Positions 1 through 64,000 of a stretch of DNA of 64,000 bases are shown here, in pieces. The first letter of the stretch is position 1. Every line of letters starts with the position of its first letter. Origin of the DNA: an uncultured Vicinamibacteraceae bacterium (GTDB taxonomy: Bacteria; Acidobacteriota; Vicinamibacteria; Vicinamibacterales; UBA8438). The notes beneath the pieces were generated by a model. That model searched no databases. It had not been told where the DNA came from and saw only the letters and a list, made by a program, of their open reading frames with translations. The translations under genes and the position numbers were made by a program. The DNA lies in the NCBI GenBank assembly GCA_964507425.1, contig CAZDQD010000036.1, forward strand, positions 3,848-67,847, given 5' to 3'.

Positions 1-1080
1 TTGCATGCAACGGTCTTCAAAAGCCATTAGTTTCTGCGGGTCAAAACTTGCTGCCGATCGATTTACACGCTCGAGTGAGAACTTGGAAATCATTTCCGCT
101 CTTGTAAAGTCTTCTGTGTGAGCATCAAGCGACCAACCTAACAAAAGTAGGTAGTTCACGAGAGCCGATGGCTGGTAGCCGACGTCACGGTAGAAATTGA
201 CAAGGACGGGGTTGAAACGTTCGGGATCAATTGACTTACCAAGTGTGGCGATAATGCCTGCTGCGTGGTCAAAAATCTTTTTAAACTCTGCGTGCTTCAG
301 GTATTTGGCAAGCTTCCGCTTGCTCAGCTTCTCCTCGCTCCCAGGTGCGGCGACGTAGGGGAGGTGTGCAAAGTGAGGGATGGAATAACCAAGTCCTTCA
401 GCAATAAATAGCTGACGTGGTGTATTGGATAAATGTTCAACCGCTCGAATGACGTGTGTGATGCCGAAGTCTGAGTCATCGACTGTGCTGGCTAAGTGGT
501 ACAGCGGAGAGCCGTCCGCCCGTTGGATGACATGGTCCTGTTCAAGCTCCCACTGAAATTCGACCGGGCCGCGCACTAGATCATGAAACTGGCACAGGCC
601 ATTCCGTGGCATTTTGAGTCGAATTACCGCGGTTCGTCCTTGAGACTCGAAAGTGGTTGCCATGTCGTCGGTCTCAGCCATCCAGCGCCGACTGTAAATA
701 AATCGCTGCTTGGTTCGTTGAGCGGTTTCACGTTCAGCGTTGACCTCTTCAGACGTGGCATAGTCGCGGTAGGCAAAGCCTTTGGCGAGTAAAGTTGCGA
801 TGGCTGCCTGATAGTGGTTGGTTCGCTGGGATTGGTAATAGGGTGCATGCGGACCTCCTGTGCTCGGTCCTTCATCCCAGTCAAGTCCTAACCACGTAAA
901 TCCGTCCAGAATGGGTTGCAGAGCTTCGTCAACGTTACGTCGCTGGTCGGTATCATCAATGCGGAGGATGAATTGGCCGCCGTGCTGACGGGCGAACAAC
1001 CAATTGAACAACGCCGTTCGCACCCCGCCAATGTGGAGGTATCCAGTCGGGCTTGGCGCGAAACGTGTGCGAACGGTCAT
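1..1080 (-). CDS. gltX: Glutamate--tRNA ligase, N-terminal 360 codons; the 3' end lies beyond the window edge
   Basis: My own minus-strand translation from the ATG at 1080-1078 reads [48 protein letters not shown]... It has the class I HIGH-type motif (HIGG) and a KMSKS-type motif (KLSKR). The frame stays open to position 1. It is missing from the ORF track because there is no stop codon in the window. Confidence 0.9.
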
Positions 1081-1096
1081 GAAGTGTCTATGATAG

Positions 1097-1807
1097 ATGT
1101 TCATGCGAGGTCTTTTCATTACGGCTGTGGTTGGAATCTTGATGCAGACCGGTGGACGCCCGTCCGTCGAGCACCTTACATATGACATTGCGGGCGGCGG
1201 AACGATGACATATGCCCTTGCGGTTCCGAGTAATTACGATTCATCGGAACCGGTACCCCTGATTCTGGCCTTACACCCGGGCGGGTCAAACGGGGCCTAT
1301 TACGGAAGCGTGAACATGCAGCGGATCTTCGAACCAGCGTTACGTGAATGGGGTGCAATTATTGTGGCTCCGGATGCTCCGATTCGCCGCTGGACGGATG
1401 AAATCGCGGAGCGTTCAGTGATGGCGTTGTTAGCTGAAGTCGCTGACGATTATTCAATTGATCAAACACGTGTTCTCGTTACTGGCTTCAGCATGGGTGG
1501 ACGGGGAACCTGGTTTTTTGCGACTCGGCACGCTGACTTTTTTACCGGTGCGATTCCGATTGCCGGTTCACCAGGTGATGACAACCTGGGTGGGCTCGAT
1601 GGTATACCTGTCCACATCGTTCATAGCCGTGCAGACGACGTCGTGCCATTTGGTCCGGCCGAGGCTGCGGCGCAGGCGCTCGAGGCAGGTGGTCATCCGG
1701 TGGCGTTTACTGCACTGGACAACGTGGGTCACTACGCTATGGGGGGCTATGTCCGCGCGCTGCGTGAAGCTGGCGATTGGATGCTCGAACAGTGGGCGAG
1801 TCAATAG
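1097..1807 (+). CDS. Secreted alpha/beta-hydrolase (carboxylesterase / PHB-depolymerase-type esterase family)
   Basis: Hydrophobic N-terminus. GFSMGG nucleophile elbow, later SRADDVV (Asp) and VGHY (His) in the expected catalytic-triad order. Confidence 0.7.
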
Positions 1808-1892
1808 AAAGTACCAACTCGAAGAACGCGTACTGCTGTCTTTGCGAAGCAGTCGATGCGACAAGCCAAATTTGTTGAAGAGAGCCTGTCTG

Positions 1893-3227
1893 TTACAGGG
1901 TGCCGAAGTAATCGGGAAGATTTGATTTGGTATCGAGCAAAATCTCTACGATCGCCTGCCGGTCGTCAAGCGATAAGCGGTCGTATGGCGACTCCGTGAC
2001 TTCCCCGTTCAAGACAGCCCACATTCGGGCATAGACCTCGTCAAGTGCGAGCTGTGGCAGGGCATCGAAAGCATCGGTGTAAATCATGTAACTGCAGGGA
2101 TAGCGGAACAACCGATTCGTCAAGTCAAATTCACGCAGTGAACGACCGTGTCTATCGGAGGGACCACGCGCTTCAAACACTTCTGTAAAACTAGACGAAG
2201 GTGTGACAGCGGTTGAGAGCGGCGCTTCGTCAACAAATAACATGTAGTCAACCAATTCAACAACGGCTTCTCGAATGGTTTCTAGAAAACGTCCATCGTC
2301 AGTTCCCTGTCCGCGGTCCGCTGCAGTGGTCATGTTCGAACGGTGCAGCACTCGTCGTGTTTCCCAACCGACGCGTGTGATCAGATTAGTCATATGGGCC
2401 TGATGTTCTAGTACCATTAACGCCGCGACGTCACTGTGGTTCGTTGGAAAGCCCTCAAGATCAAACCTGCCACCGACTGAATCAAGTACCGGCGGCACGA
2501 CACCAAAAGTAGCTTGCGGGTCCTCGACGTCCATAACCTCAACGTTACCCATATGCGCCACTCCACCGTGGTCGCCAGTTACGTACCACCCTCCCCAGCG
2601 GTCCTGTAAACGAGTTCTATGGTCTGTAACGTGGCCACTCGCATAGGCGTTTCGATCTTTGGGCATTGGGTACATGCTCAACACCTGCAGTCCTGGTACG
2701 CCTAGGGTGTCCCAGGACAAGTGGCACGCCAAACAGTTTTCGCGACGCTCGAAACGAGGTGCGGCCGACTGAGTTTGCGGCAAGGCATAGAAAATGGTGC
2801 CCTGCTGTTCGTCTTGTGCGGCGAGCTCAAGGACATCGGCGCCGCGTACCCAGCCAACCGCGACATCATCAGAGAAGTAGACAGCGCGTGGGTTATTGAA
2901 GCGGATATATTCTTCCTGAAAACTGGTTGGTGAAAAAACGAGCACCTGAGATTGAATAGGGACGTCCAGGGCATCGAGCACCGACGGAAGATAGCCACTC
3001 GATCCGTTAAACCTTAGTTCGAGAACCCCGGCATCAAGACGACTATTTAGTGAGTCGATCGCGTTATTAACCGGACCGTCGCTATACCGAATTGCAGGAT
3101 GGTCTCGACTTGCTCTAAATGCACCGCCACGTTGTCCTGCCGTAGTCGATACGGTTCCGATGACCACGGCTGTTGCTGTCAGCAGTGATAGAAAGACGGT
3201 GAAATTGAAGAAGAAACGTTTTGACAC
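1893..3227 (-). CDS. Secreted uncharacterised protein with a single CxxCH haem-c motif
   Basis: N-terminal signal-like segment (FFFNFTVFLSLLTATAVVIG). One C-L-A-C-H motif (ENCLACHLSWD). I recognise no other family signature. Confidence 0.5.
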   Translation of the reverse strand: MSKRFFFNFTVFLSLLTATAVVIGTVSTTAGQRGGAFRASRDHPAIRYSDGPVNNAIDSLNSRLDAGVLELRFNGSSGYLPSVLDALDVPIQSQVLVFSPTSFQEEYIRFNNPRAVYFSDDVAVGWVRGADVLELAAQDEQQGTIFYALPQTQSAAPRFERRENCLACHLSWDTLGVPGLQVLSMYPMPKDRNAYASGHVTDHRTRLQDRWGGWYVTGDHGGVAHMGNVEVMDVEDPQATFGVVPPVLDSVGGRFDLEGFPTNHSDVAALMVLEHQAHMTNLITRVGWETRRVLHRSNMTTAADRGQGTDDGRFLETIREAVVELVDYMLFVDEAPLSTAVTPSSSFTEVFEARGPSDRHGRSLREFDLTNRLFRYPCSYMIYTDAFDALPQLALDEVYARMWAVLNGEVTESPYDRLSLDDRQAIVEILLDTKSNLPDYFGTL

Positions 3228-3361
3228 GGCTTTCTAGTAGTCCACGAAAACAGACAAGTTAAAGAGGACCTTACATTGATGCCTCTGACAACGGTGGTAG
3301 TCGTGACCAATGCTGCTGGACCACTGCGCACGTCGACGTGAGCGTCCAAGGATAATTTCCG

Positions 3362-3835
3362 TTACTGACGGAGCTCGACGGCTTGGGCGACAAAACTGGT
3401 TTCCGTCGCTGTACCATCCGCGTTGCGTGATAAATTGACGCCTTCTGCGATGAGGTGATCAGCTGCTGCCTTAGAAAAGATATTCTGTTCAAATAATCCT
3501 TCAAGGCGTGCGTTGTAGCCGGTCGAATCGGTCGGAACGAAGAACGCATAATCTTTGAACGTGATACGAATGCCTTGACTGGCGTTATCGGGAACCAGTT
3601 CCATCCAACACCCCTTGACGGCGCAAACCTTGTTAACAGTCCCCTCTAGAATCACGGTCTGTTCGGTGTAACGGTCAAGGTCCTGCAAGGCTTCCTCGAG
3701 TTTTACGATGGACGATGGCCCTATGTCGGCTCCGCGTTTGATGACATCCTGCGCATGACTGACCGATGTTGTCGCGATAGCTGCGAACAACACAGTTAGA
3801 CAAAAGACGGTGGCAAGATTTCGATGGTAACCCAT
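3362..3835 (-). CDS. DUF4920 domain-containing secreted protein
   Basis: Signal peptide. KVCAVKGCWMEL and FKDYAFFVP match the motifs I remember for DUF4920 (VCxxKGCWM, FKDYAFF). Confidence 0.75.
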   Translation of the reverse strand: MGYHRNLATVFCLTVLFAAIATTSVSHAQDVIKRGADIGPSSIVKLEEALQDLDRYTEQTVILEGTVNKVCAVKGCWMELVPDNASQGIRITFKDYAFFVPTDSTGYNARLEGLFEQNIFSKAAADHLIAEGVNLSRNADGTATETSFVAQAVELRQ

Positions 3836-3936
3836 GACAACTCCGTTCTCATATCAGACCGCTTAACTCGCCGATAATAACAGCAAAAATAGATTAGACT
3901 AGTAAAGAATTTTTTTTTGGGTATTCAAAATATCTG

Positions 3937-4971
3937 ATGCCTGGTCCTGGTGTACTGCTTTTAACGTTCGTGGTGGTCGTGGCCACGTTGGCCGGGTTGT
4001 TTGCGGCGAGGGACAGAATAACTAGAAAACTTGGCCGTTATAGCGCTCGTGTTCGACGTGAGGATGCCATTAAGCACATTTATATGTGTCAACTAGATGG
4101 CCGGTCTTGTTCCCTTGAGAGTCTTGCTGGTCGCCTTGAGGTGCCACGTGGCCGCGCGGCCAGAATTTTGTCTGAGCTTTCGGACATGGGGCTCGTTCAC
4201 ATGGATGCAACCGGACTATTACTTACGAGCGAGGGTGAGCGTGTGGCGCTCAGACTTGTTAGGACTCATCGTATGTGGGAACGCTATTTGGCCGACCGAA
4301 CAGGTCTCCCGGCTAGTGAATGGCATGACGAAGCAGATCGTGTTGAACACACACTGTCCGTCGCGGAGGTAGATATTTTAGATGCCAGATTAGGCCATCC
4401 AAGTTGGGACCCGCACGGTGATCCGATACCGACCGCCGATGGTTACATCCCACCCGATACGGGCATTTCACTGATAGCTGCTGAACTTGGACGGACGGTT
4501 GAAATTGTGCATCTGGAAGATGAGCCAAAAGAAATTTACGATGGGCTTTTACAGGATGGCTTTTTACTAGGCGGACGGCTTGATGTTATTCGGCGAAGTG
4601 ACCAGTCCTTACGTGTCCTGGTACTTGGTCGCGAATTCGAGCTCACTCCGGTTGCTGCCGCAAATGTAACCGTGCGTTATCTTCCGGTTGGCGAGCATGC
4701 CGAGACGAACCAATTGGTGTTGTCTGACGTACGAGACGGAGAAACCGTTGTTGTGCAGAGCATTTCTCAGGCATGTGGAGGTGTGCAGCGACGGCGGTTA
4801 CTTGATCTTGGTGTTGTGCGTGGAACAGAAGTTACACGTGAGCTAACAAGTGCTGGAGGTGACCCGACCGGGTATCGCATTCGGGGTGCACTGATAGCGC
4901 TCCGGAACGCACAGGCTGAATTCATCGTAGTTGGTCGGGCTGACGGTAACGAAACAAAGGCGCGTATCTGA
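3937..4971 (+). CDS. DtxR/MntR-family metal-dependent regulator fused to two FeoA (SH3-like) domains, with a hydrophobic N-terminal segment
   Basis: The winged-helix region aligns to the DtxR N-terminus (AIKHIYMCQLDG...ILSELSDMGLV). Dimerisation and metal-site region: LVRTHRMWERYL...HDEADRVEH...DPHGDPIP. Two FeoA-like modules follow (GRTVEIVHLEDEP...; GETVVVQSIS...RRRLLDLGVVRGTEV...IRGALIALR). Residues 5-24 are strongly hydrophobic. The stop overlaps the feoB start (ATGA). There is no obvious SD sequence, so the start is uncertain. Confidence 0.75.
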   Translation: MPGPGVLLLTFVVVVATLAGLFAARDRITRKLGRYSARVRREDAIKHIYMCQLDGRSCSLESLAGRLEVPRGRAARILSELSDMGLVHMDATGLLLTSEGERVALRLVRTHRMWERYLADRTGLPASEWHDEADRVEHTLSVAEVDILDARLGHPSWDPHGDPIPTADGYIPPDTGISLIAAELGRTVEIVHLEDEPKEIYDGLLQDGFLLGGRLDVIRRSDQSLRVLVLGREFELTPVAAANVTVRYLPVGEHAETNQLVLSDVRDGETVVVQSISQACGGVQRRRLLDLGVVRGTEVTRELTSAGGDPTGYRIRGALIALRNAQAEFIVVGRADGNETKARI

Positions 4972-7178
4972 TGTCTACGTCTTCCGCCACTTGGAGCGAA
5001 GCATCAGGTCGCCGAACGAAGAGTTTGGTCCGCCTTGGTCTTCGGCCGGATAAGTGGGACACGCTAATTGCGCTTGCGGGAAACCCCAATGTGGGGAAGA
5101 GCACCGTTTTTAATGCGCTAACCGGTCTTCGACAGCACACGGGGAACTGGCCAGGTAAGACCATCGTTCGTGCGGAAGGTGGATTCGTTCATCGTGACAA
5201 AAAGATGAAGGTTGTCGACTTACCGGGAACCTATTCGTTGCAGGCTGGCAGTGTCGACGAAGAGGTCGCACGTGATTTCATCCTCTTCGGACAACCCGAC
5301 GTGACCGTTGTGGTCGTCGATGCCACCCGCCTCGAACGAAACCTGAATTTGGTGTTGCAAATTCTTGACATAACTGACCGTGTCGTTCTCTTTTTAAATT
5401 TGATGGACGAAGCCCGTCGGCACGGTATTGCCGTTGATTCGTCGAGTCTTGAGCGACAGCTTGGTGTGCCGGTTGTGAGTGGAATTGCCCGGTCGAAGAT
5501 TGGTATTGACCTGTTACTTGAAACGGCCCACAAAGTCGGCACGGGGCAACACGAAACGAATCCGTATCGTATTACACAGCATGCACCTAAGATCGAAAAG
5601 GCTGTGACAACGCTCGCAAACGTTGTTGAGCAATCATTTCCAGGAATTCCGAGTAGCCGGTGGGTGTCTCAACGTTTGCTCAATGCTGATGGTGCTGTCG
5701 TTGACGCTGTTCAGAATGGAGAACTTGGCCAGTTGGGTGGAGGACCAAGGTCAGCCGAGGTCACGGCAACTGCGCGGAGAAAGACATTAGATACGGCACA
5801 AAGGTTGCGGTGGGAACTCCCGTCCAATTTCCATGACTCGATGACCGAAAACATCTACGAGGCGGCACAGGAAATTGCAGAAGGTTCGCAATTAAGTGGG
5901 TTACGTAAGGCTAGTTTCGACTTTGACCGTGTATTCGATCGAGCATTAACGAGTCGCTGGCTTGGTTTTCCAGTGATGTTATTAATTCTTAGCGCCGTGT
6001 TCTGGCTTACCATCGAAGGTGCAAATGTCCCTTCTGCGATGTTGGGAACACTCCTGATAGACACGATACATCCTGCTCTCAAAATGTTTGGTGTATCAGT
6101 AGGTTTAGCAGAAGGACTGAATGGATTTTTGTTTGATGGTGTTTATCTAGCCACAGCGTGGGTGGTCGCCGTCATGCTGCCGCCGATGGCGATTTTCTTT
6201 CCACTGTTCACTTTACTCGAAGATTTTGGGTACCTTCCTCGAGTCGCATTTAACTTGGATTCACTGTTTCGACGTGCCGGTGCGCACGGCAAACAGGCGC
6301 TAACCATGTGTATGGGATTTGGTTGCAATGCGGCTGGTGTTGTGGCCACACGCGTAATTGATAGTCCACGTGAACGACTTGTCGCCATCATCACAAATAA
6401 TTTTTCCCTGTGTAACGGTCGCTGGCCGACGCAGATACTTATTGCCTCAATCTTTGTCGGTACCCTTGCACCTGCCCATCTCGCCGGTTTGGTTTCCGCG
6501 ACTGCTGTTGTTGCGGTTGTGGTTCTCGGAGTTATTTGTATGTTTCTTGCGTCGTGGTTTCTTTCGCGGACAGTTTTAAGGGGCGAGGCGACAAGCTTTA
6601 GCCTTGAACTTCCACCCTACCGTCCACCACGAGTCTTACAGACATTGTATACATCGTTGATCGACAGAACGCTGATTGTGCTCTGGAGAGCTGTCGTGTT
6701 TGCTATGCCTGCTGGGGCGGTGATCTGGTTGATCTCAAACATTAATGTCGGCGAGGTCAGCCTCGCAGCCCGTCTCGTTGATTCGTTTGAGCCGTTCGGT
6801 GTACTTATTGGACTAAACGGCGTAATTTTGCTTGCTTATGTGGTGGCTATTCCAGCCAATGAAATCGTTATTCCGACGGTGCTGATGCTGACGGTGCTCA
6901 CCTCGGGTGCTCACGGTGGTGTAGGCGACGGTGTTATGTTTGAACTGGATAGTGCTGCTGCGACAGGTGATTTGCTGCGTGCTGGCGGTTGGTCCTTGGT
7001 TACCGCCGTGAACCTGATGCTGTTTAGCCTTTTACACAACCCTTGTTCAACAACGCTTTACACGATTTATCGGGAAACTCAGAGTAAGCGGTGGACGATG
7101 TTATCTGCTGTGCTTCCGCTAGTAATGGGTATTTCCGTTTGTTTCGTTGTTACGCAGGTGTGGCGGCTTTTGCAGTAA
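4971..7178 (+). CDS. feoB: Ferrous iron transporter FeoB
   Basis: N-terminal G-domain with G1 motif GNPNVGKSTVFNALTG and DLPGTYSL, followed by a polytopic membrane domain. 735 aa. Confidence 0.95.
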   Translation: MSTSSATWSEASGRRTKSLVRLGLRPDKWDTLIALAGNPNVGKSTVFNALTGLRQHTGNWPGKTIVRAEGGFVHRDKKMKVVDLPGTYSLQAGSVDEEVARDFILFGQPDVTVVVVDATRLERNLNLVLQILDITDRVVLFLNLMDEARRHGIAVDSSSLERQLGVPVVSGIARSKIGIDLLLETAHKVGTGQHETNPYRITQHAPKIEKAVTTLANVVEQSFPGIPSSRWVSQRLLNADGAVVDAVQNGELGQLGGGPRSAEVTATARRKTLDTAQRLRWELPSNFHDSMTENIYEAAQEIAEGSQLSGLRKASFDFDRVFDRALTSRWLGFPVMLLILSAVFWLTIEGANVPSAMLGTLLIDTIHPALKMFGVSVGLAEGLNGFLFDGVYLATAWVVAVMLPPMAIFFPLFTLLEDFGYLPRVAFNLDSLFRRAGAHGKQALTMCMGFGCNAAGVVATRVIDSPRERLVAIITNNFSLCNGRWPTQILIASIFVGTLAPAHLAGLVSATAVVAVVVLGVICMFLASWFLSRTVLRGEATSFSLELPPYRPPRVLQTLYTSLIDRTLIVLWRAVVFAMPAGAVIWLISNINVGEVSLAARLVDSFEPFGVLIGLNGVILLAYVVAIPANEIVIPTVLMLTVLTSGAHGGVGDGVMFELDSAAATGDLLRAGGWSLVTAVNLMLFSLLHNPCSTTLYTIYRETQSKRWTMLSAVLPLVMGISVCFVVTQVWRLLQ

Positions 7179-7250
7179 CGCTATACTCGCACGATCGAGT
7201 CCCGTCGTCTGGCCGCGGCCAGGGAACAGGCTCCCAGTCGGAGGCGATAT

Positions 7251-7844
7251 ATGCGAAAAGTATCTAGAGTTCGATTGCTGAGTGCCACCGGTTTTGTGGT
7301 AGCCGCCCTTGGAATTTGCGGTTCCTACCTTCTTGCCCAGGCGGGCGCTTCAGGCGTTGTGGTTATGCCGCGTTATGATGCAAATGGTGCACTCCAGCTG
7401 CCTGAAAACTATCGGCGGTGGACGTTAATTGGCACGTCACTAGGGCTTAGCTACAACGAAGATGTTCCCAAGCGTGAAGGGTTTAATCACACGCTGATGG
7501 AACCGACTGCGTACGACTACTTTGTGGAAACGGGTGAGTTTCGCGAGGGTACGATGCTTGCGCTTCTCGTAAGGGGAGCTGCCTCCGATGCGATGCCAGC
7601 ACGCCATGGACGATTTGCCTCTGATGTAGTTGCCGTGGAACTGGCTGTGAAAGACTCGTCGCGCGTCGAAGAGGGCTGGGCTTATTATGATTTTAGGGGC
7701 GGCAGTCGTGCACGTACATCAGCGCAGCCGTTTCCGAAAACGCAGGGATGTTTCGCATGTCACGTCGATCATGCTGCGCGCGACAATGTGTTTTTACAGT
7801 TCTACCCTCTCTTATCTGAAGCTGCTGGTATTTCGACTAAGTAG
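7251..7844 (+). CDS. Cytochrome P460 family protein (periplasmic mono-haem)
   Basis: Signal peptide. LPENYRRWTLIG..., TGEFREGTMLA, and a C-terminal GCFACHVDHAARDNVFLQFYPLL (CxxCH followed by D.VF..FYP), typical of the P460 family. GGAGG SD upstream. Confidence 0.7.
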   Translation: MRKVSRVRLLSATGFVVAALGICGSYLLAQAGASGVVVMPRYDANGALQLPENYRRWTLIGTSLGLSYNEDVPKREGFNHTLMEPTAYDYFVETGEFREGTMLALLVRGAASDAMPARHGRFASDVVAVELAVKDSSRVEEGWAYYDFRGGSRARTSAQPFPKTQGCFACHVDHAARDNVFLQFYPLLSEAAGISTK

Positions 7845-7872
7845 ATAAGCCACGGTCGAATTTCTGAACGGC

Positions 7873-9117
7873 GTGACTTTTAGAATTAATGAACGAGGTG
7901 TACCGATACGCTCGACGATAGCTGTCTTGGTGCTGGTGCTGTTCCAGCTTGCGTCCGTCTCTGTTGGTACAGCCCCAGCGCAAACGCCATCGACTGATAC
8001 TGACGAAACGGACCAACGGGACCTCTTTGACGTCGCCGCCGCACTTTTTGGTCGCGATCGTGCTGGCGTGGAGGAGGACGAGAAAACAAACGACGATCGA
8101 CGGCTGTTTGTCTTTCCCAGTTTTGGTGGAAATCCAGCACAGGGGGTGTCAGGAGGCGCGCTTGCAACCCTTACTGATTATTGGGGGGACCCGAATAAAA
8201 CGCAGCTTTCCTCAGTTTTGTTGTCGGGTTCCGTTACGAGTAAGAAGCAGGTTCTCCTAGTTGCTCGTTCTGACATATATGCTCCCGGTAATGGTTGGCA
8301 CTTTATTGGGGATTGGCGTTATTACGATTATGTTGAACAAACGCATGGATTGGGAGGGAGCCGACCGGCCTTACCAGCAGTGGAGGTGACATACGATTGG
8401 TACCGCTTCCACCAGATAGTCACACGTCCCATCGTGAATGACCTTGAGTTTGGTATCGGTTATCACTTGGACACACATCGTGGGATTCGTTTTCCTACGA
8501 GCGTTCAGTTGCCAGATGTAGGGTGGTTGTCCGGAAACTTTACGGATGACACTTCTTCTGGTGTTTCTTTGAATCTTATCTACGACCGTCGCGATCACCC
8601 CTTGAATACGGAACGTGGCTTACTTGCCCGAGCTGAATTCACAATGTACCGGACCAGAATTGGTAGCGATGCGGATTGGGACAACCTGGAACTGGAAGGG
8701 CGGGTCTACCGGCGCCTTTCTGGTAGGCGTCGGCAAGTTGTGGCTCTCTGGGGAATCGGCTCTTTCACCCGTGGACGGGCGCCGTACTTTGATCTACCGA
8801 GTATTGGGTGGGACCTCTACGGTCGCACCGGCCGAGGTTATCGGAGTGGTCGGTTTCGTGGACGGGACTGGACCTATACCGAAGTGGAGTATCGGGTGGA
8901 CTTATTGCGGAATGGCCTTCTCGGTGCGGTTCTGTTTGGAAACACGAGCCAATTTAGCGATCCACGCAACGACCGACAAGAAAGATGGGTTTCTGCGGTC
9001 GGCGTTGGGTTACGGCTAAAAATTAATAAGGAAACACGGTCAAACCTCGCGGTTGATTTCGCATGGGGGCGTGATGGATCGAAAGGTGTTTATGTCGCGA
9101 TTAATGAAGCTTTTTAG
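7873..9117 (+). CDS. Omp85/BamA-type (bacterial surface antigen) outer-membrane beta-barrel protein
   Basis: Signal peptide. The C-terminal region has alternating beta-strand patterns (VEYRVDLL..., AVGVGLRLKI..., LAVDFAWG...) and a terminal aromatic residue (...AINEAF). GTG start. Confidence 0.6.
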   Translation: MTFRINERGVPIRSTIAVLVLVLFQLASVSVGTAPAQTPSTDTDETDQRDLFDVAAALFGRDRAGVEEDEKTNDDRRLFVFPSFGGNPAQGVSGGALATLTDYWGDPNKTQLSSVLLSGSVTSKKQVLLVARSDIYAPGNGWHFIGDWRYYDYVEQTHGLGGSRPALPAVEVTYDWYRFHQIVTRPIVNDLEFGIGYHLDTHRGIRFPTSVQLPDVGWLSGNFTDDTSSGVSLNLIYDRRDHPLNTERGLLARAEFTMYRTRIGSDADWDNLELEGRVYRRLSGRRRQVVALWGIGSFTRGRAPYFDLPSIGWDLYGRTGRGYRSGRFRGRDWTYTEVEYRVDLLRNGLLGAVLFGNTSQFSDPRNDRQERWVSAVGVGLRLKINKETRSNLAVDFAWGRDGSKGVYVAINEAF

Positions 9118-9209
9118 TGTTTCAAAATAGTTTGCGTATCTGCTCGACATGAGAGGCATCATCAGGGTAGCTTGATGGCGAAGGTGCGGTACTAGTAGAG
9201 GAGTGTCAG

Positions 9210-10208
9210 ATGGACTGCAGAGAGATTGCCGTTGTAGTAATGAGCGTTACGATCATTTCATCGCTGCCAGTTGTTGCGGGTGCACAGTCGGCAAATATGT
9301 CGGAGCTTCGAACAGCCTGGGGAGACCCCAACATCACAGGGGTGTGGAATAACTCTACGTTGACTCCATTTCAAAGACCGGAAGAACTTGCAGACCAAGA
9401 GTTTTATACGGAAGAAGAGGCAGCCAACCTTCAACAAGAAACCGCTAATAGAAATAGCAACTTGTGGGACGCACCTGCGACGCGAACTGAGGCGGGTGGA
9501 AGCGTTGGTGCCTACAACAACTTTTGGATGGAACGGGGGACAGAGGTTGTGCCGAGCCGTCGAACATCGGTCATCACGGACCCACCGACTGGTCGCTTAC
9601 CCGCAGTTACCTCTGAGACCGCAGCTTGGTTAGCCTCTGATGACGCACAGCGGCTTGCCGATGTGCGCGGTGGGCGTCTACCGACGGACACCTATGAACA
9701 ACTCGACTTGGGGGACCGGTGTATTTGGTATCGGGGTATTCCTTCTTTCCCGACCGCATACAACAACAACTATCAGATTGTGCAGAATCAAGACTTTGTG
9801 GCCATCCTGCAGGAACACATCCACGATGTGCGTTTTATTCCGATTGACGGTCGCCCTAATATCCCCAGTTCGATACGCCAGTACGCCGGGGATTCTCGAG
9901 GGCGGTGGGAGGGCGACACGCTTGTGGTCGAAACGACGCACTTCAACCGGCATGCCTTTATCCGAAACTTCAACAGTGGGCTCAGTACCGACCTGCACGT
10001 GGAGGAACGGTTCACGCGGGTTGATGCGAATACGCTTGATTACGAATTTACGGTTACTGACCTGAATACGTGGACTGTGCCTTGGAGTGGGTCACTTCCC
10101 ATGACGCCGAGTGATGGTCCCGTTTACGAGTATGCATGCCACGAAGGTAACTACGGTCTGACGAACATTCTTGCGGGATCCCGCGCTGAAGAAAACGCAA
10201 CTCGTTAA
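9210..10208 (+). CDS. Secreted conserved hypothetical protein, 'YACHEGN' family, copy 1
   Basis: Signal peptide. WGDPNITGVWN...EEAANL...YNNFW...RRTS...GDTLVVET...ERFTR...YEYACHEGNYGL. It aligns end to end with the product of 17852-18847. GAGGAG SD. Confidence 0.6.
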   Translation: MDCREIAVVVMSVTIISSLPVVAGAQSANMSELRTAWGDPNITGVWNNSTLTPFQRPEELADQEFYTEEEAANLQQETANRNSNLWDAPATRTEAGGSVGAYNNFWMERGTEVVPSRRTSVITDPPTGRLPAVTSETAAWLASDDAQRLADVRGGRLPTDTYEQLDLGDRCIWYRGIPSFPTAYNNNYQIVQNQDFVAILQEHIHDVRFIPIDGRPNIPSSIRQYAGDSRGRWEGDTLVVETTHFNRHAFIRNFNSGLSTDLHVEERFTRVDANTLDYEFTVTDLNTWTVPWSGSLPMTPSDGPVYEYACHEGNYGLTNILAGSRAEENATR

Positions 10209-10280
10209 GGCTGGTATTTTGGGGCTGTTCTGAAAACGAATTTTCACGTGTAGAGTGAATGCAGAGTTTAAGGAGTTACT

Positions 10281-11468
10281 GTGAAGAAATTGCTCAACCA
10301 CTGGCGTCAAGGGCTTACTAGGCGAGAGGCCCTCTCGGGGTTTGCCTCGTTCCTTGCCGCGTCTCCGCTACTGCATGCACAACGAGATCCATGGCCGCTC
10401 GACCAGCACCGTCGATATCTGGGTTTCAACGAAATGTTGACTGCCTTTGACTTTGAACCCGTTTTTAGGGCGAATGTTCCCCTTTCCATTTATGACTATA
10501 CCGCGCACGGAACGGATTCTGAGTTCACGCTTCAACGAAATCGAGACGCGTTTGATTGGGTCACCCTTGTGGGGCGAGGAGGAGTGGCGGTTGAAGACGT
10601 CGATACGTCGACGGAGATGTTCGGTTTTCCAATGAAAAGCCCGATTATGCTCGCGCCAACCTCTCGGCAACGCGACCTTCATCCTGATGGCGAACTTGGT
10701 ATGTATCGCGCCGCGACGACAACAGACACAACGATGATTGTCAGTAACGCTTCAAGTTTTCCATTTACTCGCATTTCGGAAGCGGCATCGGGCCCCCTGT
10801 GGTACCAGCTGTACGCTAGGCGAGATATCGAAACGAATCGGCAGCCACTTGCTGACGGTCAAGAAGTTGGGGCGCAAACGATTGTGGTCACGATCGATCA
10901 ACAAGCTTCCTACTACGAACGTGATTTACACGACTTTCATCTTGGCGGAACCGTGCGCAGTCCCAGACGCGCACGAGAAACGAGTAATCCCTACGGCGTT
11001 GGGGATGGGCGACTCTGGTACGAATGGAAGCTCTTTGATGATTTGCGTTCCATGATCGATGTACCAATCTTGGCCAAGGGCATCCTTACTGGCGAAGGGG
11101 CCAAAAAATGTCTTGAGCATGGTGTCGAAGGGATCATCGTGTCCAATCATGGCGCACGAGCTATTGACTACGGACCATCGACCCTCGAAGTGCTCCAGGA
11201 AGTAGTTGCAGCTGTCGATGGCCGTGTTCCTGTGCTTATCGATAGCGGGTTCCGTCGGGGTAGCGATGTTCTCAAGGCTCTCGCGCTCGGCGCTGATGCC
11301 GTCTGTCTCGGGCGGGCCTCGCGATGGGGCCTTGGTGCGTTTGGTGAACAAGGTGCTCAAAAGGTCATCGAAATTATTAATGCTGAACTTGTTCAGGCTA
11401 TGGCAGCAGCAGGATGCTCCGATATTAATTCGATTAACGAGAGCATCGTCCGGACTAATTTTCCATGA
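10281..11468 (+). CDS. FMN-dependent alpha-hydroxy-acid dehydrogenase/oxidase (LldD / glycolate oxidase family) with a Tat-type signal
   Basis: N-terminal LTRREALSGFASFLAASPLLHA. Family motifs IYDYTAHG, LWYQLY, VVTID, ILAKGIL, VSNHGARAID, DSGFRRGSDVLKALALGA. AAGGAG SD with a GTG start. Confidence 0.85.
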   Translation: MKKLLNHWRQGLTRREALSGFASFLAASPLLHAQRDPWPLDQHRRYLGFNEMLTAFDFEPVFRANVPLSIYDYTAHGTDSEFTLQRNRDAFDWVTLVGRGGVAVEDVDTSTEMFGFPMKSPIMLAPTSRQRDLHPDGELGMYRAATTTDTTMIVSNASSFPFTRISEAASGPLWYQLYARRDIETNRQPLADGQEVGAQTIVVTIDQQASYYERDLHDFHLGGTVRSPRRARETSNPYGVGDGRLWYEWKLFDDLRSMIDVPILAKGILTGEGAKKCLEHGVEGIIVSNHGARAIDYGPSTLEVLQEVVAAVDGRVPVLIDSGFRRGSDVLKALALGADAVCLGRASRWGLGAFGEQGAQKVIEIINAELVQAMAAAGCSDINSINESIVRTNFP

Positions 11469-12517
11469 CCATACGGCATAAAAAAGGCACTGTTAGCAGA
11501 CGCGATTCCATTCGACAGGTCGGCAACATTTTCAGTCGGCCTCTCGCTGCTGTGTCTGCACAAACTGGACTACCAGCGATCCGGCGTGGACCGGTTGATG
11601 AGATTTACGCTGCGCCAGAATTTGAACAGATGGCGGAACTTGTTTTACCGCCGATGCAGTTTGAATCTTTGCGGAGTAGTGCACGCGGGTCTTTTGACAA
11701 GATGACGTTTCGCCAGCGACTTATGGTGTACGCCATGGAGCTAGACCTCACCACGGAGTTATTCGGACACTCGATGTTCGCACCGATCGTTGTTGGACCT
11801 GTTAGCCGCCAGGGTGACATCCATGAAGAAGGGGAATTGGCTACGGCACGGGGTTCTAGTGCATCCCAAACCATCATGGTTGCAACACGCAGTGCAAGCT
11901 ACCCCATCGCGCAAATTGCCTCAGAAACTACGCAGCCGCTTTGGTACCAAGTTTATGCTGCCGACGACCCCGTGGCGGTCCTGGACGATGTCGAGGACGC
12001 AACTGGTGCTGGATGCCAGGTCCTATGTGTGACAATCGGAGTGTCGTCTGATGGCGACCCCGTTGCCGTACGTTGGGATTCGATTGACCGACTGGTTCAG
12101 AGTGCAGGGGTTCCAGTCATCGTAAAAGGCATCATGAACCCGGATGATGCACGGAGAGCTCTTGACCATGGCGCGACGGGACTGGTTGTGTCCAACCACG
12201 GGGGCGCAGTTGGGTTTGACGGCGTGTTGCCAATTGATGTTCTTCCGGGCATTGCAGATCTTGTAGAAGACAGGGTTCCAGTACTCGTTGATGGTGGATT
12301 TAAACGTGGAAGCGATATTCTGAAAGGTCTTGCACTCGGTGCAAGAGCTGTCATGGTTGCGCGCCCAATTATGTGGGGGCTCGCGGCCTACGGAGCTCCT
12401 GGCGTGGAACGAGCGCTGTACCTATTGATTAATGAACTCGCGCGTAACATGGCGGCGGCTGGACGACCCAAAATCGACATGATTGATCGTGAGCTTGTCC
12501 GGTTCGACTCCCGCTGA
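11465..12517 (+). CDS. Divergent FMN-dependent dehydrogenase-family paralogue, several catalytic positions substituted
   Basis: Its start overlaps the upstream stop (ATGA). It keeps LWYQVY, VIVKGIM, VSNHGG and DGGFKRGSDILKGLALGA. It has TIG where TxD is expected, HGGAVGF where HGxRxxD is expected, and no YDY..GG N-terminal motif. The SRRDSIRQ motif is followed by only a weak h-region. Confidence 0.7.
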   Translation: MTIRHKKGTVSRRDSIRQVGNIFSRPLAAVSAQTGLPAIRRGPVDEIYAAPEFEQMAELVLPPMQFESLRSSARGSFDKMTFRQRLMVYAMELDLTTELFGHSMFAPIVVGPVSRQGDIHEEGELATARGSSASQTIMVATRSASYPIAQIASETTQPLWYQVYAADDPVAVLDDVEDATGAGCQVLCVTIGVSSDGDPVAVRWDSIDRLVQSAGVPVIVKGIMNPDDARRALDHGATGLVVSNHGGAVGFDGVLPIDVLPGIADLVEDRVPVLVDGGFKRGSDILKGLALGARAVMVARPIMWGLAAYGAPGVERALYLLINELARNMAAAGRPKIDMIDRELVRFDSR

Positions 12518-12577
12518 TCATTGGCTGTTGCATCTTCACAGCAGTGTGACGAGTAGCCTATTCAAGCTTTCTATAGA

Positions 12578-12651
12578 TGGCTGGGACGCAGGGATTCGAA
12601 CCCCGATTACACGGACCAGAACCGCGTGTCCTACCATTGAACGACGTCCCA
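12578..12651 (-). tRNA. tRNA-Gln (anticodon CTG)
   Basis: Hand-folded 74-nt cloverleaf: acceptor TGGGACG/CGTCCCA, discriminator G, encoded CCA, anticodon stem CGCGG/CCGTG with loop TTCTGGT, T arm CGGGG-TTCGAAT-CCCTG. The ends resemble E. coli tRNA-Gln (UGGGG...CCCCAGCCA). Confidence 0.85.
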
Positions 12652-12690
12652 ATACGGTGTGTTTGGTGAGGCTACAGCCAATTATAGGGT

Positions 12691-14196
12691 ATGAAACAGA
12701 CCGCGGTAATAGAAGTCAATGAACCACCCCGTTTCGTGTTGTCTCGTTGGCTTTTCCTAAAGTTGTTGGCGGTGATCTATTTCATCGCCTTTGGTTCACT
12801 GCTACCACAGATCCATGGACTCATCGGCGTAGAAGGCCTCCTGCCGATTCACCTCTACTTGCAACGCGCATTTGACCTCTGGGGCGCAGAAGCCTATTAC
12901 CAACTCCCAACGCTCCTATGGGTTTACCCGAGTGACGCTCTACTAACCTCGCTTTGTTGGCTGGGTGTAATTCTCTCCACGGTCGCTCTGACCAGCATTG
13001 CCCCCATCCCCATCTTTGGCATGCTGTGGGTGCTATACCTTTCTCTCACAATTGCCGGACAAGAGTTTCTATCTTTCCAATGGGACGTACTGTTACTCGA
13101 AACGGGTTTACTCGCCGTCTTGTACTCTCCTTTTGGCTTGCACGGAACAAGCATTTACAAAAAACAGCCTGCCATTGCCGCACGTTGGCTTCTGTGGAGT
13201 CTCGCTTTTAAGCTGACGTTTCTTTCCGGAGTAACCAAATTACTTAGTGGGGATGTGACCTGGCGCGGTCTGACGGCTTTGGGATACCACTATGAAACGC
13301 AACCGCTGCCGCATTGGTTCAGTTGGTATCTTCACCACGCACCGGATTGGTTTGGCAGCGCGTCCCTCATCGTCATGTTTGCTATAGAGATCGTTATTCC
13401 CTTTACGATCTTTTTCCCACCGAGATGGCGACGGTCCCGCATTACCGGGTGTGTTCTTATGTGTTTCTTACAACTGGGTATTGTCGCGAGCGGGAATTAT
13501 GGGTTTTTCAACCTACTCGCGATTGTCTTGTATCTCGCGTTGCTTGACGACCGTGCGCTCGCCTCTTTTCTGCGGCGTTGCACGAAAAACTTACCTGACA
13601 CGTACATGCGGATTCGACCGGAACGCACCGCGTGGAGTGTAGTGATTAATGGCACAGTCGTTGTTCTTGTTTTCCTAAGCACGTTGAGTTTTGTTCGAGA
13701 AATTCAACGGCCATTGTCGATGCCCGCGTGGGCGAATGCCGCGCTCGGCTTGGTAGCTCCGCTACGGTCGGTCAACGGCTATGGATTGTTTCGAACCATG
13801 ACAACGGAACGTCCTGAAATTGTTATCGAAGGTAGCATCGACGGCATCACCTGGCGGGAATATGAGTTCAAATGGAAAGTAGGTGACGTCACGAGAATGC
13901 CTCGTTTTGTTCAACCACACATGCCACGTGTTGATTGGCAAATGTGGTTCGCGGCCCTCGACCCCAGGCAGCAATCGCATTGGTTGATTCCACTAGCAGA
14001 ACGACTGCGGGACAATGATGGTGTTGCGCTCAGTCTTATTGACACGAATCCTTTCGTCGAGACGGGAGCTCGGTACGTCCGTTTAGCTCTCTATCGGTAT
14101 ACATTTTCTAGGGCTAGCGAAGACGTGGGCGGCGATTGGTGGCACCGCGATTTTCTCGGCTACCTTACGGGTCCAATGTCTAGCCGTATCCAGTAA
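12691..14196 (+). CDS. Lipase maturation factor (LMF1-like) family integral membrane protein
   Basis: Polytopic N-terminal half. C-terminal NGYGLFRTMTTERPEIVIEGS.DG..WREYEFKWKVGD...PHMPRVDWQMWFAAL matches the LMF family signature I remember. Confidence 0.7.
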   Translation: MKQTAVIEVNEPPRFVLSRWLFLKLLAVIYFIAFGSLLPQIHGLIGVEGLLPIHLYLQRAFDLWGAEAYYQLPTLLWVYPSDALLTSLCWLGVILSTVALTSIAPIPIFGMLWVLYLSLTIAGQEFLSFQWDVLLLETGLLAVLYSPFGLHGTSIYKKQPAIAARWLLWSLAFKLTFLSGVTKLLSGDVTWRGLTALGYHYETQPLPHWFSWYLHHAPDWFGSASLIVMFAIEIVIPFTIFFPPRWRRSRITGCVLMCFLQLGIVASGNYGFFNLLAIVLYLALLDDRALASFLRRCTKNLPDTYMRIRPERTAWSVVINGTVVVLVFLSTLSFVREIQRPLSMPAWANAALGLVAPLRSVNGYGLFRTMTTERPEIVIEGSIDGITWREYEFKWKVGDVTRMPRFVQPHMPRVDWQMWFAALDPRQQSHWLIPLAERLRDNDGVALSLIDTNPFVETGARYVRLALYRYTFSRASEDVGGDWWHRDFLGYLTGPMSSRIQ

Positions 14197-14342
14197 AGTG
14201 GGTTAACGAAATGACAAGCATCTGCTTGGCAGCAGAGCGACAGCGATGAGTTGCGTTGAACCCCCTGCCCGCCACCGGTAGGATATGCGTCTACACCCGC
14301 GGGAGTGCCGCGGCGAAATTGAGATTCGCTTAGGAGGAACTT

Positions 14343-15512
14343 ATGTCATCGTCACATATTCGGATGTCCGTGCTTATTGGTGTTGCGATGCTCGCGGCGT
14401 GCACTGGGGCGTCTGAGCCACCAGCCGAGATGGCCACTACGGAGGTTACCCCGGTCACGGCAGTTAACCCGATCACGGGTGAGGGACTACCGAACCCGAC
14501 CCCGACACGTATCGCGGACTGGGCGACACTGCCTGAAGGGCGAGAGTGGGGCTCGACCGCCGGCCTAGACATCGATCAGACGGATGGGCATGTTTGGGGC
14601 TACGAACGCTGCGGATCAGGCTCAGCTGGTGGACCTGGCGTCAACTGTGACAACAACCCCGTTGACCCGATCTTCAAGTTTGACCGTGACACCGGGGAGA
14701 TCCTCGCTAACTTTGGCGCGGGAATATTCGTGACGCCCCACGGCATTTATGCTGACAGCGAGGGCAACGTGTGGGTGACGGACTTTGCTGGCAATGAAGA
14801 TGGTACCAAGGGGCACCAGGTCCATAAGTTTAGCGCGACCGGAGAGTTACTCCTGAGTCTCGGTACGGCCGGTCAACCCGGGGACGGGCCGGGTCACCTC
14901 AATCAGCCTATTGACGTGATCGTGGCACCAGATGGGAGTATCTTCGTCGCAGACGGTCACGCCGGGCAGAACTTGACGACAGACGAGCAAATGACCGAGG
15001 CCCGCGAGGCCGGTCTGACCGGTCGCATCGTTAAATATTCTCCCGACGGCGAGTACATCACGGAGTGGGGCGAGATCGGTACAGACCATGGTCAGTTCCG
15101 CACGCCACACGCCTTGGCGTTTGACGCTCAAGGCCGACTCTGGGTAGCTGACCGTGGCAACCACCGCCTCGAGATCTTCGACCAAGAGGGTAACTACCTT
15201 GAGTCGCGCTATCAGTATGGGCGCATCAGTGACCTCTTCATCACCGAGGACGAGATGGTCTACGCCATCGACTCAGAGTCGAATCGGCTCCGGCACATAA
15301 ATTGGAGGAACGGCGTCCGGATTGGGCCTGTCGATCGGGACGTGCTTGTGGGCTTCATTCCGCCGTGGGAGTCCGACAGCCGGCCGAACCATGGGGTGAC
15401 GGGAGAGGGTGTGGGAGTGGACGAGGATGGCAACGTCTACGTGGCCGAGGGACCAGCCTCGCTCGCCGATGCGGGCTCTGCGTTTACCAAGTATGCGGTG
15501 GACGGTATGTAA
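14343..15512 (+). CDS. NHL-repeat beta-propeller lipoprotein
   Basis: Lipobox (LAACTG). Repeated NHL-like units (HLNQPIDVIVAPDGSIFVAD; QFRTPHALAFDAQGRLWVADRGNHRLEIFD; GVGVDEDGNVYVAE). AGGAGG SD. Confidence 0.6.
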   Translation: MSSSHIRMSVLIGVAMLAACTGASEPPAEMATTEVTPVTAVNPITGEGLPNPTPTRIADWATLPEGREWGSTAGLDIDQTDGHVWGYERCGSGSAGGPGVNCDNNPVDPIFKFDRDTGEILANFGAGIFVTPHGIYADSEGNVWVTDFAGNEDGTKGHQVHKFSATGELLLSLGTAGQPGDGPGHLNQPIDVIVAPDGSIFVADGHAGQNLTTDEQMTEAREAGLTGRIVKYSPDGEYITEWGEIGTDHGQFRTPHALAFDAQGRLWVADRGNHRLEIFDQEGNYLESRYQYGRISDLFITEDEMVYAIDSESNRLRHINWRNGVRIGPVDRDVLVGFIPPWESDSRPNHGVTGEGVGVDEDGNVYVAEGPASLADAGSAFTKYAVDGM

Positions 15513-15588
15513 GCTGGGCAGTAGCGTGACCGTGATGTTTACTGGCTAGGACAGAAGTGAACGGTACTTTTTCTTTCTCTTCAGCTAC

Positions 15589-16773
15589 TTAGTGACGGCT
15601 CACCTGAAATTTTTGACGCTTCGAGATGTCGTCTAGAGCCCGGCGGGCGTGTGCTTCGGTGTCCGGGTGGGGGTCGATATCAAGCACTGCAACCAGATGC
15701 TGATAGGCGGCCGTTGGTTGGTCACGAGCGTGCAACTGCACGAGACCTGCTCCCAGGTGAGCCTCAGCTGTATACGGTCCGAGTGGATAGTCCCGCAAAT
15801 GACGCTGGTAGATGATGAGCGCTGCATCTGAATGTTGGTGATTCGCGAGCCAGTTGCCAAAGCGGATTGAATCTTCCGGCATCAACATACGGGCTGTACG
15901 GGCTGAGCTCAGTTGAAAGTATGCGGGGGCCGCCTCTTCGTATGACCCATCCTCGATGCGCTGGCGAATGCCGCGGACCGACGCAGGGTCAGCGTCGATT
16001 GTCCGAACTGTTGGTTCATATTCGTCCGGTGCATGTTCGACTTCCCGTCGGTCGCTCCACCAGGCATAGGCGAGTCCGCCTAAGAAGCCTCCGATATGCG
16101 CGCCATAGGCGACACCGCCGCCTTCAAGGCCACGTGACACCAAAAAGGGGAACAGATTATCCACGACCAGATACATGCCAAGTACAAAACGGGCTGGTGC
16201 GTATATGACGTTCATAAAAAACGGAAACAACATGACCCACAGGCGTACCCTGTTTTTGGGGAACCAAACAAAATAAAACCCTAGAACGCCTGATATAGCA
16301 CCGGACGCACCCACCATTGGCAGCACTGAACTTAGGTCAAGAAAGGCATGTGATGACGTCGCTAGAACACCAGTGCCAAGATAGGCAAGTAAAAATCGAC
16401 CCCGCCCGAGACGATGTTCTACATTGTCACCGTAGATCCAGAGAAACAACATGTTGCCGGCAAGGTGCATGAACCCACTATGCAGAAACATTGACGTGAA
16501 CAATGCAATTCCGTCTGGATCGGATGGGCGAAATCCGTAACTAAACACTATAAGGTCGTACGCCGAGACAAATTCGAGCACGTCATCAACACTGAAACGT
16601 AGTGTTGCCAACGCTTGGACATATTCGGCTAGAAGGGGGTCATCAAAATCTGGTCTCATTGCGCTGAGTGGAAGCGTGACCAACAAAAACACCGCAATGT
16701 TCAAACCGAGTAGTGCGTAGGTGACGACGGGAACGCCCCGGGGGTTGGGTTCATCACCAAGTGGAAGAAACAT
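15589..16773 (-). CDS. Rhomboid-family intramembrane serine protease with a C-terminal TPR-like domain
   Basis: HLAGNMLFLWIYGDNVE and GASGAISGVLG (GxSG catalytic Ser), a later AHIGGFLGG His, then a soluble helical-repeat tail. Confidence 0.8.
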   Translation of the reverse strand: MFLPLGDEPNPRGVPVVTYALLGLNIAVFLLVTLPLSAMRPDFDDPLLAEYVQALATLRFSVDDVLEFVSAYDLIVFSYGFRPSDPDGIALFTSMFLHSGFMHLAGNMLFLWIYGDNVEHRLGRGRFLLAYLGTGVLATSSHAFLDLSSVLPMVGASGAISGVLGFYFVWFPKNRVRLWVMLFPFFMNVIYAPARFVLGMYLVVDNLFPFLVSRGLEGGGVAYGAHIGGFLGGLAYAWWSDRREVEHAPDEYEPTVRTIDADPASVRGIRQRIEDGSYEEAAPAYFQLSSARTARMLMPEDSIRFGNWLANHQHSDAALIIYQRHLRDYPLGPYTAEAHLGAGLVQLHARDQPTAAYQHLVAVLDIDPHPDTEAHARRALDDISKRQKFQVSRH

Positions 16774-16787
16774 TTTTAATGAAAGGC

Positions 16788-17222
16788 CTAGCGGCCGACC
16801 TCGTCGTCTAGTGTGACCAGCTGATGTGTAATTTGATCACGTGTTGCTCGAAACCTGTTGAGTTGGTCTTCCAATGAGCCACCGGAGCCGGTTGGGTCTT
16901 CAAGTGGCCAGTGCATGCGGCGAGCGTGACTAAGGAAGGCCGGACACACCTCTTCCGCGCAAAGTGTGATGACAAGGTCAACAGCCTGTGGATCGATAGT
17001 TTCAACACTTTTTGATTGATGGCCACTGATGTCTATACCAACGTCGTCCAAAGCGGCGATCGCAAGTGGGTTTACTTCGGACGGCGTTGATCCGGCGCTC
17101 ATGACATGCGCACGGTTGCCGAATCGAGTTTTGGCCAGTCCTTCTGCCATTTGGCTCCGAGCGGAGTTCGCAACACAGAGGAAGAGTATTTTCATCATTG
17201 GGGTTTCGTGACCATACTCCAT
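16788..17222 (-). CDS. Arsenate reductase / low-molecular-weight phosphotyrosine phosphatase family (ArsC-like)
   Basis: [17 protein letters not shown] (CX5R P-loop) and a downstream TLCAEEVCP Cys pair. The true start may be the MMKILF Met pair 8-9 codons in (about 17198). Confidence 0.75.
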
Positions 17223-17298
17223 TTTATTTGATGCGACCCACCGAAAATACGCGAGGTGCAGTACGCTATCAAAAGTATTTTTTTGGAGGAACCGTTAC

Positions 17299-17748
17299 GT
17301 GTTAATGATGCGCCGCCGTTTTATTGCTGCAATATCTGTTGTCCTATTCACCGTGTCCTGTGGAGAAGATAGCCCCTTCACACCTGGTGAGATTTTGGCA
17401 CCACTTAATATTCCCTTCAGTAATGTGGATCTGACGGTTGGAACGGGGGCTGAAGCTACAAGCGGTCGGCGGGTGTCGATGACGTATACGGGATGGATTT
17501 ACGATCCTAACCAGCCTGAGAACAAGGGGTTTATGTTCGACTCGAACACGGCCGCGAATCCATTCAACTTTAATTTGGGGAATCGCGAGGTGATTGCGGG
17601 ATGGGACCAGGGGATTCCTGGTATGCGGGTAGGTGGAAACCGTCTTCTTGTGCTACCGCCAGCCCTCGCATACGGTGCTGAGGGCACTCGAACCATCCCC
17701 GGCAACGCGACGTTAATCTTTGAAGTTACACTGCTCGGCGTACTGTAA
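17299..17748 (+). CDS. FKBP-type peptidyl-prolyl cis-trans isomerase, exported
   Basis: Signal or lipoprotein-like N-terminus. FDSN...PFNFNLGNREVIAGWDQGIPGMRVGGNRLLVLPPALAYG...LIFEVTLLGV. Confidence 0.85.
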   Translation: MLMMRRRFIAAISVVLFTVSCGEDSPFTPGEILAPLNIPFSNVDLTVGTGAEATSGRRVSMTYTGWIYDPNQPENKGFMFDSNTAANPFNFNLGNREVIAGWDQGIPGMRVGGNRLLVLPPALAYGAEGTRTIPGNATLIFEVTLLGVL

Positions 17749-17851
17749 AAGCCTGGCCAATGACAGGTGACGATACAGCCAGAAACAACCCGAGAACAGA
17801 AAGACACGTGAGAGTTTCGGAGGAACGAAACAACCGTGTCATCAATACCTC

Positions 17852-18847
17852 TTAGGGGTCGAGTGCGCCGGCCAGAATGACGGCCATTGAATAGTTGCCC
17901 TCGTGGCAGGCATATTCAAACACCGGATTAGGATTCAATTGCATCGGCAATTCGTATGTCCAAGGCTGTGTCCACGTCGTAGGATCATCGACGGTGACCT
18001 CGTAGACCAAAACGTCCGGTGACTGGCGAGTGAATCGTTCAGTCAACTGTAAATCAGCGCTGGCGCCGCCGCGCATAAAGCTGGTTTCTCGAAAAAAATT
18101 CGCGGTTTCAATTACGAGCGTGTCACCATCCCAATGCCCCCTAGATTCTCCATTCCATTGTCTAAGTCCCGTACGTGGGCGACCATCGAGCGGCACAACG
18201 CGGGGGTTGTGGTTCATCTCGTTGTAGATGACGATGGCGTCAGGAGTTTGAAACAGTTGTACGTTGTTGTTATATCCACCTGGTGTCATCGGTGGCCCAG
18301 CATTGAATCCAGTAATACAGCGTACCTGTAAACCGTTTGGGCCGATATCTTCAACCCAACCTCCAGGTGTCGGCTCGTGAGGTCCAGTATTCTTGCGCGC
18401 CTCAGCCATTTCGTCACGCGCTCTTTGCGCTTCTGGTGTTAAAGCTGGCACGCGACCATCTACCGGGTTGGTAACGAGCGACGTGCGTCTTGTTGAAATC
18501 ACTGATGTGCCGCGGTCAAACCAAAAATTGTTGTAGGACCCGGGTGCACCGTCAACGCCTCGATCCACATTGCCACTCGGGTCAACTTCCGTACGTTGTG
18601 CTGGTCGACTGGCAAGGCTGTTTTCCCGGTCTACAGCTTCTTGACCGAGATTTGCCGCCTCTTCAGTCGATAAAAATTCTTGGTCCGAGCGTTCTTCTGG
18701 GCGTTCCATAGGTGTAATCGTTCGGAAGTCCCATACGCCTTGCAGATCTGGTTGCCCCCAAGGTGTGCGGGGTCGCTCCTGAGCCGCTAATGGACTTACG
18801 GTGATCGCAGCGACGACTAACAAACACGCGAGATACCGTTCTGTCAT
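17852..18847 (-). CDS. Secreted conserved hypothetical protein, 'YACHEGN' family, copy 2
   Basis: Paralogue of 9210-10208 (WGQPDLQGVWD...EEAANL...YNNFW...RRTS...GDTLVIET...ERFTR...FEYACHEGNYSM). I prefer the ATG at 18847, preceded by AAGGAG, over the track's GTG at 18871. Confidence 0.6.
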   Translation of the reverse strand: MTERYLACLLVVAAITVSPLAAQERPRTPWGQPDLQGVWDFRTITPMERPEERSDQEFLSTEEAANLGQEAVDRENSLASRPAQRTEVDPSGNVDRGVDGAPGSYNNFWFDRGTSVISTRRTSLVTNPVDGRVPALTPEAQRARDEMAEARKNTGPHEPTPGGWVEDIGPNGLQVRCITGFNAGPPMTPGGYNNNVQLFQTPDAIVIYNEMNHNPRVVPLDGRPRTGLRQWNGESRGHWDGDTLVIETANFFRETSFMRGGASADLQLTERFTRQSPDVLVYEVTVDDPTTWTQPWTYELPMQLNPNPVFEYACHEGNYSMAVILAGALDP

Positions 18848-19194
18848 GTGATCTCCTTCCAGCGATGCCACGTCTCAGTGCAACGATAGACGACTAGACA
18901 TCGTGCTTCCAACCAGAATCTTACCGAAACGAACGAACTGGATGACCGGTCCCCACGCGCGTATCGTGACAGTCAGATTCGTGTGAGCGAATTCTACGCA
19001 GAATTGCTAGGCGTGTACGGTAAAGAATCAACGAAGTCCTGCAGAGGGTGGTCGATTTGAGTCTTGGTTACGACCTAATGACCATCTGACGATACACTCG
19101 GCCTCGTGCTGATCATCGACTCAATTCATTGAAGCCCACGGCAAGCAGCTGTAGGATTAGTGCCGATGCGTCCTCAAGGTAGTGCAATAATCAG

Positions 19195-20247
19195 GTGGGA
19201 GCCGGACACAAAATGGGTTATGGCGATAGGTTGACAGTTTTACGCAGGTTTTCTTTTACCGCCGTGCTTGCCGTGAGTGTTTTCGGCTTTGCCACTAGTG
19301 CTTCGGCGCAGTGTGACCCGGATGGCGACATCCAATTCGTCTGTGGCCCAGTTAGCCCTGAGGATTTAATCGCTATTCCTGATTCACCCTGGGTAGTTGT
19401 GTCGAGTATGGTGGATGACGGGTATCTGTCCGCGACTGATAACCGGGACCACAGCTCTTCCCGGTTGTTTCCGACGAGCTCGTCGTTGGCCCGGCATGAT
19501 ACAACAACCTATCCCAGCTGTCCGGGTTTAGTGCAGACCGAATTTCGGCCTCATGGTGTCAGTGTTCGTCCCGGTCGGAACGGGTTGCACATGCTGTATG
19601 TGGTGCGGCATGGGGCTCGTGAGTCGATTGAGGTGTTTGAGGTAGATGTTCGTGGAGCGTTGCCACAACTTACCTGGGTAGGATGTGCTGTAGCCCCAGA
19701 GGAGCTCGGGTTAAATGCAGTGGTTCCGCTTCCTGAGGGAGGGTTTGCGGCGACGAGTCCTCGAACGAGTAACGTGTGGGAGTGGCACACTGATACCGGC
19801 TGGACGCTCGTGCCCGGCAGTGAGGAAATCGGTCCCAACGGGCTTGAGATCTCCGAGGATGGGCAGTGGTTTTATGTCGCTGGTTATGGAAGCCAATCAG
19901 TGATCCGATTGTCCCGTGGTCAAACGCCAGTCCGTAAAGATACGGTGGTGAACGTTGGTTTCAACATTGACAACGTTCACTGGTCTTCCGATGGTACGTT
20001 GTTGGCCGCTGGTCACAGTACGCCGACTCGAACACGTGTTGGCGAGTGCATGCGGGAGAGGTTTTGTGATGGGATTACATCGAGGGTTGCACGAGTGGAC
20101 GTGGAGCTTATGACCGCGCAAGAGATTTTCACGTATGCCACGAATGATTCTTTGCTTCTCGGAACCGCAGCGATTCAGGTACGAGACGAGATTTGGGTTG
20201 GTGGAATTGCTGGGGGGACTCGAATTGCTCGCATCCAGGTCCCGTAA
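19195..20247 (+). CDS. Secreted beta-propeller protein, possibly paraoxonase/arylesterase (PON/SGL)-like
   Basis: Signal peptide. FRPHGVSV...LYVVRHGARESIEVFEVD...LTWVGC...NAVVPLPEGGFAAT resembles the PON core pattern (HGIS...LYVVNH...E.VE.F...). This is a from-memory resemblance only. The start could be 19195 (GTG) or 19213 (ATG). Confidence 0.35.
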   Translation: MGAGHKMGYGDRLTVLRRFSFTAVLAVSVFGFATSASAQCDPDGDIQFVCGPVSPEDLIAIPDSPWVVVSSMVDDGYLSATDNRDHSSSRLFPTSSSLARHDTTTYPSCPGLVQTEFRPHGVSVRPGRNGLHMLYVVRHGARESIEVFEVDVRGALPQLTWVGCAVAPEELGLNAVVPLPEGGFAATSPRTSNVWEWHTDTGWTLVPGSEEIGPNGLEISEDGQWFYVAGYGSQSVIRLSRGQTPVRKDTVVNVGFNIDNVHWSSDGTLLAAGHSTPTRTRVGECMRERFCDGITSRVARVDVELMTAQEIFTYATNDSLLLGTAAIQVRDEIWVGGIAGGTRIARIQVP

Positions 20248-20301
20248 CACTTTTCTAACAGAGCAACAATCTAGTTACTGCGAAACGCTGAAGGCAAAAT
20301 T

Positions 20302-22758
20302 ATGACTACTCGGAAATACGGAATTGCGATTTTTATGCTGGGGCTACTTGTTACCAGCAATACGACGGCGAGTGCTCAAGTAGAAAATCTCACCGTTGAG
20401 GGGCTTCGTGAACCGGTTGAAATACTTACAGACCGTTGGGGGATTTCCCACATCTACGCGGAAAACGAATATGACCTCTTTTTCGCGCAGGGCTATGCGG
20501 CTGCTCGCGACCGTATCTTCCAATTTGAAATCTGGCGCCGGAGGGCGACAGGGACTGTGGCAGAGATTTTGGGACGAGAGGAGTTGAACCGGGATATTGG
20601 GGCCAGACTGCACCAATTTCGCGGTGATATGACTACCGAAATGCGCCATTATCACGATCGTGGCGATGTCATCATTCCAGCGTTTGTCGACGGCATCAAC
20701 GCGTATATCGATTACACAGAGCAGCACCCAGATGCGCTTCCCATCGAGTTCACTCTCTTAGGGATTACGCCACAGCATTGGACTCCTGAAGTGGTCATCT
20801 CCCGACACCAGGGGCTCGTTTCGAACGTAACTGGTGAAATCAATCGAGCGAGGGCCATCGCTGCCATTGGTGCTGAGCGCGTGAAAGAGTTGGATTATCT
20901 GATCGGCGATCCAGACCTTTCGATTGATCCAAGCATTGATGTTTCACTGTTGGATGATCAAATTCTCGATGTGTACCGGGCGTTTCGTCGACCGATTAAT
21001 TTTGAACCTAAGCACGTGGCTCAGAATTACCGTGGGGATGCGGGGGCGCTCAATAGACTCGCCGCTGCGACGCCTTCGGAAATGGACCTCAGTGACGCTG
21101 ACCGCGAGTCCATTGGAAGTAATAACTGGGTCATTCATGGACGGCGTACGGTTACCGGATATCCCATTATGGCCAACGATCCCCATCGTTCGGTGGAGGC
21201 TCCGTCGCTTCGCTACTGGGTGCATCTAGTCGCACCGGGGTGGAACGTGATCGGTGGTGGGGAACCTATCCTGCCGGGCGTGTCCATCGGACATAACGAG
21301 CATGGTGCATGGGGACTGACAGTTTTTGGACAGGATAATGAGGACCTCATTGTTTATGAGACGAACCCGAGTAATCCGCTGCAGTACAAGTATCTTGGTC
21401 AATGGGAGGATATGACCGTTGTTCCGGATACCATTCCGGTCAAAGGAGAGGCCGAGGTTGCTGTCGATCTGAAATACACACGGCACGGTCCTGTTCTTTT
21501 TGAAGATCCCGATAATCAAGTCGCCTACGCGCTGCGTGCTGCGTGGCTCGAGTACGGTTCGGCACCTTATCTCGCGAGCCTTCGGATGGACCAAGCGACG
21601 ACGTGGGAGGAGTTTGTCGAGGCGTGTAGCTATAGCCGACTACCCTCAGAGAACATGGTGTGGGCTGACCGGTCAGGTGTTATCGGATATCAGGCGGTTG
21701 GCATTTCTCCCATTCGGCCGAATCACAGTGGCCTCGTGCCGGTTCCTGGTGATGGCCGATACGAGTGGGACGGCTACCTTCCAATTGATGCGTTGCCAAG
21801 GGTTGTGAATCCTGCCAAAGGTTACTTTGCAACCGCTAACAACTACACGCTGCACGCGATTCCTGAAACCTATCCACACTGGGAAGCATTGCACTATACC
21901 TGGGGGAATCAGTTACGGGCGGCTCGCATAGAAGAAGTTCTTTCGAATGGTCAACACCTTAGTATCGTTGACAATATGCAACTTCAGATGGACGAGTTGT
22001 CTGTCGCCGCGCGAAATCTCGTGCCGTTACTTCGTGACATACCGAGGGTAGACGAACAAGTTTCTGCGGCCAGACGGAAACTCCTTGATTGGGATTTCGT
22101 GCTCAGTAGAGATTCGACTGAAGCGAGTCTATATGTCACCTGGAGGCGAAGACTCGGAGAGGCGGTTCATAAGGTAGTGGTACCGACGGAGGCCCAGGAG
22201 TATATCGGCCAGGTCAGTACGAAACGATTGATCGATTGGTTGGCGGCACCAGACGGTCGGTTTGGAGCTGATCCTATTGCCGCGCGGGATGCCATTCTCG
22301 TCGAGAGTCTGGTGGCTGCGTTAGAGGACCTAGAGGAGCGCTTTGGTACAACTGACATGACTAGGTGGCAATATGGTAGCGAACAGTTCAAACATGCGAC
22401 TATTCGTCACCCAATGAGTGGCGCGGTTAATGAAGACCTTAGGCGCCAACTGGATGTAGGACCATTGCCTCGCGGAGGCTATGGCGACACGGTTCACAAT
22501 ACTGGTGGGAACGACAACCAGTCTTCCGGCGCGTCGTTCATGATTATTACGGATACCGAAAGTTGGGATAATTCGGTTGGCCTCAGCAGTCCTGGCCAGT
22601 CGGGAGACCCTGACAATCCACATTACAGGGACTTGTTTGAACTGTGGGCTCGAGACCGTTATTTTCCGATTTTCTTTTCACGTACAAAGATCGATTCGGT
22701 TGTTGAGTCAACGACGATGTTGACACCGGCCGATACGGCGACTGCAACAAATCCGTAG
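20302..22758 (+). CDS. Penicillin acylase family Ntn-hydrolase (penicillin amidase / acyl-homoserine-lactone acylase type)
   Basis: Signal peptide. RDRWGISHIYAENEYDLFFAQGYAAARDR. Autoprocessing site ...IGSNNWVIHGRRTVTGYPIMANDPH (the Ser of SNNW is the N-terminal nucleophile). 818 aa. Confidence 0.85.
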   Translation: MTTRKYGIAIFMLGLLVTSNTTASAQVENLTVEGLREPVEILTDRWGISHIYAENEYDLFFAQGYAAARDRIFQFEIWRRRATGTVAEILGREELNRDIGARLHQFRGDMTTEMRHYHDRGDVIIPAFVDGINAYIDYTEQHPDALPIEFTLLGITPQHWTPEVVISRHQGLVSNVTGEINRARAIAAIGAERVKELDYLIGDPDLSIDPSIDVSLLDDQILDVYRAFRRPINFEPKHVAQNYRGDAGALNRLAAATPSEMDLSDADRESIGSNNWVIHGRRTVTGYPIMANDPHRSVEAPSLRYWVHLVAPGWNVIGGGEPILPGVSIGHNEHGAWGLTVFGQDNEDLIVYETNPSNPLQYKYLGQWEDMTVVPDTIPVKGEAEVAVDLKYTRHGPVLFEDPDNQVAYALRAAWLEYGSAPYLASLRMDQATTWEEFVEACSYSRLPSENMVWADRSGVIGYQAVGISPIRPNHSGLVPVPGDGRYEWDGYLPIDALPRVVNPAKGYFATANNYTLHAIPETYPHWEALHYTWGNQLRAARIEEVLSNGQHLSIVDNMQLQMDELSVAARNLVPLLRDIPRVDEQVSAARRKLLDWDFVLSRDSTEASLYVTWRRRLGEAVHKVVVPTEAQEYIGQVSTKRLIDWLAAPDGRFGADPIAARDAILVESLVAALEDLEERFGTTDMTRWQYGSEQFKHATIRHPMSGAVNEDLRRQLDVGPLPRGGYGDTVHNTGGNDNQSSGASFMIITDTESWDNSVGLSSPGQSGDPDNPHYRDLFELWARDRYFPIFFSRTKIDSVVESTTMLTPADTATATNP

Positions 22759-22782
22759 CGTGCCATCGGCGTGCTACGGATT
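22750..22782 (+). terminator. Perfect 10-bp stem hairpin overlapping the acylase stop codon (possible terminator or boundary element)
   Basis: AATCCGTAGC (22750-22759) and GCTACGGATT (22773-22782) are exact reverse complements around a 13-nt loop that can add GCC/GGC pairs. There is no clear U-tract. Confidence 0.3.
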
Positions 22783-22816
22783 GATTTGCCGCCTTCTCTT
22801 GTATACGGTGGTAACG

Positions 22817-24613
22817 ATGACACGACAACCTCCCTTCCCCCGACTCGTCGGTGCGATGGTGGTTGCGGCTACGCTTGCGATTTCAGCTCAACAACCGGTC
22901 ATCCCCGCCCTCCTCGAATCGTTCGTTCCCGTCACACCTGAGATGCTCCGCAGCCCGGACCCTGACGACTGGATCAGCTTTCGGAACGGCTACGCGCTGT
23001 GGGGCTACAGCTCCCTTAACCAAATCGACGTCGACAGCGTTCACGAGCTCCAGCTGGTCTGGTCGCGGGCGATGAACGAGGGCTATCAGGAGGTGGAGCC
23101 GATTGTCTACGACGGCGTCATGTTCCTCGCCAATGTGGAGGACATCGTCCAGGCGCTCGACGCCACGACCGGGGATCTCCTGTGGGAGTATCGACGACCA
23201 CTTCCTGACAACATTGCTGGGGTGACGGGCACGCGGTATCGTTATCGGAACGTTTCGATCTACGGTGACAAAATCGTTCTGGCTACGAACGATGCGTTCC
23301 TCGTCGCACTCGACGCCCGCACCGGCGAGGTCGCCTGGGAGACGCAGCGTGCCGACTACAACGAACGAGTTGCCCAGACCGCGGGGCCGGTGATCATCAA
23401 CGGCAAGGTGGTTAATGGCTCGCGTTGTAATCCGAACAGTCCGCGGCCTGGCGGTTGCTTCATCAGTGCCCACGACATCGACAGCGGCGAGGAACTGTGG
23501 CGGATCAATACCGCCGCCACTCCTGACCAGGCAGGCGGCGACACGTGGGGTGGTCTCCCCCGCGCTGCCCGTCGGCATGCGTCGGCCTGGATGGTCGGAA
23601 GCTATGACCCAATCCTAAACCTCACCTATTGGGGTACCGGCCCGCCCGCTCCATTGCCGGAGCCGCTTCGCGGCGCCGGTAAAGCGGACCTGCTCTACAC
23701 GAACTCCACGCTCGCCCTCGATCCAGACACCGGCGAAATGGCGTGGTACTTCCAGCATCTTCCGCGCGACAACTGGGATCTCGACCATGTGTTCGAACGG
23801 ATGATTGTCGAGACCGAACTCGCCCCTGACCCGGCTGAAGTGCCGTGGATCAATCCTGACCTCCGCGCCGGCGAGCGACGGAAGGTTATTACCGGCATTC
23901 CGGGCAAGACCGGATTGATCTGGACACTCGATGCGGAGACCGGCGAGTTTCTTTGGGCGCGCCCCACCGTCTATCAGAACATCATGACGGGACTCGATCT
24001 GCGCACCGGGCGACCGAGCTTCGACGAATCGACGGCGCCGACGTCTGTCCAAACCCCATCGTTCGCCTGCCCACACTTGCTCGGGGGGAAGAACCAGCCG
24101 TCAGGAGCCTATAGTCCCGACACCGACGCACTCTACATGCCGTTAAACAACGCCTGCATGGATATCGCGATGTCGGTCGAAGAAGCCGGGCCGAGTGACG
24201 GTTACGACGTCCGCGTGCAAGTGCGACACCTTCCCGACGTCGATCCGGACACGGCCCCGGTCGGCCGGGTGGAGGCGGTGTCGGCGTCAACCGGACGGAC
24301 GCTCTGGAGTCACCAACAGCGCGCGCCGATCTACGGTTCGTTGCTTGCGACGGGCGGCAATCTCGTCTTCTCGGGCGACGTCGTGCGCCGCTTCCGTGCC
24401 CATCACTCCGAGACCGGCGAGATCCTTTGGGAGACGATCCTCAACGGACCGGTAAGCGCGCGGCCGATGACCTATCGGGTGAACGGTCGCCAGTATCTGG
24501 CCATCGGATCGGGCGGTCAAACGCAGGGGACGAGCTTCCTCCAGCTGACGCCGGAGCTGAACACACCGGGCGGGAGCAACACGCTCTTCGTCTTCGCGTT
24601 GCCGGACCGATAA
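22817..24613 (+). CDS. PQQ-dependent dehydrogenase (quinoprotein, 8-bladed beta-propeller)
   Basis: Signal peptide from the ATG at 22817. DDWISFRNGY..WGYSSLNQI...VHELQLVWS...VEPIVYDGVMFLANVEDIVQALDATTGDLLWEY. Repeated ALDA.TGE..W-type blades, then NWDLDH. The vicinal Cys-Cys of methanol/ethanol dehydrogenases is absent. Confidence 0.8.
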   Translation: MTRQPPFPRLVGAMVVAATLAISAQQPVIPALLESFVPVTPEMLRSPDPDDWISFRNGYALWGYSSLNQIDVDSVHELQLVWSRAMNEGYQEVEPIVYDGVMFLANVEDIVQALDATTGDLLWEYRRPLPDNIAGVTGTRYRYRNVSIYGDKIVLATNDAFLVALDARTGEVAWETQRADYNERVAQTAGPVIINGKVVNGSRCNPNSPRPGGCFISAHDIDSGEELWRINTAATPDQAGGDTWGGLPRAARRHASAWMVGSYDPILNLTYWGTGPPAPLPEPLRGAGKADLLYTNSTLALDPDTGEMAWYFQHLPRDNWDLDHVFERMIVETELAPDPAEVPWINPDLRAGERRKVITGIPGKTGLIWTLDAETGEFLWARPTVYQNIMTGLDLRTGRPSFDESTAPTSVQTPSFACPHLLGGKNQPSGAYSPDTDALYMPLNNACMDIAMSVEEAGPSDGYDVRVQVRHLPDVDPDTAPVGRVEAVSASTGRTLWSHQQRAPIYGSLLATGGNLVFSGDVVRRFRAHHSETGEILWETILNGPVSARPMTYRVNGRQYLAIGSGGQTQGTSFLQLTPELNTPGGSNTLFVFALPDR

Positions 24614-24617
24614 CCCT

Positions 24618-25526
24618 CTACAGGACGCCGGCGCGCTCCATTACTGCCTCGCACTTCTGCTTGATTTCGAGGCCGACCTCGTAGGGGTCGCCGTCAACGT
24701 ACTCGGCCCGGAAGAGCTCGACCGACAACGCACCGGTAAATCCGCGCTCTTTAAGTTTGCGGAGGATGTTGTCAACTGGCGCGATGCCGTCACCGGGAAT
24801 CAACCGCGAGTCGTTATCGATCAGCTCCCGCGGCGTGTCGAGAAGATCTTGGAAGTGGCAGTGCTGCAACTCGCCGTTCTGGAGCAGGTCGAGGTCCTGA
24901 AACTTGCTGAGGCCTGACCAGAAGTGGAAGAAGTCGAGCATCGGGCTGACGTGCGGATGGGCTGCCTCCCGAATTGTCGCCAGCGCCGACGTAAGTGTGG
25001 CGAGATGCGTAGATGTCCGGATGAACTCGATCATCGTGGTGAGTTCGAACTCCTGTGCGATGTCACCCACCTCGCGAATACAGCGCGGCGTCTCGGCAAA
25101 ATCGTCAGTAGTGACCGCCCGCCGCGTGCCAGACGGGGTGTAGACCCGGTTAAGGCCAAGCGTCTTGTACTGCTCGCACCGGAGGCGGAACCGATCGAGC
25201 GAGGCGGCCCGGTCGGGTCCTGGAATCCACATATCGGCGCCGCCGATAACGCCGCAGACCGGCGTCAGGCCATTGTCGGTCAGCACGCGTCCCGCGGCCG
25301 CCAGCGAATTCGACTCGAGGAACGTTTGGAGTAGGCCGTCATTGAGCTCGACGTAGCGAATGCCGGCCCTGGCCCATCCTTCGAGCGACCCCTGGAAGCC
25401 TGCCCCACGTGAGGTGTTCTGATGGATGCTGAGAAGCATCTTTCCCGGTTCGGCGTTTTGCGCGTAAGCGGCCCTGGCAGCGGCGACCGCCACCGGGGCC
25501 AACAACACCTCGCGTCGTGTGAGCAT
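24618..25526 (-). CDS. Sugar phosphate isomerase/epimerase (xylose-isomerase-like TIM barrel) with a Tat-type signal
   Basis: MLTRREVLLAPVAVAAARAAYA N-terminus. TIM-barrel family pattern (GIRYVEL, ...IEFIR..., HFQDL..., LSVELF). AGGAG SD. Confidence 0.7.
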   Translation of the reverse strand: MLTRREVLLAPVAVAAARAAYAQNAEPGKMLLSIHQNTSRGAGFQGSLEGWARAGIRYVELNDGLLQTFLESNSLAAAGRVLTDNGLTPVCGVIGGADMWIPGPDRAASLDRFRLRCEQYKTLGLNRVYTPSGTRRAVTTDDFAETPRCIREVGDIAQEFELTTMIEFIRTSTHLATLTSALATIREAAHPHVSPMLDFFHFWSGLSKFQDLDLLQNGELQHCHFQDLLDTPRELIDNDSRLIPGDGIAPVDNILRKLKERGFTGALSVELFRAEYVDGDPYEVGLEIKQKCEAVMERAGVL

Positions 25527-25534
25527 CGCTTCTC

Positions 25535-26416
25535 CTAACGGTCGAGTTCGGCGTAGATCTTGGTGGCGTTATCTTCGGCGCTGGTCAACGTGCCCCGGCT
25601 CATGGCGTAGTTCGCGTAGCGCGAAGGAAGATCGAGCGACGCGGCTGTCTCGGCCGCCGTCTTTCCGTCAGCTTTGCCCCGCTCGACCGCAGTCAAAAAG
25701 TCGCGGTTGAACTCACCGAACTCGCGAAAGTCGTTCCAGGTCATCACCGGACTGTGACCGGGAATTACCATGTCGATTCCTGGAATTCCATCCGCTGCAG
25801 CCAGTAAAGTTTTCGGGTACTGCACGCCGCTCCCGCCGTTGCCGACGTCGATATACGGCACGCCTTTCCAGGCAAATAGGTCGCCGGTATGCGCAACACC
25901 GAGCCCGGGGAAGACAACGATGGTGTCTCCACTCGTATGGCCGGCACCGAAATGATAGAGGTCGATCTGGTCGTCACCGTCGAGAAGCGTCAGGCGGTCG
26001 TCATAGGTCCGGCTTGGCAGATAGCGCTGCCCGCTGGCCGACTGGAACGCCTCCATCTTCTCCATGTTCGACTTGGTGTTGGCGTGCGCCACGACCTCGA
26101 CCGGCAACGAGAAGTCAACGTTGCTGCCGACGTGGTCGCCGTGGGTATGGGTGTTGATGATGTGCGTGACCGGCTTGTCGGTGACGGTGCGTACCTTGTT
26201 GAGAATCGCGCTCCCCCAGCCTGGATTCTTCGTGTCGACCAATACGACGCCGTCATCGGCCACGAGCGCCGCCGTGTTGCCGCCCCCGCCGGTAATTACG
26301 TAGAGGTTCGCCTTGACCTGCTCGATCTCGGCGACGTTCTCTTGCGCCAGCGGAAACCCGAGCGTCATCGCCACGCCGGCGACCACGAGCCCACTCATAA
26401 TCATTTGTCGTCGCAT
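25535..26416 (-). CDS. Secreted MBL-fold metallo-hydrolase
   Basis: HIINTHTHGDHVG (HxHxDH), later HFGAGHTSGD and GHSP. I chose the ATG at 26416 because AAGGAGGAG lies 5 nt upstream, and MRRQMIMSGLVVAGVAMTLGFPLAQ is a signal peptide. Confidence 0.85.
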   Translation of the reverse strand: MRRQMIMSGLVVAGVAMTLGFPLAQENVAEIEQVKANLYVITGGGGNTAALVADDGVVLVDTKNPGWGSAILNKVRTVTDKPVTHIINTHTHGDHVGSNVDFSLPVEVVAHANTKSNMEKMEAFQSASGQRYLPSRTYDDRLTLLDGDDQIDLYHFGAGHTSGDTIVVFPGLGVAHTGDLFAWKGVPYIDVGNGGSGVQYPKTLLAAADGIPGIDMVIPGHSPVMTWNDFREFGEFNRDFLTAVERGKADGKTAAETAASLDLPSRYANYAMSRGTLTSAEDNATKIYAELDR

Positions 26417-26491
26417 TGCTCCTCCTTGTCCGACGCCGTTACCGGCCCAATATACACTTTCTCCGGTGACCAACGGCTACATCCTCATCGG

Positions 26492-26572
26492 CAAATCGGC
26501 ACGGCCGGCTTCGTGCTCGCCAACCGTCTGTCGGCAGCCGCGCATGTGAGCACTCTGCTCCCGAAAGAGAAC
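26492..26572 (+). pseudogene. Relic of a GMC-family (choline dehydrogenase-like) oxidoreductase N-terminus
   Basis: This frame reads QIGTAGFVLANRLSAAAHVSTLLPKEN, compared with the GMC FAD-binding start (I)VGAGSAGCVLANRLSxxxxxxVLLLEAG. The GxGxxG motif is degraded and there is no gene body downstream. Confidence 0.5.
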
Positions 26573-26761
26573 TGGTTTACTCCTTCTAAAGAAGCGTGCC
26601 CAATATTCTGGCAGGAGCGAGGGCGTTGGAAGTGGCCGAGACACGATGACGCTTGATATCTGTTGGGTATCAAACCAGCTACGGTAAAGGGTATAACCCC
26701 CTTGAGGTCGCCATTGTCTCGTATCAGTTCCTCAACTGAGACGAGTATCACACTCAACAGT

Positions 26762-27619
26762 TCAGGACCCGTGTTTTCCGATCACGGTGAGGTTGTCCCA
26801 AGCGGCCGAGGTTGGGGGCACTAGAATTTCCCAAGCAGTATCCTTCATAAATGCACCAAAATTCGACCGTTCGCAACCCCATAACCACGGCTCGCCGCGC
26901 GCCGCTAACCTCCGAAGCGTCTTGTCCGTCTTGGGGCCCGCTTCAGCACGGTTTTCCGCCTCCCTCCAGCCGACGAAGGTTAAAGCGAACTCAGTTCCGG
27001 TCCCCGTCTCTCGACTCACGGCGTCGAGCATTTCCCGAACAGCGCGTTCGGGAAGATACTGGGTTAAGCCCTCAGCTGCAACAAAGGACATCGCAGACGC
27101 ATCCCAGTTCCGCTCCTCCGCAAGGCGCTTCGCAAGCGACGTCACAGCGAAATCTGCCGCAACAAATTCCACGTTCGGGGGTCTGCCAATCGATTCGACC
27201 CCCTGGCGCTTGGCCTGCGAGGTCGCCGGATGGTCGACCTCGAAAAAGGAAACGTCGGGAAACTCCGGCCCGAGACGTTGGCACAGTAAGTCGTAACCTG
27301 CCCCTAGGACTAGCACCTGAGCGGCCCCATTTGCGATCGACTTCCTCGCCTGAGTCTCAAAAAATTGCTTCCGCGTACCGAATGCGGCGAACTGGCCTGG
27401 CAGACCAGCCAGGTCGAACGAGCGTCGAATCCCTCGTGCAGTCCACGGGTTTCTCCACACCCACGCACCGATCGAGGTCATCTGTCCGCTCGCGCACAAC
27501 AGCTTGACGAGTTGGTCCGCATAGTCGGACTCGACTGCACCTTTGTGCGACGGATGAGCCGAAAGTGAAAGCAAACTCAACGCCACTGTAAGGGCGGTCT
27601 GGCTCGGTGAGTCTCGCAT
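26762..27619 (-). CDS. Class I SAM-dependent methyltransferase (leucine carboxyl / O-methyltransferase TIGR00027-like family)
   Basis: SQTALTVAL...; QVLVLGAGYDLLCQRL (SAM motif I region); FFEVDHP; FVAAEGLTQYL. I prefer the start at Met-98 of the track ORF (ATG at 27619). Upstream codons run out of frame through a hydrolase relic. Confidence 0.65.
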   Translation of the reverse strand: MRDSPSQTALTVALSLLSLSAHPSHKGAVESDYADQLVKLLCASGQMTSIGAWVWRNPWTARGIRRSFDLAGLPGQFAAFGTRKQFFETQARKSIANGAAQVLVLGAGYDLLCQRLGPEFPDVSFFEVDHPATSQAKRQGVESIGRPPNVEFVAADFAVTSLAKRLAEERNWDASAMSFVAAEGLTQYLPERAVREMLDAVSRETGTGTEFALTFVGWREAENRAEAGPKTDKTLRRLAARGEPWLWGCERSNFGAFMKDTAWEILVPPTSAAWDNLTVIGKHGS

Positions 27620-27725
27620 CGTGTTTCTCAAAACCCCGATTCGGTACCAACATGTATCGTGGGCCCAGGCTTCGTTTTCGGCCTTGGACTTGGGTTCAAG
27701 GCTCTGACCGATCGTGACTTCCAGT

Positions 27726-27908
27726 CTAGGGCAAGAGCTGCTGCTCGGCCAGGAACCCTCGAATCGCCGCAAATACCGAACGGCTTTCCTCCAGACTGAC
27801 GCCCCCGTGACCGCCGCCGGCGACGGTGTGCAATTGACTGACGCCCCCCTTGGCTTTAAGCGCCTCGTGCAGATCAACGCCATGCTGATACGGAACGATT
27901 GGGTCCGC
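27726..27908 (-). pseudogene. C-terminal relic of an alpha/beta hydrolase (dienelactone hydrolase / peptidase S9-type tail)
   Basis: DPIVPYQHGVDLHEALKAKGGVSQLHTVAGGGHGG...IRGFLAEQ is a typical Asp...His tail of an alpha/beta hydrolase. The nucleophile-bearing N-terminal part is missing. Confidence 0.5.
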
Positions 27909-27923
27909 ATCGTCGGTGTCGGA

Positions 27924-28100
27924 CTGGGCCAGCGAATCCTTGTACCGGATGTCGGGGTTCTTGATGCCGTGGAGCAGCATATTCATGCTCCCGATCCGCA
28001 GCATGGTGCTATCGAAGTCGAACCCGTGAAAAGTTTCGGCGCGGAAGCGGGCGCGACTCGCCGCCGTTTTGAACACCGTGTCGCTAATGAGGCTGAGTCT
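27924..28100 (-). pseudogene. hsdM: Internal relic of a type I restriction-modification methylase gene (hsdM)
   Basis: FHGFDFDSTMLRIGSMNMLLHGIKNPDIRYKDSL matches the conserved region of N6-adenine HsdM subunits. About 60 codons remain, read in the same frame as the hydrolase relic. There is no hsdS or hsdR nearby. Confidence 0.6.
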
Positions 28101-28128
28101 TTCGACCCAGCCCCTGAGTGTTGTGTTA

Positions 28129-28878
28129 CTAGACCTGCGCCAATCCACCGTCAGCGGCAATGTTGGCACCTGTTACGAAAGAAGAATCATCCGACGCGAG
28201 GAAAACGGCGACCGTGGCAATTTCATCAGGTTCCCCAATACGCTGCAACGGGACCATGGCAGTAATTGCCTCTTTGGTTGGTCCGACTTCTTCTTCAGGG
28301 AGACCCATCCGGTCGTAGACGGGTGTTTCAATGGGACCAGGGCTGAGACAATTCACGCGGATGCCCCGTGGTGCGAGTTCCGCTGCCAGAGAACGCGCGA
28401 GGGAACGTATTGCAGCTTTTGTCGCACTGTAAACTGAAAAGCCTGGAATCCCTTTCAGATTGGCACCGGACGAAATTACCACAATATTCGTGCCACTCTG
28501 CATCAGTGGGAGGGCCTTCTGAATAGTGAAGTACGCGCCTTTCCAATTACTTTCATTCATTTCATCGAACAAATCTTCGTCAACTTGGTCGATAGGGCAC
28601 ACTTTGCCGCCTCCAGCGTTCACCACAAGCGTGTCGATCCTGCCAAAGCGTTCTTTCACTTGAGTAAACAAATTGTTGAGGTCAGACATCGAGCGAACGT
28701 CACCCTTAACAGCCAATGTGCCATCACCTACTTCAGTCGATGCAGCATTCAAAGTCACTTCATTTCGCCCGGAGATAGCTACTGACGCGCCCTCTTGCTT
28801 GAACATTTTCGCGATGGCGAGACCTATACCGCTGTTGCCGCCTGTTACCACGGCGACTTTTCCGTCGAGTTTGCCCAT
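28129..28878 (-). CDS. SDR-family oxidoreductase
   Basis: KVAVVTGGNSGIGLAIA (TGxxxGxG), NAGG, and YSATKAA (YxxxK). Confidence 0.9.
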   Translation of the reverse strand: MGKLDGKVAVVTGGNSGIGLAIAKMFKQEGASVAISGRNEVTLNAASTEVGDGTLAVKGDVRSMSDLNNLFTQVKERFGRIDTLVVNAGGGKVCPIDQVDEDLFDEMNESNWKGAYFTIQKALPLMQSGTNIVVISSGANLKGIPGFSVYSATKAAIRSLARSLAAELAPRGIRVNCLSPGPIETPVYDRMGLPEEEVGPTKEAITAMVPLQRIGEPDEIATVAVFLASDDSSFVTGANIAADGGLAQV

Positions 28879-28941
28879 CGGTGTTGATCTCCTGTTGTTG
28901 AGGCGTCTTATTTAAATACCAGTCTGAAAAATTTCAGAGTG

Positions 28942-29034
<93 letters not shown>

Positions 29035-29277
29035 TTAACCAGACCTCTTTGTGCCGACGCCATCACGCGAACGGCAGCCCCCTAGAATATCGCACGCGCC
29101 TCTGTGCTGGAAACCCGGCACGTGTGTCTTCCTTGGAATATCGGGACGTAGACTACTGCCGATAAAGCGTCAGCCGGGTGTGCAGGTTGCGGCAATACCT
29201 CATGACGGAACTCACTTGAGTCGGTTTCTACGTCTGGTCCAGTCAGGCTAATTTCGTGGTGCGGGGCGCCAAGGTTA

Positions 29278-30243
29278 CTAGAGCGCTTCTGGCTCAGTTT
29301 CCCAGTTGAGATAAATCTCCTCTGGAAGGAAATACATATGCACCGTATACCGCCCATCTGTCGAACCGGCTTCGCCAAAGTGTAGAACGTGCATGTTATC
29401 AATCGGTGGAATGGGCAGACCATTCAACGGCATTGCCGGCCACGAAACACCCGCCTTCAGGTCCTCTTGATTAAAAACATATTCGATGAAGATAAGCTTG
29501 CCTGATGCCTCTCCGTAGACCAGCCCCTCATTACCGGTCGCGTCGGAAAGACGACTGACTGACGTCAGGTCAGTGTAATGACGCCCCATACCAGGACAGA
29601 AACGGGTCTCGGGATGGTGGTCACATGCGAACACCTCGAACTCGTCTGGAAGACTCGTGACCGACGGAAATTGACCAGTCTGCAACATCGGATACACCTC
29701 ATTCTCCGATGGCCGGAAGTGTAAAAGCAGTAGATACTGGTTGAACTCTTCGGTTTCACCTGCAACGAGGTCAACGGTTAAGAAGTGAGCGGCAGGAAAG
29801 TCCACCTCACGAATGGTCAATCCGTGAAAATTCTTACCCGCAACAAGATCGCCTTGCTGAATCAGATATCCGGCGGAAACGATAGAGTCATTCTCCACAC
29901 CGTAAAGCACACCCTGTGTTCGTATTCCCTTTGGATTCTTGGCCCATACGAGAGGACCATCGTAGCCGTTGTAGTGGTCTCCGTCGTCAATACGAAAAGC
30001 GGGTTGATCGCTCGCGGCATAGAACATGCCTCGACCCGCCAACTCACCGACAGGACGATAATCTTGTGGAAGTGCCGTTACTGGCGGCAGAAATGGTAGT
30101 GAGGCTACATCCTCCCCAACAGCATCTTGGCCCACAGCAACCGGTTCACTCACGTCATCTGACGCCGTACACCCAACGAGAGCAACCGCGATAACGCAAC
30201 ACCATAAAAACATTCGCAGTTGATTTGCCTGAAGCGTGCTCAA
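29278..30243 (-). CDS. Lipoprotein of unknown function with an internal two-module duplication
   Basis: Lipobox LVGC. TTG start preceded by GGAGGTG. The two halves share G(V/L)(L/V)YG...Y(L/V)..Q.DL.AG. Confidence 0.5.
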   Translation of the reverse strand: MSTLQANQLRMFLWCCVIAVALVGCTASDDVSEPVAVGQDAVGEDVASLPFLPPVTALPQDYRPVGELAGRGMFYAASDQPAFRIDDGDHYNGYDGPLVWAKNPKGIRTQGVLYGVENDSIVSAGYLIQQGDLVAGKNFHGLTIREVDFPAAHFLTVDLVAGETEEFNQYLLLLHFRPSENEVYPMLQTGQFPSVTSLPDEFEVFACDHHPETRFCPGMGRHYTDLTSVSRLSDATGNEGLVYGEASGKLIFIEYVFNQEDLKAGVSWPAMPLNGLPIPPIDNMHVLHFGEAGSTDGRYTVHMYFLPEEIYLNWETEPEAL

Positions 30244-30427
30244 AATCCACCTCCGTTGATCGAACTAGATACCAGAATAATAACGACAGTCTCGCTTTTT
30301 AGCCTTTTAGGTCTCAACACAACAAGTGGGTTCCGCTCGTGTTGTTACATCACGGGTGTTCTACTTGACAGAAAGAAGACGATGACTAAGAACCGGCAGC
30401 TCTGAAAAGACCGCGGAGAGGTTACTG

Positions 30428-31759
30428 CTATTGGATGACCCACAGTTCACGTTGTGGGCCGGACAAATATTCTATGTTTCCATCGCTATGCACGATGGTG
30501 TCTTCCTCGCGCATGATCGTAATTGCTTGATTATTCCATTCCGGAACCGTTGTGGTTATAGAAAATTCTAACGAGATCCAGTCACCCGCGCGAAGCGGAA
30601 ATCGTGGGTGGGCGCCGTAACGTTCGGGCCAATCGAACGTCATCCAGACGCCGGCGTCGTGTACCCAGTTTCCCTGCGCATGTGAGTACATTAGGGCATC
30701 GATACCCTCATCAGCGGCACGTGATTCAGCAGACGTTTTGATGGCGCTTCCCGTACGGCCAACTCTGAATTCCTCAAGTGCGATAGCTGCCATCCGTTCC
30801 GACTGTGCGAAGGCCCTTTGCAGGCCGACGGGAATTTCTGTTTCATTTGGGTGCAGCACGTAGGCCATCTTTTGTTGGTCGGCAACAATGCCTGAACTCC
30901 GCACACCGAAATCGACATGTAACAGGTCGCCATGCGTGATCACGCTATCCGTGCCGTCATTAATCAGGTCTGACCCCACGCGTTGGAGGTCGACCGATGC
31001 AGGAAAGTTAAATTCGAAGCCTTGCCGTTTCCACTCAGCCGTAATCCAGTAGTGGACGTCCAGTAGCGTTGTACGGCCCGGTTCAATAACCTCGTTAGAC
31101 AGCGCCCGACGCAAAATTGCATATGTGGCGTTGCTGGCTTCACGTTCGATGGTTTCCTCGGCTGACGTGTGTGACGACACGTAGTCGATTACCAGTGGTT
31201 CGGACGAGACCAGCCGATTTCGATGTTCAGGTGCCAGTGTCTCGATGAGGTAACTCTTCAATTCGGCGGTGAGCCCGTCCGCCATACTGATGGTTCGCGA
31301 TTGGTTAATGGCAATCCTGTCTGGGTTTCGCGCGCTGACATAGCGCTCGAGATGTGGAGCGAGCCCTTCCTCGCCGTAGATAAACCTCGTACTAAAAAAA
31401 CGGGCGAGATGGTCGCTCAAATGTGTCCCAATGGCCGTCGTTTCAAGTTCACCATCTTCAGGAGCGTAGAAAAGATAGGCGTTACGCTGGCCGTACCATC
31501 CGGTTATGCCGTAGCCACCGAACAGCTCAAGCAGTGGATCGGGGGCATTTTCTCGACTGAGGATGATCCACAGGTCAATGTCATGTGCCTGCATGGCGGG
31601 AAGCAAATGTTGAGACATTTTTTCTGCCTTAACAGTCCATTCCCGTTCAGTGCGAGCACGCACAAGAGCAGGTGTGATTTGTGCGACTAGCTGAGCACAG
31701 GTACAAACCCAAACGGATACGATCAGAATAGTTCGTATTGCAGCCAATTTAATGTCCAC
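30428..31759 (-). CDS. M24-family metallopeptidase-like protein (Xaa-Pro peptidase / creatinase fold), exported
   Basis: Signal-like N-terminus. The C-terminal half has the pita-bread pattern (HGDLLHVDFGV..., YSHAQGNWVHD..., ISLEFS..., IMREEDTIV). GTG start. Confidence 0.5.
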   Translation of the reverse strand: MDIKLAAIRTILIVSVWVCTCAQLVAQITPALVRARTEREWTVKAEKMSQHLLPAMQAHDIDLWIILSRENAPDPLLELFGGYGITGWYGQRNAYLFYAPEDGELETTAIGTHLSDHLARFFSTRFIYGEEGLAPHLERYVSARNPDRIAINQSRTISMADGLTAELKSYLIETLAPEHRNRLVSSEPLVIDYVSSHTSAEETIEREASNATYAILRRALSNEVIEPGRTTLLDVHYWITAEWKRQGFEFNFPASVDLQRVGSDLINDGTDSVITHGDLLHVDFGVRSSGIVADQQKMAYVLHPNETEIPVGLQRAFAQSERMAAIALEEFRVGRTGSAIKTSAESRAADEGIDALMYSHAQGNWVHDAGVWMTFDWPERYGAHPRFPLRAGDWISLEFSITTTVPEWNNQAITIMREEDTIVHSDGNIEYLSGPQRELWVIQ

Positions 31760-31783
31760 GTGGGGCGACGAAGCTATTTAATC

Positions 31784-32914
31784 TTATTGCGTGTAAGTAA
31801 TTCGGTAAATTGTGTTGGCGGTGTCATCGCTGACCAGTAACGCGCCGTCTGGCATCACTTGTACATCGACAGGGCGGCCCCACGCTTCATTGTTATCTTG
31901 CAGCCAACCCTCGGCAAAGACGTCGTAGCCTACGACTTGGTTTCCATCGAGTCGTGCAACGGTTAACCGATAGCCCGTATGACCCGCTTCTGCTGTGCGA
32001 TTCCATGAGCCATGTTCAGCGATAAAAATTTCATTGCGATACGACCCTGGAAACATGTTGCCCGTGTAGAACTCCATGCCGAGTGACGCCACGTGTGGCC
32101 CGAGACGCTGGGCTGGCGGACGAAACTCGCTACACGGTCTGGTGTTGAATTCAGGGTCCTGAATGTTGCCCTGGTGGCAAAACGGGAAACCAAAATGCAA
32201 GCCAGTACTCGGTGCGTGGTGCAAGGTGTCGGCGGGTTCTGTATCACCGAGCCTGTCACGTCCGTTGTTGGTAAACCACAATTCGTCGGTGGTTGGGTGC
32301 CAGTCAAATCCGACGGAGTTGCGAACTCCGTGAGCGTAGATCGTCAGGTCGGAGCCATCCGGCTGCATACTCAGGATGGTCGCAAACCGAGGGTCTGTTT
32401 CTTCGTTGTCACAGATATTGCATGGCGCCCCGACTGGAACGTACAGGCGGCCGTCCGGACCGAAATCAATGAATTTCCATCCATGCGCCCGTTCGGTCGG
32501 TAGCGTGTCGTTAACTACGACGGGCTCCGGGGGTGCCGTGAGTTGTGATTCGATTTCGTCATATCGCAAGATGCGGTTTATCTCTGCGACGTATAACGAC
32601 CCATTTCGAAAGGCTACACCGTTTGGCATGTTAAGACCGCTGTCAAGCGTGAGCACACGGTCAGCAGTCTGATCGCCGTTATCATCCACGACGGCATAAA
32701 CATTGCCAGCCTGTCGTGTGCTCACAAACAAGGTTCCATTTGGACTAAGTGCCATTTGGCGAGCGTTAGGGACGTTAGCGGCGTACACCTCAATCGAAAA
32801 TCCTGGCGGTAGTGTCAGTCTTTCAAGTGGTGGTTCGCTCGGTCCAGTCTGTGCGAGAAGTACTGAGCTACACGTGACTACAAGGATGGAGACGGCTAGC
32901 CGCTTTATGGTCAT
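31784..32914 (-). CDS. PQQ-dependent sugar dehydrogenase (soluble glucose/sorbosone dehydrogenase, YliI-like)
   Basis: Signal peptide. PNGVAF.NGSLYVAE, HGWKFIDFGPDGRLYVPVGAPCNIC, HGVRNSVGFDWHP.TDELWFTNNGRD. AAGGAAG SD. Confidence 0.75.
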   Translation of the reverse strand: MTIKRLAVSILVVTCSSVLLAQTGPSEPPLERLTLPPGFSIEVYAANVPNARQMALSPNGTLFVSTRQAGNVYAVVDDNGDQTADRVLTLDSGLNMPNGVAFRNGSLYVAEINRILRYDEIESQLTAPPEPVVVNDTLPTERAHGWKFIDFGPDGRLYVPVGAPCNICDNEETDPRFATILSMQPDGSDLTIYAHGVRNSVGFDWHPTTDELWFTNNGRDRLGDTEPADTLHHAPSTGLHFGFPFCHQGNIQDPEFNTRPCSEFRPPAQRLGPHVASLGMEFYTGNMFPGSYRNEIFIAEHGSWNRTAEAGHTGYRLTVARLDGNQVVGYDVFAEGWLQDNNEAWGRPVDVQVMPDGALLVSDDTANTIYRITYTQ

Positions 32915-32933
32915 TTGTTGTCTTCCTTAGACG

Positions 32934-35849
32934 TTAATACCGAAACAGGTATTGCATTTTCATAAAGATTGCACGATTTGTTTGTTGATAGGCGGTGGTC
33001 ATCGGAAAAAACGGCTCGTCAATTCCATCACCATCGATATCACCCAATAAATGGTCGGCCTGCTGATAGTGGTCGTCGTACCCGAGATAGAACGCCGTGC
33101 CTGCATTTAATCGATAGGTGCCGAGCCAGTTCATACCAACCGTCTCTGCGAACGTGTTGTACTCCGCGATACTTCGGACCGAAAATCGGTCCGTGAATTG
33201 ATAGGTACTCAGTGCGCGTAGGATCTTCACGTCGAACAACAATTCATCTCCGGTACGAGCATCGATAAAGTCGCTGGTGCTCAGATTGATTTCCGATTGA
33301 AATCTTGAAACCGGACGTGCTGTTGCGTAGAAACTTCCAGTACTGCCGCGTCCCAGAAACGGGGTGTCCGTGTAGCGAACTTCGTCACCGTAGCGATAGT
33401 AGCCACCGATGCCGAAGCGACGGCTCGTATTTATCTGTCCCCCGAGTGAGACCGCTTCTTTTTCAAAGTTAATTCCGCCGTATCTTTCCATTTCGTCTCT
33501 GAACGAAGCGTTAACACTGATATTTCGAGCAAAAGTCGCATCAACCCCCAAACGAACCTCTTCGTCCTCAAACACGTTGTTGAAATTATGGTTCCAACTG
33601 TACCGCACGGCTGGTCCCCAGTTGATTAGCCAACTTTCGGGCCAAAAGGTATAGCCGAGTCGAGTAAACCCTCGTTTCTGGTCGACTCGACGGACAAAGC
33701 CGACGTCGGTACGAAAGTCAGGCGACAGTGTGTAGATGGATGCGAAACTGCTCCAATGACGGCTGTTTAACCGCCATGAGAGGTTGAACATTTGTCCTTG
33801 ACGTTCAATGCCGTCAAGGTCTCGATGGTCGGTCTGGACGGCTTTGAACGCTAGGCCTTGTGTCTGGCCTATTCGAAAATTGCCGTCTAAGCCTCCGAGG
33901 GTGCTATGACTTTCCATGAAATCGCGATGCGTCACAATTGCGCCAACAAAGGACTCCGCGTACAGGTCATATCGCGCACGCCCAACAACGTTGTTTGCCT
34001 TCTGGCCGAAAGACGCGTCCTTTGTGCTGGCGGTTCGGCCTGGCGCTTCGTCGTTTGCAACCATCATTCCAATGGTCGTGTTCCCAACTTTTCCCGTTAT
34101 CTTTCCCCCAAATTCTGGGTCAACAATGGTTCGTGTGTTTACGAACGTCACTAACCCTGGTGATGGAGAAAAAATTTCGGCACCTTCCAGAAAGAAGGGA
34201 CGCAGCTCTGGATAAAAAAGTGCGTACCGTTGGTTAACCTCTATTTGGGGAAGGTCAGACTCGATCTGTGAGAAGTCGGGATTGTACGTAAAGTCGGCCG
34301 TAAGATTTGATGTGATGCCGTACTTTACGTTGACACCACCCTCTGGAGTAGGGTCGCCGTCACTAAAGACCCCTTGGGCGTCGAGTGAGCCAAATTGCGT
34401 TGCCGTAAACGTGGGCATGATCTCGAGGTTTCTGCTGAGCGACAGATTCGTCATACCTTCAAGTAGTCCTACTTGAGTGAGAAAACCGGAGACGTTTCTC
34501 GTGATCGGTGCCCAAACCTGAAACTCATCTTTACTACGAACTTCTCGGACGATCTGAAAGCCCCATCGGTGTGGAATGCCAGTCTCACGTTGTGGATAGC
34601 GGAGACTCTTAAATGGGATGGCGACCTCGACCGTGTAGCCATCATCCACAATCTGACCATCACTGTCGAATAAGGCATCCCACGATGAATCTCCAGCCGG
34701 AATGCTATTCCGGTAGAAGCTACCACTACTGCCCGTTCGGCGACGGCGACCACCACTGCGGCCTGAACCACGTGCGTTCACAATGGCATCGCCCTGCACG
34801 CCGTAGCCATTAACGGAGAAGCGGTAGGCACGTTGCTGGTCTAGAAAGGTGTCAAAGAAAAATGCGATATTGTCATCATCAAACGCCTGATCGCGGTCAA
34901 CTCGATTTGCCCGCATGATATCGGGGTCTGCGTAGTGTGCGTGCACAGCAACGTAGATGTTCTGGCTATCGTAGGTTAGCCACACGTCGGTATCTTCTGT
35001 TGCAGGTGCCCCTTCTATTGGATTTTGTTGAACGAATTCGGTTAGATGTAGTGCGTCTCGCCAGGCAGCGTCATCGAGACGGCCATCGATCTGTGGTCGG
35101 GTGCTGGAGCGAGCAGGACGTATTGTTGGGCGGCCTGTAAGAATGCCAACGCCTTCTGCGACTCCGAATCCGGCTGTTTGTTCAGGGTTCTCGACGATTA
35201 GCCCACCCCCGGCCGGGTTCGACAACGGTGACGAAACAAATTCACCGGAAGCAACGTTCTCGGTTGGTGGGAGCCGCGTGACCAGTTCTGCCGTCGACGG
35301 CGCGTTGCTTAGTGACAGCAGACCGGTGGTGAGCGCTACAGCAATCTCATCCTGCAATGAAAAAATGTCGGAGACAGATCCGTCGACTTTGACTACGTTT
35401 TGAATACTTCCGTCCCTAGCACTAAGGATACGTGCGGTGATACGAAGTTGCTCTCCGAGCTTTTGGTAGCTACCGCTTACTAGCCACCCGGCGCCACGCC
35501 TCTGACTACGGTCCAGCAACATTCGCTCCACAGTTGCGATGTCTATCTGGTTAGCAGCAGTAGTTTTCGTGATGGAATAGTCGTTAAGGTGCTGCAGGTC
35601 GACGAATAAGCTTTCAGCGATGCCTTGCCCGATCCATGAATCCGCGCGGTCGCCAGAAATGTTTAGGAACGGTGCGAGAATGACGCTGCGGAGATCAAGT
35701 TGCATAGCCGGTACCGATTCAAGGTCACCCTCTTGTTGGGCGTACATCGGCTCAGTCATGAAAGACATGAGAAAAAGCAAAATACACATAGCGGCACAGC
35801 GAGACTGTGTTCTAGAGTGCCTCGCGCGTAGCATTTTTAACGCCGACAT
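32934..35849 (-). CDS. 971-aa outer-membrane-type protein: N-terminal TolB-N-like (COG5616-type) domain, CBM9/DOMON-like domain and DUF5916-like beta-rich region
   Basis: Signal peptide. Residues about 53-178: VILAPFLNISGDRADSWIGQGIAESL...WLVSGSYQKLGEQLRITARIL...KVDGSVSDIFSLQDEIA. Then PQIDGRLDDAAWRDA...FDDDNIAFFFDTF...YRFSVN (CBM9-like). A long Gly/aromatic-rich region follows, ending ...MQYLFRY. Confidence 0.65.
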   Translation of the reverse strand: MSALKMLRARHSRTQSRCAAMCILLFLMSFMTEPMYAQQEGDLESVPAMQLDLRSVILAPFLNISGDRADSWIGQGIAESLFVDLQHLNDYSITKTTAANQIDIATVERMLLDRSQRRGAGWLVSGSYQKLGEQLRITARILSARDGSIQNVVKVDGSVSDIFSLQDEIAVALTTGLLSLSNAPSTAELVTRLPPTENVASGEFVSSPLSNPAGGGLIVENPEQTAGFGVAEGVGILTGRPTIRPARSSTRPQIDGRLDDAAWRDALHLTEFVQQNPIEGAPATEDTDVWLTYDSQNIYVAVHAHYADPDIMRANRVDRDQAFDDDNIAFFFDTFLDQQRAYRFSVNGYGVQGDAIVNARGSGRSGGRRRRTGSSGSFYRNSIPAGDSSWDALFDSDGQIVDDGYTVEVAIPFKSLRYPQRETGIPHRWGFQIVREVRSKDEFQVWAPITRNVSGFLTQVGLLEGMTNLSLSRNLEIMPTFTATQFGSLDAQGVFSDGDPTPEGGVNVKYGITSNLTADFTYNPDFSQIESDLPQIEVNQRYALFYPELRPFFLEGAEIFSPSPGLVTFVNTRTIVDPEFGGKITGKVGNTTIGMMVANDEAPGRTASTKDASFGQKANNVVGRARYDLYAESFVGAIVTHRDFMESHSTLGGLDGNFRIGQTQGLAFKAVQTDHRDLDGIERQGQMFNLSWRLNSRHWSSFASIYTLSPDFRTDVGFVRRVDQKRGFTRLGYTFWPESWLINWGPAVRYSWNHNFNNVFEDEEVRLGVDATFARNISVNASFRDEMERYGGINFEKEAVSLGGQINTSRRFGIGGYYRYGDEVRYTDTPFLGRGSTGSFYATARPVSRFQSEINLSTSDFIDARTGDELLFDVKILRALSTYQFTDRFSVRSIAEYNTFAETVGMNWLGTYRLNAGTAFYLGYDDHYQQADHLLGDIDGDGIDEPFFPMTTAYQQTNRAIFMKMQYLFRY
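35316..35693 (-). other. Protein-level domain copy 3: TolB-N-like domain at the N-terminus of the DUF5916 protein
   Basis: It shares the pattern h-h-h-x-F-x-N...G.AI...L...V.G.Q..G...R(I/V)TA(R/Q)(I/L)...KVDG...D...Q.E.A with the two copies in the adaptor tail. Confidence 0.6.
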
Positions 35850-35885
35850 GATTTATGGCTAATTTGTCTGATGCAACTTCAAGAC

Positions 35886-38800
35886 TCACGCTTCCGCGGT
35901 TCTTGCAGTGACTGGTTCGCCTGTTGTGATATTCGTGTCGGTGGCTGGTCTTTCTGTCAGGTCGTGACGCCCCAACATTCGACCCGTCATTCGACGAAAA
36001 TCGTCAAGAATCATGTACGAGATCGGCACAAGAAGCAGGGTGATAAAAGTGGCAAACAGTACACCAAACGCCAGTGACACAGCCATAGGTACGAGAAATG
36101 CCGCCTGCATGCTGCGTTCAAACATAATTGGCACGAGTCCAAAGAACGTTGTTAATGACGTTAGCAAGATGGGGCGAAAGCGGTTGCTTCCGGCCTGACG
36201 AACGGCAGCGAGGAGATTGTCGCGAATGCGTCGTTCCCGGTTGATAAAGTCGACCATCACAAGGCTATCGTTGACGACAACACCAGTCAGCGCCACCAGA
36301 CCGAACATCGACATTAACGTGACATCGAGTCCCATGAACATGTGCCCCCAGATTGCACCCACGAGGCCAAATGGAATCGCTCCCATAATGATGAAAGGTT
36401 GAACATACGATTTGAGTGGAATTGCAAGAAGGGCGAAGATCATAAATAACGCTAAAATAAAGCCGATTGTCAGACCTCCGACGGCGTCAGCTTGTTCGGC
36501 CTGCGCACCCTCAAAGGTGTAAAAAATACTAGGGTAGGTGGAGAGCACTTCCGGAAGAATCCGGTTTTCAAGGTCAGCGATCACTTGCTGGCCCGACGTG
36601 ATACTTGCGTCGACGGCCGCCGTGACGTTGACTGCGCGATTGCGGTTGACGCGCTTGATCGAGGCAAAGCCCCGTCCTGGTTCAACCAGCGCTACCTGGC
36701 TGAACGGGACCTCGCCACCGTCTGGCGTTCGGATACGCATACCTTCCAGGTCGCCAAGTGAACGACGGTCGTCACGCGGGTAACGCACCATAACGCGGAT
36801 ATCGTCTCGACCACGCTGAATGCGTTGTGCTTCCTCGCCGTAGAACGCCTGTCTAACTTGGCGCCCTAAATCTTGTAACGTCAGCCCGAGCTGTTCGGCG
36901 GCTGGCTTGATCCCCAGTTTCATTTCCTCTTTGCCGGCTCGAAACGAATCCGCGATCTGATACACGCCTGCATAGCCTGCAAGCTGTCGTTTGACTTCGT
37001 CGGCTGCTGCTCGTAGTCGCGTAATGTTGGGGCCTGAAAGTTGGACATTTACGTCCTCCCCTGGATTCATGATTGACATCCTGAAGTTAACCTCAACTGC
37101 TTCAGGAATTGCCGGTGTGGCGTCACGCCACATGAGGCCGAGTTGTTCACTCGTGTACGAGCGGGTTTCAGCCGGTGCGAGTTCAACCATGACTTCACCA
37201 AGGTTCGCAGAGGTTGCGCCTCGGATTCGACCCATCGGTCCTCCGCCACGTGATGCCATCGGTTGATCGCCAATTGCCGAGGACACATGTCGGACGTAAT
37301 CCATACCGGTTTCGTCCAAGAGCTGCGCTCGAAGTTCTGCGGCACCGGCTTCGAGCTTTGCGACGGCTTCACCGGTCGCTTCTACCGGTGTTCCTTGTGG
37401 CATCGTTAGGGAGGCGGACATAAAGTCGGCCTCAATCGAGGGAAAGAACCGAAAATTAGTCCATCCCCCAAGAACCATGCCAATGGTTAATATGAGTGTT
37501 GCAAACCCAACGGCCGATGTGAGGTAGCGCCATCGGACTGCCGCCTCAAGAAATGGTTCATAGAATTTTCGAATAAAAACCTTTAGTCCATTTGAGAACA
37601 GGCTTTGAAACCGACGCCATAATCCAGGTTTGCCTTGAGGTTTCATATGCGAGAGGTGAGCTGGAAGAATTCCGAGCGATTCCACGAGCGAGAAGAGTAA
37701 GCACGGGATCACGATAAGGGGGATCACGCGGAAAATTTTCCCCATCATTCCTGGAACGAACATGAGCGGCATGAATGCTGCAACCGTTGTGAGGACGGCA
37801 AAAATGACCGGTGTAGCAATTTCTTGGCCACCCTCGATCGAGCCCCGCATGCCGTCGCCGTGTCCTTCCTGGTGCCTATAGATGTTTTCTCCGACGATGA
37901 TTGCGTCGTCGACGACGATTCCTAAGACAAGAAGGAACGCGAACAGCGACATGACGTTGATGGAGACATCCCCAACAGGCATCAGGGCCATGGCTCCGAG
38001 AAAAGAAATGGGAATGCCAAGGCTGACCCAGAAAGCGAGTCGTAATTCAAGAAACAGAGCGAGAACGACAAACACAAGGATAAAACCCGTGGCGCCGTTC
38101 CGCAGCATGAGTGAAATTCGATCGTCGAGTACTTCTGATTGGTCTTGCCAAATTGTCAGCGAGATGCCTTCCGGTATTCGCGCGTTCTCGACGTAGTCGT
38201 GTACTGCGGCAGCGATTTCTAAGGCACTTTGGTCGCCTGTGCGGAACACTGAGACCATTACCGTAGGTTCAACATCGAATCGGGCGTACTGGTCTGTTTC
38301 TTCGAATCCATCAACAACGGTTGCCACATCGGCGAGTCGGAGACGGGTACCATCAGCCCGTGTCCAGACTACGAGGTTTTCGTATTCCTCACCTCGGTAT
38401 GCCTGGCCAATGGTTCGGAGTAAGATTTCACCGCTGTCGGTCCTGACTGACCCACCAGGAAGGTCCAGTGATGAACGTCGTACGGCATCAGCGACCTGGT
38501 CAAATGTCATGCCGTGGCGCCGTAAGGCCACTTCTGATACTTCGATTGAAATCTCGTAAGGAGGAGCGCTAACGATATCTACTTGTGTGATTTCAGGAAT
38601 TACGGAAAGTTCATCACGTACCTGTTCGGCGATTGTTTTGAGTGTAAAAGTGTCGACGTTGCCTGAGACTGCCAGGTCGGTGACCTGGTTTCGAGCCGTG
38701 AGTTCCTGAATGATAGGTTTTTCGGTTTCGACTGGAAACGTAGTGATCGCATCTACGTTGCTCTTTACTTCGTCGACGACTTTTCTGGGATCTGCACCAA

Positions 38801-39095
38801 GTTCGAGTTCGATCATTACGGAAGCCGAACCCTCAGAGGAGGTCGATTGCACTTCCTTGATGCCATCGAGTCCTTGGATGGCTTCCTCAATACGAACTGC
38901 GACAGCTTCCTCCACCTCTTCAGGTGCGGCACCTAAATACGGCACGGTGATGCTGATGCGGTCAAGCTCGATTTCTGGAAAGACTTCTTCAGTGACCGCC
39001 GTTGTGATCGCGAGAAATCCGCTGACAAGGATAAAGACCATCAAGAGGTTGGCAGCGACACTATTACGTGCCATCCATTCGATGATTCCCTTCAT
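35886..39095 (-). CDS. RND efflux transporter permease (AcrB/HAE-type)
   Basis: 1069 aa with a 12-TM, two-large-loop architecture. N-terminal MKGIIEWMARNSVAANLLMVFILVSG. The start overlaps the adaptor stop by 4 nt and is preceded by AGGAG. Confidence 0.95.
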   Translation of the reverse strand: MKGIIEWMARNSVAANLLMVFILVSGFLAITTAVTEEVFPEIELDRISITVPYLGAAPEEVEEAVAVRIEEAIQGLDGIKEVQSTSSEGSASVMIELELGADPRKVVDEVKSNVDAITTFPVETEKPIIQELTARNQVTDLAVSGNVDTFTLKTIAEQVRDELSVIPEITQVDIVSAPPYEISIEVSEVALRRHGMTFDQVADAVRRSSLDLPGGSVRTDSGEILLRTIGQAYRGEEYENLVVWTRADGTRLRLADVATVVDGFEETDQYARFDVEPTVMVSVFRTGDQSALEIAAAVHDYVENARIPEGISLTIWQDQSEVLDDRISLMLRNGATGFILVFVVLALFLELRLAFWVSLGIPISFLGAMALMPVGDVSINVMSLFAFLLVLGIVVDDAIIVGENIYRHQEGHGDGMRGSIEGGQEIATPVIFAVLTTVAAFMPLMFVPGMMGKIFRVIPLIVIPCLLFSLVESLGILPAHLSHMKPQGKPGLWRRFQSLFSNGLKVFIRKFYEPFLEAAVRWRYLTSAVGFATLILTIGMVLGGWTNFRFFPSIEADFMSASLTMPQGTPVEATGEAVAKLEAGAAELRAQLLDETGMDYVRHVSSAIGDQPMASRGGGPMGRIRGATSANLGEVMVELAPAETRSYTSEQLGLMWRDATPAIPEAVEVNFRMSIMNPGEDVNVQLSGPNITRLRAAADEVKRQLAGYAGVYQIADSFRAGKEEMKLGIKPAAEQLGLTLQDLGRQVRQAFYGEEAQRIQRGRDDIRVMVRYPRDDRRSLGDLEGMRIRTPDGGEVPFSQVALVEPGRGFASIKRVNRNRAVNVTAAVDASITSGQQVIADLENRILPEVLSTYPSIFYTFEGAQAEQADAVGGLTIGFILALFMIFALLAIPLKSYVQPFIIMGAIPFGLVGAIWGHMFMGLDVTLMSMFGLVALTGVVVNDSLVMVDFINRERRIRDNLLAAVRQAGSNRFRPILLTSLTTFFGLVPIMFERSMQAAFLVPMAVSLAFGVLFATFITLLLVPISYMILDDFRRMTGRMLGRHDLTERPATDTNITTGEPVTARTAEA

Positions 39096-41461
39096 GGCTG
39101 ACTCCTGTGTGAAATCGTAGACACGCTATTTTCGGTGCGTGTCGTGACAAGGTTATTAGCAATGGTTTGAGTAACGCTTTCTGCGACGGCGGCTGCGAGC
39201 TGTTCCTGTAACTCGGCTAAGTCTGTGGCTGTACCGTCCACCTTAAACGCACGAATGACTGAATTACTTGCCGTTTCTATCAGCTGTGCCGTTACCCGTA
39301 CGACGTCGCCGATTCGTTGGATCCCACCGCCAATTATTAAACTGGCTCGGGTCTCCGAGTCGACGATCGCCACCGATGACAAATTGGCTAGTTGTGCTGT
39401 CACCGCACTTGTAATGGCGTCGCCCAGATTTATGTTGGTAGTTCGATCGTTGTCGGCTGGACCATTCAGTTGCTCGAATGGTCGTATTGCGAGTGTCTGA
39501 ACGTTACTAGTTCTCGTTGTTTCGCTTTGATTGTCGAGCAGTAGGACATGCTTGTAAACGGCTTCTGCTACTTCGGATTGAACCTTGACACGATCTTCAA
39601 TCGCTCCGTCAACCTTTAGTGCGTGAAGTACGGCGCTGCTGTCGCTGTCGACTATTCGAGCTGTGACACGGACGCTTGGTCCTACGGTCTGAATGCCGCC
39701 ACTAACGACGTAACGCGCGTCAGCCTGTTCACTCGCCAGCGCAAGATTGTCCGATTCGCGAAGACGAGTAGTGATCGCGCGACCGAGAGCTGCGCCAAAC
39801 TCCATGTTGTCTGTCGTGGGATTTAAATTGGCAAACGTAAGTACCGTGATTGCGTTTTGTGGCACGAGACGTTCAGTCGCTTCTGTTGTTGCGGGAGGCA
39901 TGGGAATGGGAGTTGCAGCCACCTCGGCCACGGTTGAAGATTCGTTAGCCTCCGTAACGGCGGTGTCGACCGTTGATGCAGGCGCTTCTCTTGTGGCAGG
40001 TTCCGCCGTGTTTTGTTCTGTCGAGGCGTCTGCAGCAGGTGGGTCACTTGGCCGTATTCGAGTGTCACGGACGGACCGCTCTCTTGTGTTTTCGGCTGTG
40101 AGCGAATCAAGCCATGCGGGTCGGCTGACCGGGCTGGTTGCCTCGGCGTCCGAATTAGCGTCGGCAGTGGCGAATGAAGGGGTCTCGTCAGGGAGGATGG
40201 TGGTTGCAGGACTCGCTATAGCGGACGTATCGGTCGGTCGTGTTGGCGTGTCAACTGGACTGCTTTGAATTCTCGCCAACACGTCCGGATCGAGATCTGC
40301 GAACTGCACTTGCATGCCATCGGTTGGTGTGTCGAGGGGGGAGATGACGACAAGCTCTCCCTCGTCTAGGCCGCCACGCACAAACACGGCGTCTGTTGTC
40401 GCACGGAACACGTCGATATCTCTGAAACTTATTCGCTCATCTCGTGAAACGACCAGAACCTGTTGGCGGCCGCGCAGTGCCGCTCGTGGCACCAAAGCTA
40501 TATTTTGTGCCGTCCGTCCCTGAATTTCAGCTTCGACATACATACCGACGGCTAGCGGTGGTTGGTTGGGATTAGCGCTTGCGGCGTAAGGGTCTCTGAC
40601 CTCGGCTACGACGTGCACCATGCGACTGACGGGATCAATTTCGCTTTCGGTGCGAACGATACGTCCTTGCCATTCGTGTGTTTCACCAGCAAACGTTGCT
40701 CTCAATGTGACAGTCGGTTGGGGCTGCCTGTCGCCACCGCGGTATGACAAAGGTAGGTCAAGGTAAGCGATTTGGTCGTCCGGCAACGGTAGGCGCACTT
40801 CAGCGACGTCAACGGAATACACCGTCGCGACGGCGTCCCCAATCCGCACGAACTGACCGATATCAACATTCTTTTGCCGAATGCGACCAGCATATGGCGC
40901 AACGATGTCTGCACGTTCGAGATCACGTTCGGCTCGAGTGACGTTCGCCTCTGCGGCTGCTACTGAAGCCCGTGCGTCGTCTAGTTGTGGTTTCCGAAGT
41001 GTTAGTTCTCGAGGGTCTCCTCGACCCAGGTCGTTCCATTCGCGTTCGGCGACTTCGGCTTCCGCTTCTTCCTGGGCCAGTTGCAGACGCGCTTGTGCGA
41101 GTTGTGACCGAGCGCTGACCAGTGCCTGTTCGTAGTCAAATGGATCAATCTTTACAAGCACGTCACCAGCTTCAAAAAACCCACCTTCCGCGAATGACGG
41201 GGAGACCCACGTAATTCGTCCTGCGATTTCGGGGATAAGTTGACTTTCGGTACGCGGACGGACCGTACCCTGACTCGACACACTCATCGGTACTTCACGT
41301 AATTGGACCTCGTGTACGCGCACTCCGGGTGGCTCAAAAACAGGCGTCTGCGTTTCGACCGGTGGTCTGTTGCGAACCATTGTGAGTGCCCCGAATGCTG
41401 CTGCTGCGAGTACAACGAGGGGCAGCATGATTTGTAGTGTTCGAATAATGACGCGCTTCAT
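39092..41461 (-). CDS. RND periplasmic adaptor (MFP/HlyD family) with a roughly 400-aa C-terminal extension
   Basis: Residues 1-390: TM anchor, lipoyl/hairpin/beta-barrel pattern (GRITWVSPSFAEGGFFEAGDVLVKIDP..., coiled-coil ARLQLAQEEAEAEVAE..., IVAPYAGRI...). Residues about 391-530 are a P/T/A/S/E-rich linker. Residues about 534-640 and 653-765 are two copies of a TolB-N-like domain. Confidence 0.85.
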   Translation of the reverse strand: MKRVIIRTLQIMLPLVVLAAAAFGALTMVRNRPPVETQTPVFEPPGVRVHEVQLREVPMSVSSQGTVRPRTESQLIPEIAGRITWVSPSFAEGGFFEAGDVLVKIDPFDYEQALVSARSQLAQARLQLAQEEAEAEVAEREWNDLGRGDPRELTLRKPQLDDARASVAAAEANVTRAERDLERADIVAPYAGRIRQKNVDIGQFVRIGDAVATVYSVDVAEVRLPLPDDQIAYLDLPLSYRGGDRQPQPTVTLRATFAGETHEWQGRIVRTESEIDPVSRMVHVVAEVRDPYAASANPNQPPLAVGMYVEAEIQGRTAQNIALVPRAALRGRQQVLVVSRDERISFRDIDVFRATTDAVFVRGGLDEGELVVISPLDTPTDGMQVQFADLDPDVLARIQSSPVDTPTRPTDTSAIASPATTILPDETPSFATADANSDAEATSPVSRPAWLDSLTAENTRERSVRDTRIRPSDPPAADASTEQNTAEPATREAPASTVDTAVTEANESSTVAEVAATPIPMPPATTEATERLVPQNAITVLTFANLNPTTDNMEFGAALGRAITTRLRESDNLALASEQADARYVVSGGIQTVGPSVRVTARIVDSDSSAVLHALKVDGAIEDRVKVQSEVAEAVYKHVLLLDNQSETTRTSNVQTLAIRPFEQLNGPADNDRTTNINLGDAITSAVTAQLANLSSVAIVDSETRASLIIGGGIQRIGDVVRVTAQLIETASNSVIRAFKVDGTATDLAELQEQLAAAVAESVTQTIANNLVTTRTENSVSTISHRSQP
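39167..39505 (-). other. Protein-level domain copy 2 in the adaptor tail (TolB-N-like)
   Basis: VQTLAIRPFEQLNGPADN...LIIGGGIQRIGDVVRVTAQLIETASNSVIRAFKVDGTATDLAELQEQLAAAVAESV. Confidence 0.6.
39542..39862 (-). other. Protein-level domain copy 1 in the adaptor tail (TolB-N-like)
   Basis: NAITVLTFANLNPTTDNMEFGAALGRAI...YVVSGGIQTVGPSVRVTARIVDSDSSAVLHALKVDGAIEDRVKVQSEVAEAVYKHV. Confidence 0.6.
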
Positions 41462-41489
41462 TATGAATGTTCCGTTTCTGTATCTACGG

Positions 41490-42929
41490 CTAATTAGCCG
41501 TGTTTCTGTCTAGCAAAGAGTCAAGTTGTTCAAAGCCTCCACCCAAGGCGAGATAAAGATCGACGCGGTTATCGAGGCGTAGTCGACGTGCCGCAATTAG
41601 ATCTGATTCGGCTTGGAAGGCGGACCGCTGCGAATCAAGAACGGTGATGTACGTGTCGAGCCCCGTGTTGTATCTTTCGTCGGCAAGACGTTCGGCGGCT
41701 CGTGCCTGTGTAACGGAGTTAGTTAGATGTTCGGCACGGTCATTGAGAAATTGTTCGGCTGCAAGAGCTGTTTCGACCTCCGAGTAAGCGAGCAGAGCCG
41801 TGTTGACGTAGGTTGCAAGAATCTCGGCCACTAGTGCTTCCGCCCGACTGACTTGGGCTCTGAGGCGTCCACCTTGCCATAAGGGGGCTACGACGTTGCC
41901 GACGAGACCCCAAACACTAAAGTCACCGTTGAGAAGTGACTTCAATGCGTTTGTCGAAGTCCCTGTGTTAGCGGTGAGACTGATTGTTGGTAGAAGCTCG
42001 CGACGCGCAACCTGCAGCCGGGCTTCGGACGCAGCCACGGCGCGCTCGGCGGCGACGAGATCCGGGCGTCGAGAGACGAGGTCGGCAGGCAGTCCACCCG
42101 GAACGTTCGATGGTGTCGCAGGAAGGTTCTCAGGCGTTGGCAACGTACCATCTGCGTAACGTCCTAACAAAACGTCGAGTTGACGTCTGGACGCGTCGAG
42201 CTGTTGCCTTCGTTGGTCAAGTTGGGCTTCAGCATTGGATACGTTGAGTAATGCAAGACGAAGATCGAGCGCTGGACGTATTCCTGCCTCGAACCTGTCT
42301 CTCACTCGCTCCGACGATTCAAGGAAATTAGCGACCGTTGCCTCAGACAAGGACACTTGTTGCTGTGCCTCAGCGATAGCGAACCATGCCTTTGCAGTTT
42401 GACCTGCAATGGAGAGTTGAGCACCTCGGAGTTCAGCGGCCGAGCGTTGTAATTCAGCTAGCGCCGCTTGTTCTCCTGCTCTTAGCTTGCGCCATAGGTC
42501 GACCTCCCATGAAATATCAAATGAGCTCGACTGGTTAGTAAATACGGTGCTGAGAACACGGTCTTCTGCGCCTGGAATGGGAAAGCCCACGAAGTTTTGC
42601 TTTCTGCGGATACCGTTGTAGGACGCCTGAAGTGATGGCATGAGTGCACCACCGGCGATACGCGCATCGAACGCAACTTGTTCAAGTCGTGCTGCAGCTG
42701 CCTGGAGGTCGTAGTTCTGGTCTATGGCAGTTTCAACTGCCGAAGAGAGTCCATCATCACTGAAGTCACGCCACCAATCGATGGAGACGTTTCCATCTTC
42801 TAGTTCGTTTCCGGTCCATCCTTCTGGCACGGCCATGGCTAGTTCCGGGACTTCAACTGGTGGTGCGGTGGCACATCCAGCGACAACTCCAACGGCAACG
42901 ACAACTGATAACAGCCGGATGGTAAACAT
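41490..42929 (-). CDS. Efflux outer-membrane factor lipoprotein (NodT/OprM family)
   Basis: Lipobox VVAGC. LVSRRPDLVAAERAVAASEARLQVARRELLPTISL and the duplicated TolC-like repeat pattern. The start overlaps the TetR stop (TAATG). Confidence 0.9.
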   Translation of the reverse strand: MFTIRLLSVVVAVGVVAGCATAPPVEVPELAMAVPEGWTGNELEDGNVSIDWWRDFSDDGLSSAVETAIDQNYDLQAAAARLEQVAFDARIAGGALMPSLQASYNGIRRKQNFVGFPIPGAEDRVLSTVFTNQSSSFDISWEVDLWRKLRAGEQAALAELQRSAAELRGAQLSIAGQTAKAWFAIAEAQQQVSLSEATVANFLESSERVRDRFEAGIRPALDLRLALLNVSNAEAQLDQRRQQLDASRRQLDVLLGRYADGTLPTPENLPATPSNVPGGLPADLVSRRPDLVAAERAVAASEARLQVARRELLPTISLTANTGTSTNALKSLLNGDFSVWGLVGNVVAPLWQGGRLRAQVSRAEALVAEILATYVNTALLAYSEVETALAAEQFLNDRAEHLTNSVTQARAAERLADERYNTGLDTYITVLDSQRSAFQAESDLIAARRLRLDNRVDLYLALGGGFEQLDSLLDRNTAN

Positions 42930-43582
42930 TATGTTTTGGGATTCTCTTGAGAAGTTGGAGTAGCTGACATTCCTGCAGAAACATATGCAGAGAGCAACTC
43001 AATCACTTCTGAAGGGTCTCGGTTTAAATTTTCATCACGTTGTTTTAGGGTCTCACCCCATGACATGGTGAAAGCCATTGAACCCGTCATGAACAGCATG
43101 CGCCAGGCAAGGTCTTTCGATGGTGCGTTCGGGAGAGCCCGTTGGAATGCTGTGAAAAACCGCTGGAGAACAACGTCGAACTGCTGCATGAAGGTTTCTC
43201 GGAATTCCTGACTGGTCTCGCCGTGAACGCGCCCGAGGACACGGAAAAATGTTGTGCCTTGTGCGCCCCAATCCTTTCTCTTTGCAAATGGTGGCTCTAG
43301 AAATGCACGGACGATATCTTCGACACTCAACACTTTGTCTTCAGTCTGAGACTCGAGTCTGTCTAGTTTAGCGAGCCGAAGTTCGTTGATTGGTTCTAAA
43401 CGTCTTTCGAGCACCGCAGCAAGTAACGCTTCCTTTGAGCCAAAGTGATAGTTCACCGATGCGATGTTGGCATTTGCCTCTTTGGTGATATCCCGTAACG
43501 AGGTTCCAAGAAAGCCATGGTCGCCAAATAGCCTCTCCGCAACGTCGAGAATCCTAGTTTTAGTGTTAGCTAGTGATGACAT
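42929..43582 (-). CDS. TetR/AcrR-family transcriptional regulator
   Basis: TRILDVAERLFGDHGFLGTSLRDITKEANANIASVNYHFGSKEALL (TetR HTH). It is the first gene of the co-directional efflux cluster. Confidence 0.9.
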   Translation of the reverse strand: MSSLANTKTRILDVAERLFGDHGFLGTSLRDITKEANANIASVNYHFGSKEALLAAVLERRLEPINELRLAKLDRLESQTEDKVLSVEDIVRAFLEPPFAKRKDWGAQGTTFFRVLGRVHGETSQEFRETFMQQFDVVLQRFFTAFQRALPNAPSKDLAWRMLFMTGSMAFTMSWGETLKQRDENLNRDPSEVIELLSAYVSAGMSATPTSQENPKT

Positions 43583-43606
43583 ACTCTCACCATGAAACAG
43601 TTGTTT

Positions 43607-43624
43607 AAATCATACGTATGATTT
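43607..43624. promoter_or_regulatory. Perfect 18-bp palindrome, candidate TetR operator
   Basis: AAATCATACGTATGATTT is an exact inverted repeat (9+9). It lies 25 nt upstream of the TetR start codon, in the divergent intergenic region. Confidence 0.5.
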
Positions 43625-43724
43625 GTGCTCGAAGTAAAGCGAATAAAGGATTTTTGGAGTTTGGGCAAGGAATGCTAGTTTTTAGGAGGAGTTGTGGTGG
43701 TAACGCAAGGCTACTGAGAGGAAT

Positions 43725-45038
43725 ATGTTGACCAAAGCTGTGTCGGATATAGGTTTCTGGATACTGATTTTCTTTTCCTTTGTGCACGGGTCCGTGGCCG
43801 TGGCAAGTGATGACCTGTCGCTTCCGTTGAAGGCTGAACTGTTCGGTACAGATTTGTCGGAAAGGTTCCTAGACGATGGGCAGGTTCGGGTGCGTCGTCG
43901 TTTACCGACGGAGGCGCAACCCTACGTGACATATAACATGTCGGATACGGCCTATATGACTGGTATCTATTGTGCGACTGAAACCTGGAGATACATGTCG
44001 ACGGGAGAGCCGACGGCTGCGGTAAATGCGCGCGCAGCAGCCAACGCGCTAGTGCATCTGATTACCGTCACGGGCGTTCCTGGTTTGTTGGCACGCGCGT
44101 CCGTTTCGACGGACCAGCGGTGGTTTGATGATGGGACATGGTATGAAACCTCAGATGGCCGATACCGCTGGCGTGGGAACGTAAGTTCTGACCAGATTGA
44201 CGCAATGGTGTTTGGGCTTTTCGTTTACGGTACGCAACTTGCGAGTGCCAGTGAACGACTCCGCTTAGGTTCTGCGCTCGGTGCGGTTGTAGATGCTGTC
44301 ATCGACAATGGTTATCGCGTTATCGGCTACGACGGCCGTCCGACGCGATGGGGGCATTATGAGCTTGACTACGTCACTGATGAGGAGCCGATGAATGCCT
44401 TGCTGCTGTTGCAGATGGTGAAGGTGGCTCATGCCTTGACCGAAGCTACGCGCTACGACCGAGAATATGTGCGCCTACTGGGCGAAGGCTACGCGCGGAT
44501 AGGTGAAGGGGCTCGGCTAGACGAACCGCCGCTTGAAGCGAATCATTCTGATGACGTGTTAATTGCACTGGCGTTGTATCCACTGCTAGAGCTAGAGAAA
44601 AACGCTTCCGTAAGGGCGAGTTACCTTCGGGCGGCCTCTCGGTGGTTCCGTGGTGGGGCTTTTCCAGGCATAGACGTGGAGGCGAATCCGCTGGCCACAT
44701 TCCTGTATCAGCATTGGACAGGGGAAGACGATCAGCGTGCTGCAGCGGTTGAGACGCTCCGTGGTGTTCCGCTCGACATGAAGTGGAATGCGAATACCAT
44801 TTCGGGTTACGTGGAACGGTTTGGGTTTAGATTCGCGGCGGATCCGGTTGAGCCCCGCAGCGGCACAGGTCCGTTGCCAATCGGTCAACGTGGTCGCATC
44901 TGGAGTTTTCTCGTACAGAACCCCTACCAACCTGGAGGGGACCGGCTTACCTCTTCTCCATTTGAAACGAACGGCCTCGATTTTCTTGTCAGCTACTGGT
45001 TCGGACGAGCTCACGGCATTCTGGGTGAACTGGAATAG
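43725..45038 (+). CDS. Secreted hypothetical protein (mostly helical, possibly alpha/alpha-toroid-like)
   Basis: Signal-like N-terminus. I recognise no family motif. The ORF is long and uninterrupted, with GAGAGGAA upstream. Confidence 0.45.
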   Translation: MLTKAVSDIGFWILIFFSFVHGSVAVASDDLSLPLKAELFGTDLSERFLDDGQVRVRRRLPTEAQPYVTYNMSDTAYMTGIYCATETWRYMSTGEPTAAVNARAAANALVHLITVTGVPGLLARASVSTDQRWFDDGTWYETSDGRYRWRGNVSSDQIDAMVFGLFVYGTQLASASERLRLGSALGAVVDAVIDNGYRVIGYDGRPTRWGHYELDYVTDEEPMNALLLLQMVKVAHALTEATRYDREYVRLLGEGYARIGEGARLDEPPLEANHSDDVLIALALYPLLELEKNASVRASYLRAASRWFRGGAFPGIDVEANPLATFLYQHWTGEDDQRAAAVETLRGVPLDMKWNANTISGYVERFGFRFAADPVEPRSGTGPLPIGQRGRIWSFLVQNPYQPGGDRLTSSPFETNGLDFLVSYWFGRAHGILGELE

Positions 45039-45061
45039 ACTTTTTCGAGTAGTTCTATTTT

Positions 45062-45080
45062 GAGATTGAGTCTCAATCTC
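45062..45080. promoter_or_regulatory. 19-bp palindrome (9-1-9) between the hypothetical gene and the molybdoenzyme operon; operator or terminator stem
   Basis: GAGATTGAG-T-CTCAATCTC has exactly complementary arms. It lies 24 nt after the upstream stop and about 150 nt before the paoA-like start. Confidence 0.35.
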
Positions 45081-45230
45081 ATTGAAGCGTTGATTTTATT
45101 GGCTTTTTGGTGTGAGGAAAGGGTTGGCTTCGGGGGACAGCAGTGCTAGACTCTGGCCTTTGGGGAGCGTTTTGTACCGGCGCTAAAGGTTTCAGCGCGT
45201 TTAACCGCGTTAATTTGAGGAGGTCGTCTC

Positions 45231-45878
45231 ATGGGAGACGTGGAACACACGCAGTTGCAGGTGGTAGAGGAAAGCGGAGTATCACGGCGTAATTTCATTA
45301 AAGGAGTTATTGCAAGTGGTGCTGCGGTATCGGCATCTAACTACGTTTTGCGGAACGGTCATGGCGTTGCCTTGGCGCAGGCTCCGGGAGCGGTTGAGCG
45401 GCTTGTAACGTTGACAGTTAACGGCCAGCAACGCCGCGTAGACGTTATGCCACAAGAAACCCTGGCGATGACGCTCCGGTACAAGCTTGGTCTTACCGGT
45501 ACGAAAATCGGTTGTGACCGCGCCGAATGTGGAGCGTGTACGGTCTTGATTGATGGGGTGTCCCATTACGGCTGTTCAACACTGACCCACCAGGTGCGCG
45601 GTCGTGAGGTCATGACGATTGAGGGGCTTGAAAGTGCTGATGGCACGCTGCATCCAGTGCAACAGGCAGTCGTCGACAAACAAGGCTTCCAGTGTGCTTT
45701 CTGCATGTCTGGTTTTGTGATGAACATGGTCGAGTTGACCAACGAAAATCCAAACGCGACCCGGAAGGAAGCGGCTCAGCATCTTTCTGGAAACATTTGT
45801 CGGTGCGCGGATTACAACAGGATACTCACAGTTGCTGAGACGGCTCTGGAGTATACGCGTAACGGAGTCAGGAGCTGA
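45231..45878 (+). CDS. Molybdenum hydroxylase small subunit, 2x[2Fe-2S], with a Tat signal (PaoA/YagT-like)
   Basis: SRRNFIKGVIASGAAVSA (near-consensus Tat motif). CDRAECGACTV, CAFCMSGFVM and NICRCADY Cys clusters. GAGGAGG SD. Confidence 0.9.
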   Translation: MGDVEHTQLQVVEESGVSRRNFIKGVIASGAAVSASNYVLRNGHGVALAQAPGAVERLVTLTVNGQQRRVDVMPQETLAMTLRYKLGLTGTKIGCDRAECGACTVLIDGVSHYGCSTLTHQVRGREVMTIEGLESADGTLHPVQQAVVDKQGFQCAFCMSGFVMNMVELTNENPNATRKEAAQHLSGNICRCADYNRILTVAETALEYTRNGVRS

Positions 45879-45880
45879 CA

Positions 45881-48298
45881 ATGGCTGAATACAAGTTGAT
45901 CGGCAAAGACTACACAACCCCGGATATGCTCGCGAAGGTAACTGGCCGGTCGAAATATGCCGAGGATTTCCGAGCTGAGGGCATGCTGTTTGCGAAGCTG
46001 CTTCTCAGTCCTATGCCGCATGCCCGTGTGCGTCGCCTGGACACGAGTGCCGCCATGGCAATGCCTGGTGTTGAGGCGATCTTGACGGCTGATGACCTTC
46101 CTGAAGCGGAAGCACCGCAGGAAGCTGGTTTGACGAACGAGCCACTCTATGAGGGCGACCCCATTCTGGCGATTGCGGCAGTCGATGAAGAGACAGCAGC
46201 GGAAGCGATTGAAGCTGTCGAAATTGATTTTGAACCGTTGCCATTCGTGCTCGACCCCATGGAAAGCTTGCGTCCGGATGGTCCGAACGCGCGGCTTGAT
46301 GGCAACACGATGGCCGGTCGTGACCTTTCAACGATTAAGTGGAACAACGTTGATTGGAACGAATTTGACCGTGGCGTGATGCCGCTCGGCGGTGAAGTGA
46401 CGGACGAATGGCAGGTCGGGGACGTCGAAGCGGGGTTCGCTGAGGCTGACCTTGTTCTCGACGAATCGGTCTTTTCAGCATCGCTGTCGCATCAGCCGCT
46501 AGAGACGCGTTCGGCGATGGCCTATTGGCAAAATGGTAAATGCTATATGCATTGCTCGACGCAGAGCACTGCCCGGACTGAGGGTGGAATGGCTCGGTGG
46601 ATCGGCGTCGACCCTGAAGACTTGGTTCTGATCACTGAGTACTGTGGTGGTGGTTTTGGTAGCAAGATTTCGGCGAATATCCAGGCTCGTGTGACAGCCC
46701 TGCTTTCGAAGAAGGCTGGGAAAGCCGTGATGCACCGTGTTACGCGCCAGGAAGAAAACTTCTTTGGCCGTGCTCGTCCCGGTATCCAGGCTCGTGCGAA
46801 GTTTGGTTTTAAGAGTGATGGCACTATCGTCGCTATCGACCTGGTCCATGTGCAGGATGGTGGGCCTTACGGTCGGTCTGGAGACTTTATGTCGGCCGCG
46901 GATCAGGCCTCGTTGATGTATCAGCCTGACCACATGCGGATGCGCGGTATTACTGTGTATACCAATACGCCGCCGAAAGGTGCGCAACGAGCACCAGGTG
47001 GTGTGCAGGCTGTTGCAATGTTCGCTCCGATTGTTGATAAAGCGGCGAAACAGCTTGGCCTTGACCGGCTCGAAATTATCCGTATGAACGCGCCGGAAGG
47101 TCAGGCGCTCTTCGGTCGGCCTCGCCAGGGGCAGCAAGGCAACGTGTCGAGTGCTTTCGCGAAAGAGGCGATTGACAAGGCTCGTGAGGATTTTGATTGG
47201 GATGGGATGCAGGCAAGGAGTAAGCAGCGTAACGGTACCAAGGTTACAGGTGTCGGGGCTGCAATTAGTTCTTACTCTGCCGGCACGTCTGGTATCGATG
47301 GTCTGTTGGTTATTCGTCCAGACGGGCAAGTTGAGATCCATACGGGTGTCGGCAACCTTGGTACGGAGTCGTTCTCTGACACGTCGCGTGCGGCGATGGA
47401 GGCTCTTGATACTCCATGGGAACAGGCCGAGGTTGTGTGGGGTGATACGAGTAAGCATCTGCCATGGAGTTGTATCCAGGGTGGCAGTATGACAACTCAT
47501 GCGCACACGCGTTCCAATTGGGCTGCTGGTCTTGAGGCCAAGAAGCGGCTTCAGGAAATTGCGGCGGACCGCTTTGGCGGCTCGTCGGATAGTTTCCAAG
47601 TGGCTGACGGTCGCGTGTATCGCGGTGGGCAGAGCCTCAGTTTCGCTCAGGCAGCCGAACGTGCCATCGAGCTTGGTGGTGTCTACGACGGATCAGAGTT
47701 ACCTGAGGACATTAACGAGATGACGACGCGGTCAGCCACAGCGCTGCAGGGTCGTGGTCTCGTTGTGGCCATTAAAGATAACTATGAGACCGGTGGTCGT
47801 AACATGTCTTACGTTATCGGTTTTGCTGAGGTTGAGGTCGATGTTGAAACAGGTGCCGTAAAGCTTGTGGATTACAAGGCATCTGCGGACGTCGGCACGA
47901 TTTTGCACCCAACGAACCTTGTAGCGCAGGTTCACGGTGGTGGTGTTCAGGGCTTCGGTGTGGCGTTGGGTCAGAAGTGGGTCATGGACCCGCAGTGGGG
48001 CCTTCACGTGGCGAAGAGGTTTTATTCGAACCGTCCACCGACCATCCTTGATGTGCCGCATGACAAGGAGATGGGTTTCTCGTCTCCGAATCTGCCTGAC
48101 CCGTTTAGCCCGATCGGCGCACGTGGAGTTGGTGAGCCACCTGTCGGCGCGGCTGCCGGTGCTGTGCTTAATGCGATAGCTGATGCGTTAGGCGATGACG
48201 TTTACTTTAATCGGTCACCCATTATGCGGGACATGATTTTGACAAAACTTAGCCCGGAGTTGGACGAAGCGCATAATCCACTTTCGGCGCACGTGTAG
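45881..48298 (+). CDS. Molybdopterin-binding large subunit of a xanthine-oxidase-family hydroxylase (PaoC/aldehyde oxidoreductase-like)
   Basis: a/b-hammerhead N-terminus (GKDYTTPDMLAKVTGRSKYAEDF). C-terminal GARGVGEPPVGAAAGAVLNAI contains the conserved catalytic Glu context. The start is 2 nt after the small-subunit stop. Confidence 0.9.
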   Translation: MAEYKLIGKDYTTPDMLAKVTGRSKYAEDFRAEGMLFAKLLLSPMPHARVRRLDTSAAMAMPGVEAILTADDLPEAEAPQEAGLTNEPLYEGDPILAIAAVDEETAAEAIEAVEIDFEPLPFVLDPMESLRPDGPNARLDGNTMAGRDLSTIKWNNVDWNEFDRGVMPLGGEVTDEWQVGDVEAGFAEADLVLDESVFSASLSHQPLETRSAMAYWQNGKCYMHCSTQSTARTEGGMARWIGVDPEDLVLITEYCGGGFGSKISANIQARVTALLSKKAGKAVMHRVTRQEENFFGRARPGIQARAKFGFKSDGTIVAIDLVHVQDGGPYGRSGDFMSAADQASLMYQPDHMRMRGITVYTNTPPKGAQRAPGGVQAVAMFAPIVDKAAKQLGLDRLEIIRMNAPEGQALFGRPRQGQQGNVSSAFAKEAIDKAREDFDWDGMQARSKQRNGTKVTGVGAAISSYSAGTSGIDGLLVIRPDGQVEIHTGVGNLGTESFSDTSRAAMEALDTPWEQAEVVWGDTSKHLPWSCIQGGSMTTHAHTRSNWAAGLEAKKRLQEIAADRFGGSSDSFQVADGRVYRGGQSLSFAQAAERAIELGGVYDGSELPEDINEMTTRSATALQGRGLVVAIKDNYETGGRNMSYVIGFAEVEVDVETGAVKLVDYKASADVGTILHPTNLVAQVHGGGVQGFGVALGQKWVMDPQWGLHVAKRFYSNRPPTILDVPHDKEMGFSSPNLPDPFSPIGARGVGEPPVGAAAGAVLNAIADALGDDVYFNRSPIMRDMILTKLSPELDEAHNPLSAHV

Positions 48299-48332
48299 TG
48301 TTCAACAGAATGATTGGTAGAGGAGAGAACCA

Positions 48333-49331
48333 ATGGCCGTAATTCGTGACAAGATGCCGGCGTTTCAGCTTTTTCAACCTTCCAGCACCGAAGAGGCGCT
48401 GGGGTTGCTTGACCGTTACGGTGCCGATGCTAAGGTGCTTGCGGGCGGGCTCGATACGTGGGATTGGCTGAAGGACCGTATCCAGAAACCAGCTGCGGTG
48501 GTTGACCTTGGTGGTATTGCGCCACTGAGAGAAATCCGTGCGACTGGTGGGGGTGTGGAAATCGGTGCTATGGCCACGCTTCGAGAAGTTATTCGACACC
48601 CTGAGGTTTCTGGTCAATTTGATTTGTTGGCGACGTCGGCTTCGCAGGCGGCGTCTCCTCAAATTCAAAACCAGGGCACGGTGGGTGGTAATGTTGGCCA
48701 GGACACGCGGTGCTGGTATTACCGTGATGGTTGGAGTTGTTACCGTGCCGGTGGCAATATCTGTTACGCCGACACTCCGACTGCCATGAATCGTGAGCAT
48801 GCGATTCTTGGCGCAAGTCGCTGTGTTGCCGTCAATCCTTCCGACACTGCTCCGACACTCGTGGCACTTGATGCAGAAATGGTTGTCGTGAACTCGGGTG
48901 GCGAACGTGTGATTCCGGCGCAAGACTTTTTCATTGGTCCTGCGGTGGACATCGAACGGATGACGGCACTTCGGCCAGGTGACCTACTCACTCAAATCCG
49001 TATCCCGTCCACATGGGCTGGCTCGCGGTTCTACTTTGAGAAGGCGCGTGACCGTGCGGTATGGGACTTCCCGCTGGCCAATGTGGCGTCGGCCGCAAAG
49101 GTGAGCAATGGCGTGATTGAAGATATTCGTATCGTTGCCAATGGTGTTGCGCCATACCCGGTTCGATTTATTGCGGCCGAGGATGCAGTACGCGGACAGC
49201 AGGTTAATGAGCAAACGGCCGCCCAGGCAGCCGAGATTGCTATCCGTGGCGTCCAGCCGCTGGCGCACAATGGTTACAAGGTAGCGTTGTTGCATAACCT
49301 TGTAATGCGTTCTGTTCGCGGCGAGGCGTAG
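48333..49331 (+). CDS. FAD-binding subunit of the molybdenum hydroxylase (CoxM/PaoB-like) with a four-Cys insert
   Basis: FAD-binding PCMH-type N-terminus (LLDRYGADAKVLAGGLDTWDWLK). Four Cys lie within 48711-48824 (CWYYRDGWSCYRAGGNICY...SRCV). GGAGAG SD. Confidence 0.85.
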   Translation: MAVIRDKMPAFQLFQPSSTEEALGLLDRYGADAKVLAGGLDTWDWLKDRIQKPAAVVDLGGIAPLREIRATGGGVEIGAMATLREVIRHPEVSGQFDLLATSASQAASPQIQNQGTVGGNVGQDTRCWYYRDGWSCYRAGGNICYADTPTAMNREHAILGASRCVAVNPSDTAPTLVALDAEMVVVNSGGERVIPAQDFFIGPAVDIERMTALRPGDLLTQIRIPSTWAGSRFYFEKARDRAVWDFPLANVASAAKVSNGVIEDIRIVANGVAPYPVRFIAAEDAVRGQQVNEQTAAQAAEIAIRGVQPLAHNGYKVALLHNLVMRSVRGEA

Positions 49332-50156
49332 ATGGAATTGTTTCAGTGGGGTACTGACCCCTGGGGTCAGGAGGTCTTGATCAGGGTATCGTGGGACCTC
49401 CTATACCTCTCATTTTGGGCTGGTGTCGCGTTTATTGTTTTCCATCTGATTTATGCGGCTGTATGGGTGCCGAAGCTGGCGAAGGAGCACGCCGGTGGGG
49501 GCGCTGCCTCCGCGGCTGCTGGTATTCCAGAAAGAATTGAGCGTCATACGCTTGCGGCTCGGCTGTTCCATTGGGTGATGGCCGTATCGATGCTCGTTCT
49601 CATCGTAACCGGATTTTTTCCGATCATAGGGATCCAGTTTGCTTGGGTGACTATCCATTGGATCGCTGGTGTTGTGTTGACGATTTCAATCATTTACCAC
49701 ATCGTCCACGCGACGTTCTTTCTTGATTTTTGGTCTATCTGGATTCTTCCGGCTGATATGGCTGAAGCAGCTGCGCGTGTTAAGCGACAGCTAGGTCAAG
49801 ATGGTGGGCAGGTGCAAAAGCACGGAAAGTATCCGCTTGATCATAAGCTTTATCACACGGCCGTCATGCTCGCTGGTTTTGCGGTAATCGCCACTGGCCT
49901 GGTCATGTTGTTCCGGATCGAGAATGCGCTAGTCGCACGAAACGCTTACCTGTTGGCCGATGAAACATGGGGCTTGATGTACACGCTGCATGGGCTCGGC
50001 GCTGTGCTGTTTGTCATGCTGACGTTGACGCACATTTATTTCGCTATTCGACCGGATAAGATCTGGCTGACTAAAGCGATGATATTTGGGAGCGTCGGTC
50101 GTGAAGAATATCTTGATCATCACGATCCAAAACGTTGGGATGTAACTAGCAAATAA
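49332..50156 (+). CDS. Membrane di-haem cytochrome b (cytochrome b561 / Ni-hydrogenase-type cytochrome b family)
   Basis: The ATG immediately follows the FAD-subunit stop. RHTLAARLFHWVMAVSMLVLIVTG, then further TM helices with conserved-looking His residues (IHWIAG...YHIVH, YHTAVM, LHGLG...THIY). Confidence 0.7.
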   Translation: MELFQWGTDPWGQEVLIRVSWDLLYLSFWAGVAFIVFHLIYAAVWVPKLAKEHAGGGAASAAAGIPERIERHTLAARLFHWVMAVSMLVLIVTGFFPIIGIQFAWVTIHWIAGVVLTISIIYHIVHATFFLDFWSIWILPADMAEAAARVKRQLGQDGGQVQKHGKYPLDHKLYHTAVMLAGFAVIATGLVMLFRIENALVARNAYLLADETWGLMYTLHGLGAVLFVMLTLTHIYFAIRPDKIWLTKAMIFGSVGREEYLDHHDPKRWDVTSK

Positions 50157-50216
50157 CGACAACGGACCGGCGGATCAGTGCTGAATGATTTGCCAAGCTT
50201 ACTTTACTGATAGGGG

Positions 50217-50666
50217 TTGTTCCTACCGATGTCGCAATCCGCGACTGATACTTTAAAAACCTGCGTCGACGTTGTCGAGGAGACGTATGAGTTTTGCCTG
50301 GCGTACGCGGCGAAGGGTGTCAATGTCGAAATGGCTCGCACCATGGACACGCAGGCCCGTGAGCAACTTGAGAAAATGGACCGCATGCTGCCTCAGCTTG
50401 CCGATGCTTTTCTCGGCGTTGCGGAGCAGCAGGACGATACAAGTCGAGGACTCTACACGGCATTCATTGATGTTTTAAGGCGAGATGCGGATGCGGGTCG
50501 TGCGGCAGTGCAACTCGTTCTTGCCCAGGGAGGTATCACCTCTCAAATGGTTGACAACCTCAATGGCATGATTCACCTTCGCGCCTTGCTCACGGATGTA
50601 TTTCTCATTGATGAAATGCTACGTCCGGACGCCGAACATCCTCAGCATATAGAACCGCCTGAGTAG
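50217..50666 (+). CDS. Hypothetical helical protein
   Basis: 149-aa ORF, acidic and predicted to be all-helical. No motif recognised. Confidence 0.35.
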   Translation: MFLPMSQSATDTLKTCVDVVEETYEFCLAYAAKGVNVEMARTMDTQAREQLEKMDRMLPQLADAFLGVAEQQDDTSRGLYTAFIDVLRRDADAGRAAVQLVLAQGGITSQMVDNLNGMIHLRALLTDVFLIDEMLRPDAEHPQHIEPPE

Positions 50667-50744
50667 GGGGTTTTAATTTGTGTCGTGCCATCGAGTTTTG
50701 GTTTCGGTACTCGGCGTGTGTCTGGACTTGGGCGGTAGTGAAAT

Positions 50745-51485
50745 ATGAAACTTAAAGACCGGGTCGCCTTGGTGACGGGTGGGCGGAGGCTCGGAGGTCA
50801 TGTTGCGACCGCTTTAGCGACTCACGGTGTGGACGTCAGCCTTTCCTATCAGCAGTCGACAGAAGCTGCTGGGCGAGCTGCGCAGCAGGTTCACGACGCT
50901 GGACGTCGAGCGTTGGTAACAAAAGCGGATGTCGCTGACAGTGCTGATGTATCGAATCTAATCCGACGTACTGTCGAAGAACTTGGACGACTGGATATTG
51001 TCGTTAACATGGCTTCCATCTATCGAAATATTCCGTTTGATGAGTTAACAGATAACGCATGGCGGGAGTCTATGAGGGTTGACCTCGAAGGGGCGTATCT
51101 GTGTTCGAGGGCGGCCATTCCGCATATGCGGTCGGCGGGTGGCGGCCACATCATAAACTTTTCAGATTGGACAGCTGCGAGTGGTCGTCCCCGGTACAAA
51201 GGGTTTCTTTCGTACTATGTCGCCAAACGTGCCGTAATGGGACTGACAGAGGGGCTCGCACTTGAACTGGCGGCCGACGACATTGCTGTAAATGCGATTG
51301 CCCCGGGCCCAATTATTCCTCCGGAAAGTCTTACCCAGAGTGAAATTGAGGAAGTCGAACGAGCAACCCCATTGGGCCGTTGGGGTGGTGGTGGCGAGAT
51401 CGCTTCTGCCGTTGTCGGTTTGCTTCAGACGGATTTTGTAACTGGTGAAACGATTCGCGTGGATGGCGGGCGCCACCTTCGATAG
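50745..51485 (+). CDS. SDR-family oxidoreductase
   Basis: VALVTGGRRLGGHVA (degenerate TGxxxGxG), NMAS, and YYVAKRA (YxxxK). Confidence 0.8.
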   Translation: MKLKDRVALVTGGRRLGGHVATALATHGVDVSLSYQQSTEAAGRAAQQVHDAGRRALVTKADVADSADVSNLIRRTVEELGRLDIVVNMASIYRNIPFDELTDNAWRESMRVDLEGAYLCSRAAIPHMRSAGGGHIINFSDWTAASGRPRYKGFLSYYVAKRAVMGLTEGLALELAADDIAVNAIAPGPIIPPESLTQSEIEEVERATPLGRWGGGGEIASAVVGLLQTDFVTGETIRVDGGRHLR

Positions 51486-51493
51486 GAGTTCCT

Positions 51494-51856
51494 ATGCCGA
51501 CCCTAATTGAACAATCGTCTCTTGTAGAAGCTGTCGGCACGAGACCAAAGCAGATACGAGAATACATAGGACGCGTAAATACGAAACATGAAGGCGTAAG
51601 TGTGGCGCATATGTTGTCACCGGAAGGTTGGGAGGAACCGGGACAGAGACCGGAGTTCGAAGAGTTTACAGTGGTCTTGAGGGGCGCGCTACGCGTCGAA
51701 CATAGAGATGGAAGTTTCGATGTTTGTGCTGGACAGGCTGTGGTTACAGCCCCTGGTGAGTGGGTCCGTTATAGCAGTCCGACTCAGGGAGGTGCTGAGT
51801 ATATTGCGGTCTGCGTGCCGGCCTTTTCACCGACTACAGTGCACAGAGATACTTAG
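51494..51856 (+). CDS. Cupin-domain protein
   Basis: Small beta-rich ORF (FTVVLRGALRVEH..., VVTAPGEWVRYS...) located 8 nt after the SDR stop. Confidence 0.45.
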   Translation: MPTLIEQSSLVEAVGTRPKQIREYIGRVNTKHEGVSVAHMLSPEGWEEPGQRPEFEEFTVVLRGALRVEHRDGSFDVCAGQAVVTAPGEWVRYSSPTQGGAEYIAVCVPAFSPTTVHRDT

Positions 51857-51907
51857 GAAAAGATCGGCAAGAACGGTTTTGCAAATGGTGGTGGTGCGCG
51901 TCGTGTT

Positions 51908-54169
51908 TCAGTGAGTGCCAGCTGTCGGCAGTGGTTCCGGCTGAAGATGTTGAGTCACAAAATCGACCATTTTTGAGCGACGATGAAGCTCAAGTTCAGC
52001 ACTGCCTAAACGGTGCCGAGATTTTGGATAAATCATCATATCGAAAGGCTTACCGGCATCCTGGAGGGCATAAGCAAATTGGAGGGTGTTTTGCATGTGC
52101 ACGTTTTCGTCCATCGACCCATGGATGAGTAGCAACGCGCCGTGAAGGTGCATTGCCCGAAAACGGGGGGCGCTGCGTTTGTATCCGTCACTGTTGTTTT
52201 CAGGGGTTCTCATATAGCGTTCTGTGTAGATTGAGTCGTAATCCCGCCAATCAGTTACCGAACCGCCAGCAATTCCCATGGACCATCGTGTGCTGTTGGT
52301 GAGGGCGTAGGCAACCATGTAACCGCCGTAACTCCAACCTTCAATCCCAACACGTTTAGAATCGACGAACGACTGACTGGTTAACCAATCAAGACCATCT
52401 TCGAAATCACGAAGTTCAAGTTCACCGAAGCGTTGGTAGACAGGCCATGTTGAAACAGCACCTTTTCCACTCGCGGTCTTGTTGTCAAGAACCCACACAA
52501 CGATTCCGCGCTGTGCAAGCAGTTGCCAATATAGTGTTTCGCGACTCCACGCATTTCGGACACGCTGAATGTGTGGGCCGCCATACACGTGTTGGTAGAC
52601 CGGATAACGCTTCAAAGGATCGAAGCCGGGGGGTTTAACCATCAGGGCTTCCATCACAAAACCATCTCGATTGGTGACTTGCAGGAACTCTGGTTTTGGC
52701 AGACCAAAGTCAGCAAGTGCGGAAACCTTATTTTCGGCTATGGCGCGGATGAGAGAACCATCCGCGTTGTGTACACGCACTTGAGGAGGGGTGTAAATGT
52801 CGCTCCAGGTGTCAATGTAACGAGTAAGACTACGATTGAACATGACACCGTGGGTGCCACTTGATTCTGACAACCGCGTTAAACCAGAACCATCTATCTG
52901 AACGCTGTAGAGATCAGAGCCGATAGGACTTCGTTCCGTAGCTGAGAAAAAGATACGTCCTGTGTTCTGATCGATGCCGTGAAGGTCCCGCACTTCCCAT
53001 TCGCCATTTGTTATTTGGGCAATGACCGAACCATCTTCTGCAATGTGGTAGAGATGACTCCATCCGGTACGTTCACTTTTCCAGAGAGCCGTGCCATCTT
53101 CGAGCCAGACCGGACTGCCAAGTACGTTAACCCAAGCCGTTGAACGTTCCCTGAGAATTTGGTCAACGCTTCCATTCGAAGGGTTTGCGACGTTTAAGTC
53201 AAGCCAGGTCTGTTCACGGTTTTGGACCTGGAATATGAGTTGTCCACTATCAGGATGCCAACCGACATCGACAACCAAAAGGTCATTTGGATCGTACGTG
53301 TCGAATGTGATCCACGTTGTGTCGCCACCAGCGACCGGCACCACGCCGAGTTTGACAATGGGATTGGGATCGCCAGCTTTTGGGTATTCCCATTCTTCAA
53401 CGGTCGGGTGGTAGGGTATGTGGTCAACGACAGGAAATGTAGTGACGTCTCGATCATCAAGTTGTAGGTACGCGATTCTTGATGAGTCTGGACTCCACCA
53501 ATATCCTCGGAAGTTGCCGCGGCCGTATATTTCTTCTTGGTAGACCCAGTCGAGTAGTCCATTGCGGACACGTGGAGCGCCACCGTCCGTGAGGGTACGT
53601 GTTCTCTCTTCAAAAAGGTCGACTACGACGATGTCGTGGTCCTGTATAAAGGCGAGAAACTTACCATCTGGACTAAAGGACACCTCTAGTTCGATGGCCG
53701 GAGTTTGTGTTAGCCGCCTAATGCTATGTTCGCTAACGTTGTAATGGTATAGGTCGCTCGCGTGTTCAAATACCACCGAGGTGCCATTTCCGTTCGTAAG
53801 ATGGTCAGGCTGCCGTGCAATGGCACTTGCGTCCCCAACGGTAAATCCGTTGAGTTCGCGTATTGCTAACTCAAATTGTTCAACGTCTACGATGGGAGTA
53901 CGGTCACCCGATACTGCGTCGACACGAACAAGGGGGCTTTCAAATGCGTCTTGGGGAGATCGACGGTCGACGTATGAGTTGTCGTCGAACCATGTGAGCC
54001 CTACGGGGTAATTTCCGTCAAAATCAATACGCTGAATCGGATCGTACAGAGTTTCGACAGTAAGAGTGCGTTGTTGTGCAAAAACACTGTAAACGGGGCT
54101 AAAAGTGAAAAGAACAAGTGCGACTAACGTAGCACATTGTTTCTTTGAGCGGAGATTAGTTGCGTCCAT
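51908..54169 (-). CDS. S9B dipeptidyl-peptidase IV (DPP4)-like serine peptidase, secreted
   Basis: DPP-IV N-terminal propeller region (FSPDGKFLAF, WSPDSSRIAYL) and catalytic GIEGWSYGGYM, later Asp and His (GSMDENVH, SRHRL). I chose the ATG at 54169, which gives a signal peptide; the track's 54274 start would overlap the divergent gene. Confidence 0.85.
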   Translation of the reverse strand: MDATNLRSKKQCATLVALVLFTFSPVYSVFAQQRTLTVETLYDPIQRIDFDGNYPVGLTWFDDNSYVDRRSPQDAFESPLVRVDAVSGDRTPIVDVEQFELAIRELNGFTVGDASAIARQPDHLTNGNGTSVVFEHASDLYHYNVSEHSIRRLTQTPAIELEVSFSPDGKFLAFIQDHDIVVVDLFEERTRTLTDGGAPRVRNGLLDWVYQEEIYGRGNFRGYWWSPDSSRIAYLQLDDRDVTTFPVVDHIPYHPTVEEWEYPKAGDPNPIVKLGVVPVAGGDTTWITFDTYDPNDLLVVDVGWHPDSGQLIFQVQNREQTWLDLNVANPSNGSVDQILRERSTAWVNVLGSPVWLEDGTALWKSERTGWSHLYHIAEDGSVIAQITNGEWEVRDLHGIDQNTGRIFFSATERSPIGSDLYSVQIDGSGLTRLSESSGTHGVMFNRSLTRYIDTWSDIYTPPQVRVHNADGSLIRAIAENKVSALADFGLPKPEFLQVTNRDGFVMEALMVKPPGFDPLKRYPVYQHVYGGPHIQRVRNAWSRETLYWQLLAQRGIVVWVLDNKTASGKGAVSTWPVYQRFGELELRDFEDGLDWLTSQSFVDSKRVGIEGWSYGGYMVAYALTNSTRWSMGIAGGSVTDWRDYDSIYTERYMRTPENNSDGYKRSAPRFRAMHLHGALLLIHGSMDENVHMQNTLQFAYALQDAGKPFDMMIYPKSRHRLGSAELELHRRSKMVDFVTQHLQPEPLPTAGTH

Positions 54170-54259
54170 CGTTATAATCCCGATAGTGCACCATTTTACT
54201 CGGGATATCTGGGCGAATGGGAGTTTTTCGGTGAAGGTTTTATTTTTGGAGGAATCCAA

Positions 54260-56293
54260 ATGTTGTGCAGACAAACCTCGTTGGTAACCATCTTGGCCGT
54301 AGTCGTAGCGGTCGGGTGCGGCGGTCCGCTTGAACCGGATGAATCGGAATCTGTGTCGGCGTCGAATATGGCCGAACGGCGTTACTTACTTGAACAGATT
54401 GATGATGTTGCGGTTGCCCAAATATATGCGGATGGTTTCGAGTCACTCGATACTAGGAACAAGTTACTCGTGTGGCACCTGTACAATGCTGCGCTTGCCG
54501 GTCGGGACATATATTACGACCAGCGCTACAGACACAATCTGGAGATGCGTGAAGTACTTGAGGAACTCATTACGCACGCGGAGGATGTCACGTCATCCGT
54601 GAGCGATGCGATTCTTCGGTACACGAAACTCTTCTGGATTAACACCGGCCCGTATAACAATTTGACAGCGCGCAAGTTTGTTTTGGATGTGTCGCCGGAT
54701 GAGTTTCGTGAAGCTATGCATTTGGCCGAGCGCTCAGGCGCGGTCTTTCCTCTGCGTGATGGCGAAACCCTTGATGAATTGATCGTACGACTCGAACCGC
54801 TGTTTTTTGATGAGTTGTTTGATCCGATTGTTACAAATAAGAGCCCACAGGATGGGATGGATATGCTTTTGACGAGTGCCAATAACCTGTATAGCGGCGT
54901 TTCAATGTCCGATCTAGAAGGCTTTGACGAGCAATATCCTTTGAACTCGAGGCTGGTCAAAGAGAACGGTGGCCTTGTTGAAGAGGTTTACCGGATCAAT
55001 GATGCGGGTCGTTATGCGGACGATTTGCGCGAGGTCGTTAAACATCTTGAGGCGGCAGTTCCTTATGCGACTCCCCCGATGGCTGAGGCCCTCAGTGCAC
55101 TGGTGGCGTGGTACAGAACCGGTGACAGCACCGACCGGCGTACTTATGACATTGCATGGGTGGCTGATCAAGACTCTGTTGTTGACACGATTAATGGTTT
55201 TACCGAGGTGTACATGGATGCCCGCGGAGCCAAAGGCTCTTGGGAAGCGTTGGTGTATTACGTCAACGAAGAAAAAACGGCTGCTATTCAAACCCTGGCT
55301 GACAACGCTCAGTGGTTTGAGGACCACATGCCATGGGATCCGGCTTATCGAAAATCAGGTGTACGCGGAATAACAGCAAACGCGATTGACGTCGTTGTCG
55401 AGGTTGGTGATTCCGGACCGATTACTCCGATTGGTATTAACCTGCCAAATGATCAGGATGTTCGAGAAGAGTATGGAAGTAAATCAGTTTCACTTTCAAA
55501 TGTCACAGAAGCGTACGAGCGGTCTAGTCCAGAAGCATACCGAAACGAGTTTACGTGGGATGAGTCGGAGGCACGTCGTTCAGAGCAATGGGGAAGTTTT
55601 GCCGGAGAGTTGACGACAAACATGCACGAAGTGATCGGCCACGCGTCTGGGCAGGTATCAGTTCGTCTTGAGGGAAATCCGCAAACCTTTCTGAAGGAAC
55701 AGTATTCTGCTTTGGAAGAAGCGCGTGCCGACCTGGTGGCCCTGTACTTTATTGCTGACGAGAAACTTGTGGAAATAGGTATCGTTGATTCTGGTGACCA
55801 TGAAGATATCATCAGGGCTGAGTACGAGGCATACACACGCAATGCTCTTCTTCAACTACGACGCGTTCGAATCGGCACACAAATAGAGCAGGATCACATG
55901 CGCAATCGACAGATGGTTGTGCACTGGCTAATGGATAACACGGATGCGATCGACACGCGACAGCGCGAAGGTAAAACTTTCTACGTAATGACGGATTGGC
56001 GCAAATTCCGAGATGGCGTAGGACGACTTCTTGCCGAGGTTCAGCGCATCAAATCGGAAGGTGACTACGATGCGGCACGAGAGTTATTTGAAATCCATGG
56101 TATTCACTTTGAGCCCGCACTTCGCGATGAAGTTGTCGAACGGGTAGCACAGGTTAATGTCCCGTCGTACAGCGGGTTCGTTATGCCGAAACTTGAGGCT
56201 GTGACCGCGGGCGATGGTTCCATTACTGACGTAATAGTTTCGTATCCACAAGACTTAACCCAGCAGATGTTGGAGTATTCTGGAAAACGTTAG
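54260..56293 (+). CDS. M49 (dipeptidyl-peptidase III)-like zinc peptidase lipoprotein
   Basis: Lipobox AVGC. HEVIGH (HExxGH) and, 28 residues later, EEARAD (EExRAE/D), the two M49 zinc motifs. Confidence 0.7.
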   Translation: MLCRQTSLVTILAVVVAVGCGGPLEPDESESVSASNMAERRYLLEQIDDVAVAQIYADGFESLDTRNKLLVWHLYNAALAGRDIYYDQRYRHNLEMREVLEELITHAEDVTSSVSDAILRYTKLFWINTGPYNNLTARKFVLDVSPDEFREAMHLAERSGAVFPLRDGETLDELIVRLEPLFFDELFDPIVTNKSPQDGMDMLLTSANNLYSGVSMSDLEGFDEQYPLNSRLVKENGGLVEEVYRINDAGRYADDLREVVKHLEAAVPYATPPMAEALSALVAWYRTGDSTDRRTYDIAWVADQDSVVDTINGFTEVYMDARGAKGSWEALVYYVNEEKTAAIQTLADNAQWFEDHMPWDPAYRKSGVRGITANAIDVVVEVGDSGPITPIGINLPNDQDVREEYGSKSVSLSNVTEAYERSSPEAYRNEFTWDESEARRSEQWGSFAGELTTNMHEVIGHASGQVSVRLEGNPQTFLKEQYSALEEARADLVALYFIADEKLVEIGIVDSGDHEDIIRAEYEAYTRNALLQLRRVRIGTQIEQDHMRNRQMVVHWLMDNTDAIDTRQREGKTFYVMTDWRKFRDGVGRLLAEVQRIKSEGDYDAARELFEIHGIHFEPALRDEVVERVAQVNVPSYSGFVMPKLEAVTAGDGSITDVIVSYPQDLTQQMLEYSGKR

Positions 56294-56309
56294 ACCGGAG
56301 ATTCAGGAA

Positions 56310-56786
56310 GTGCGTCTACGGCTTGTCGAACCAGATGATTGTCATGCTGTTGTTGACCTAATTGACTCGGTGCTAAAAGAGTACGGCGACACAATTTGTC
56401 TCGGGGGCGCAGATCGCGATCTGAACGGTATTTGTGATCACTACGATAGGCTGGGAGGAGCATTCGTTGTACTGGATGACGGTGGCAGAATCCGTGGAAC
56501 GCACGCGGTCGTGCCGGTTAAGAATAGGCCGCGGGTTTGTAACTTGCGGCGACTTTATCTCGATGCAGGTCTCCGTGGTGGTGAGTGGGGAACCAGCCTT
56601 ATGGACTGGGCCCTAGATTGGGGTCGGGTTAATGGATTTGACCGGTGTGAGTTATGGTCGGATACAAGGTTCGCAAGGGCGCATTCTTTTTTTCGGCGGT
56701 TCGGTTTTCAGCGTGATGGTCGTTCACGGGACATGAATGACGGTTCGATGCCATATAGTGAGTATTTCTTTTTTTTAGCGTTGTAA
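56310..56786 (+). CDS. GNAT-family N-acetyltransferase
   Basis: LRRLYLDAGLRGGEWGTSLMDWALDW (R/Q-x-x-G-x-G/A acetyl-CoA motif). 158 aa. Confidence 0.7.
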   Translation: MRLRLVEPDDCHAVVDLIDSVLKEYGDTICLGGADRDLNGICDHYDRLGGAFVVLDDGGRIRGTHAVVPVKNRPRVCNLRRLYLDAGLRGGEWGTSLMDWALDWGRVNGFDRCELWSDTRFARAHSFFRRFGFQRDGRSRDMNDGSMPYSEYFFFLAL

Positions 56787-56831
56787 CTGAGGACAGTGAC
56801 ATAGAAAGGCATGTCGATGTGAGCGCAATAA

Positions 56832-57209
56832 TTGCTCGAGATGTTTCAGTGGGTTTCGAGAGGAAGCGATAAAATAGCTCTTACATTTAGTCTGGCAATG
56901 AACGTCGTGGTGTTTTTAAAAAATTTTGTTAAAACGCACCAAGGTGTCCGTCTCGGAGGCCTGTTTGGTGAGCCGGCGGCGTTTGTAGGCAGGCGGGTCT
57001 TTGCGCGGATTAAAAAGGACCATTTACTGTGCTGGTCGGCATCTGCAGTAGCCAGCCGGTCTGGGGTTCGAGGTCATCGTGTTGGTCGAGAACGTGCCTG
57101 GATGAATGTGGCAACTGATACACCAACTGACCAGTTGGGCGCGGTGGCGGCGCTTGAACGTGCGGCCGCAGCTGTAGCTGCGACAGCGGATAGGGATGTG
57201 GCGTCGTGA
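56832..57209 (+). CDS. Hypothetical protein
   Basis: 125-aa ORF whose stop overlaps the bshA start. It has only a faint TfoX-N-like resemblance (LFGEPAAFVGRRVFARIKKDHLL), too weak to call. Confidence 0.3.
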   Translation: MLEMFQWVSRGSDKIALTFSLAMNVVVFLKNFVKTHQGVRLGGLFGEPAAFVGRRVFARIKKDHLLCWSASAVASRSGVRGHRVGRERAWMNVATDTPTDQLGAVAALERAAAAVAATADRDVAS

Positions 57210-58387
57210 ATGTCGGAATTGTTTGTTATGCATCGGTTGGAGGTAGCGGAATTGTTGCGACGGAATTGGCGAAAGTGCTGGCTCGTCGTGGCCATGAAGT
57301 CCGGCTAATTAGCAGCGAACCTCCCTTTCGACTCGGTGATTTTCAGGCTGGGCTTGCGTTTCATGCGGTGCAGACGCCGGGCTATCCGTTGTTTCGTGAA
57401 CCGCAGTATTTACTTTCCTTAGCGAACAAGATTGTTGAGGTGTCACGAGAATGTGACCTTGATATCATCCATGCTCACTATGCGGTCCCACATGCCACGG
57501 CGGCTTATCTTGCTAGACAAATTCTGACGGCCTCCGGAAAGCATCGAGTGCCTCGCGTCATAACAACGCTGCACGGTACAGATGTGACGTTAACGGGTAG
57601 TGACCCGTCGTACCTTGAAACAGCTTCATTTTCTATTGATCAATCCGATGGAGTGACAGCGGTATCGGAAAGTTTGAGACAGGAGACATTTCGTCAATTA
57701 CCTGTCACTTCGGATATTTGCGTGATACCCAATTTTCTCGATTGTAGTTATCACCATCGAACGGTTGAGACAGCGCTTCTTGAACGGTATCGTGGAGACA
57801 ATCCAGCGACGAAGTTAGTTATTCACATCTCTAATTTTAGGCCTGTTAAACGGGCAGAAATGGTTGTCGATATTTTTAATCAGATTCGTGAGCAGATGCC
57901 TGCAAAGCTCCTCTTGGTTGGTGACGGACCAGATTTGCCAGCAGCATGCCGCCGTGCACGCGAATACGGGTTATCCGAGGATGTTCTGCCGTTAGGTGAA
58001 CAGGAGCAGGTGGTTCCACTGCTGTCAATCGCTGATGTCTGCTTGTTACCGTCAAAACATGAAAGTTTTGGGGTTGCCGCGCTTGAGGCGATGGCTTGTG
58101 AGGTTCCGGTTGTTGCGTCCCGCGTTGGTGGATTGCCTGAGGTGGTTACAGACGGGGAGACAGGATTTTTGCATGAGCCAGACGATGTGCAGGGAATGGT
58201 TACGAGTGCGACCAAACTTTTAACTGATGAGGCTTTCTATCAACGTATATCAATGCAGAGTTGCAAAGCTGTCCAGCAGCGCTTTTGTGCCAATGAAATC
58301 GTTCCCCGGTACGAGGCATTTTATGAGACCGTCTTGTCACGTAGTCGTATGCCATCGGGCAGTGATGTGTCAGCGGTTCATGGGTAA
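57206..58387 (+). CDS. bshA: N-acetyl-alpha-D-glucosaminyl L-malate synthase (GT4 glycosyltransferase, bacillithiol biosynthesis)
   Basis: N-terminal MNVGIVCYASVGGSGIVATELAKVLARRGHEVRLIS closely follows the BshA signature I remember (...CYP..GGSGVVATELG..LA.RGHEVHFI.). C-terminal GT4 E-x7-E region (ESFGVAALEAMACEVPVVASRVGGLPEVV). Confidence 0.75.
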   Translation: MNVGIVCYASVGGSGIVATELAKVLARRGHEVRLISSEPPFRLGDFQAGLAFHAVQTPGYPLFREPQYLLSLANKIVEVSRECDLDIIHAHYAVPHATAAYLARQILTASGKHRVPRVITTLHGTDVTLTGSDPSYLETASFSIDQSDGVTAVSESLRQETFRQLPVTSDICVIPNFLDCSYHHRTVETALLERYRGDNPATKLVIHISNFRPVKRAEMVVDIFNQIREQMPAKLLLVGDGPDLPAACRRAREYGLSEDVLPLGEQEQVVPLLSIADVCLLPSKHESFGVAALEAMACEVPVVASRVGGLPEVVTDGETGFLHEPDDVQGMVTSATKLLTDEAFYQRISMQSCKAVQQRFCANEIVPRYEAFYETVLSRSRMPSGSDVSAVHG

Positions 58388-58423
58388 CCTCCCGCGCAAC
58401 TGCAGGTATATACTCCTAAAAAT

Positions 58424-61081
58424 ATGAAAGTGAACAGTTTGGTATGGACGTGCGTTCAGTTGGTCATTTTCCACTTTACGACAGTGGCCCCACTAGCGCA
58501 GCCATTGCAATTTGGTGCGAGCCCCTCGGAATTAGGGGTGACACTCCGTCAAATCAATAGCGTCGGTACATTCATGATGGTGACGGCACACCCTGACGAC
58601 GAGAACAATGCTCTGTTAACGCTGTTTTCAAAGGGAAAGGGGCACCGCACAGTGTTATTGACTGCCACGCGGGGTGACGGTGGGCAAAATGAAATTGGAG
58701 CTGAATTGTTTGATGGACTAGCAGTGCTGAGGTCTGAAGAGCTCCTGGCCGCCCATCGTCTTGATGGAGCTGAGCAGTTTTTTACGCGGGCTGTTGATTT
58801 TGGTTATTCCTTTAGCGTTGAGGAGACATTTAGCCGATGGGGTCGGCAGGAAATTTTAGGAGATATGGTACGCATGATCCGGACGGTTCGGCCGGATGTG
58901 GTGTCTGCTATGAGCCCAGATGGCCGCGGAGGAGGACAGCATCATCAGGCATCAGCGATACTGGCACATGAGGCCTACCATGCGGCCGCCGACCCCAGCC
59001 GTTTTCCGGACCAACTCAGTGAAGGCGTTCGTCCGTGGCAGGTCAAAAAGTTCTATTTTAGCGTTGGGTTTCCCTTTGGGTTCGGGCCACAATTTCCTGG
59101 CTTGAGGCAGGCAGCGTCCGAGCAAGAACTGACCACAGTCAACCTTGGGGATTATGACGAGTTACTTGGCTCTACCTACGCCGAAGTGGGAAGTCGTGCG
59201 CGAGGTATGCACAAGTGTCAGGGGATGTCTCAGCTTGTAGCACTGCCAGCCAGTCAGATGGGTGCACGATTCCGGCTAGAGGAAACGGTGATTCCTACCA
59301 GAGGTACTTCACCAGAATCTTCGCTGTTTGATGGAATCGATACGGCAGTTGGAGCACTGGCGGTGTTCGCGGGTCCTAGGGCCTCTGCATCGGTTACTGA
59401 TGGACTTTCAGAGGTGGCCCTTCACGCGCTACAGGCGCTGCAGGGATTTGAACGCGAAGGTGCGGCTGGTGCACGGGATTCGGTTGTGGCTGGACTGCGT
59501 GCTGTGCAAAGCCTTCGTAGCCAATTAAGCGGGTTTGAACTGGATGATGATGGTCGGTTTGAGATCGATTTTCGGCTTGCGCAGAAGGAGCAACAGTTCA
59601 GACAGGCGGTGCTCCTTACCCATGGAATCCGGCTTGAAGCGTTGGCGAATGATGGTGTGGTCATTCCTGGTCAGGAGCTAGATGTTTCGCTACTAGTGGC
59701 GAATCAGGGGGAAGTTCAGGCCTCGGTCCGTGGTGTCAGATTGTCTGGAGTCGAGAACTCAGGGGATATCTGTGAGAACCAGGCCGTGAATACGGGTCTC
59801 GTTTATTCCTGCAGTCGGCGGGTGGAGGTGCCATCCTCGGCTACGACGACCGACATTCATTGGACGCATGAACCTACAGCAGCTCGTTACGTGACGGATG
59901 GGGATGTTCCCTTTGGGGCACCGTTTCGCCCAACACCGTTTCTTGCAACTTTCGATCTTGATTTTGGCGATGTCCGTTTTGAGGTCGAAGAACCTATTGA
60001 ATTTCGGTATAGCGGAGATATTTTCGCCGGCGAGAAACGCATGGCGCTTACAGTGGTACCTCATCTTACCGTCGAACTGACCCCAGAAATAGCGATTATT
60101 CCGACAGGTCAGAGCGGAACACAAGAAGTTCGCGTTACCGTGACCAACGCGGGACCAAGTATGGTGGATGGTGCGGTGAACTTGATACTACCGTCTGGAT
60201 GGCAGGCGAACCCGACAAGTGCGCCGGTACGATTTTCTCGCCAAGATGAATCGCAAACGGTGCGCTTTGAAGTCTCTACCAATGATACTGCCGTCGGCGA
60301 ATATAGCGTGGGTGCGGTGGTTACGTCTGATACCGATCGATTTAGTCATGGGTATCGTGTTGTTGAATACCCGCACATCGGTCGTCGACATTTGGGATAC
60401 GTAGCCGAGAGCCGTTTTAAGTTACTTGATGTGTCGGTCGCGCCAGACCTGTCGGTTGGCTATGTAGTTGGGGTCGGCGATGCAGTACCTCCGGCCATCG
60501 AACAGTTAGGGGTCTCGCTTGACTTTCTTAATGAAGATGACTTGGCATGGAGCGACCTCTCTCGGTTTGATGTCATTGTGACGGGTGTGCGTGCCTATGA
60601 GCGGCGTGCAGACTTACGGGCTCATAACGATCGTTTGCTGGCATATGTTGAGAGTGGTGGCACGGTCATCGTTCAGTACAACAAGTTTGAGTTTAATCAG
60701 GCCCAATATGGTCCGTATCCGGCTCAGGTCAGCCGGAACAGGGTTACTGACGAATTGGCTCCGATAGAGCTACTTGCTAACGACCACCAGGTGTTCGCGT
60801 GGCCAAATCGAATCGGGCCAACTGATTGGGATGATTGGGTCCAGGAACGCGGCCTCTATTTTCTTGGAGAGCGGGATGACCAATACGTGGATCTTGTTCA
60901 GCTTGAGGATTCATTTGACTTTAACCCCGGCATCAAGCGAGGTGCATTGGTCGAAGCACGTGTTGGCCGTGGTCGCTGGTTGTACGTAGGACTTGGCTTA
61001 TGGCGCCAGTTACCGGCCGGGACTAGCGGTGCGTATGCGCTTCTAGCAAACTTAATCAGTTTAGGGCAGACGGAACCGTAA
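58424..61081 (+). CDS. 885-aa PIG-L/LmbE-family deacetylase with a large C-terminal extension (beta-rich region plus class-I-amidotransferase/ThuA-like end)
   Basis: Signal-like N-terminus. FMMVTAHPDDENNALL (AHPDDE zinc motif), GGGQHHQAS. C-terminal FDVIVTGVRAYERRADLRAHNDRLLAYVESGGTVIVQYNK. Confidence 0.7.
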   Translation: MKVNSLVWTCVQLVIFHFTTVAPLAQPLQFGASPSELGVTLRQINSVGTFMMVTAHPDDENNALLTLFSKGKGHRTVLLTATRGDGGQNEIGAELFDGLAVLRSEELLAAHRLDGAEQFFTRAVDFGYSFSVEETFSRWGRQEILGDMVRMIRTVRPDVVSAMSPDGRGGGQHHQASAILAHEAYHAAADPSRFPDQLSEGVRPWQVKKFYFSVGFPFGFGPQFPGLRQAASEQELTTVNLGDYDELLGSTYAEVGSRARGMHKCQGMSQLVALPASQMGARFRLEETVIPTRGTSPESSLFDGIDTAVGALAVFAGPRASASVTDGLSEVALHALQALQGFEREGAAGARDSVVAGLRAVQSLRSQLSGFELDDDGRFEIDFRLAQKEQQFRQAVLLTHGIRLEALANDGVVIPGQELDVSLLVANQGEVQASVRGVRLSGVENSGDICENQAVNTGLVYSCSRRVEVPSSATTTDIHWTHEPTAARYVTDGDVPFGAPFRPTPFLATFDLDFGDVRFEVEEPIEFRYSGDIFAGEKRMALTVVPHLTVELTPEIAIIPTGQSGTQEVRVTVTNAGPSMVDGAVNLILPSGWQANPTSAPVRFSRQDESQTVRFEVSTNDTAVGEYSVGAVVTSDTDRFSHGYRVVEYPHIGRRHLGYVAESRFKLLDVSVAPDLSVGYVVGVGDAVPPAIEQLGVSLDFLNEDDLAWSDLSRFDVIVTGVRAYERRADLRAHNDRLLAYVESGGTVIVQYNKFEFNQAQYGPYPAQVSRNRVTDELAPIELLANDHQVFAWPNRIGPTDWDDWVQERGLYFLGERDDQYVDLVQLEDSFDFNPGIKRGALVEARVGRGRWLYVGLGLWRQLPAGTSGAYALLANLISLGQTEP

Positions 61082-61084
61082 GGG

Positions 61085-61107
61085 GGCCGACAAGCGCCTT
61101 GTTGGCC
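61085..61107. terminator. Hairpin between convergent genes (candidate bidirectional terminator)
   Basis: GGCCGACAAG-CGC-CTTGTTGGCC: a 10-bp stem with one G:U pair and a 3-nt loop. It lies 4 nt after the stop at 61081 and 16 nt before the convergent stop at 61123. Confidence 0.4.
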
Positions 61108-61122
61108 GCTCGAACAAGCCTT

Positions 61123-61935
61123 TCAATTTGTTCCACGTCCGAAGAGGTACGCCTCGCCACTTGGCGCGGTAATGTCATTATCTGGTTCAAGCGTTACAGC
61201 CATTGGTACGGGTGCAGAGACACCGGCGGGAGCGGTAACGACCGCGGTGATTCGACCTTCGTTATCCAGGGTAAGTGGTCCACCACTCACAGGATCAGAA
61301 GCTGGTACAAACCACAAATAATAGGTGCGACCGACAGGCGCAGGCGGTAGACCGCTGGCGGTTAACAGAATGTCCTGTTCGTTACTCCAGTAAACTCGTC
61401 CGCGCGCGCTTGGTGCTAGTGGATAGCTAGAAAGGTCAACTATAACGAGATCTTGTGCCGTTAAGATTTCAGTGTGTTGGTTCGCCTCTTGCTGTGCCGC
61501 TAGCGCAACCGCCGTTTGAATTTCTGCAATAACGGCACGATCATTTGCGGCATCAAGATTTTCTTCAAGTAGTCGCGCCATGTTGTGTTGTTGTGAGGCA
61601 TACCAGCCCAGGCTTCCAGCGACGAGGAGACAGACGGTTGCCGCAACATTAAACGTAATACGGCTAGGCACCTCTTTTCCATGCGAATCCTGTTTTGGAG
61701 GAGAACTGGTGTCTGTTTTACAGATACGGGTTCGCAACTCAGCAGGTCCATCAGAATATGGTACCGCTCGTGTGAGAGCATGAGCGATGGGGAGAAGAGA
61801 AAGAACCGTGTTCACGCATTGATGGCAGAGTTCTAGATGGTTTTCAAACCGTGTTCGGTCAGAAGTATTTAATGCACCAACTGCATATAGACTCGCGAGT
61901 CGATCGAATGCCTTGTGATCAAGATCGGTAGCCAT
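61123..61935 (-). CDS. Anti-sigma factor (zf-HC2 N-terminus, single TM, RskA-like periplasmic domain)
   Basis: HLELCHQCVN (H-x3-C-x2-C), a central TM segment (FNVAATVCLLVAGSLGWY), and C-terminal GRTYYLWFVP...MAVTLEP (anti-sigma-K-like). It starts 5 nt after the sigma gene stop. Confidence 0.7.
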   Translation of the reverse strand: MATDLDHKAFDRLASLYAVGALNTSDRTRFENHLELCHQCVNTVLSLLPIAHALTRAVPYSDGPAELRTRICKTDTSSPPKQDSHGKEVPSRITFNVAATVCLLVAGSLGWYASQQHNMARLLEENLDAANDRAVIAEIQTAVALAAQQEANQHTEILTAQDLVIVDLSSYPLAPSARGRVYWSNEQDILLTASGLPPAPVGRTYYLWFVPASDPVSGGPLTLDNEGRITAVVTAPAGVSAPVPMAVTLEPDNDITAPSGEAYLFGRGTN

Positions 61936-61940
61936 TGTTG

Positions 61941-62510
61941 TTACCGGCGGGTGGAGTGCAGTGTCAGTAGCGCTTCGTGAATTGTTTCTTTAATGGTTTC
62001 AATTGGGTGTTCAAGTCGTTCGGATATCTGTCGCACTGAAAACCCTTCAAAGTAAGCGAGTTCTAGAGCGACGCGTTGTAGTGTTGGCATCGCAATCAGT
62101 AAATTGCGCAGCTTAGAAACTTCCGCTTTAGAACAGGCATTTAGTTCCTTGTGCTGTGTCGGTTGTGGTAGATGGCCCGTCGCGAGTTCAGAGTCTTGAG
62201 TTGAGTCAGATCGTTTCCGTAGACAGTTGATTGCGCGGAGTCTGGTAATTTGTAACAGCCAATTTTCAACAGATCCAAGAGAGGTTTCATAACGATAGCT
62301 GCCGGTACGGACTTGGCGAAAAACACCTTCCACTATATCCATAGCATCGGACCGGTCACTCACAATGTGGAAGGCGAGTGAGAACAGGATATCTCCATGG
62401 CGCTCGTATAGTTCAATGGCGGCGCGGCCATCTCCCTTGATAAACCGGTCAAGAAGATTGCCATCTGACGGTGCGGACGATGGTGTATCTACTGCCATGC
62501 TAGGAAGCAA
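61941..62510 (-). CDS. ECF-subfamily RNA polymerase sigma-70 factor
   Basis: Region 2 (ELYERHGDILFSLAFHIVSDRSDAMDIVEGVF...) and region 4 HTH (LQRVALELAYFEGFSVRQISERLEHPIETIK). Confidence 0.85.
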   Translation of the reverse strand: MLPSMAVDTPSSAPSDGNLLDRFIKGDGRAAIELYERHGDILFSLAFHIVSDRSDAMDIVEGVFRQVRTGSYRYETSLGSVENWLLQITRLRAINCLRKRSDSTQDSELATGHLPQPTQHKELNACSKAEVSKLRNLLIAMPTLQRVALELAYFEGFSVRQISERLEHPIETIKETIHEALLTLHSTRR

Positions 62511-62655
62511 CGATTCTACTCTGAATAGGTTGTTTCTGAGTGATTCTCGAAGGGCGTATGCTTTTTCAGAAGAAGGAGATATTCGCGCTGGCCAATACAG
62601 ACTCTTCGGTCTAGGCTAGGGGGAAGAGCTTAGAACAATATTTGGGAGGCAGGCG

Positions 62656-63492
62656 ATGACAAACCGTAGTGATACACTTCGACGGCGTGATTTTCTAGTC
62701 GCCGGGTCAGTGCTGTTGATGCCAGGTGCCATCGCTGGTGCCAGAACGGTAAAAATGCAAGGGAATCAGCAATTGAGCAGTCGAGTTCGTGGCGTTGAGG
62801 CGATGACTTTTGATGTTTTTGGCACCGTCGTGGATTGGCGTACGAGTATTACCCAAGAAGGAAGTGCAGTGGGTCGCCGTCACGGCATTGAGGCCGATTG
62901 GTCCGCTTTTGCTGATGATTGGCGAGGTGGTTACGGGCCGGCTATGCAGAGAGTTCGTGGCGGTGAACTTGGTTGGACGAAGATTGATGACCTGCATCGG
63001 ATGATCCTAGATGACTTGGTGCCGAAGTATGGATTGGAAGCGCTGAGTGAGACGGAGCTCGTCGAGCTTAATCGGGCTTGGCACCGCCTTGTACCGTGGC
63101 CAGATACAGTCGAAGGATTAACAAGGCTACGAAAAGGATATACCCTCGCGACGCTGTCAAACGGAAATGTCGGGTTACTCGTCAACATGGCAAAGAATGC
63201 CGGATTACCATGGGATGCTGTGCTTTCAGCTGAGCTGGCACAACAATACAAACCGGATCCGGAGGTTTACCTCAAGGCAGCCGATCTACTCGGGCTTCAG
63301 CCGGAACAGGTAATGATGGTAGCTGCGCACAAAGGTGACCTTAGAGCATCGGCGAAGGTAGGTTTTCGGACTGGTTATGTTCCGAGGCCGACAGAGTTTG
63401 CTCCAGATGTCGAGCGTGATCTCACGCCTGACCCAGACTTTGATCTCGTCGCATCTGATTTTAATGATATGGCTTCACAACTGGGGCTCTGA
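62656..63492 (+). CDS. Haloacid dehalogenase type II (HAD superfamily) with a Tat signal
   Basis: LRRRDFLVAGSVLLMPGAIAGA. The HAD motif I FDVFGTVVDW follows the signal. LSNGN (motif II region), YKPD (Lys), AAHKGDL (motif IV region). Confidence 0.7.
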   Translation: MTNRSDTLRRRDFLVAGSVLLMPGAIAGARTVKMQGNQQLSSRVRGVEAMTFDVFGTVVDWRTSITQEGSAVGRRHGIEADWSAFADDWRGGYGPAMQRVRGGELGWTKIDDLHRMILDDLVPKYGLEALSETELVELNRAWHRLVPWPDTVEGLTRLRKGYTLATLSNGNVGLLVNMAKNAGLPWDAVLSAELAQQYKPDPEVYLKAADLLGLQPEQVMMVAAHKGDLRASAKVGFRTGYVPRPTEFAPDVERDLTPDPDFDLVASDFNDMASQLGL

Positions 63493-63583
63493 TAGAGACC
63501 ATTTAGCTTCAGATTGATGTCACGCGGGTTTCGTGGTTGGTCCACGTGCTATTCGCCTGCGGTTCTTCTAAGGCTATCGTGTG

Positions 63584-64000
63584 CTAAACAAGTTTTGTTG
63601 CTGCTGCCCGCAATCGTACGTAGTCGACAACCCAGATGCCTTCAGAGTTTTTGAGTTCTGGCTCGACCATTCGTTGAACCTCTTGAACGAGTTTAGGCCG
63701 TTCAGTGGCCGGAACAGTTAAGAGAATTGGTTTCGCAAAAATATTGAGCCAGTCCACGACGTCCCCAGGGATCGGAGTCGGTCGGGGAAACAGGCTCAAC
63801 AAATCGACGGAAAACCCATTGGCTTCTAAACGTGTTCGGTACTCGTCAGCAGTAGGAAAATACCACGGATTTGAATTATCAGCAGTGATCCCTCTTTTCA
63901 CGAGTGCGTTACTCATCGCCTTGCGTATTGTCGCCACGTTTCCGGCGCCACCAAACTCAACGACAAGGCGACCACCGGGTACTAGAGCTTTGTGTATTTC
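63584..64000 (-). CDS. Class I SAM-dependent methyltransferase, C-terminal part; the 5' end lies beyond the window edge
   Basis: The frame stays open to position 64000 upstream of the track's Met: EIHKALVPGGRLVVEFGGAGNVATIRKAMSN... (post-motif II/III region), then a C-terminal substrate domain. Confidence 0.65.
   Translation of the reverse strand, partial: EIHKALVPGGRLVVEFGGAGNVATIRKAMSNALVKRGITADNSNPWYFPTADEYRTRLEANGFSVDLLSLFPRPTPIPGDVVDWLNIFAKPILLTVPATERPKLVQEVQRMVEPELKNSEGIWVVDYVRLRAAATKLV

What the first reader, a model, noticed from the sequence alone, without database searches (positions are those of the whole stretch)
32934..43624. TetR-headed RND efflux operon coupled to a CBM9/DUF5916 outer-membrane-type protein through a shared TolB-N-like domain
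Seen in sequence: the TetR, NodT-type OMF, MFP adaptor and RND pump genes are overlapped or tightly spaced on the minus strand. The junctions are TAATG (TetR/OMF), a 28-nt gap (OMF/adaptor) and ATGA (adaptor/pump). A 971-aa gene follows after only 36 nt. The adaptor is about twice the normal length. After a canonical roughly 390-aa MFP core it has a P/T/A/S/E-rich linker and two copies of a roughly 110-aa domain. The same domain, including the near-invariant R(I/V)TA(R/Q)(I/L) and KVDG strings, forms the N-terminus of the downstream 971-aa protein. That protein otherwise looks like a CBM9/DOMON module followed by a DUF5916 beta-rich region ending in an aromatic residue.

Established knowledge: tripartite RND systems need only OMF, MFP and RND components. 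Domains of this type (COG5616, 'TolB amino-terminal-like') usually appear as periplasmic N-terminal modules of TPR or cyclase proteins, and their function is unknown.

Inference: the shared domain may mediate a homotypic or common-partner contact. That contact would tether the pump to a second outer-membrane component, giving a four- or five-component envelope machine rather than a plain drug pump. I know of no description of this arrangement.
Basis: partly seen in the sequence, partly recalled or inferred. Interest (0 to 1): 0.8.

Follow-up and report, generated by a model that had tools for sequence, protein, structure and literature searches.

The report
Efflux adaptor with FlgO/TolB-like tail
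An ordinary four-gene drug-efflux operon, whose adaptor protein has an unusual tail of two FlgO/TolB-N/PelC-like domains, lies next to an outer-membrane barrel gene with one copy of that domain, but the two are neighbours only in this narrow lineage, so the proposed pump-to-barrel machine is not supported.

Summary
This covers the gene order, the TAATG, 28-nt, ATGA and 36-nt junctions, the 789-aa adaptor with a linker and two roughly 110-aa domains, and one copy of that domain at the N-terminus of the 971-aa CBM9/DUF5916 protein. The domain belongs to the FlgO family (PF17680) and has a TolB-N/PelC fold.

- TetR-OMF-long adaptor-RND is conserved across Vicinamibacteria. None of 44 informative genome loci has a DUF5916 gene after the pump. 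In 48 of 80 loci the next gene is a convergent redoxin gene.
- The FlgO-CBM9-DUF5916 gene usually sits before a GSDH-like gene and an M24 peptidase gene, as in the window.
- RND-DUF5916 adjacency occurs only in the window's own lineage (relatives at 80-86% identity).
- The domain is promiscuous. It matches 62,121 protein clusters, mostly TPR, cyclase or BTAD proteins.
- The three copies belong to separate old orthologous groups.

What remains new is a clade-wide adaptor variant with one to three C-terminal FlgO-like domains. I found no description of it. Its role is inferred, not shown: probably docking or forming a collar near the outer membrane.

The parts
43609..43638 (-). Sigma-70-like promoter match upstream of the TetR gene (TTTACT-18-TATGAT)
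   Evidence: Consensus scan. It matches 9 of 12 positions. The scan found no more sites than in shuffled sequence, so this is only a candidate.
42929..43582 (-). TetR-family repressor gene (217 aa, PsrA-like C-terminal domain)
   Evidence: PF00440 E 7e-16 and PF17939 TetR_C_30 E 6e-26. NF053516 PsrA scores 150 bits, below its cutoff of 300. Its stop overlaps the OMF start as TAATG.
41490..42929 (-). NodT-type outer-membrane factor gene (479 aa, lipoprotein)
   Evidence: TIGR01845 at 315 bits against a cutoff of 210. OEP domains. Lipobox VVAGC near the N-terminus.
40292..41461 (-). Adaptor (MFP) core, residues 1-390: N-terminal membrane anchor plus the canonical adaptor domains
   Evidence: TIGR01730 at residues 47-386, 159 bits against a cutoff of 94.9. 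Hydrophobic N-terminus without a Cys. The core has many invariant columns across 26 homologues.
39857..40291 (-). Adaptor linker, residues 391-535: A/T/P/S/E/D-rich and variable, with a conserved RPxWL motif
   Evidence: Composition. Variable length and the conserved RP(A/E)WL..L motif are seen in alignment A1.
39536..39856 (-). Adaptor tail domain 1 (residues 536-642), FlgO/TolB-N/PelC-like
   Evidence: Family profile hit. PF17680 E 4e-6. AlphaFold model pLDDT 94.6. Foldseek finds PelC at 5e-7 and TolB at 1e-6.
39161..39499 (-). Adaptor tail domain 2 (residues 655-767), FlgO/TolB-N/PelC-like
   Evidence: Family profile hit at E 4e-33. It forms a separate orthologous class from domain 1.
35886..39095 (-). 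RND inner-membrane pump gene (1069 aa)
   Evidence: PF00873 E 8e-169. Its start overlaps the adaptor stop as ATGA.
35850..35885 (-). 36-nt spacer between the RND gene and the DUF5916 gene, which is a synteny breakpoint
   Evidence: Sequence. No terminator or promoter consensus. The same ATG and spacer occur in the 80%-identity relative L083. In 48 of 80 other loci a convergent redoxin gene occupies this position.
35310..35690 (-). N-terminal FlgO-like domain of the 971-aa protein (residues 54-180), following a signal peptide
   Evidence: Family profile at E 4e-28. PF17680 at 20.8 bits, just below the cutoff of 22.6. pLDDT is 81-91 in the full-length model.
34587..35090 (-). CBM9/DOMON-like beta-sandwich (residues 254-421)
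   Evidence: PF06452 E 5e-8, 33.5 bits against a cutoff of 23.4.
32937..34427 (-). DUF5916 region (residues about 475-971): predicted large beta-barrel ending in ...YLFRY
   Evidence: PF19313 E 1e-12. About 20 long antiparallel strands at residues 580-966 with pLDDT 70-89. Foldseek hits are LptD, TonB-dependent transporters and ushers at low TM-score.
31784..32914 (-). GSDH/DUF7133-like beta-propeller gene, the usual downstream partner of the DUF5916 gene in its closer relatives (19-nt gap)
   Evidence: Pfam. The same gene follows DUF5916 homologues in L081, L082, L083, L087-L090 and L091-L097.
30428..31759 (-). M24 metallopeptidase gene, third gene of the DUF5916 block (24-nt gap)
   Evidence: Pfam. 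The same position is conserved in relatives.

Best explanation
Two independently conserved gene modules lie end to end on the minus strand.

Module A is a TetR-regulated tripartite RND efflux operon (TetR, NodT-type lipoprotein OMF, adaptor, RND pump) typical of Vicinamibacteria (Acidobacteriota). Its membrane-anchored adaptor carries a clade-wide C-terminal addition: a roughly 100-250-aa disordered linker and usually two small alpha/beta domains. These belong to the FlgO family and have the TolB-N/PelC fold.

Module B is a secreted FlgO-like / CBM9 / DUF5916 large outer-membrane beta-barrel gene. In its closer relatives this gene is followed by a GSDH-like propeller gene and an M24 peptidase gene.

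In the window's narrow lineage, a rearrangement put module B where most relatives have a convergent redoxin gene. The 36-nt spacing may allow read-through transcription there, but it does not mark an ancestral functional unit.

The shared domain is a widespread periplasmic building block, not a specific link between the two proteins.

Inferred mechanism (not shown): solved relatives of this fold (PelC on PelB, FlgO in the Vibrio H-ring) assemble at the periplasmic face of outer-membrane structures. I therefore propose that the adaptor tail reaches up from the membrane-proximal domain on its long linker. There it would dock or oligomerise near the outer membrane or the OMF. Six adaptors with two domains each would give twelve domains, the PelC number. 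This would stabilise or position the assembled pump. The N-terminal copy in the DUF5916 protein would do the analogous job on its own barrel.
For: Shown:
- Gene calls and family assignments.
- All 121 top adaptor homologues carry 1-3 tail domains: 106 have two, 11 have three, 4 have one.
- All 80 best genome loci are labelled Vicinamibacteria, Vicinamibacterales or Acidobacteria, apart from two loci with other MAG labels, and most keep the TetR-OMF-MFP-RND order.
- None of 44 informative loci has DUF5916 after the pump. 48 of 80 have a convergent redoxin gene there, and the window has none.
- A 58%-identity marine relative keeps the upstream synteny but has the redoxin gene downstream.
- DUF5916 homologues at 59-87% identity are followed by GSDH and M24 genes, and several are preceded by HMGL and Iso_dh genes.
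- Adjacency to RND is seen only in L083 (80% adaptor identity) and L093 (86% DUF5916 identity).
- Domain identity and fold.
- Promiscuity of the domain: 62,121 clusters. Of the top 150, only 9 are adaptors and 5 are DUF5916 proteins.
- The three copies fall into separate orthologous classes.
- Tail-less adaptor paralogues exist, for example L037 in the same genome as tailed L007, which fits an accessory role.

Basis for the inferred mechanism:
- PelC forms a 12-mer ring on the PelB barrel (PMC12141448).
- FlgO forms an outer-membrane-anchored C58 ring (bioRxiv 10.64898/2025.12.02.691832).
- Adaptors with extra C-terminal domains are known, for example SilB (PMC4446572).
Against: - No experiment and no multimer model was available, so the docking or collar role is inference from fold analogy alone.
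- Copy number varies from 1 to 3, so a fixed 12-mer is not required.
- PelC and Vibrio FlgO are lipid-anchored. These domains are not.
- TolB-N-fold proteins bind very different partners (TolA, PBP1B, LptD, PelB), so the fold does not predict the ligand.
- The tight 36-nt spacing is kept in the 80%-identity relative, so co-expression in this lineage may be real.
- The full-length DUF5916 model is only moderate (pLDDT 60.5).
Confidence: 0.7

Rival explanations
1. The FlgO/TolB-N-like domains of the adaptor tail and of the DUF5916 protein contact each other or a common partner. This would physically tether the RND pump to a second outer-membrane barrel as a four- or five-component machine.
For: Same strand with a 36-nt gap and no terminator consensus. 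The spacing is kept in the 80% relative and in L093. The domain really is shared. Both families occur in the same Vicinamibacterales genomes, as shown by matching contig lengths of 3,972,991 and 7,387,952.
Against: Adjacency is absent in 44 of 44 informative adaptor loci and in 20 of 21 informative DUF5916 loci. In genomes that hold both genes they are not neighbours; in L082, for example, the DUF5916 genes lie about 50-70 kb from the L006 adaptor locus on the same 3.97-Mb contig. Each gene has its own conserved neighbours. The domain occurs in 62,121 clusters of many architectures. Window copies are only 24% identical between the two proteins and belong to separate old classes.
Confidence: 0.06
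2. A neo-operon without physical coupling. In this lineage the rearrangement placed DUF5916, GSDH and M24 under read-through from the TetR-controlled efflux promoter. The seven genes would then be co-expressed but act separately.
For: Seven same-strand genes with gaps of -1, 28, -4, 36, 19 and 24 nt. No terminator-like site on the minus strand at the junction. The arrangement is kept between relatives that differ by 14-20% in protein sequence.
Against: No transcript data are available. The consensus scans are weak evidence, and Acidobacteriota promoters are poorly covered by a sigma-70 scan. Elsewhere the DUF5916 gene also sits tightly behind unrelated genes (a 95-nt gap after Iso_dh in L081 and a 33-nt gap after a paralogue in L082), so tight spacing is the norm in these genomes.
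Confidence: 0.35
3. The adaptor tail is a ligand-binding or substrate-delivery module, like the CusF-like C-terminal domain of SilB, or a sensor, rather than a structural docking module.
For: There is precedent for accessory C-terminal domains on adaptors with a chaperone role (PMC4446572). The same domain sits in the presumed periplasmic parts of cyclase and BTAD/CadC-type signalling proteins. LptE-type relatives bind lipid (weak LptE Pfam hits in 7 of 24 copies).
Against: No binding-site motif is known for this family. The closest solved folds (PelC, TolB-N, FlgO, LpoB) act through protein-protein contacts and rings. Two to three tandem copies on a long flexible tether fit a scaffold better than a delivery site next to the pump entrance.
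Confidence: 0.15

Closest known systems
Tripartite RND efflux systems of the AcrAB-TolC / MexAB-OprM type with a TetR repressor
   Same: Same four parts and gene order logic: a TetR repressor, a NodT-type lipoprotein OMF, an adaptor with a canonical core (TIGR01730) and an ACR_tran pump, with translationally coupled junctions.
   Different: The adaptor is twice the normal length. It has a disordered linker plus two FlgO/TolB-N-like domains after the membrane-proximal domain. It is anchored by a transmembrane helix rather than a lipid. The substrate is unknown, and the NCBIfam equivalog models are all far below their cutoffs.
SilB-type adaptors with an extra C-terminal domain
   Same: A periplasmic adaptor carrying an accessory C-terminal domain that also exists as a separate module elsewhere (PMC4446572).
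   Different: The SilB domain is a CusF-like metal-binding beta-barrel in heavy-metal pumps. Here the domain is an alpha/beta FlgO/TolB-N fold, present in tandem and separated by a long linker. No metal-pump signature is present: the CusA/CzcA model scores 302 bits against a cutoff of 701.
PelC, the dodecameric lipoprotein ring on the PelB outer-membrane barrel
   Same: Best structural match to the tail domain (Foldseek E 5e-7, TM about 0.6). PelC is a small alpha/beta domain that works as a ring at the periplasmic face of an outer-membrane channel. Six adaptors with two domains each would give twelve copies.
   Different: There is no lipid anchor, no pel genes, and only about 20% sequence identity. 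The domains are fused to other proteins, and copy number varies from 1 to 3.
Vibrio FlgO (PF17680), an outer-membrane lipoprotein of the flagellar H-ring
   Same: Closest sequence family: 20 of 24 copies hit PF17680, and a profile hit to PDB 9yfg/9yds gives E 0.007. The beta-sheet plus two-helix core is the same.
   Different: FlgO is a free-standing lipoprotein with Cys16 lipidation that forms a C58 ring with FlgP around a flagellar motor. Here there is no lipobox, I saw no flagellar genes among the window ORFs I scanned, and the domain is part of an adaptor or a beta-barrel protein.
COG5616-type 'TolB amino-terminal-like' modules of TPR, cyclase and BTAD proteins
   Same: Same domain family. 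The nearest representatives of the profile are mostly such proteins, with up to 7 copies per protein.
   Different: Those proteins are signalling or TPR scaffolds. Fusion to an RND adaptor or to a CBM9/DUF5916 barrel is a different context.
CBM9/DUF5916 proteins (PF06452 + PF19313)
   Same: The 971-aa protein has both domains above the Pfam cutoffs. A sister family lacking the FlgO-like N-terminus is common in metagenomes, and some members are also followed by a GSDH-like gene.
   Different: The Vicinamibacteria branch adds a signal peptide, a FlgO-like domain and a linker in front. No paper in the searched library mentions DUF5916.

Membership tests
Tripartite RND efflux system | Outer-membrane factor of the NodT/TolC family | tested here: met
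   TIGR01845 at 315 bits against a cutoff of 210, and two OEP repeats.
Tripartite RND efflux system | Periplasmic adaptor (MFP) core | tested here: met
   TIGR01730 at 159 bits against a cutoff of 94.9, residues 47-386.
Tripartite RND efflux system | RND permease with 12 transmembrane helices and large periplasmic loops | tested here: met
   PF00873 covers residues 9-1030 of 1069, E 8e-169. All NCBIfam subfamily and equivalog models are below their cutoffs, so the subtype and substrate are not assigned.
Tripartite RND efflux system | Efflux activity and substrate | not testable with these tools
   Needs genetics or biochemistry.
FlgO family (PF17680) | Sequence match above the Pfam gathering score | tested here: inconclusive
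   The adaptor scores 29.1 bits against a cutoff of 22.6, which passes. The 971-aa protein scores 20.8 bits, which is just below. 20 of 24 isolated copies match at E up to 1, the best at 4e-8.
FlgO family (PF17680) | Free-standing outer-membrane lipoprotein with an N-terminal Cys | tested here: not met
   The domains are internal parts of larger proteins with no lipobox before them. For the Vibrio FlgO reference.
FlgO family (PF17680) | Flagellar H-ring context (flgP, flgT) | tested here: not met
   No flagellar families were found among the ORFs I scanned around the locus. The conserved neighbours are efflux genes or GSDH and M24 genes.
TolB | N-terminal alpha/beta domain fold | tested here: met
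   Foldseek against TolB structures gives E 1e-6 and TMq 0.66-0.69. PF04052 gives weak hits in 7 of 24 copies.
TolB | C-terminal six-bladed beta-propeller that binds Pal | tested here: not met
   Neither protein has a TolB propeller or WD40-like Pfam hit.
PelC | Fold similarity | tested here: met
   Top Foldseek hits are 5t11, 5t10 and 9h80, at E 5e-7 to 2e-5.
PelC | Lipoprotein encoded in a pel operon that forms a 12-mer ring on PelB | tested here: not met
   There is no lipobox and there are no pel genes nearby. The oligomeric state cannot be tested here.
CBM9/DUF5916 outer-membrane protein | PF06452 and PF19313 above the gathering scores | tested here: met
   33.5 bits against 23.4, and 47.8 bits against 22.6.
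CBM9/DUF5916 outer-membrane protein | Outer-membrane beta-barrel (signal peptide, C-terminal aromatic residue, barrel fold) | tested here: inconclusive
   A signal-peptide-like N-terminus ends in MYA|QQ and the C-terminus is ...YLFRY. About 20 long strands are modelled at pLDDT 70-89. Foldseek finds LptD, TonB-dependent transporters and ushers at E 1e-7, but TM-scores are only 0.2-0.3 and the overall pLDDT is 60.5.

The most novel reading that the evidence does not exclude
The adaptor hexamer of this Vicinamibacteria pump displays twelve tethered PelC/FlgO-like domains. These would assemble into a collar at the inner face of the outer membrane around the OMF channel. That would make a built-in PelC-like ring on a tripartite efflux pump, a mode of outer-membrane anchoring not known for RND systems. 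The N-terminal copy on the DUF5916 barrel would play the same cap or plug role on its own barrel, as LptE does for LptD and PelC for PelB.
Probability: 0.2. Interest if true: 0.65.

Novelty: new variant of a known kind. Interest (0 to 1): 0.35.

Why it matters
The proposed multi-component envelope machine would have been a new kind of system, but the comparative evidence points to a lineage-specific juxtaposition of two separate modules. Something of moderate value remains. A whole bacterial class has efflux adaptors with a conserved PelC/TolB-N/FlgO-like tail, found in hundreds of genomes. If the tail docks the pump to the outer membrane or to the OMF, it would show a new way of stabilising tripartite pumps. 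It would also give a tractable handle on the function of a very large, uncharacterised periplasmic domain family with more than 60,000 protein clusters. The DUF5916 and GSDH-like gene pairing also offers a lead for an unstudied outer-membrane protein family.

Tried and rejected
- I searched for a TetR operator palindrome in 43560-43740 and found no inverted repeat.
- The sigma-70 and terminator scans found no more sites than in shuffled sequence, so they give only weak evidence about co-transcription.
- Literature searches for DUF5916 (0 papers), for COG5616 / TolB-like / FlgO-like (nothing relevant), for Vicinamibacter + RND + efflux and for FlgO + efflux found no description of adaptor-FlgO fusions.
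- The full-length DUF5916 model was only moderate (pLDDT 60.5). Its Foldseek hits support the class 'large outer-membrane barrel' and nothing more specific.
- I tested whether loci that seemed to lack RND were masked by runs of N or held pump remnants. Neither was the case.
- The cluster look-up, meant to find the taxonomic range of other adaptor-FlgO fusions, returned no organism names.
- I rejected recent domain exchange between the two neighbouring genes. The window copies are only 24% identical, and each groups with its own orthologues.
- NCBI names one homologue 'FlgO family outer membrane protein'. I rejected FlgO orthology because the lipoprotein and flagellar-context criteria fail.


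Full report
**1.

The minus strand carries the following ORFs:
- TetR, 42929-43582
- OMF, 41490-42929
- a 789-aa adaptor, 39092-41461
- an RND pump, 35886-39095
- a 971-aa ORF, 32934-35849

The junctions read from the sequence are TAATG, a 28-nt gap, ATGA and a 36-nt gap.

Profile searches confirm the families:
- TetR_N plus TetR_C_30
- a NodT-type OMF (TIGR01845, 315 bits against a cutoff of 210) with a VVAGC lipobox
- an adaptor core (TIGR01730, residues 47-386)
- ACR_tran (E 8e-169)
- CBM9_1 plus DUF5916 in the 971-aa protein

After residue 390 the adaptor has a 145-aa A/T/P/S-rich linker and two domain copies at residues 536-642 and 655-767. The 971-aa protein has one copy at residues 54-180, behind a signal-peptide-like N-terminus. 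The similarity is far beyond chance. BLASTP of the adaptor tail against the 971-aa protein gives E 3e-11 and 1e-9. A family profile gives E 1e-28 to 1e-33.

**2. What the domain is**

Twenty of 24 copies taken from diverse homologues match Pfam FlgO (PF17680). TolB_N, LptE, CsgG and DUF3280 give weaker hits. A profile search of PDB sequences finds the Vibrio 'FlgO domain-containing protein' (9yfg, 9yds) at E 0.007.

An AlphaFold model of adaptor domain 1 is confident (pLDDT 94.6). It has a four-stranded sheet (one N-terminal strand followed by three consecutive antiparallel strands) packed against two helices. Its best Foldseek matches are the PelC dodecamer (E 5e-7), the TolB N-domain (E 1e-6, TM 0.66-0.69), PelBC, GNA1162, LpoB and FlgT.

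The family is very large. The profile matches 62,121 clusters at 50% identity with E up to 1e-3, and 17,577 clusters with E up to 1e-10. Some proteins carry up to seven copies. Of the best 150 representatives, only 9 are adaptors and 5 are DUF5916 proteins. Sampled others are BTAD/CadC-TPR arrays, cyclase-TPR proteins and a Calx-beta protein.

**3. The long-tailed adaptor is a clade-wide feature**

All 121 best adaptor homologues carry the tail: 106 have two copies, 11 have three and 4 have one. A scan of one genome per species returned 322 relatives. The best 80 loci are all labelled Vicinamibacteria, Vicinamibacterales or Acidobacteria, apart from two loci with other MAG labels. In 61 of them the adaptor ORF has the tail domains, and the TetR-OMF-adaptor-RND order is the rule. 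Tail-less paralogues also exist; L037 lies in the same genome as the tailed L007. The tail is therefore an accessory addition to a normal adaptor.

**4. The neighbourhood test**

Among the tailed-adaptor loci, 44 have a complete pump gene and at least 5 kb beyond it. None encodes a DUF5916 body anywhere in the locus. The 971-aa protein matches those loci only through its N-domain, against the adaptor tails. Instead, 48 of the 80 loci have a convergent redoxin-family gene within 600 nt of the last operon gene. The window has no homologue of that gene.

A marine relative with 58% adaptor identity keeps the window's upstream synteny. That synteny is the conserved 437-aa ORF followed by the Fer2 / MoCoBD / FAD-binding cluster. 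After its pump, however, come the redoxin, DcuC and related genes.

The converse also holds. Homologues of the 971-aa protein at 59-87% identity are, with a few exceptions in that range, followed by the same GSDH/DUF7133-like and M24 peptidase genes as in the window (31784-32914 and 30428-31759). Their upstream genes vary: HMGL plus Iso_dh, LysR, or a tandem paralogue.

In a metagenome scan, 21 FlgO-DUF5916 loci were informative upstream. One has an RND gene there, 7 have HMGL plus Iso_dh, and 13 have something else. That single locus (L093, 86% identity) belongs to the window's own lineage, as does L083 (80% adaptor identity). In L083 the same ATG follows the pump stop after the same short spacer.

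The RND|DUF5916 junction is therefore a recent synteny breakpoint that joins two separately conserved blocks. It is not a conserved functional neighbourhood.

**5. The three domain copies are not specially related**

Adaptor domain 1, adaptor domain 2 and the DUF5916 N-domain form three orthologous classes. Identity is 51-59% within a class and 29-36% between classes. In the window, each adaptor copy is 24% identical to the DUF5916 copy. No other copy occurs in the window or in about 1.6 Mb of flanking sequence.

**6. The 971-aa protein**

The full-length model is moderate (pLDDT 60.5). It shows four parts:
- a confident FlgO-like domain (pLDDT 81-91)
- a disordered linker at residues 183-244
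- a beta-sandwich
- about twenty long antiparallel strands at residues 580-966 (pLDDT 70-89)

Foldseek returns LptD, TonB-dependent transporters and ushers at E 1e-7 to 1e-5, but with low TM-scores. This supports the class 'large outer-membrane barrel' and nothing more. A sister family lacks the FlgO-like N-terminus, and some of its members are also followed by a GSDH-like gene.

**7. Mechanism**

Shown: module A is a standard TetR-controlled tripartite pump with an extended adaptor. Module B is a secreted CBM9/DUF5916 barrel gene that sits with GSDH-like and M24 genes.

Inferred: the adaptor C-terminus leaves the membrane-proximal domain near the inner membrane. A disordered linker of roughly 100-250 aa could carry the two domains across the periplasm. 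Solved relatives of this fold work at outer-membrane structures. PelC forms a 12-mer ring on the PelB barrel (PMC12141448). FlgO forms a lipid-anchored C58 ring in the Vibrio H-ring (bioRxiv 10.64898/2025.12.02.691832). LptE, a weaker Pfam match to the same domain, is known from the literature to sit inside the LptD barrel; LptDE complexes are the top fold matches to the 971-aa model.

My best guess is that the tail docks or oligomerises near the OMF or the outer membrane and stabilises the pump. Six adaptors with two domains each would give twelve domains. I put this at about 0.3 on its own, or 0.2 for an actual ring. Arguments against it are the variable copy number, the lack of lipid anchors and the diverse partners of this fold. 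Accessory C-terminal domains on adaptors have a precedent in SilB (PMC4446572).

**8. Novelty and verdict**

I found no paper describing adaptor-FlgO fusions, and no paper on DUF5916. Databases name the adaptors simply as 'efflux RND transporter periplasmic adaptor subunit'.

The domain naming is supported. What is left is a new variant of a known kind, of moderate interest.

Noticed in passing
L065, L067, L070, L074, L075, L077, L078 (adaptor at about 10001-13000 in each): A Vicinamibacterales sub-lineage keeps the OMF and a roughly 1000-aa tailed adaptor but has no TetR gene, no RND gene and no remnant of either next to it. The convergent redoxin and DcuC genes come next instead: directly after the adaptor in L065, L074 and L075, but 0.9-2.8 kb further on in L070, L067 and L078. 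This is either an orphan adaptor-OMF pair or one that works with a transporter encoded elsewhere.
   Followed up: partly
L082 6866-13072; L100, L105, L111, L113, L114: FlgO-CBM9-DUF5916 genes often occur as tandem arrays of two or three paralogues (11 of the metagenome loci), usually between HMGL/Iso_dh genes and GSDH/M24 genes.
   Followed up: partly
L129-L170: A sister DUF5916 family lacks the FlgO-like N-terminal domain; matches begin at about residue 215-240 of the window protein. Five of 27 informative loci are still followed by a GSDH-like gene, so that pairing appears to be older than the FlgO fusion.
   Followed up: partly
window 40120-40150 (adaptor residues about 447-455); alignment A1 columns about 513-525: A short motif, RP(A/E)WL..L, is conserved in the middle of the otherwise variable, disordered adaptor linker in most family members. 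It may be a short binding helix.
   Followed up: no
window 43725-45038 (+): A 437-aa ORF with no Pfam or NCBIfam hit is divergently transcribed from the TetR gene. Homologues sit in the same position in more than 20 related loci, so it is a conserved, uncharacterised neighbour of the efflux operon. In the window and in the marine relatives L083 and L085/L086, a Fer2 / MoCoBD / FAD-binding (xanthine-dehydrogenase-type) cluster lies beyond it.
   Followed up: partly
window 22000-28000; tRNA-Ser at 28942-29034 (-): A segment with higher G+C (58-63% against about 52% elsewhere) lies next to a tRNA-Ser gene. It encodes a PQQ dehydrogenase, a xylose-isomerase-like TIM barrel, a metallo-beta-lactamase-fold protein and an LCM-type methyltransferase. 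It may be an acquired island.
   Followed up: partly
P0241 (2837 aa), P0242 (2283 aa), P0249 (1894 aa): Giant proteins carry 4-7 copies of the same FlgO-like domain interleaved with TPR arrays behind a BTAD/CadC-type N-terminus. They are the strongest matches to the domain profile in the 1.84-billion-protein library.
   Followed up: partly
L009 (JAKUTI010000222.1): A 4.2-kb contig carrying this Vicinamibacteria-type operon (64% adaptor identity) is deposited in a MAG labelled Pseudomonadales. This is probably a binning error.
   Followed up: no
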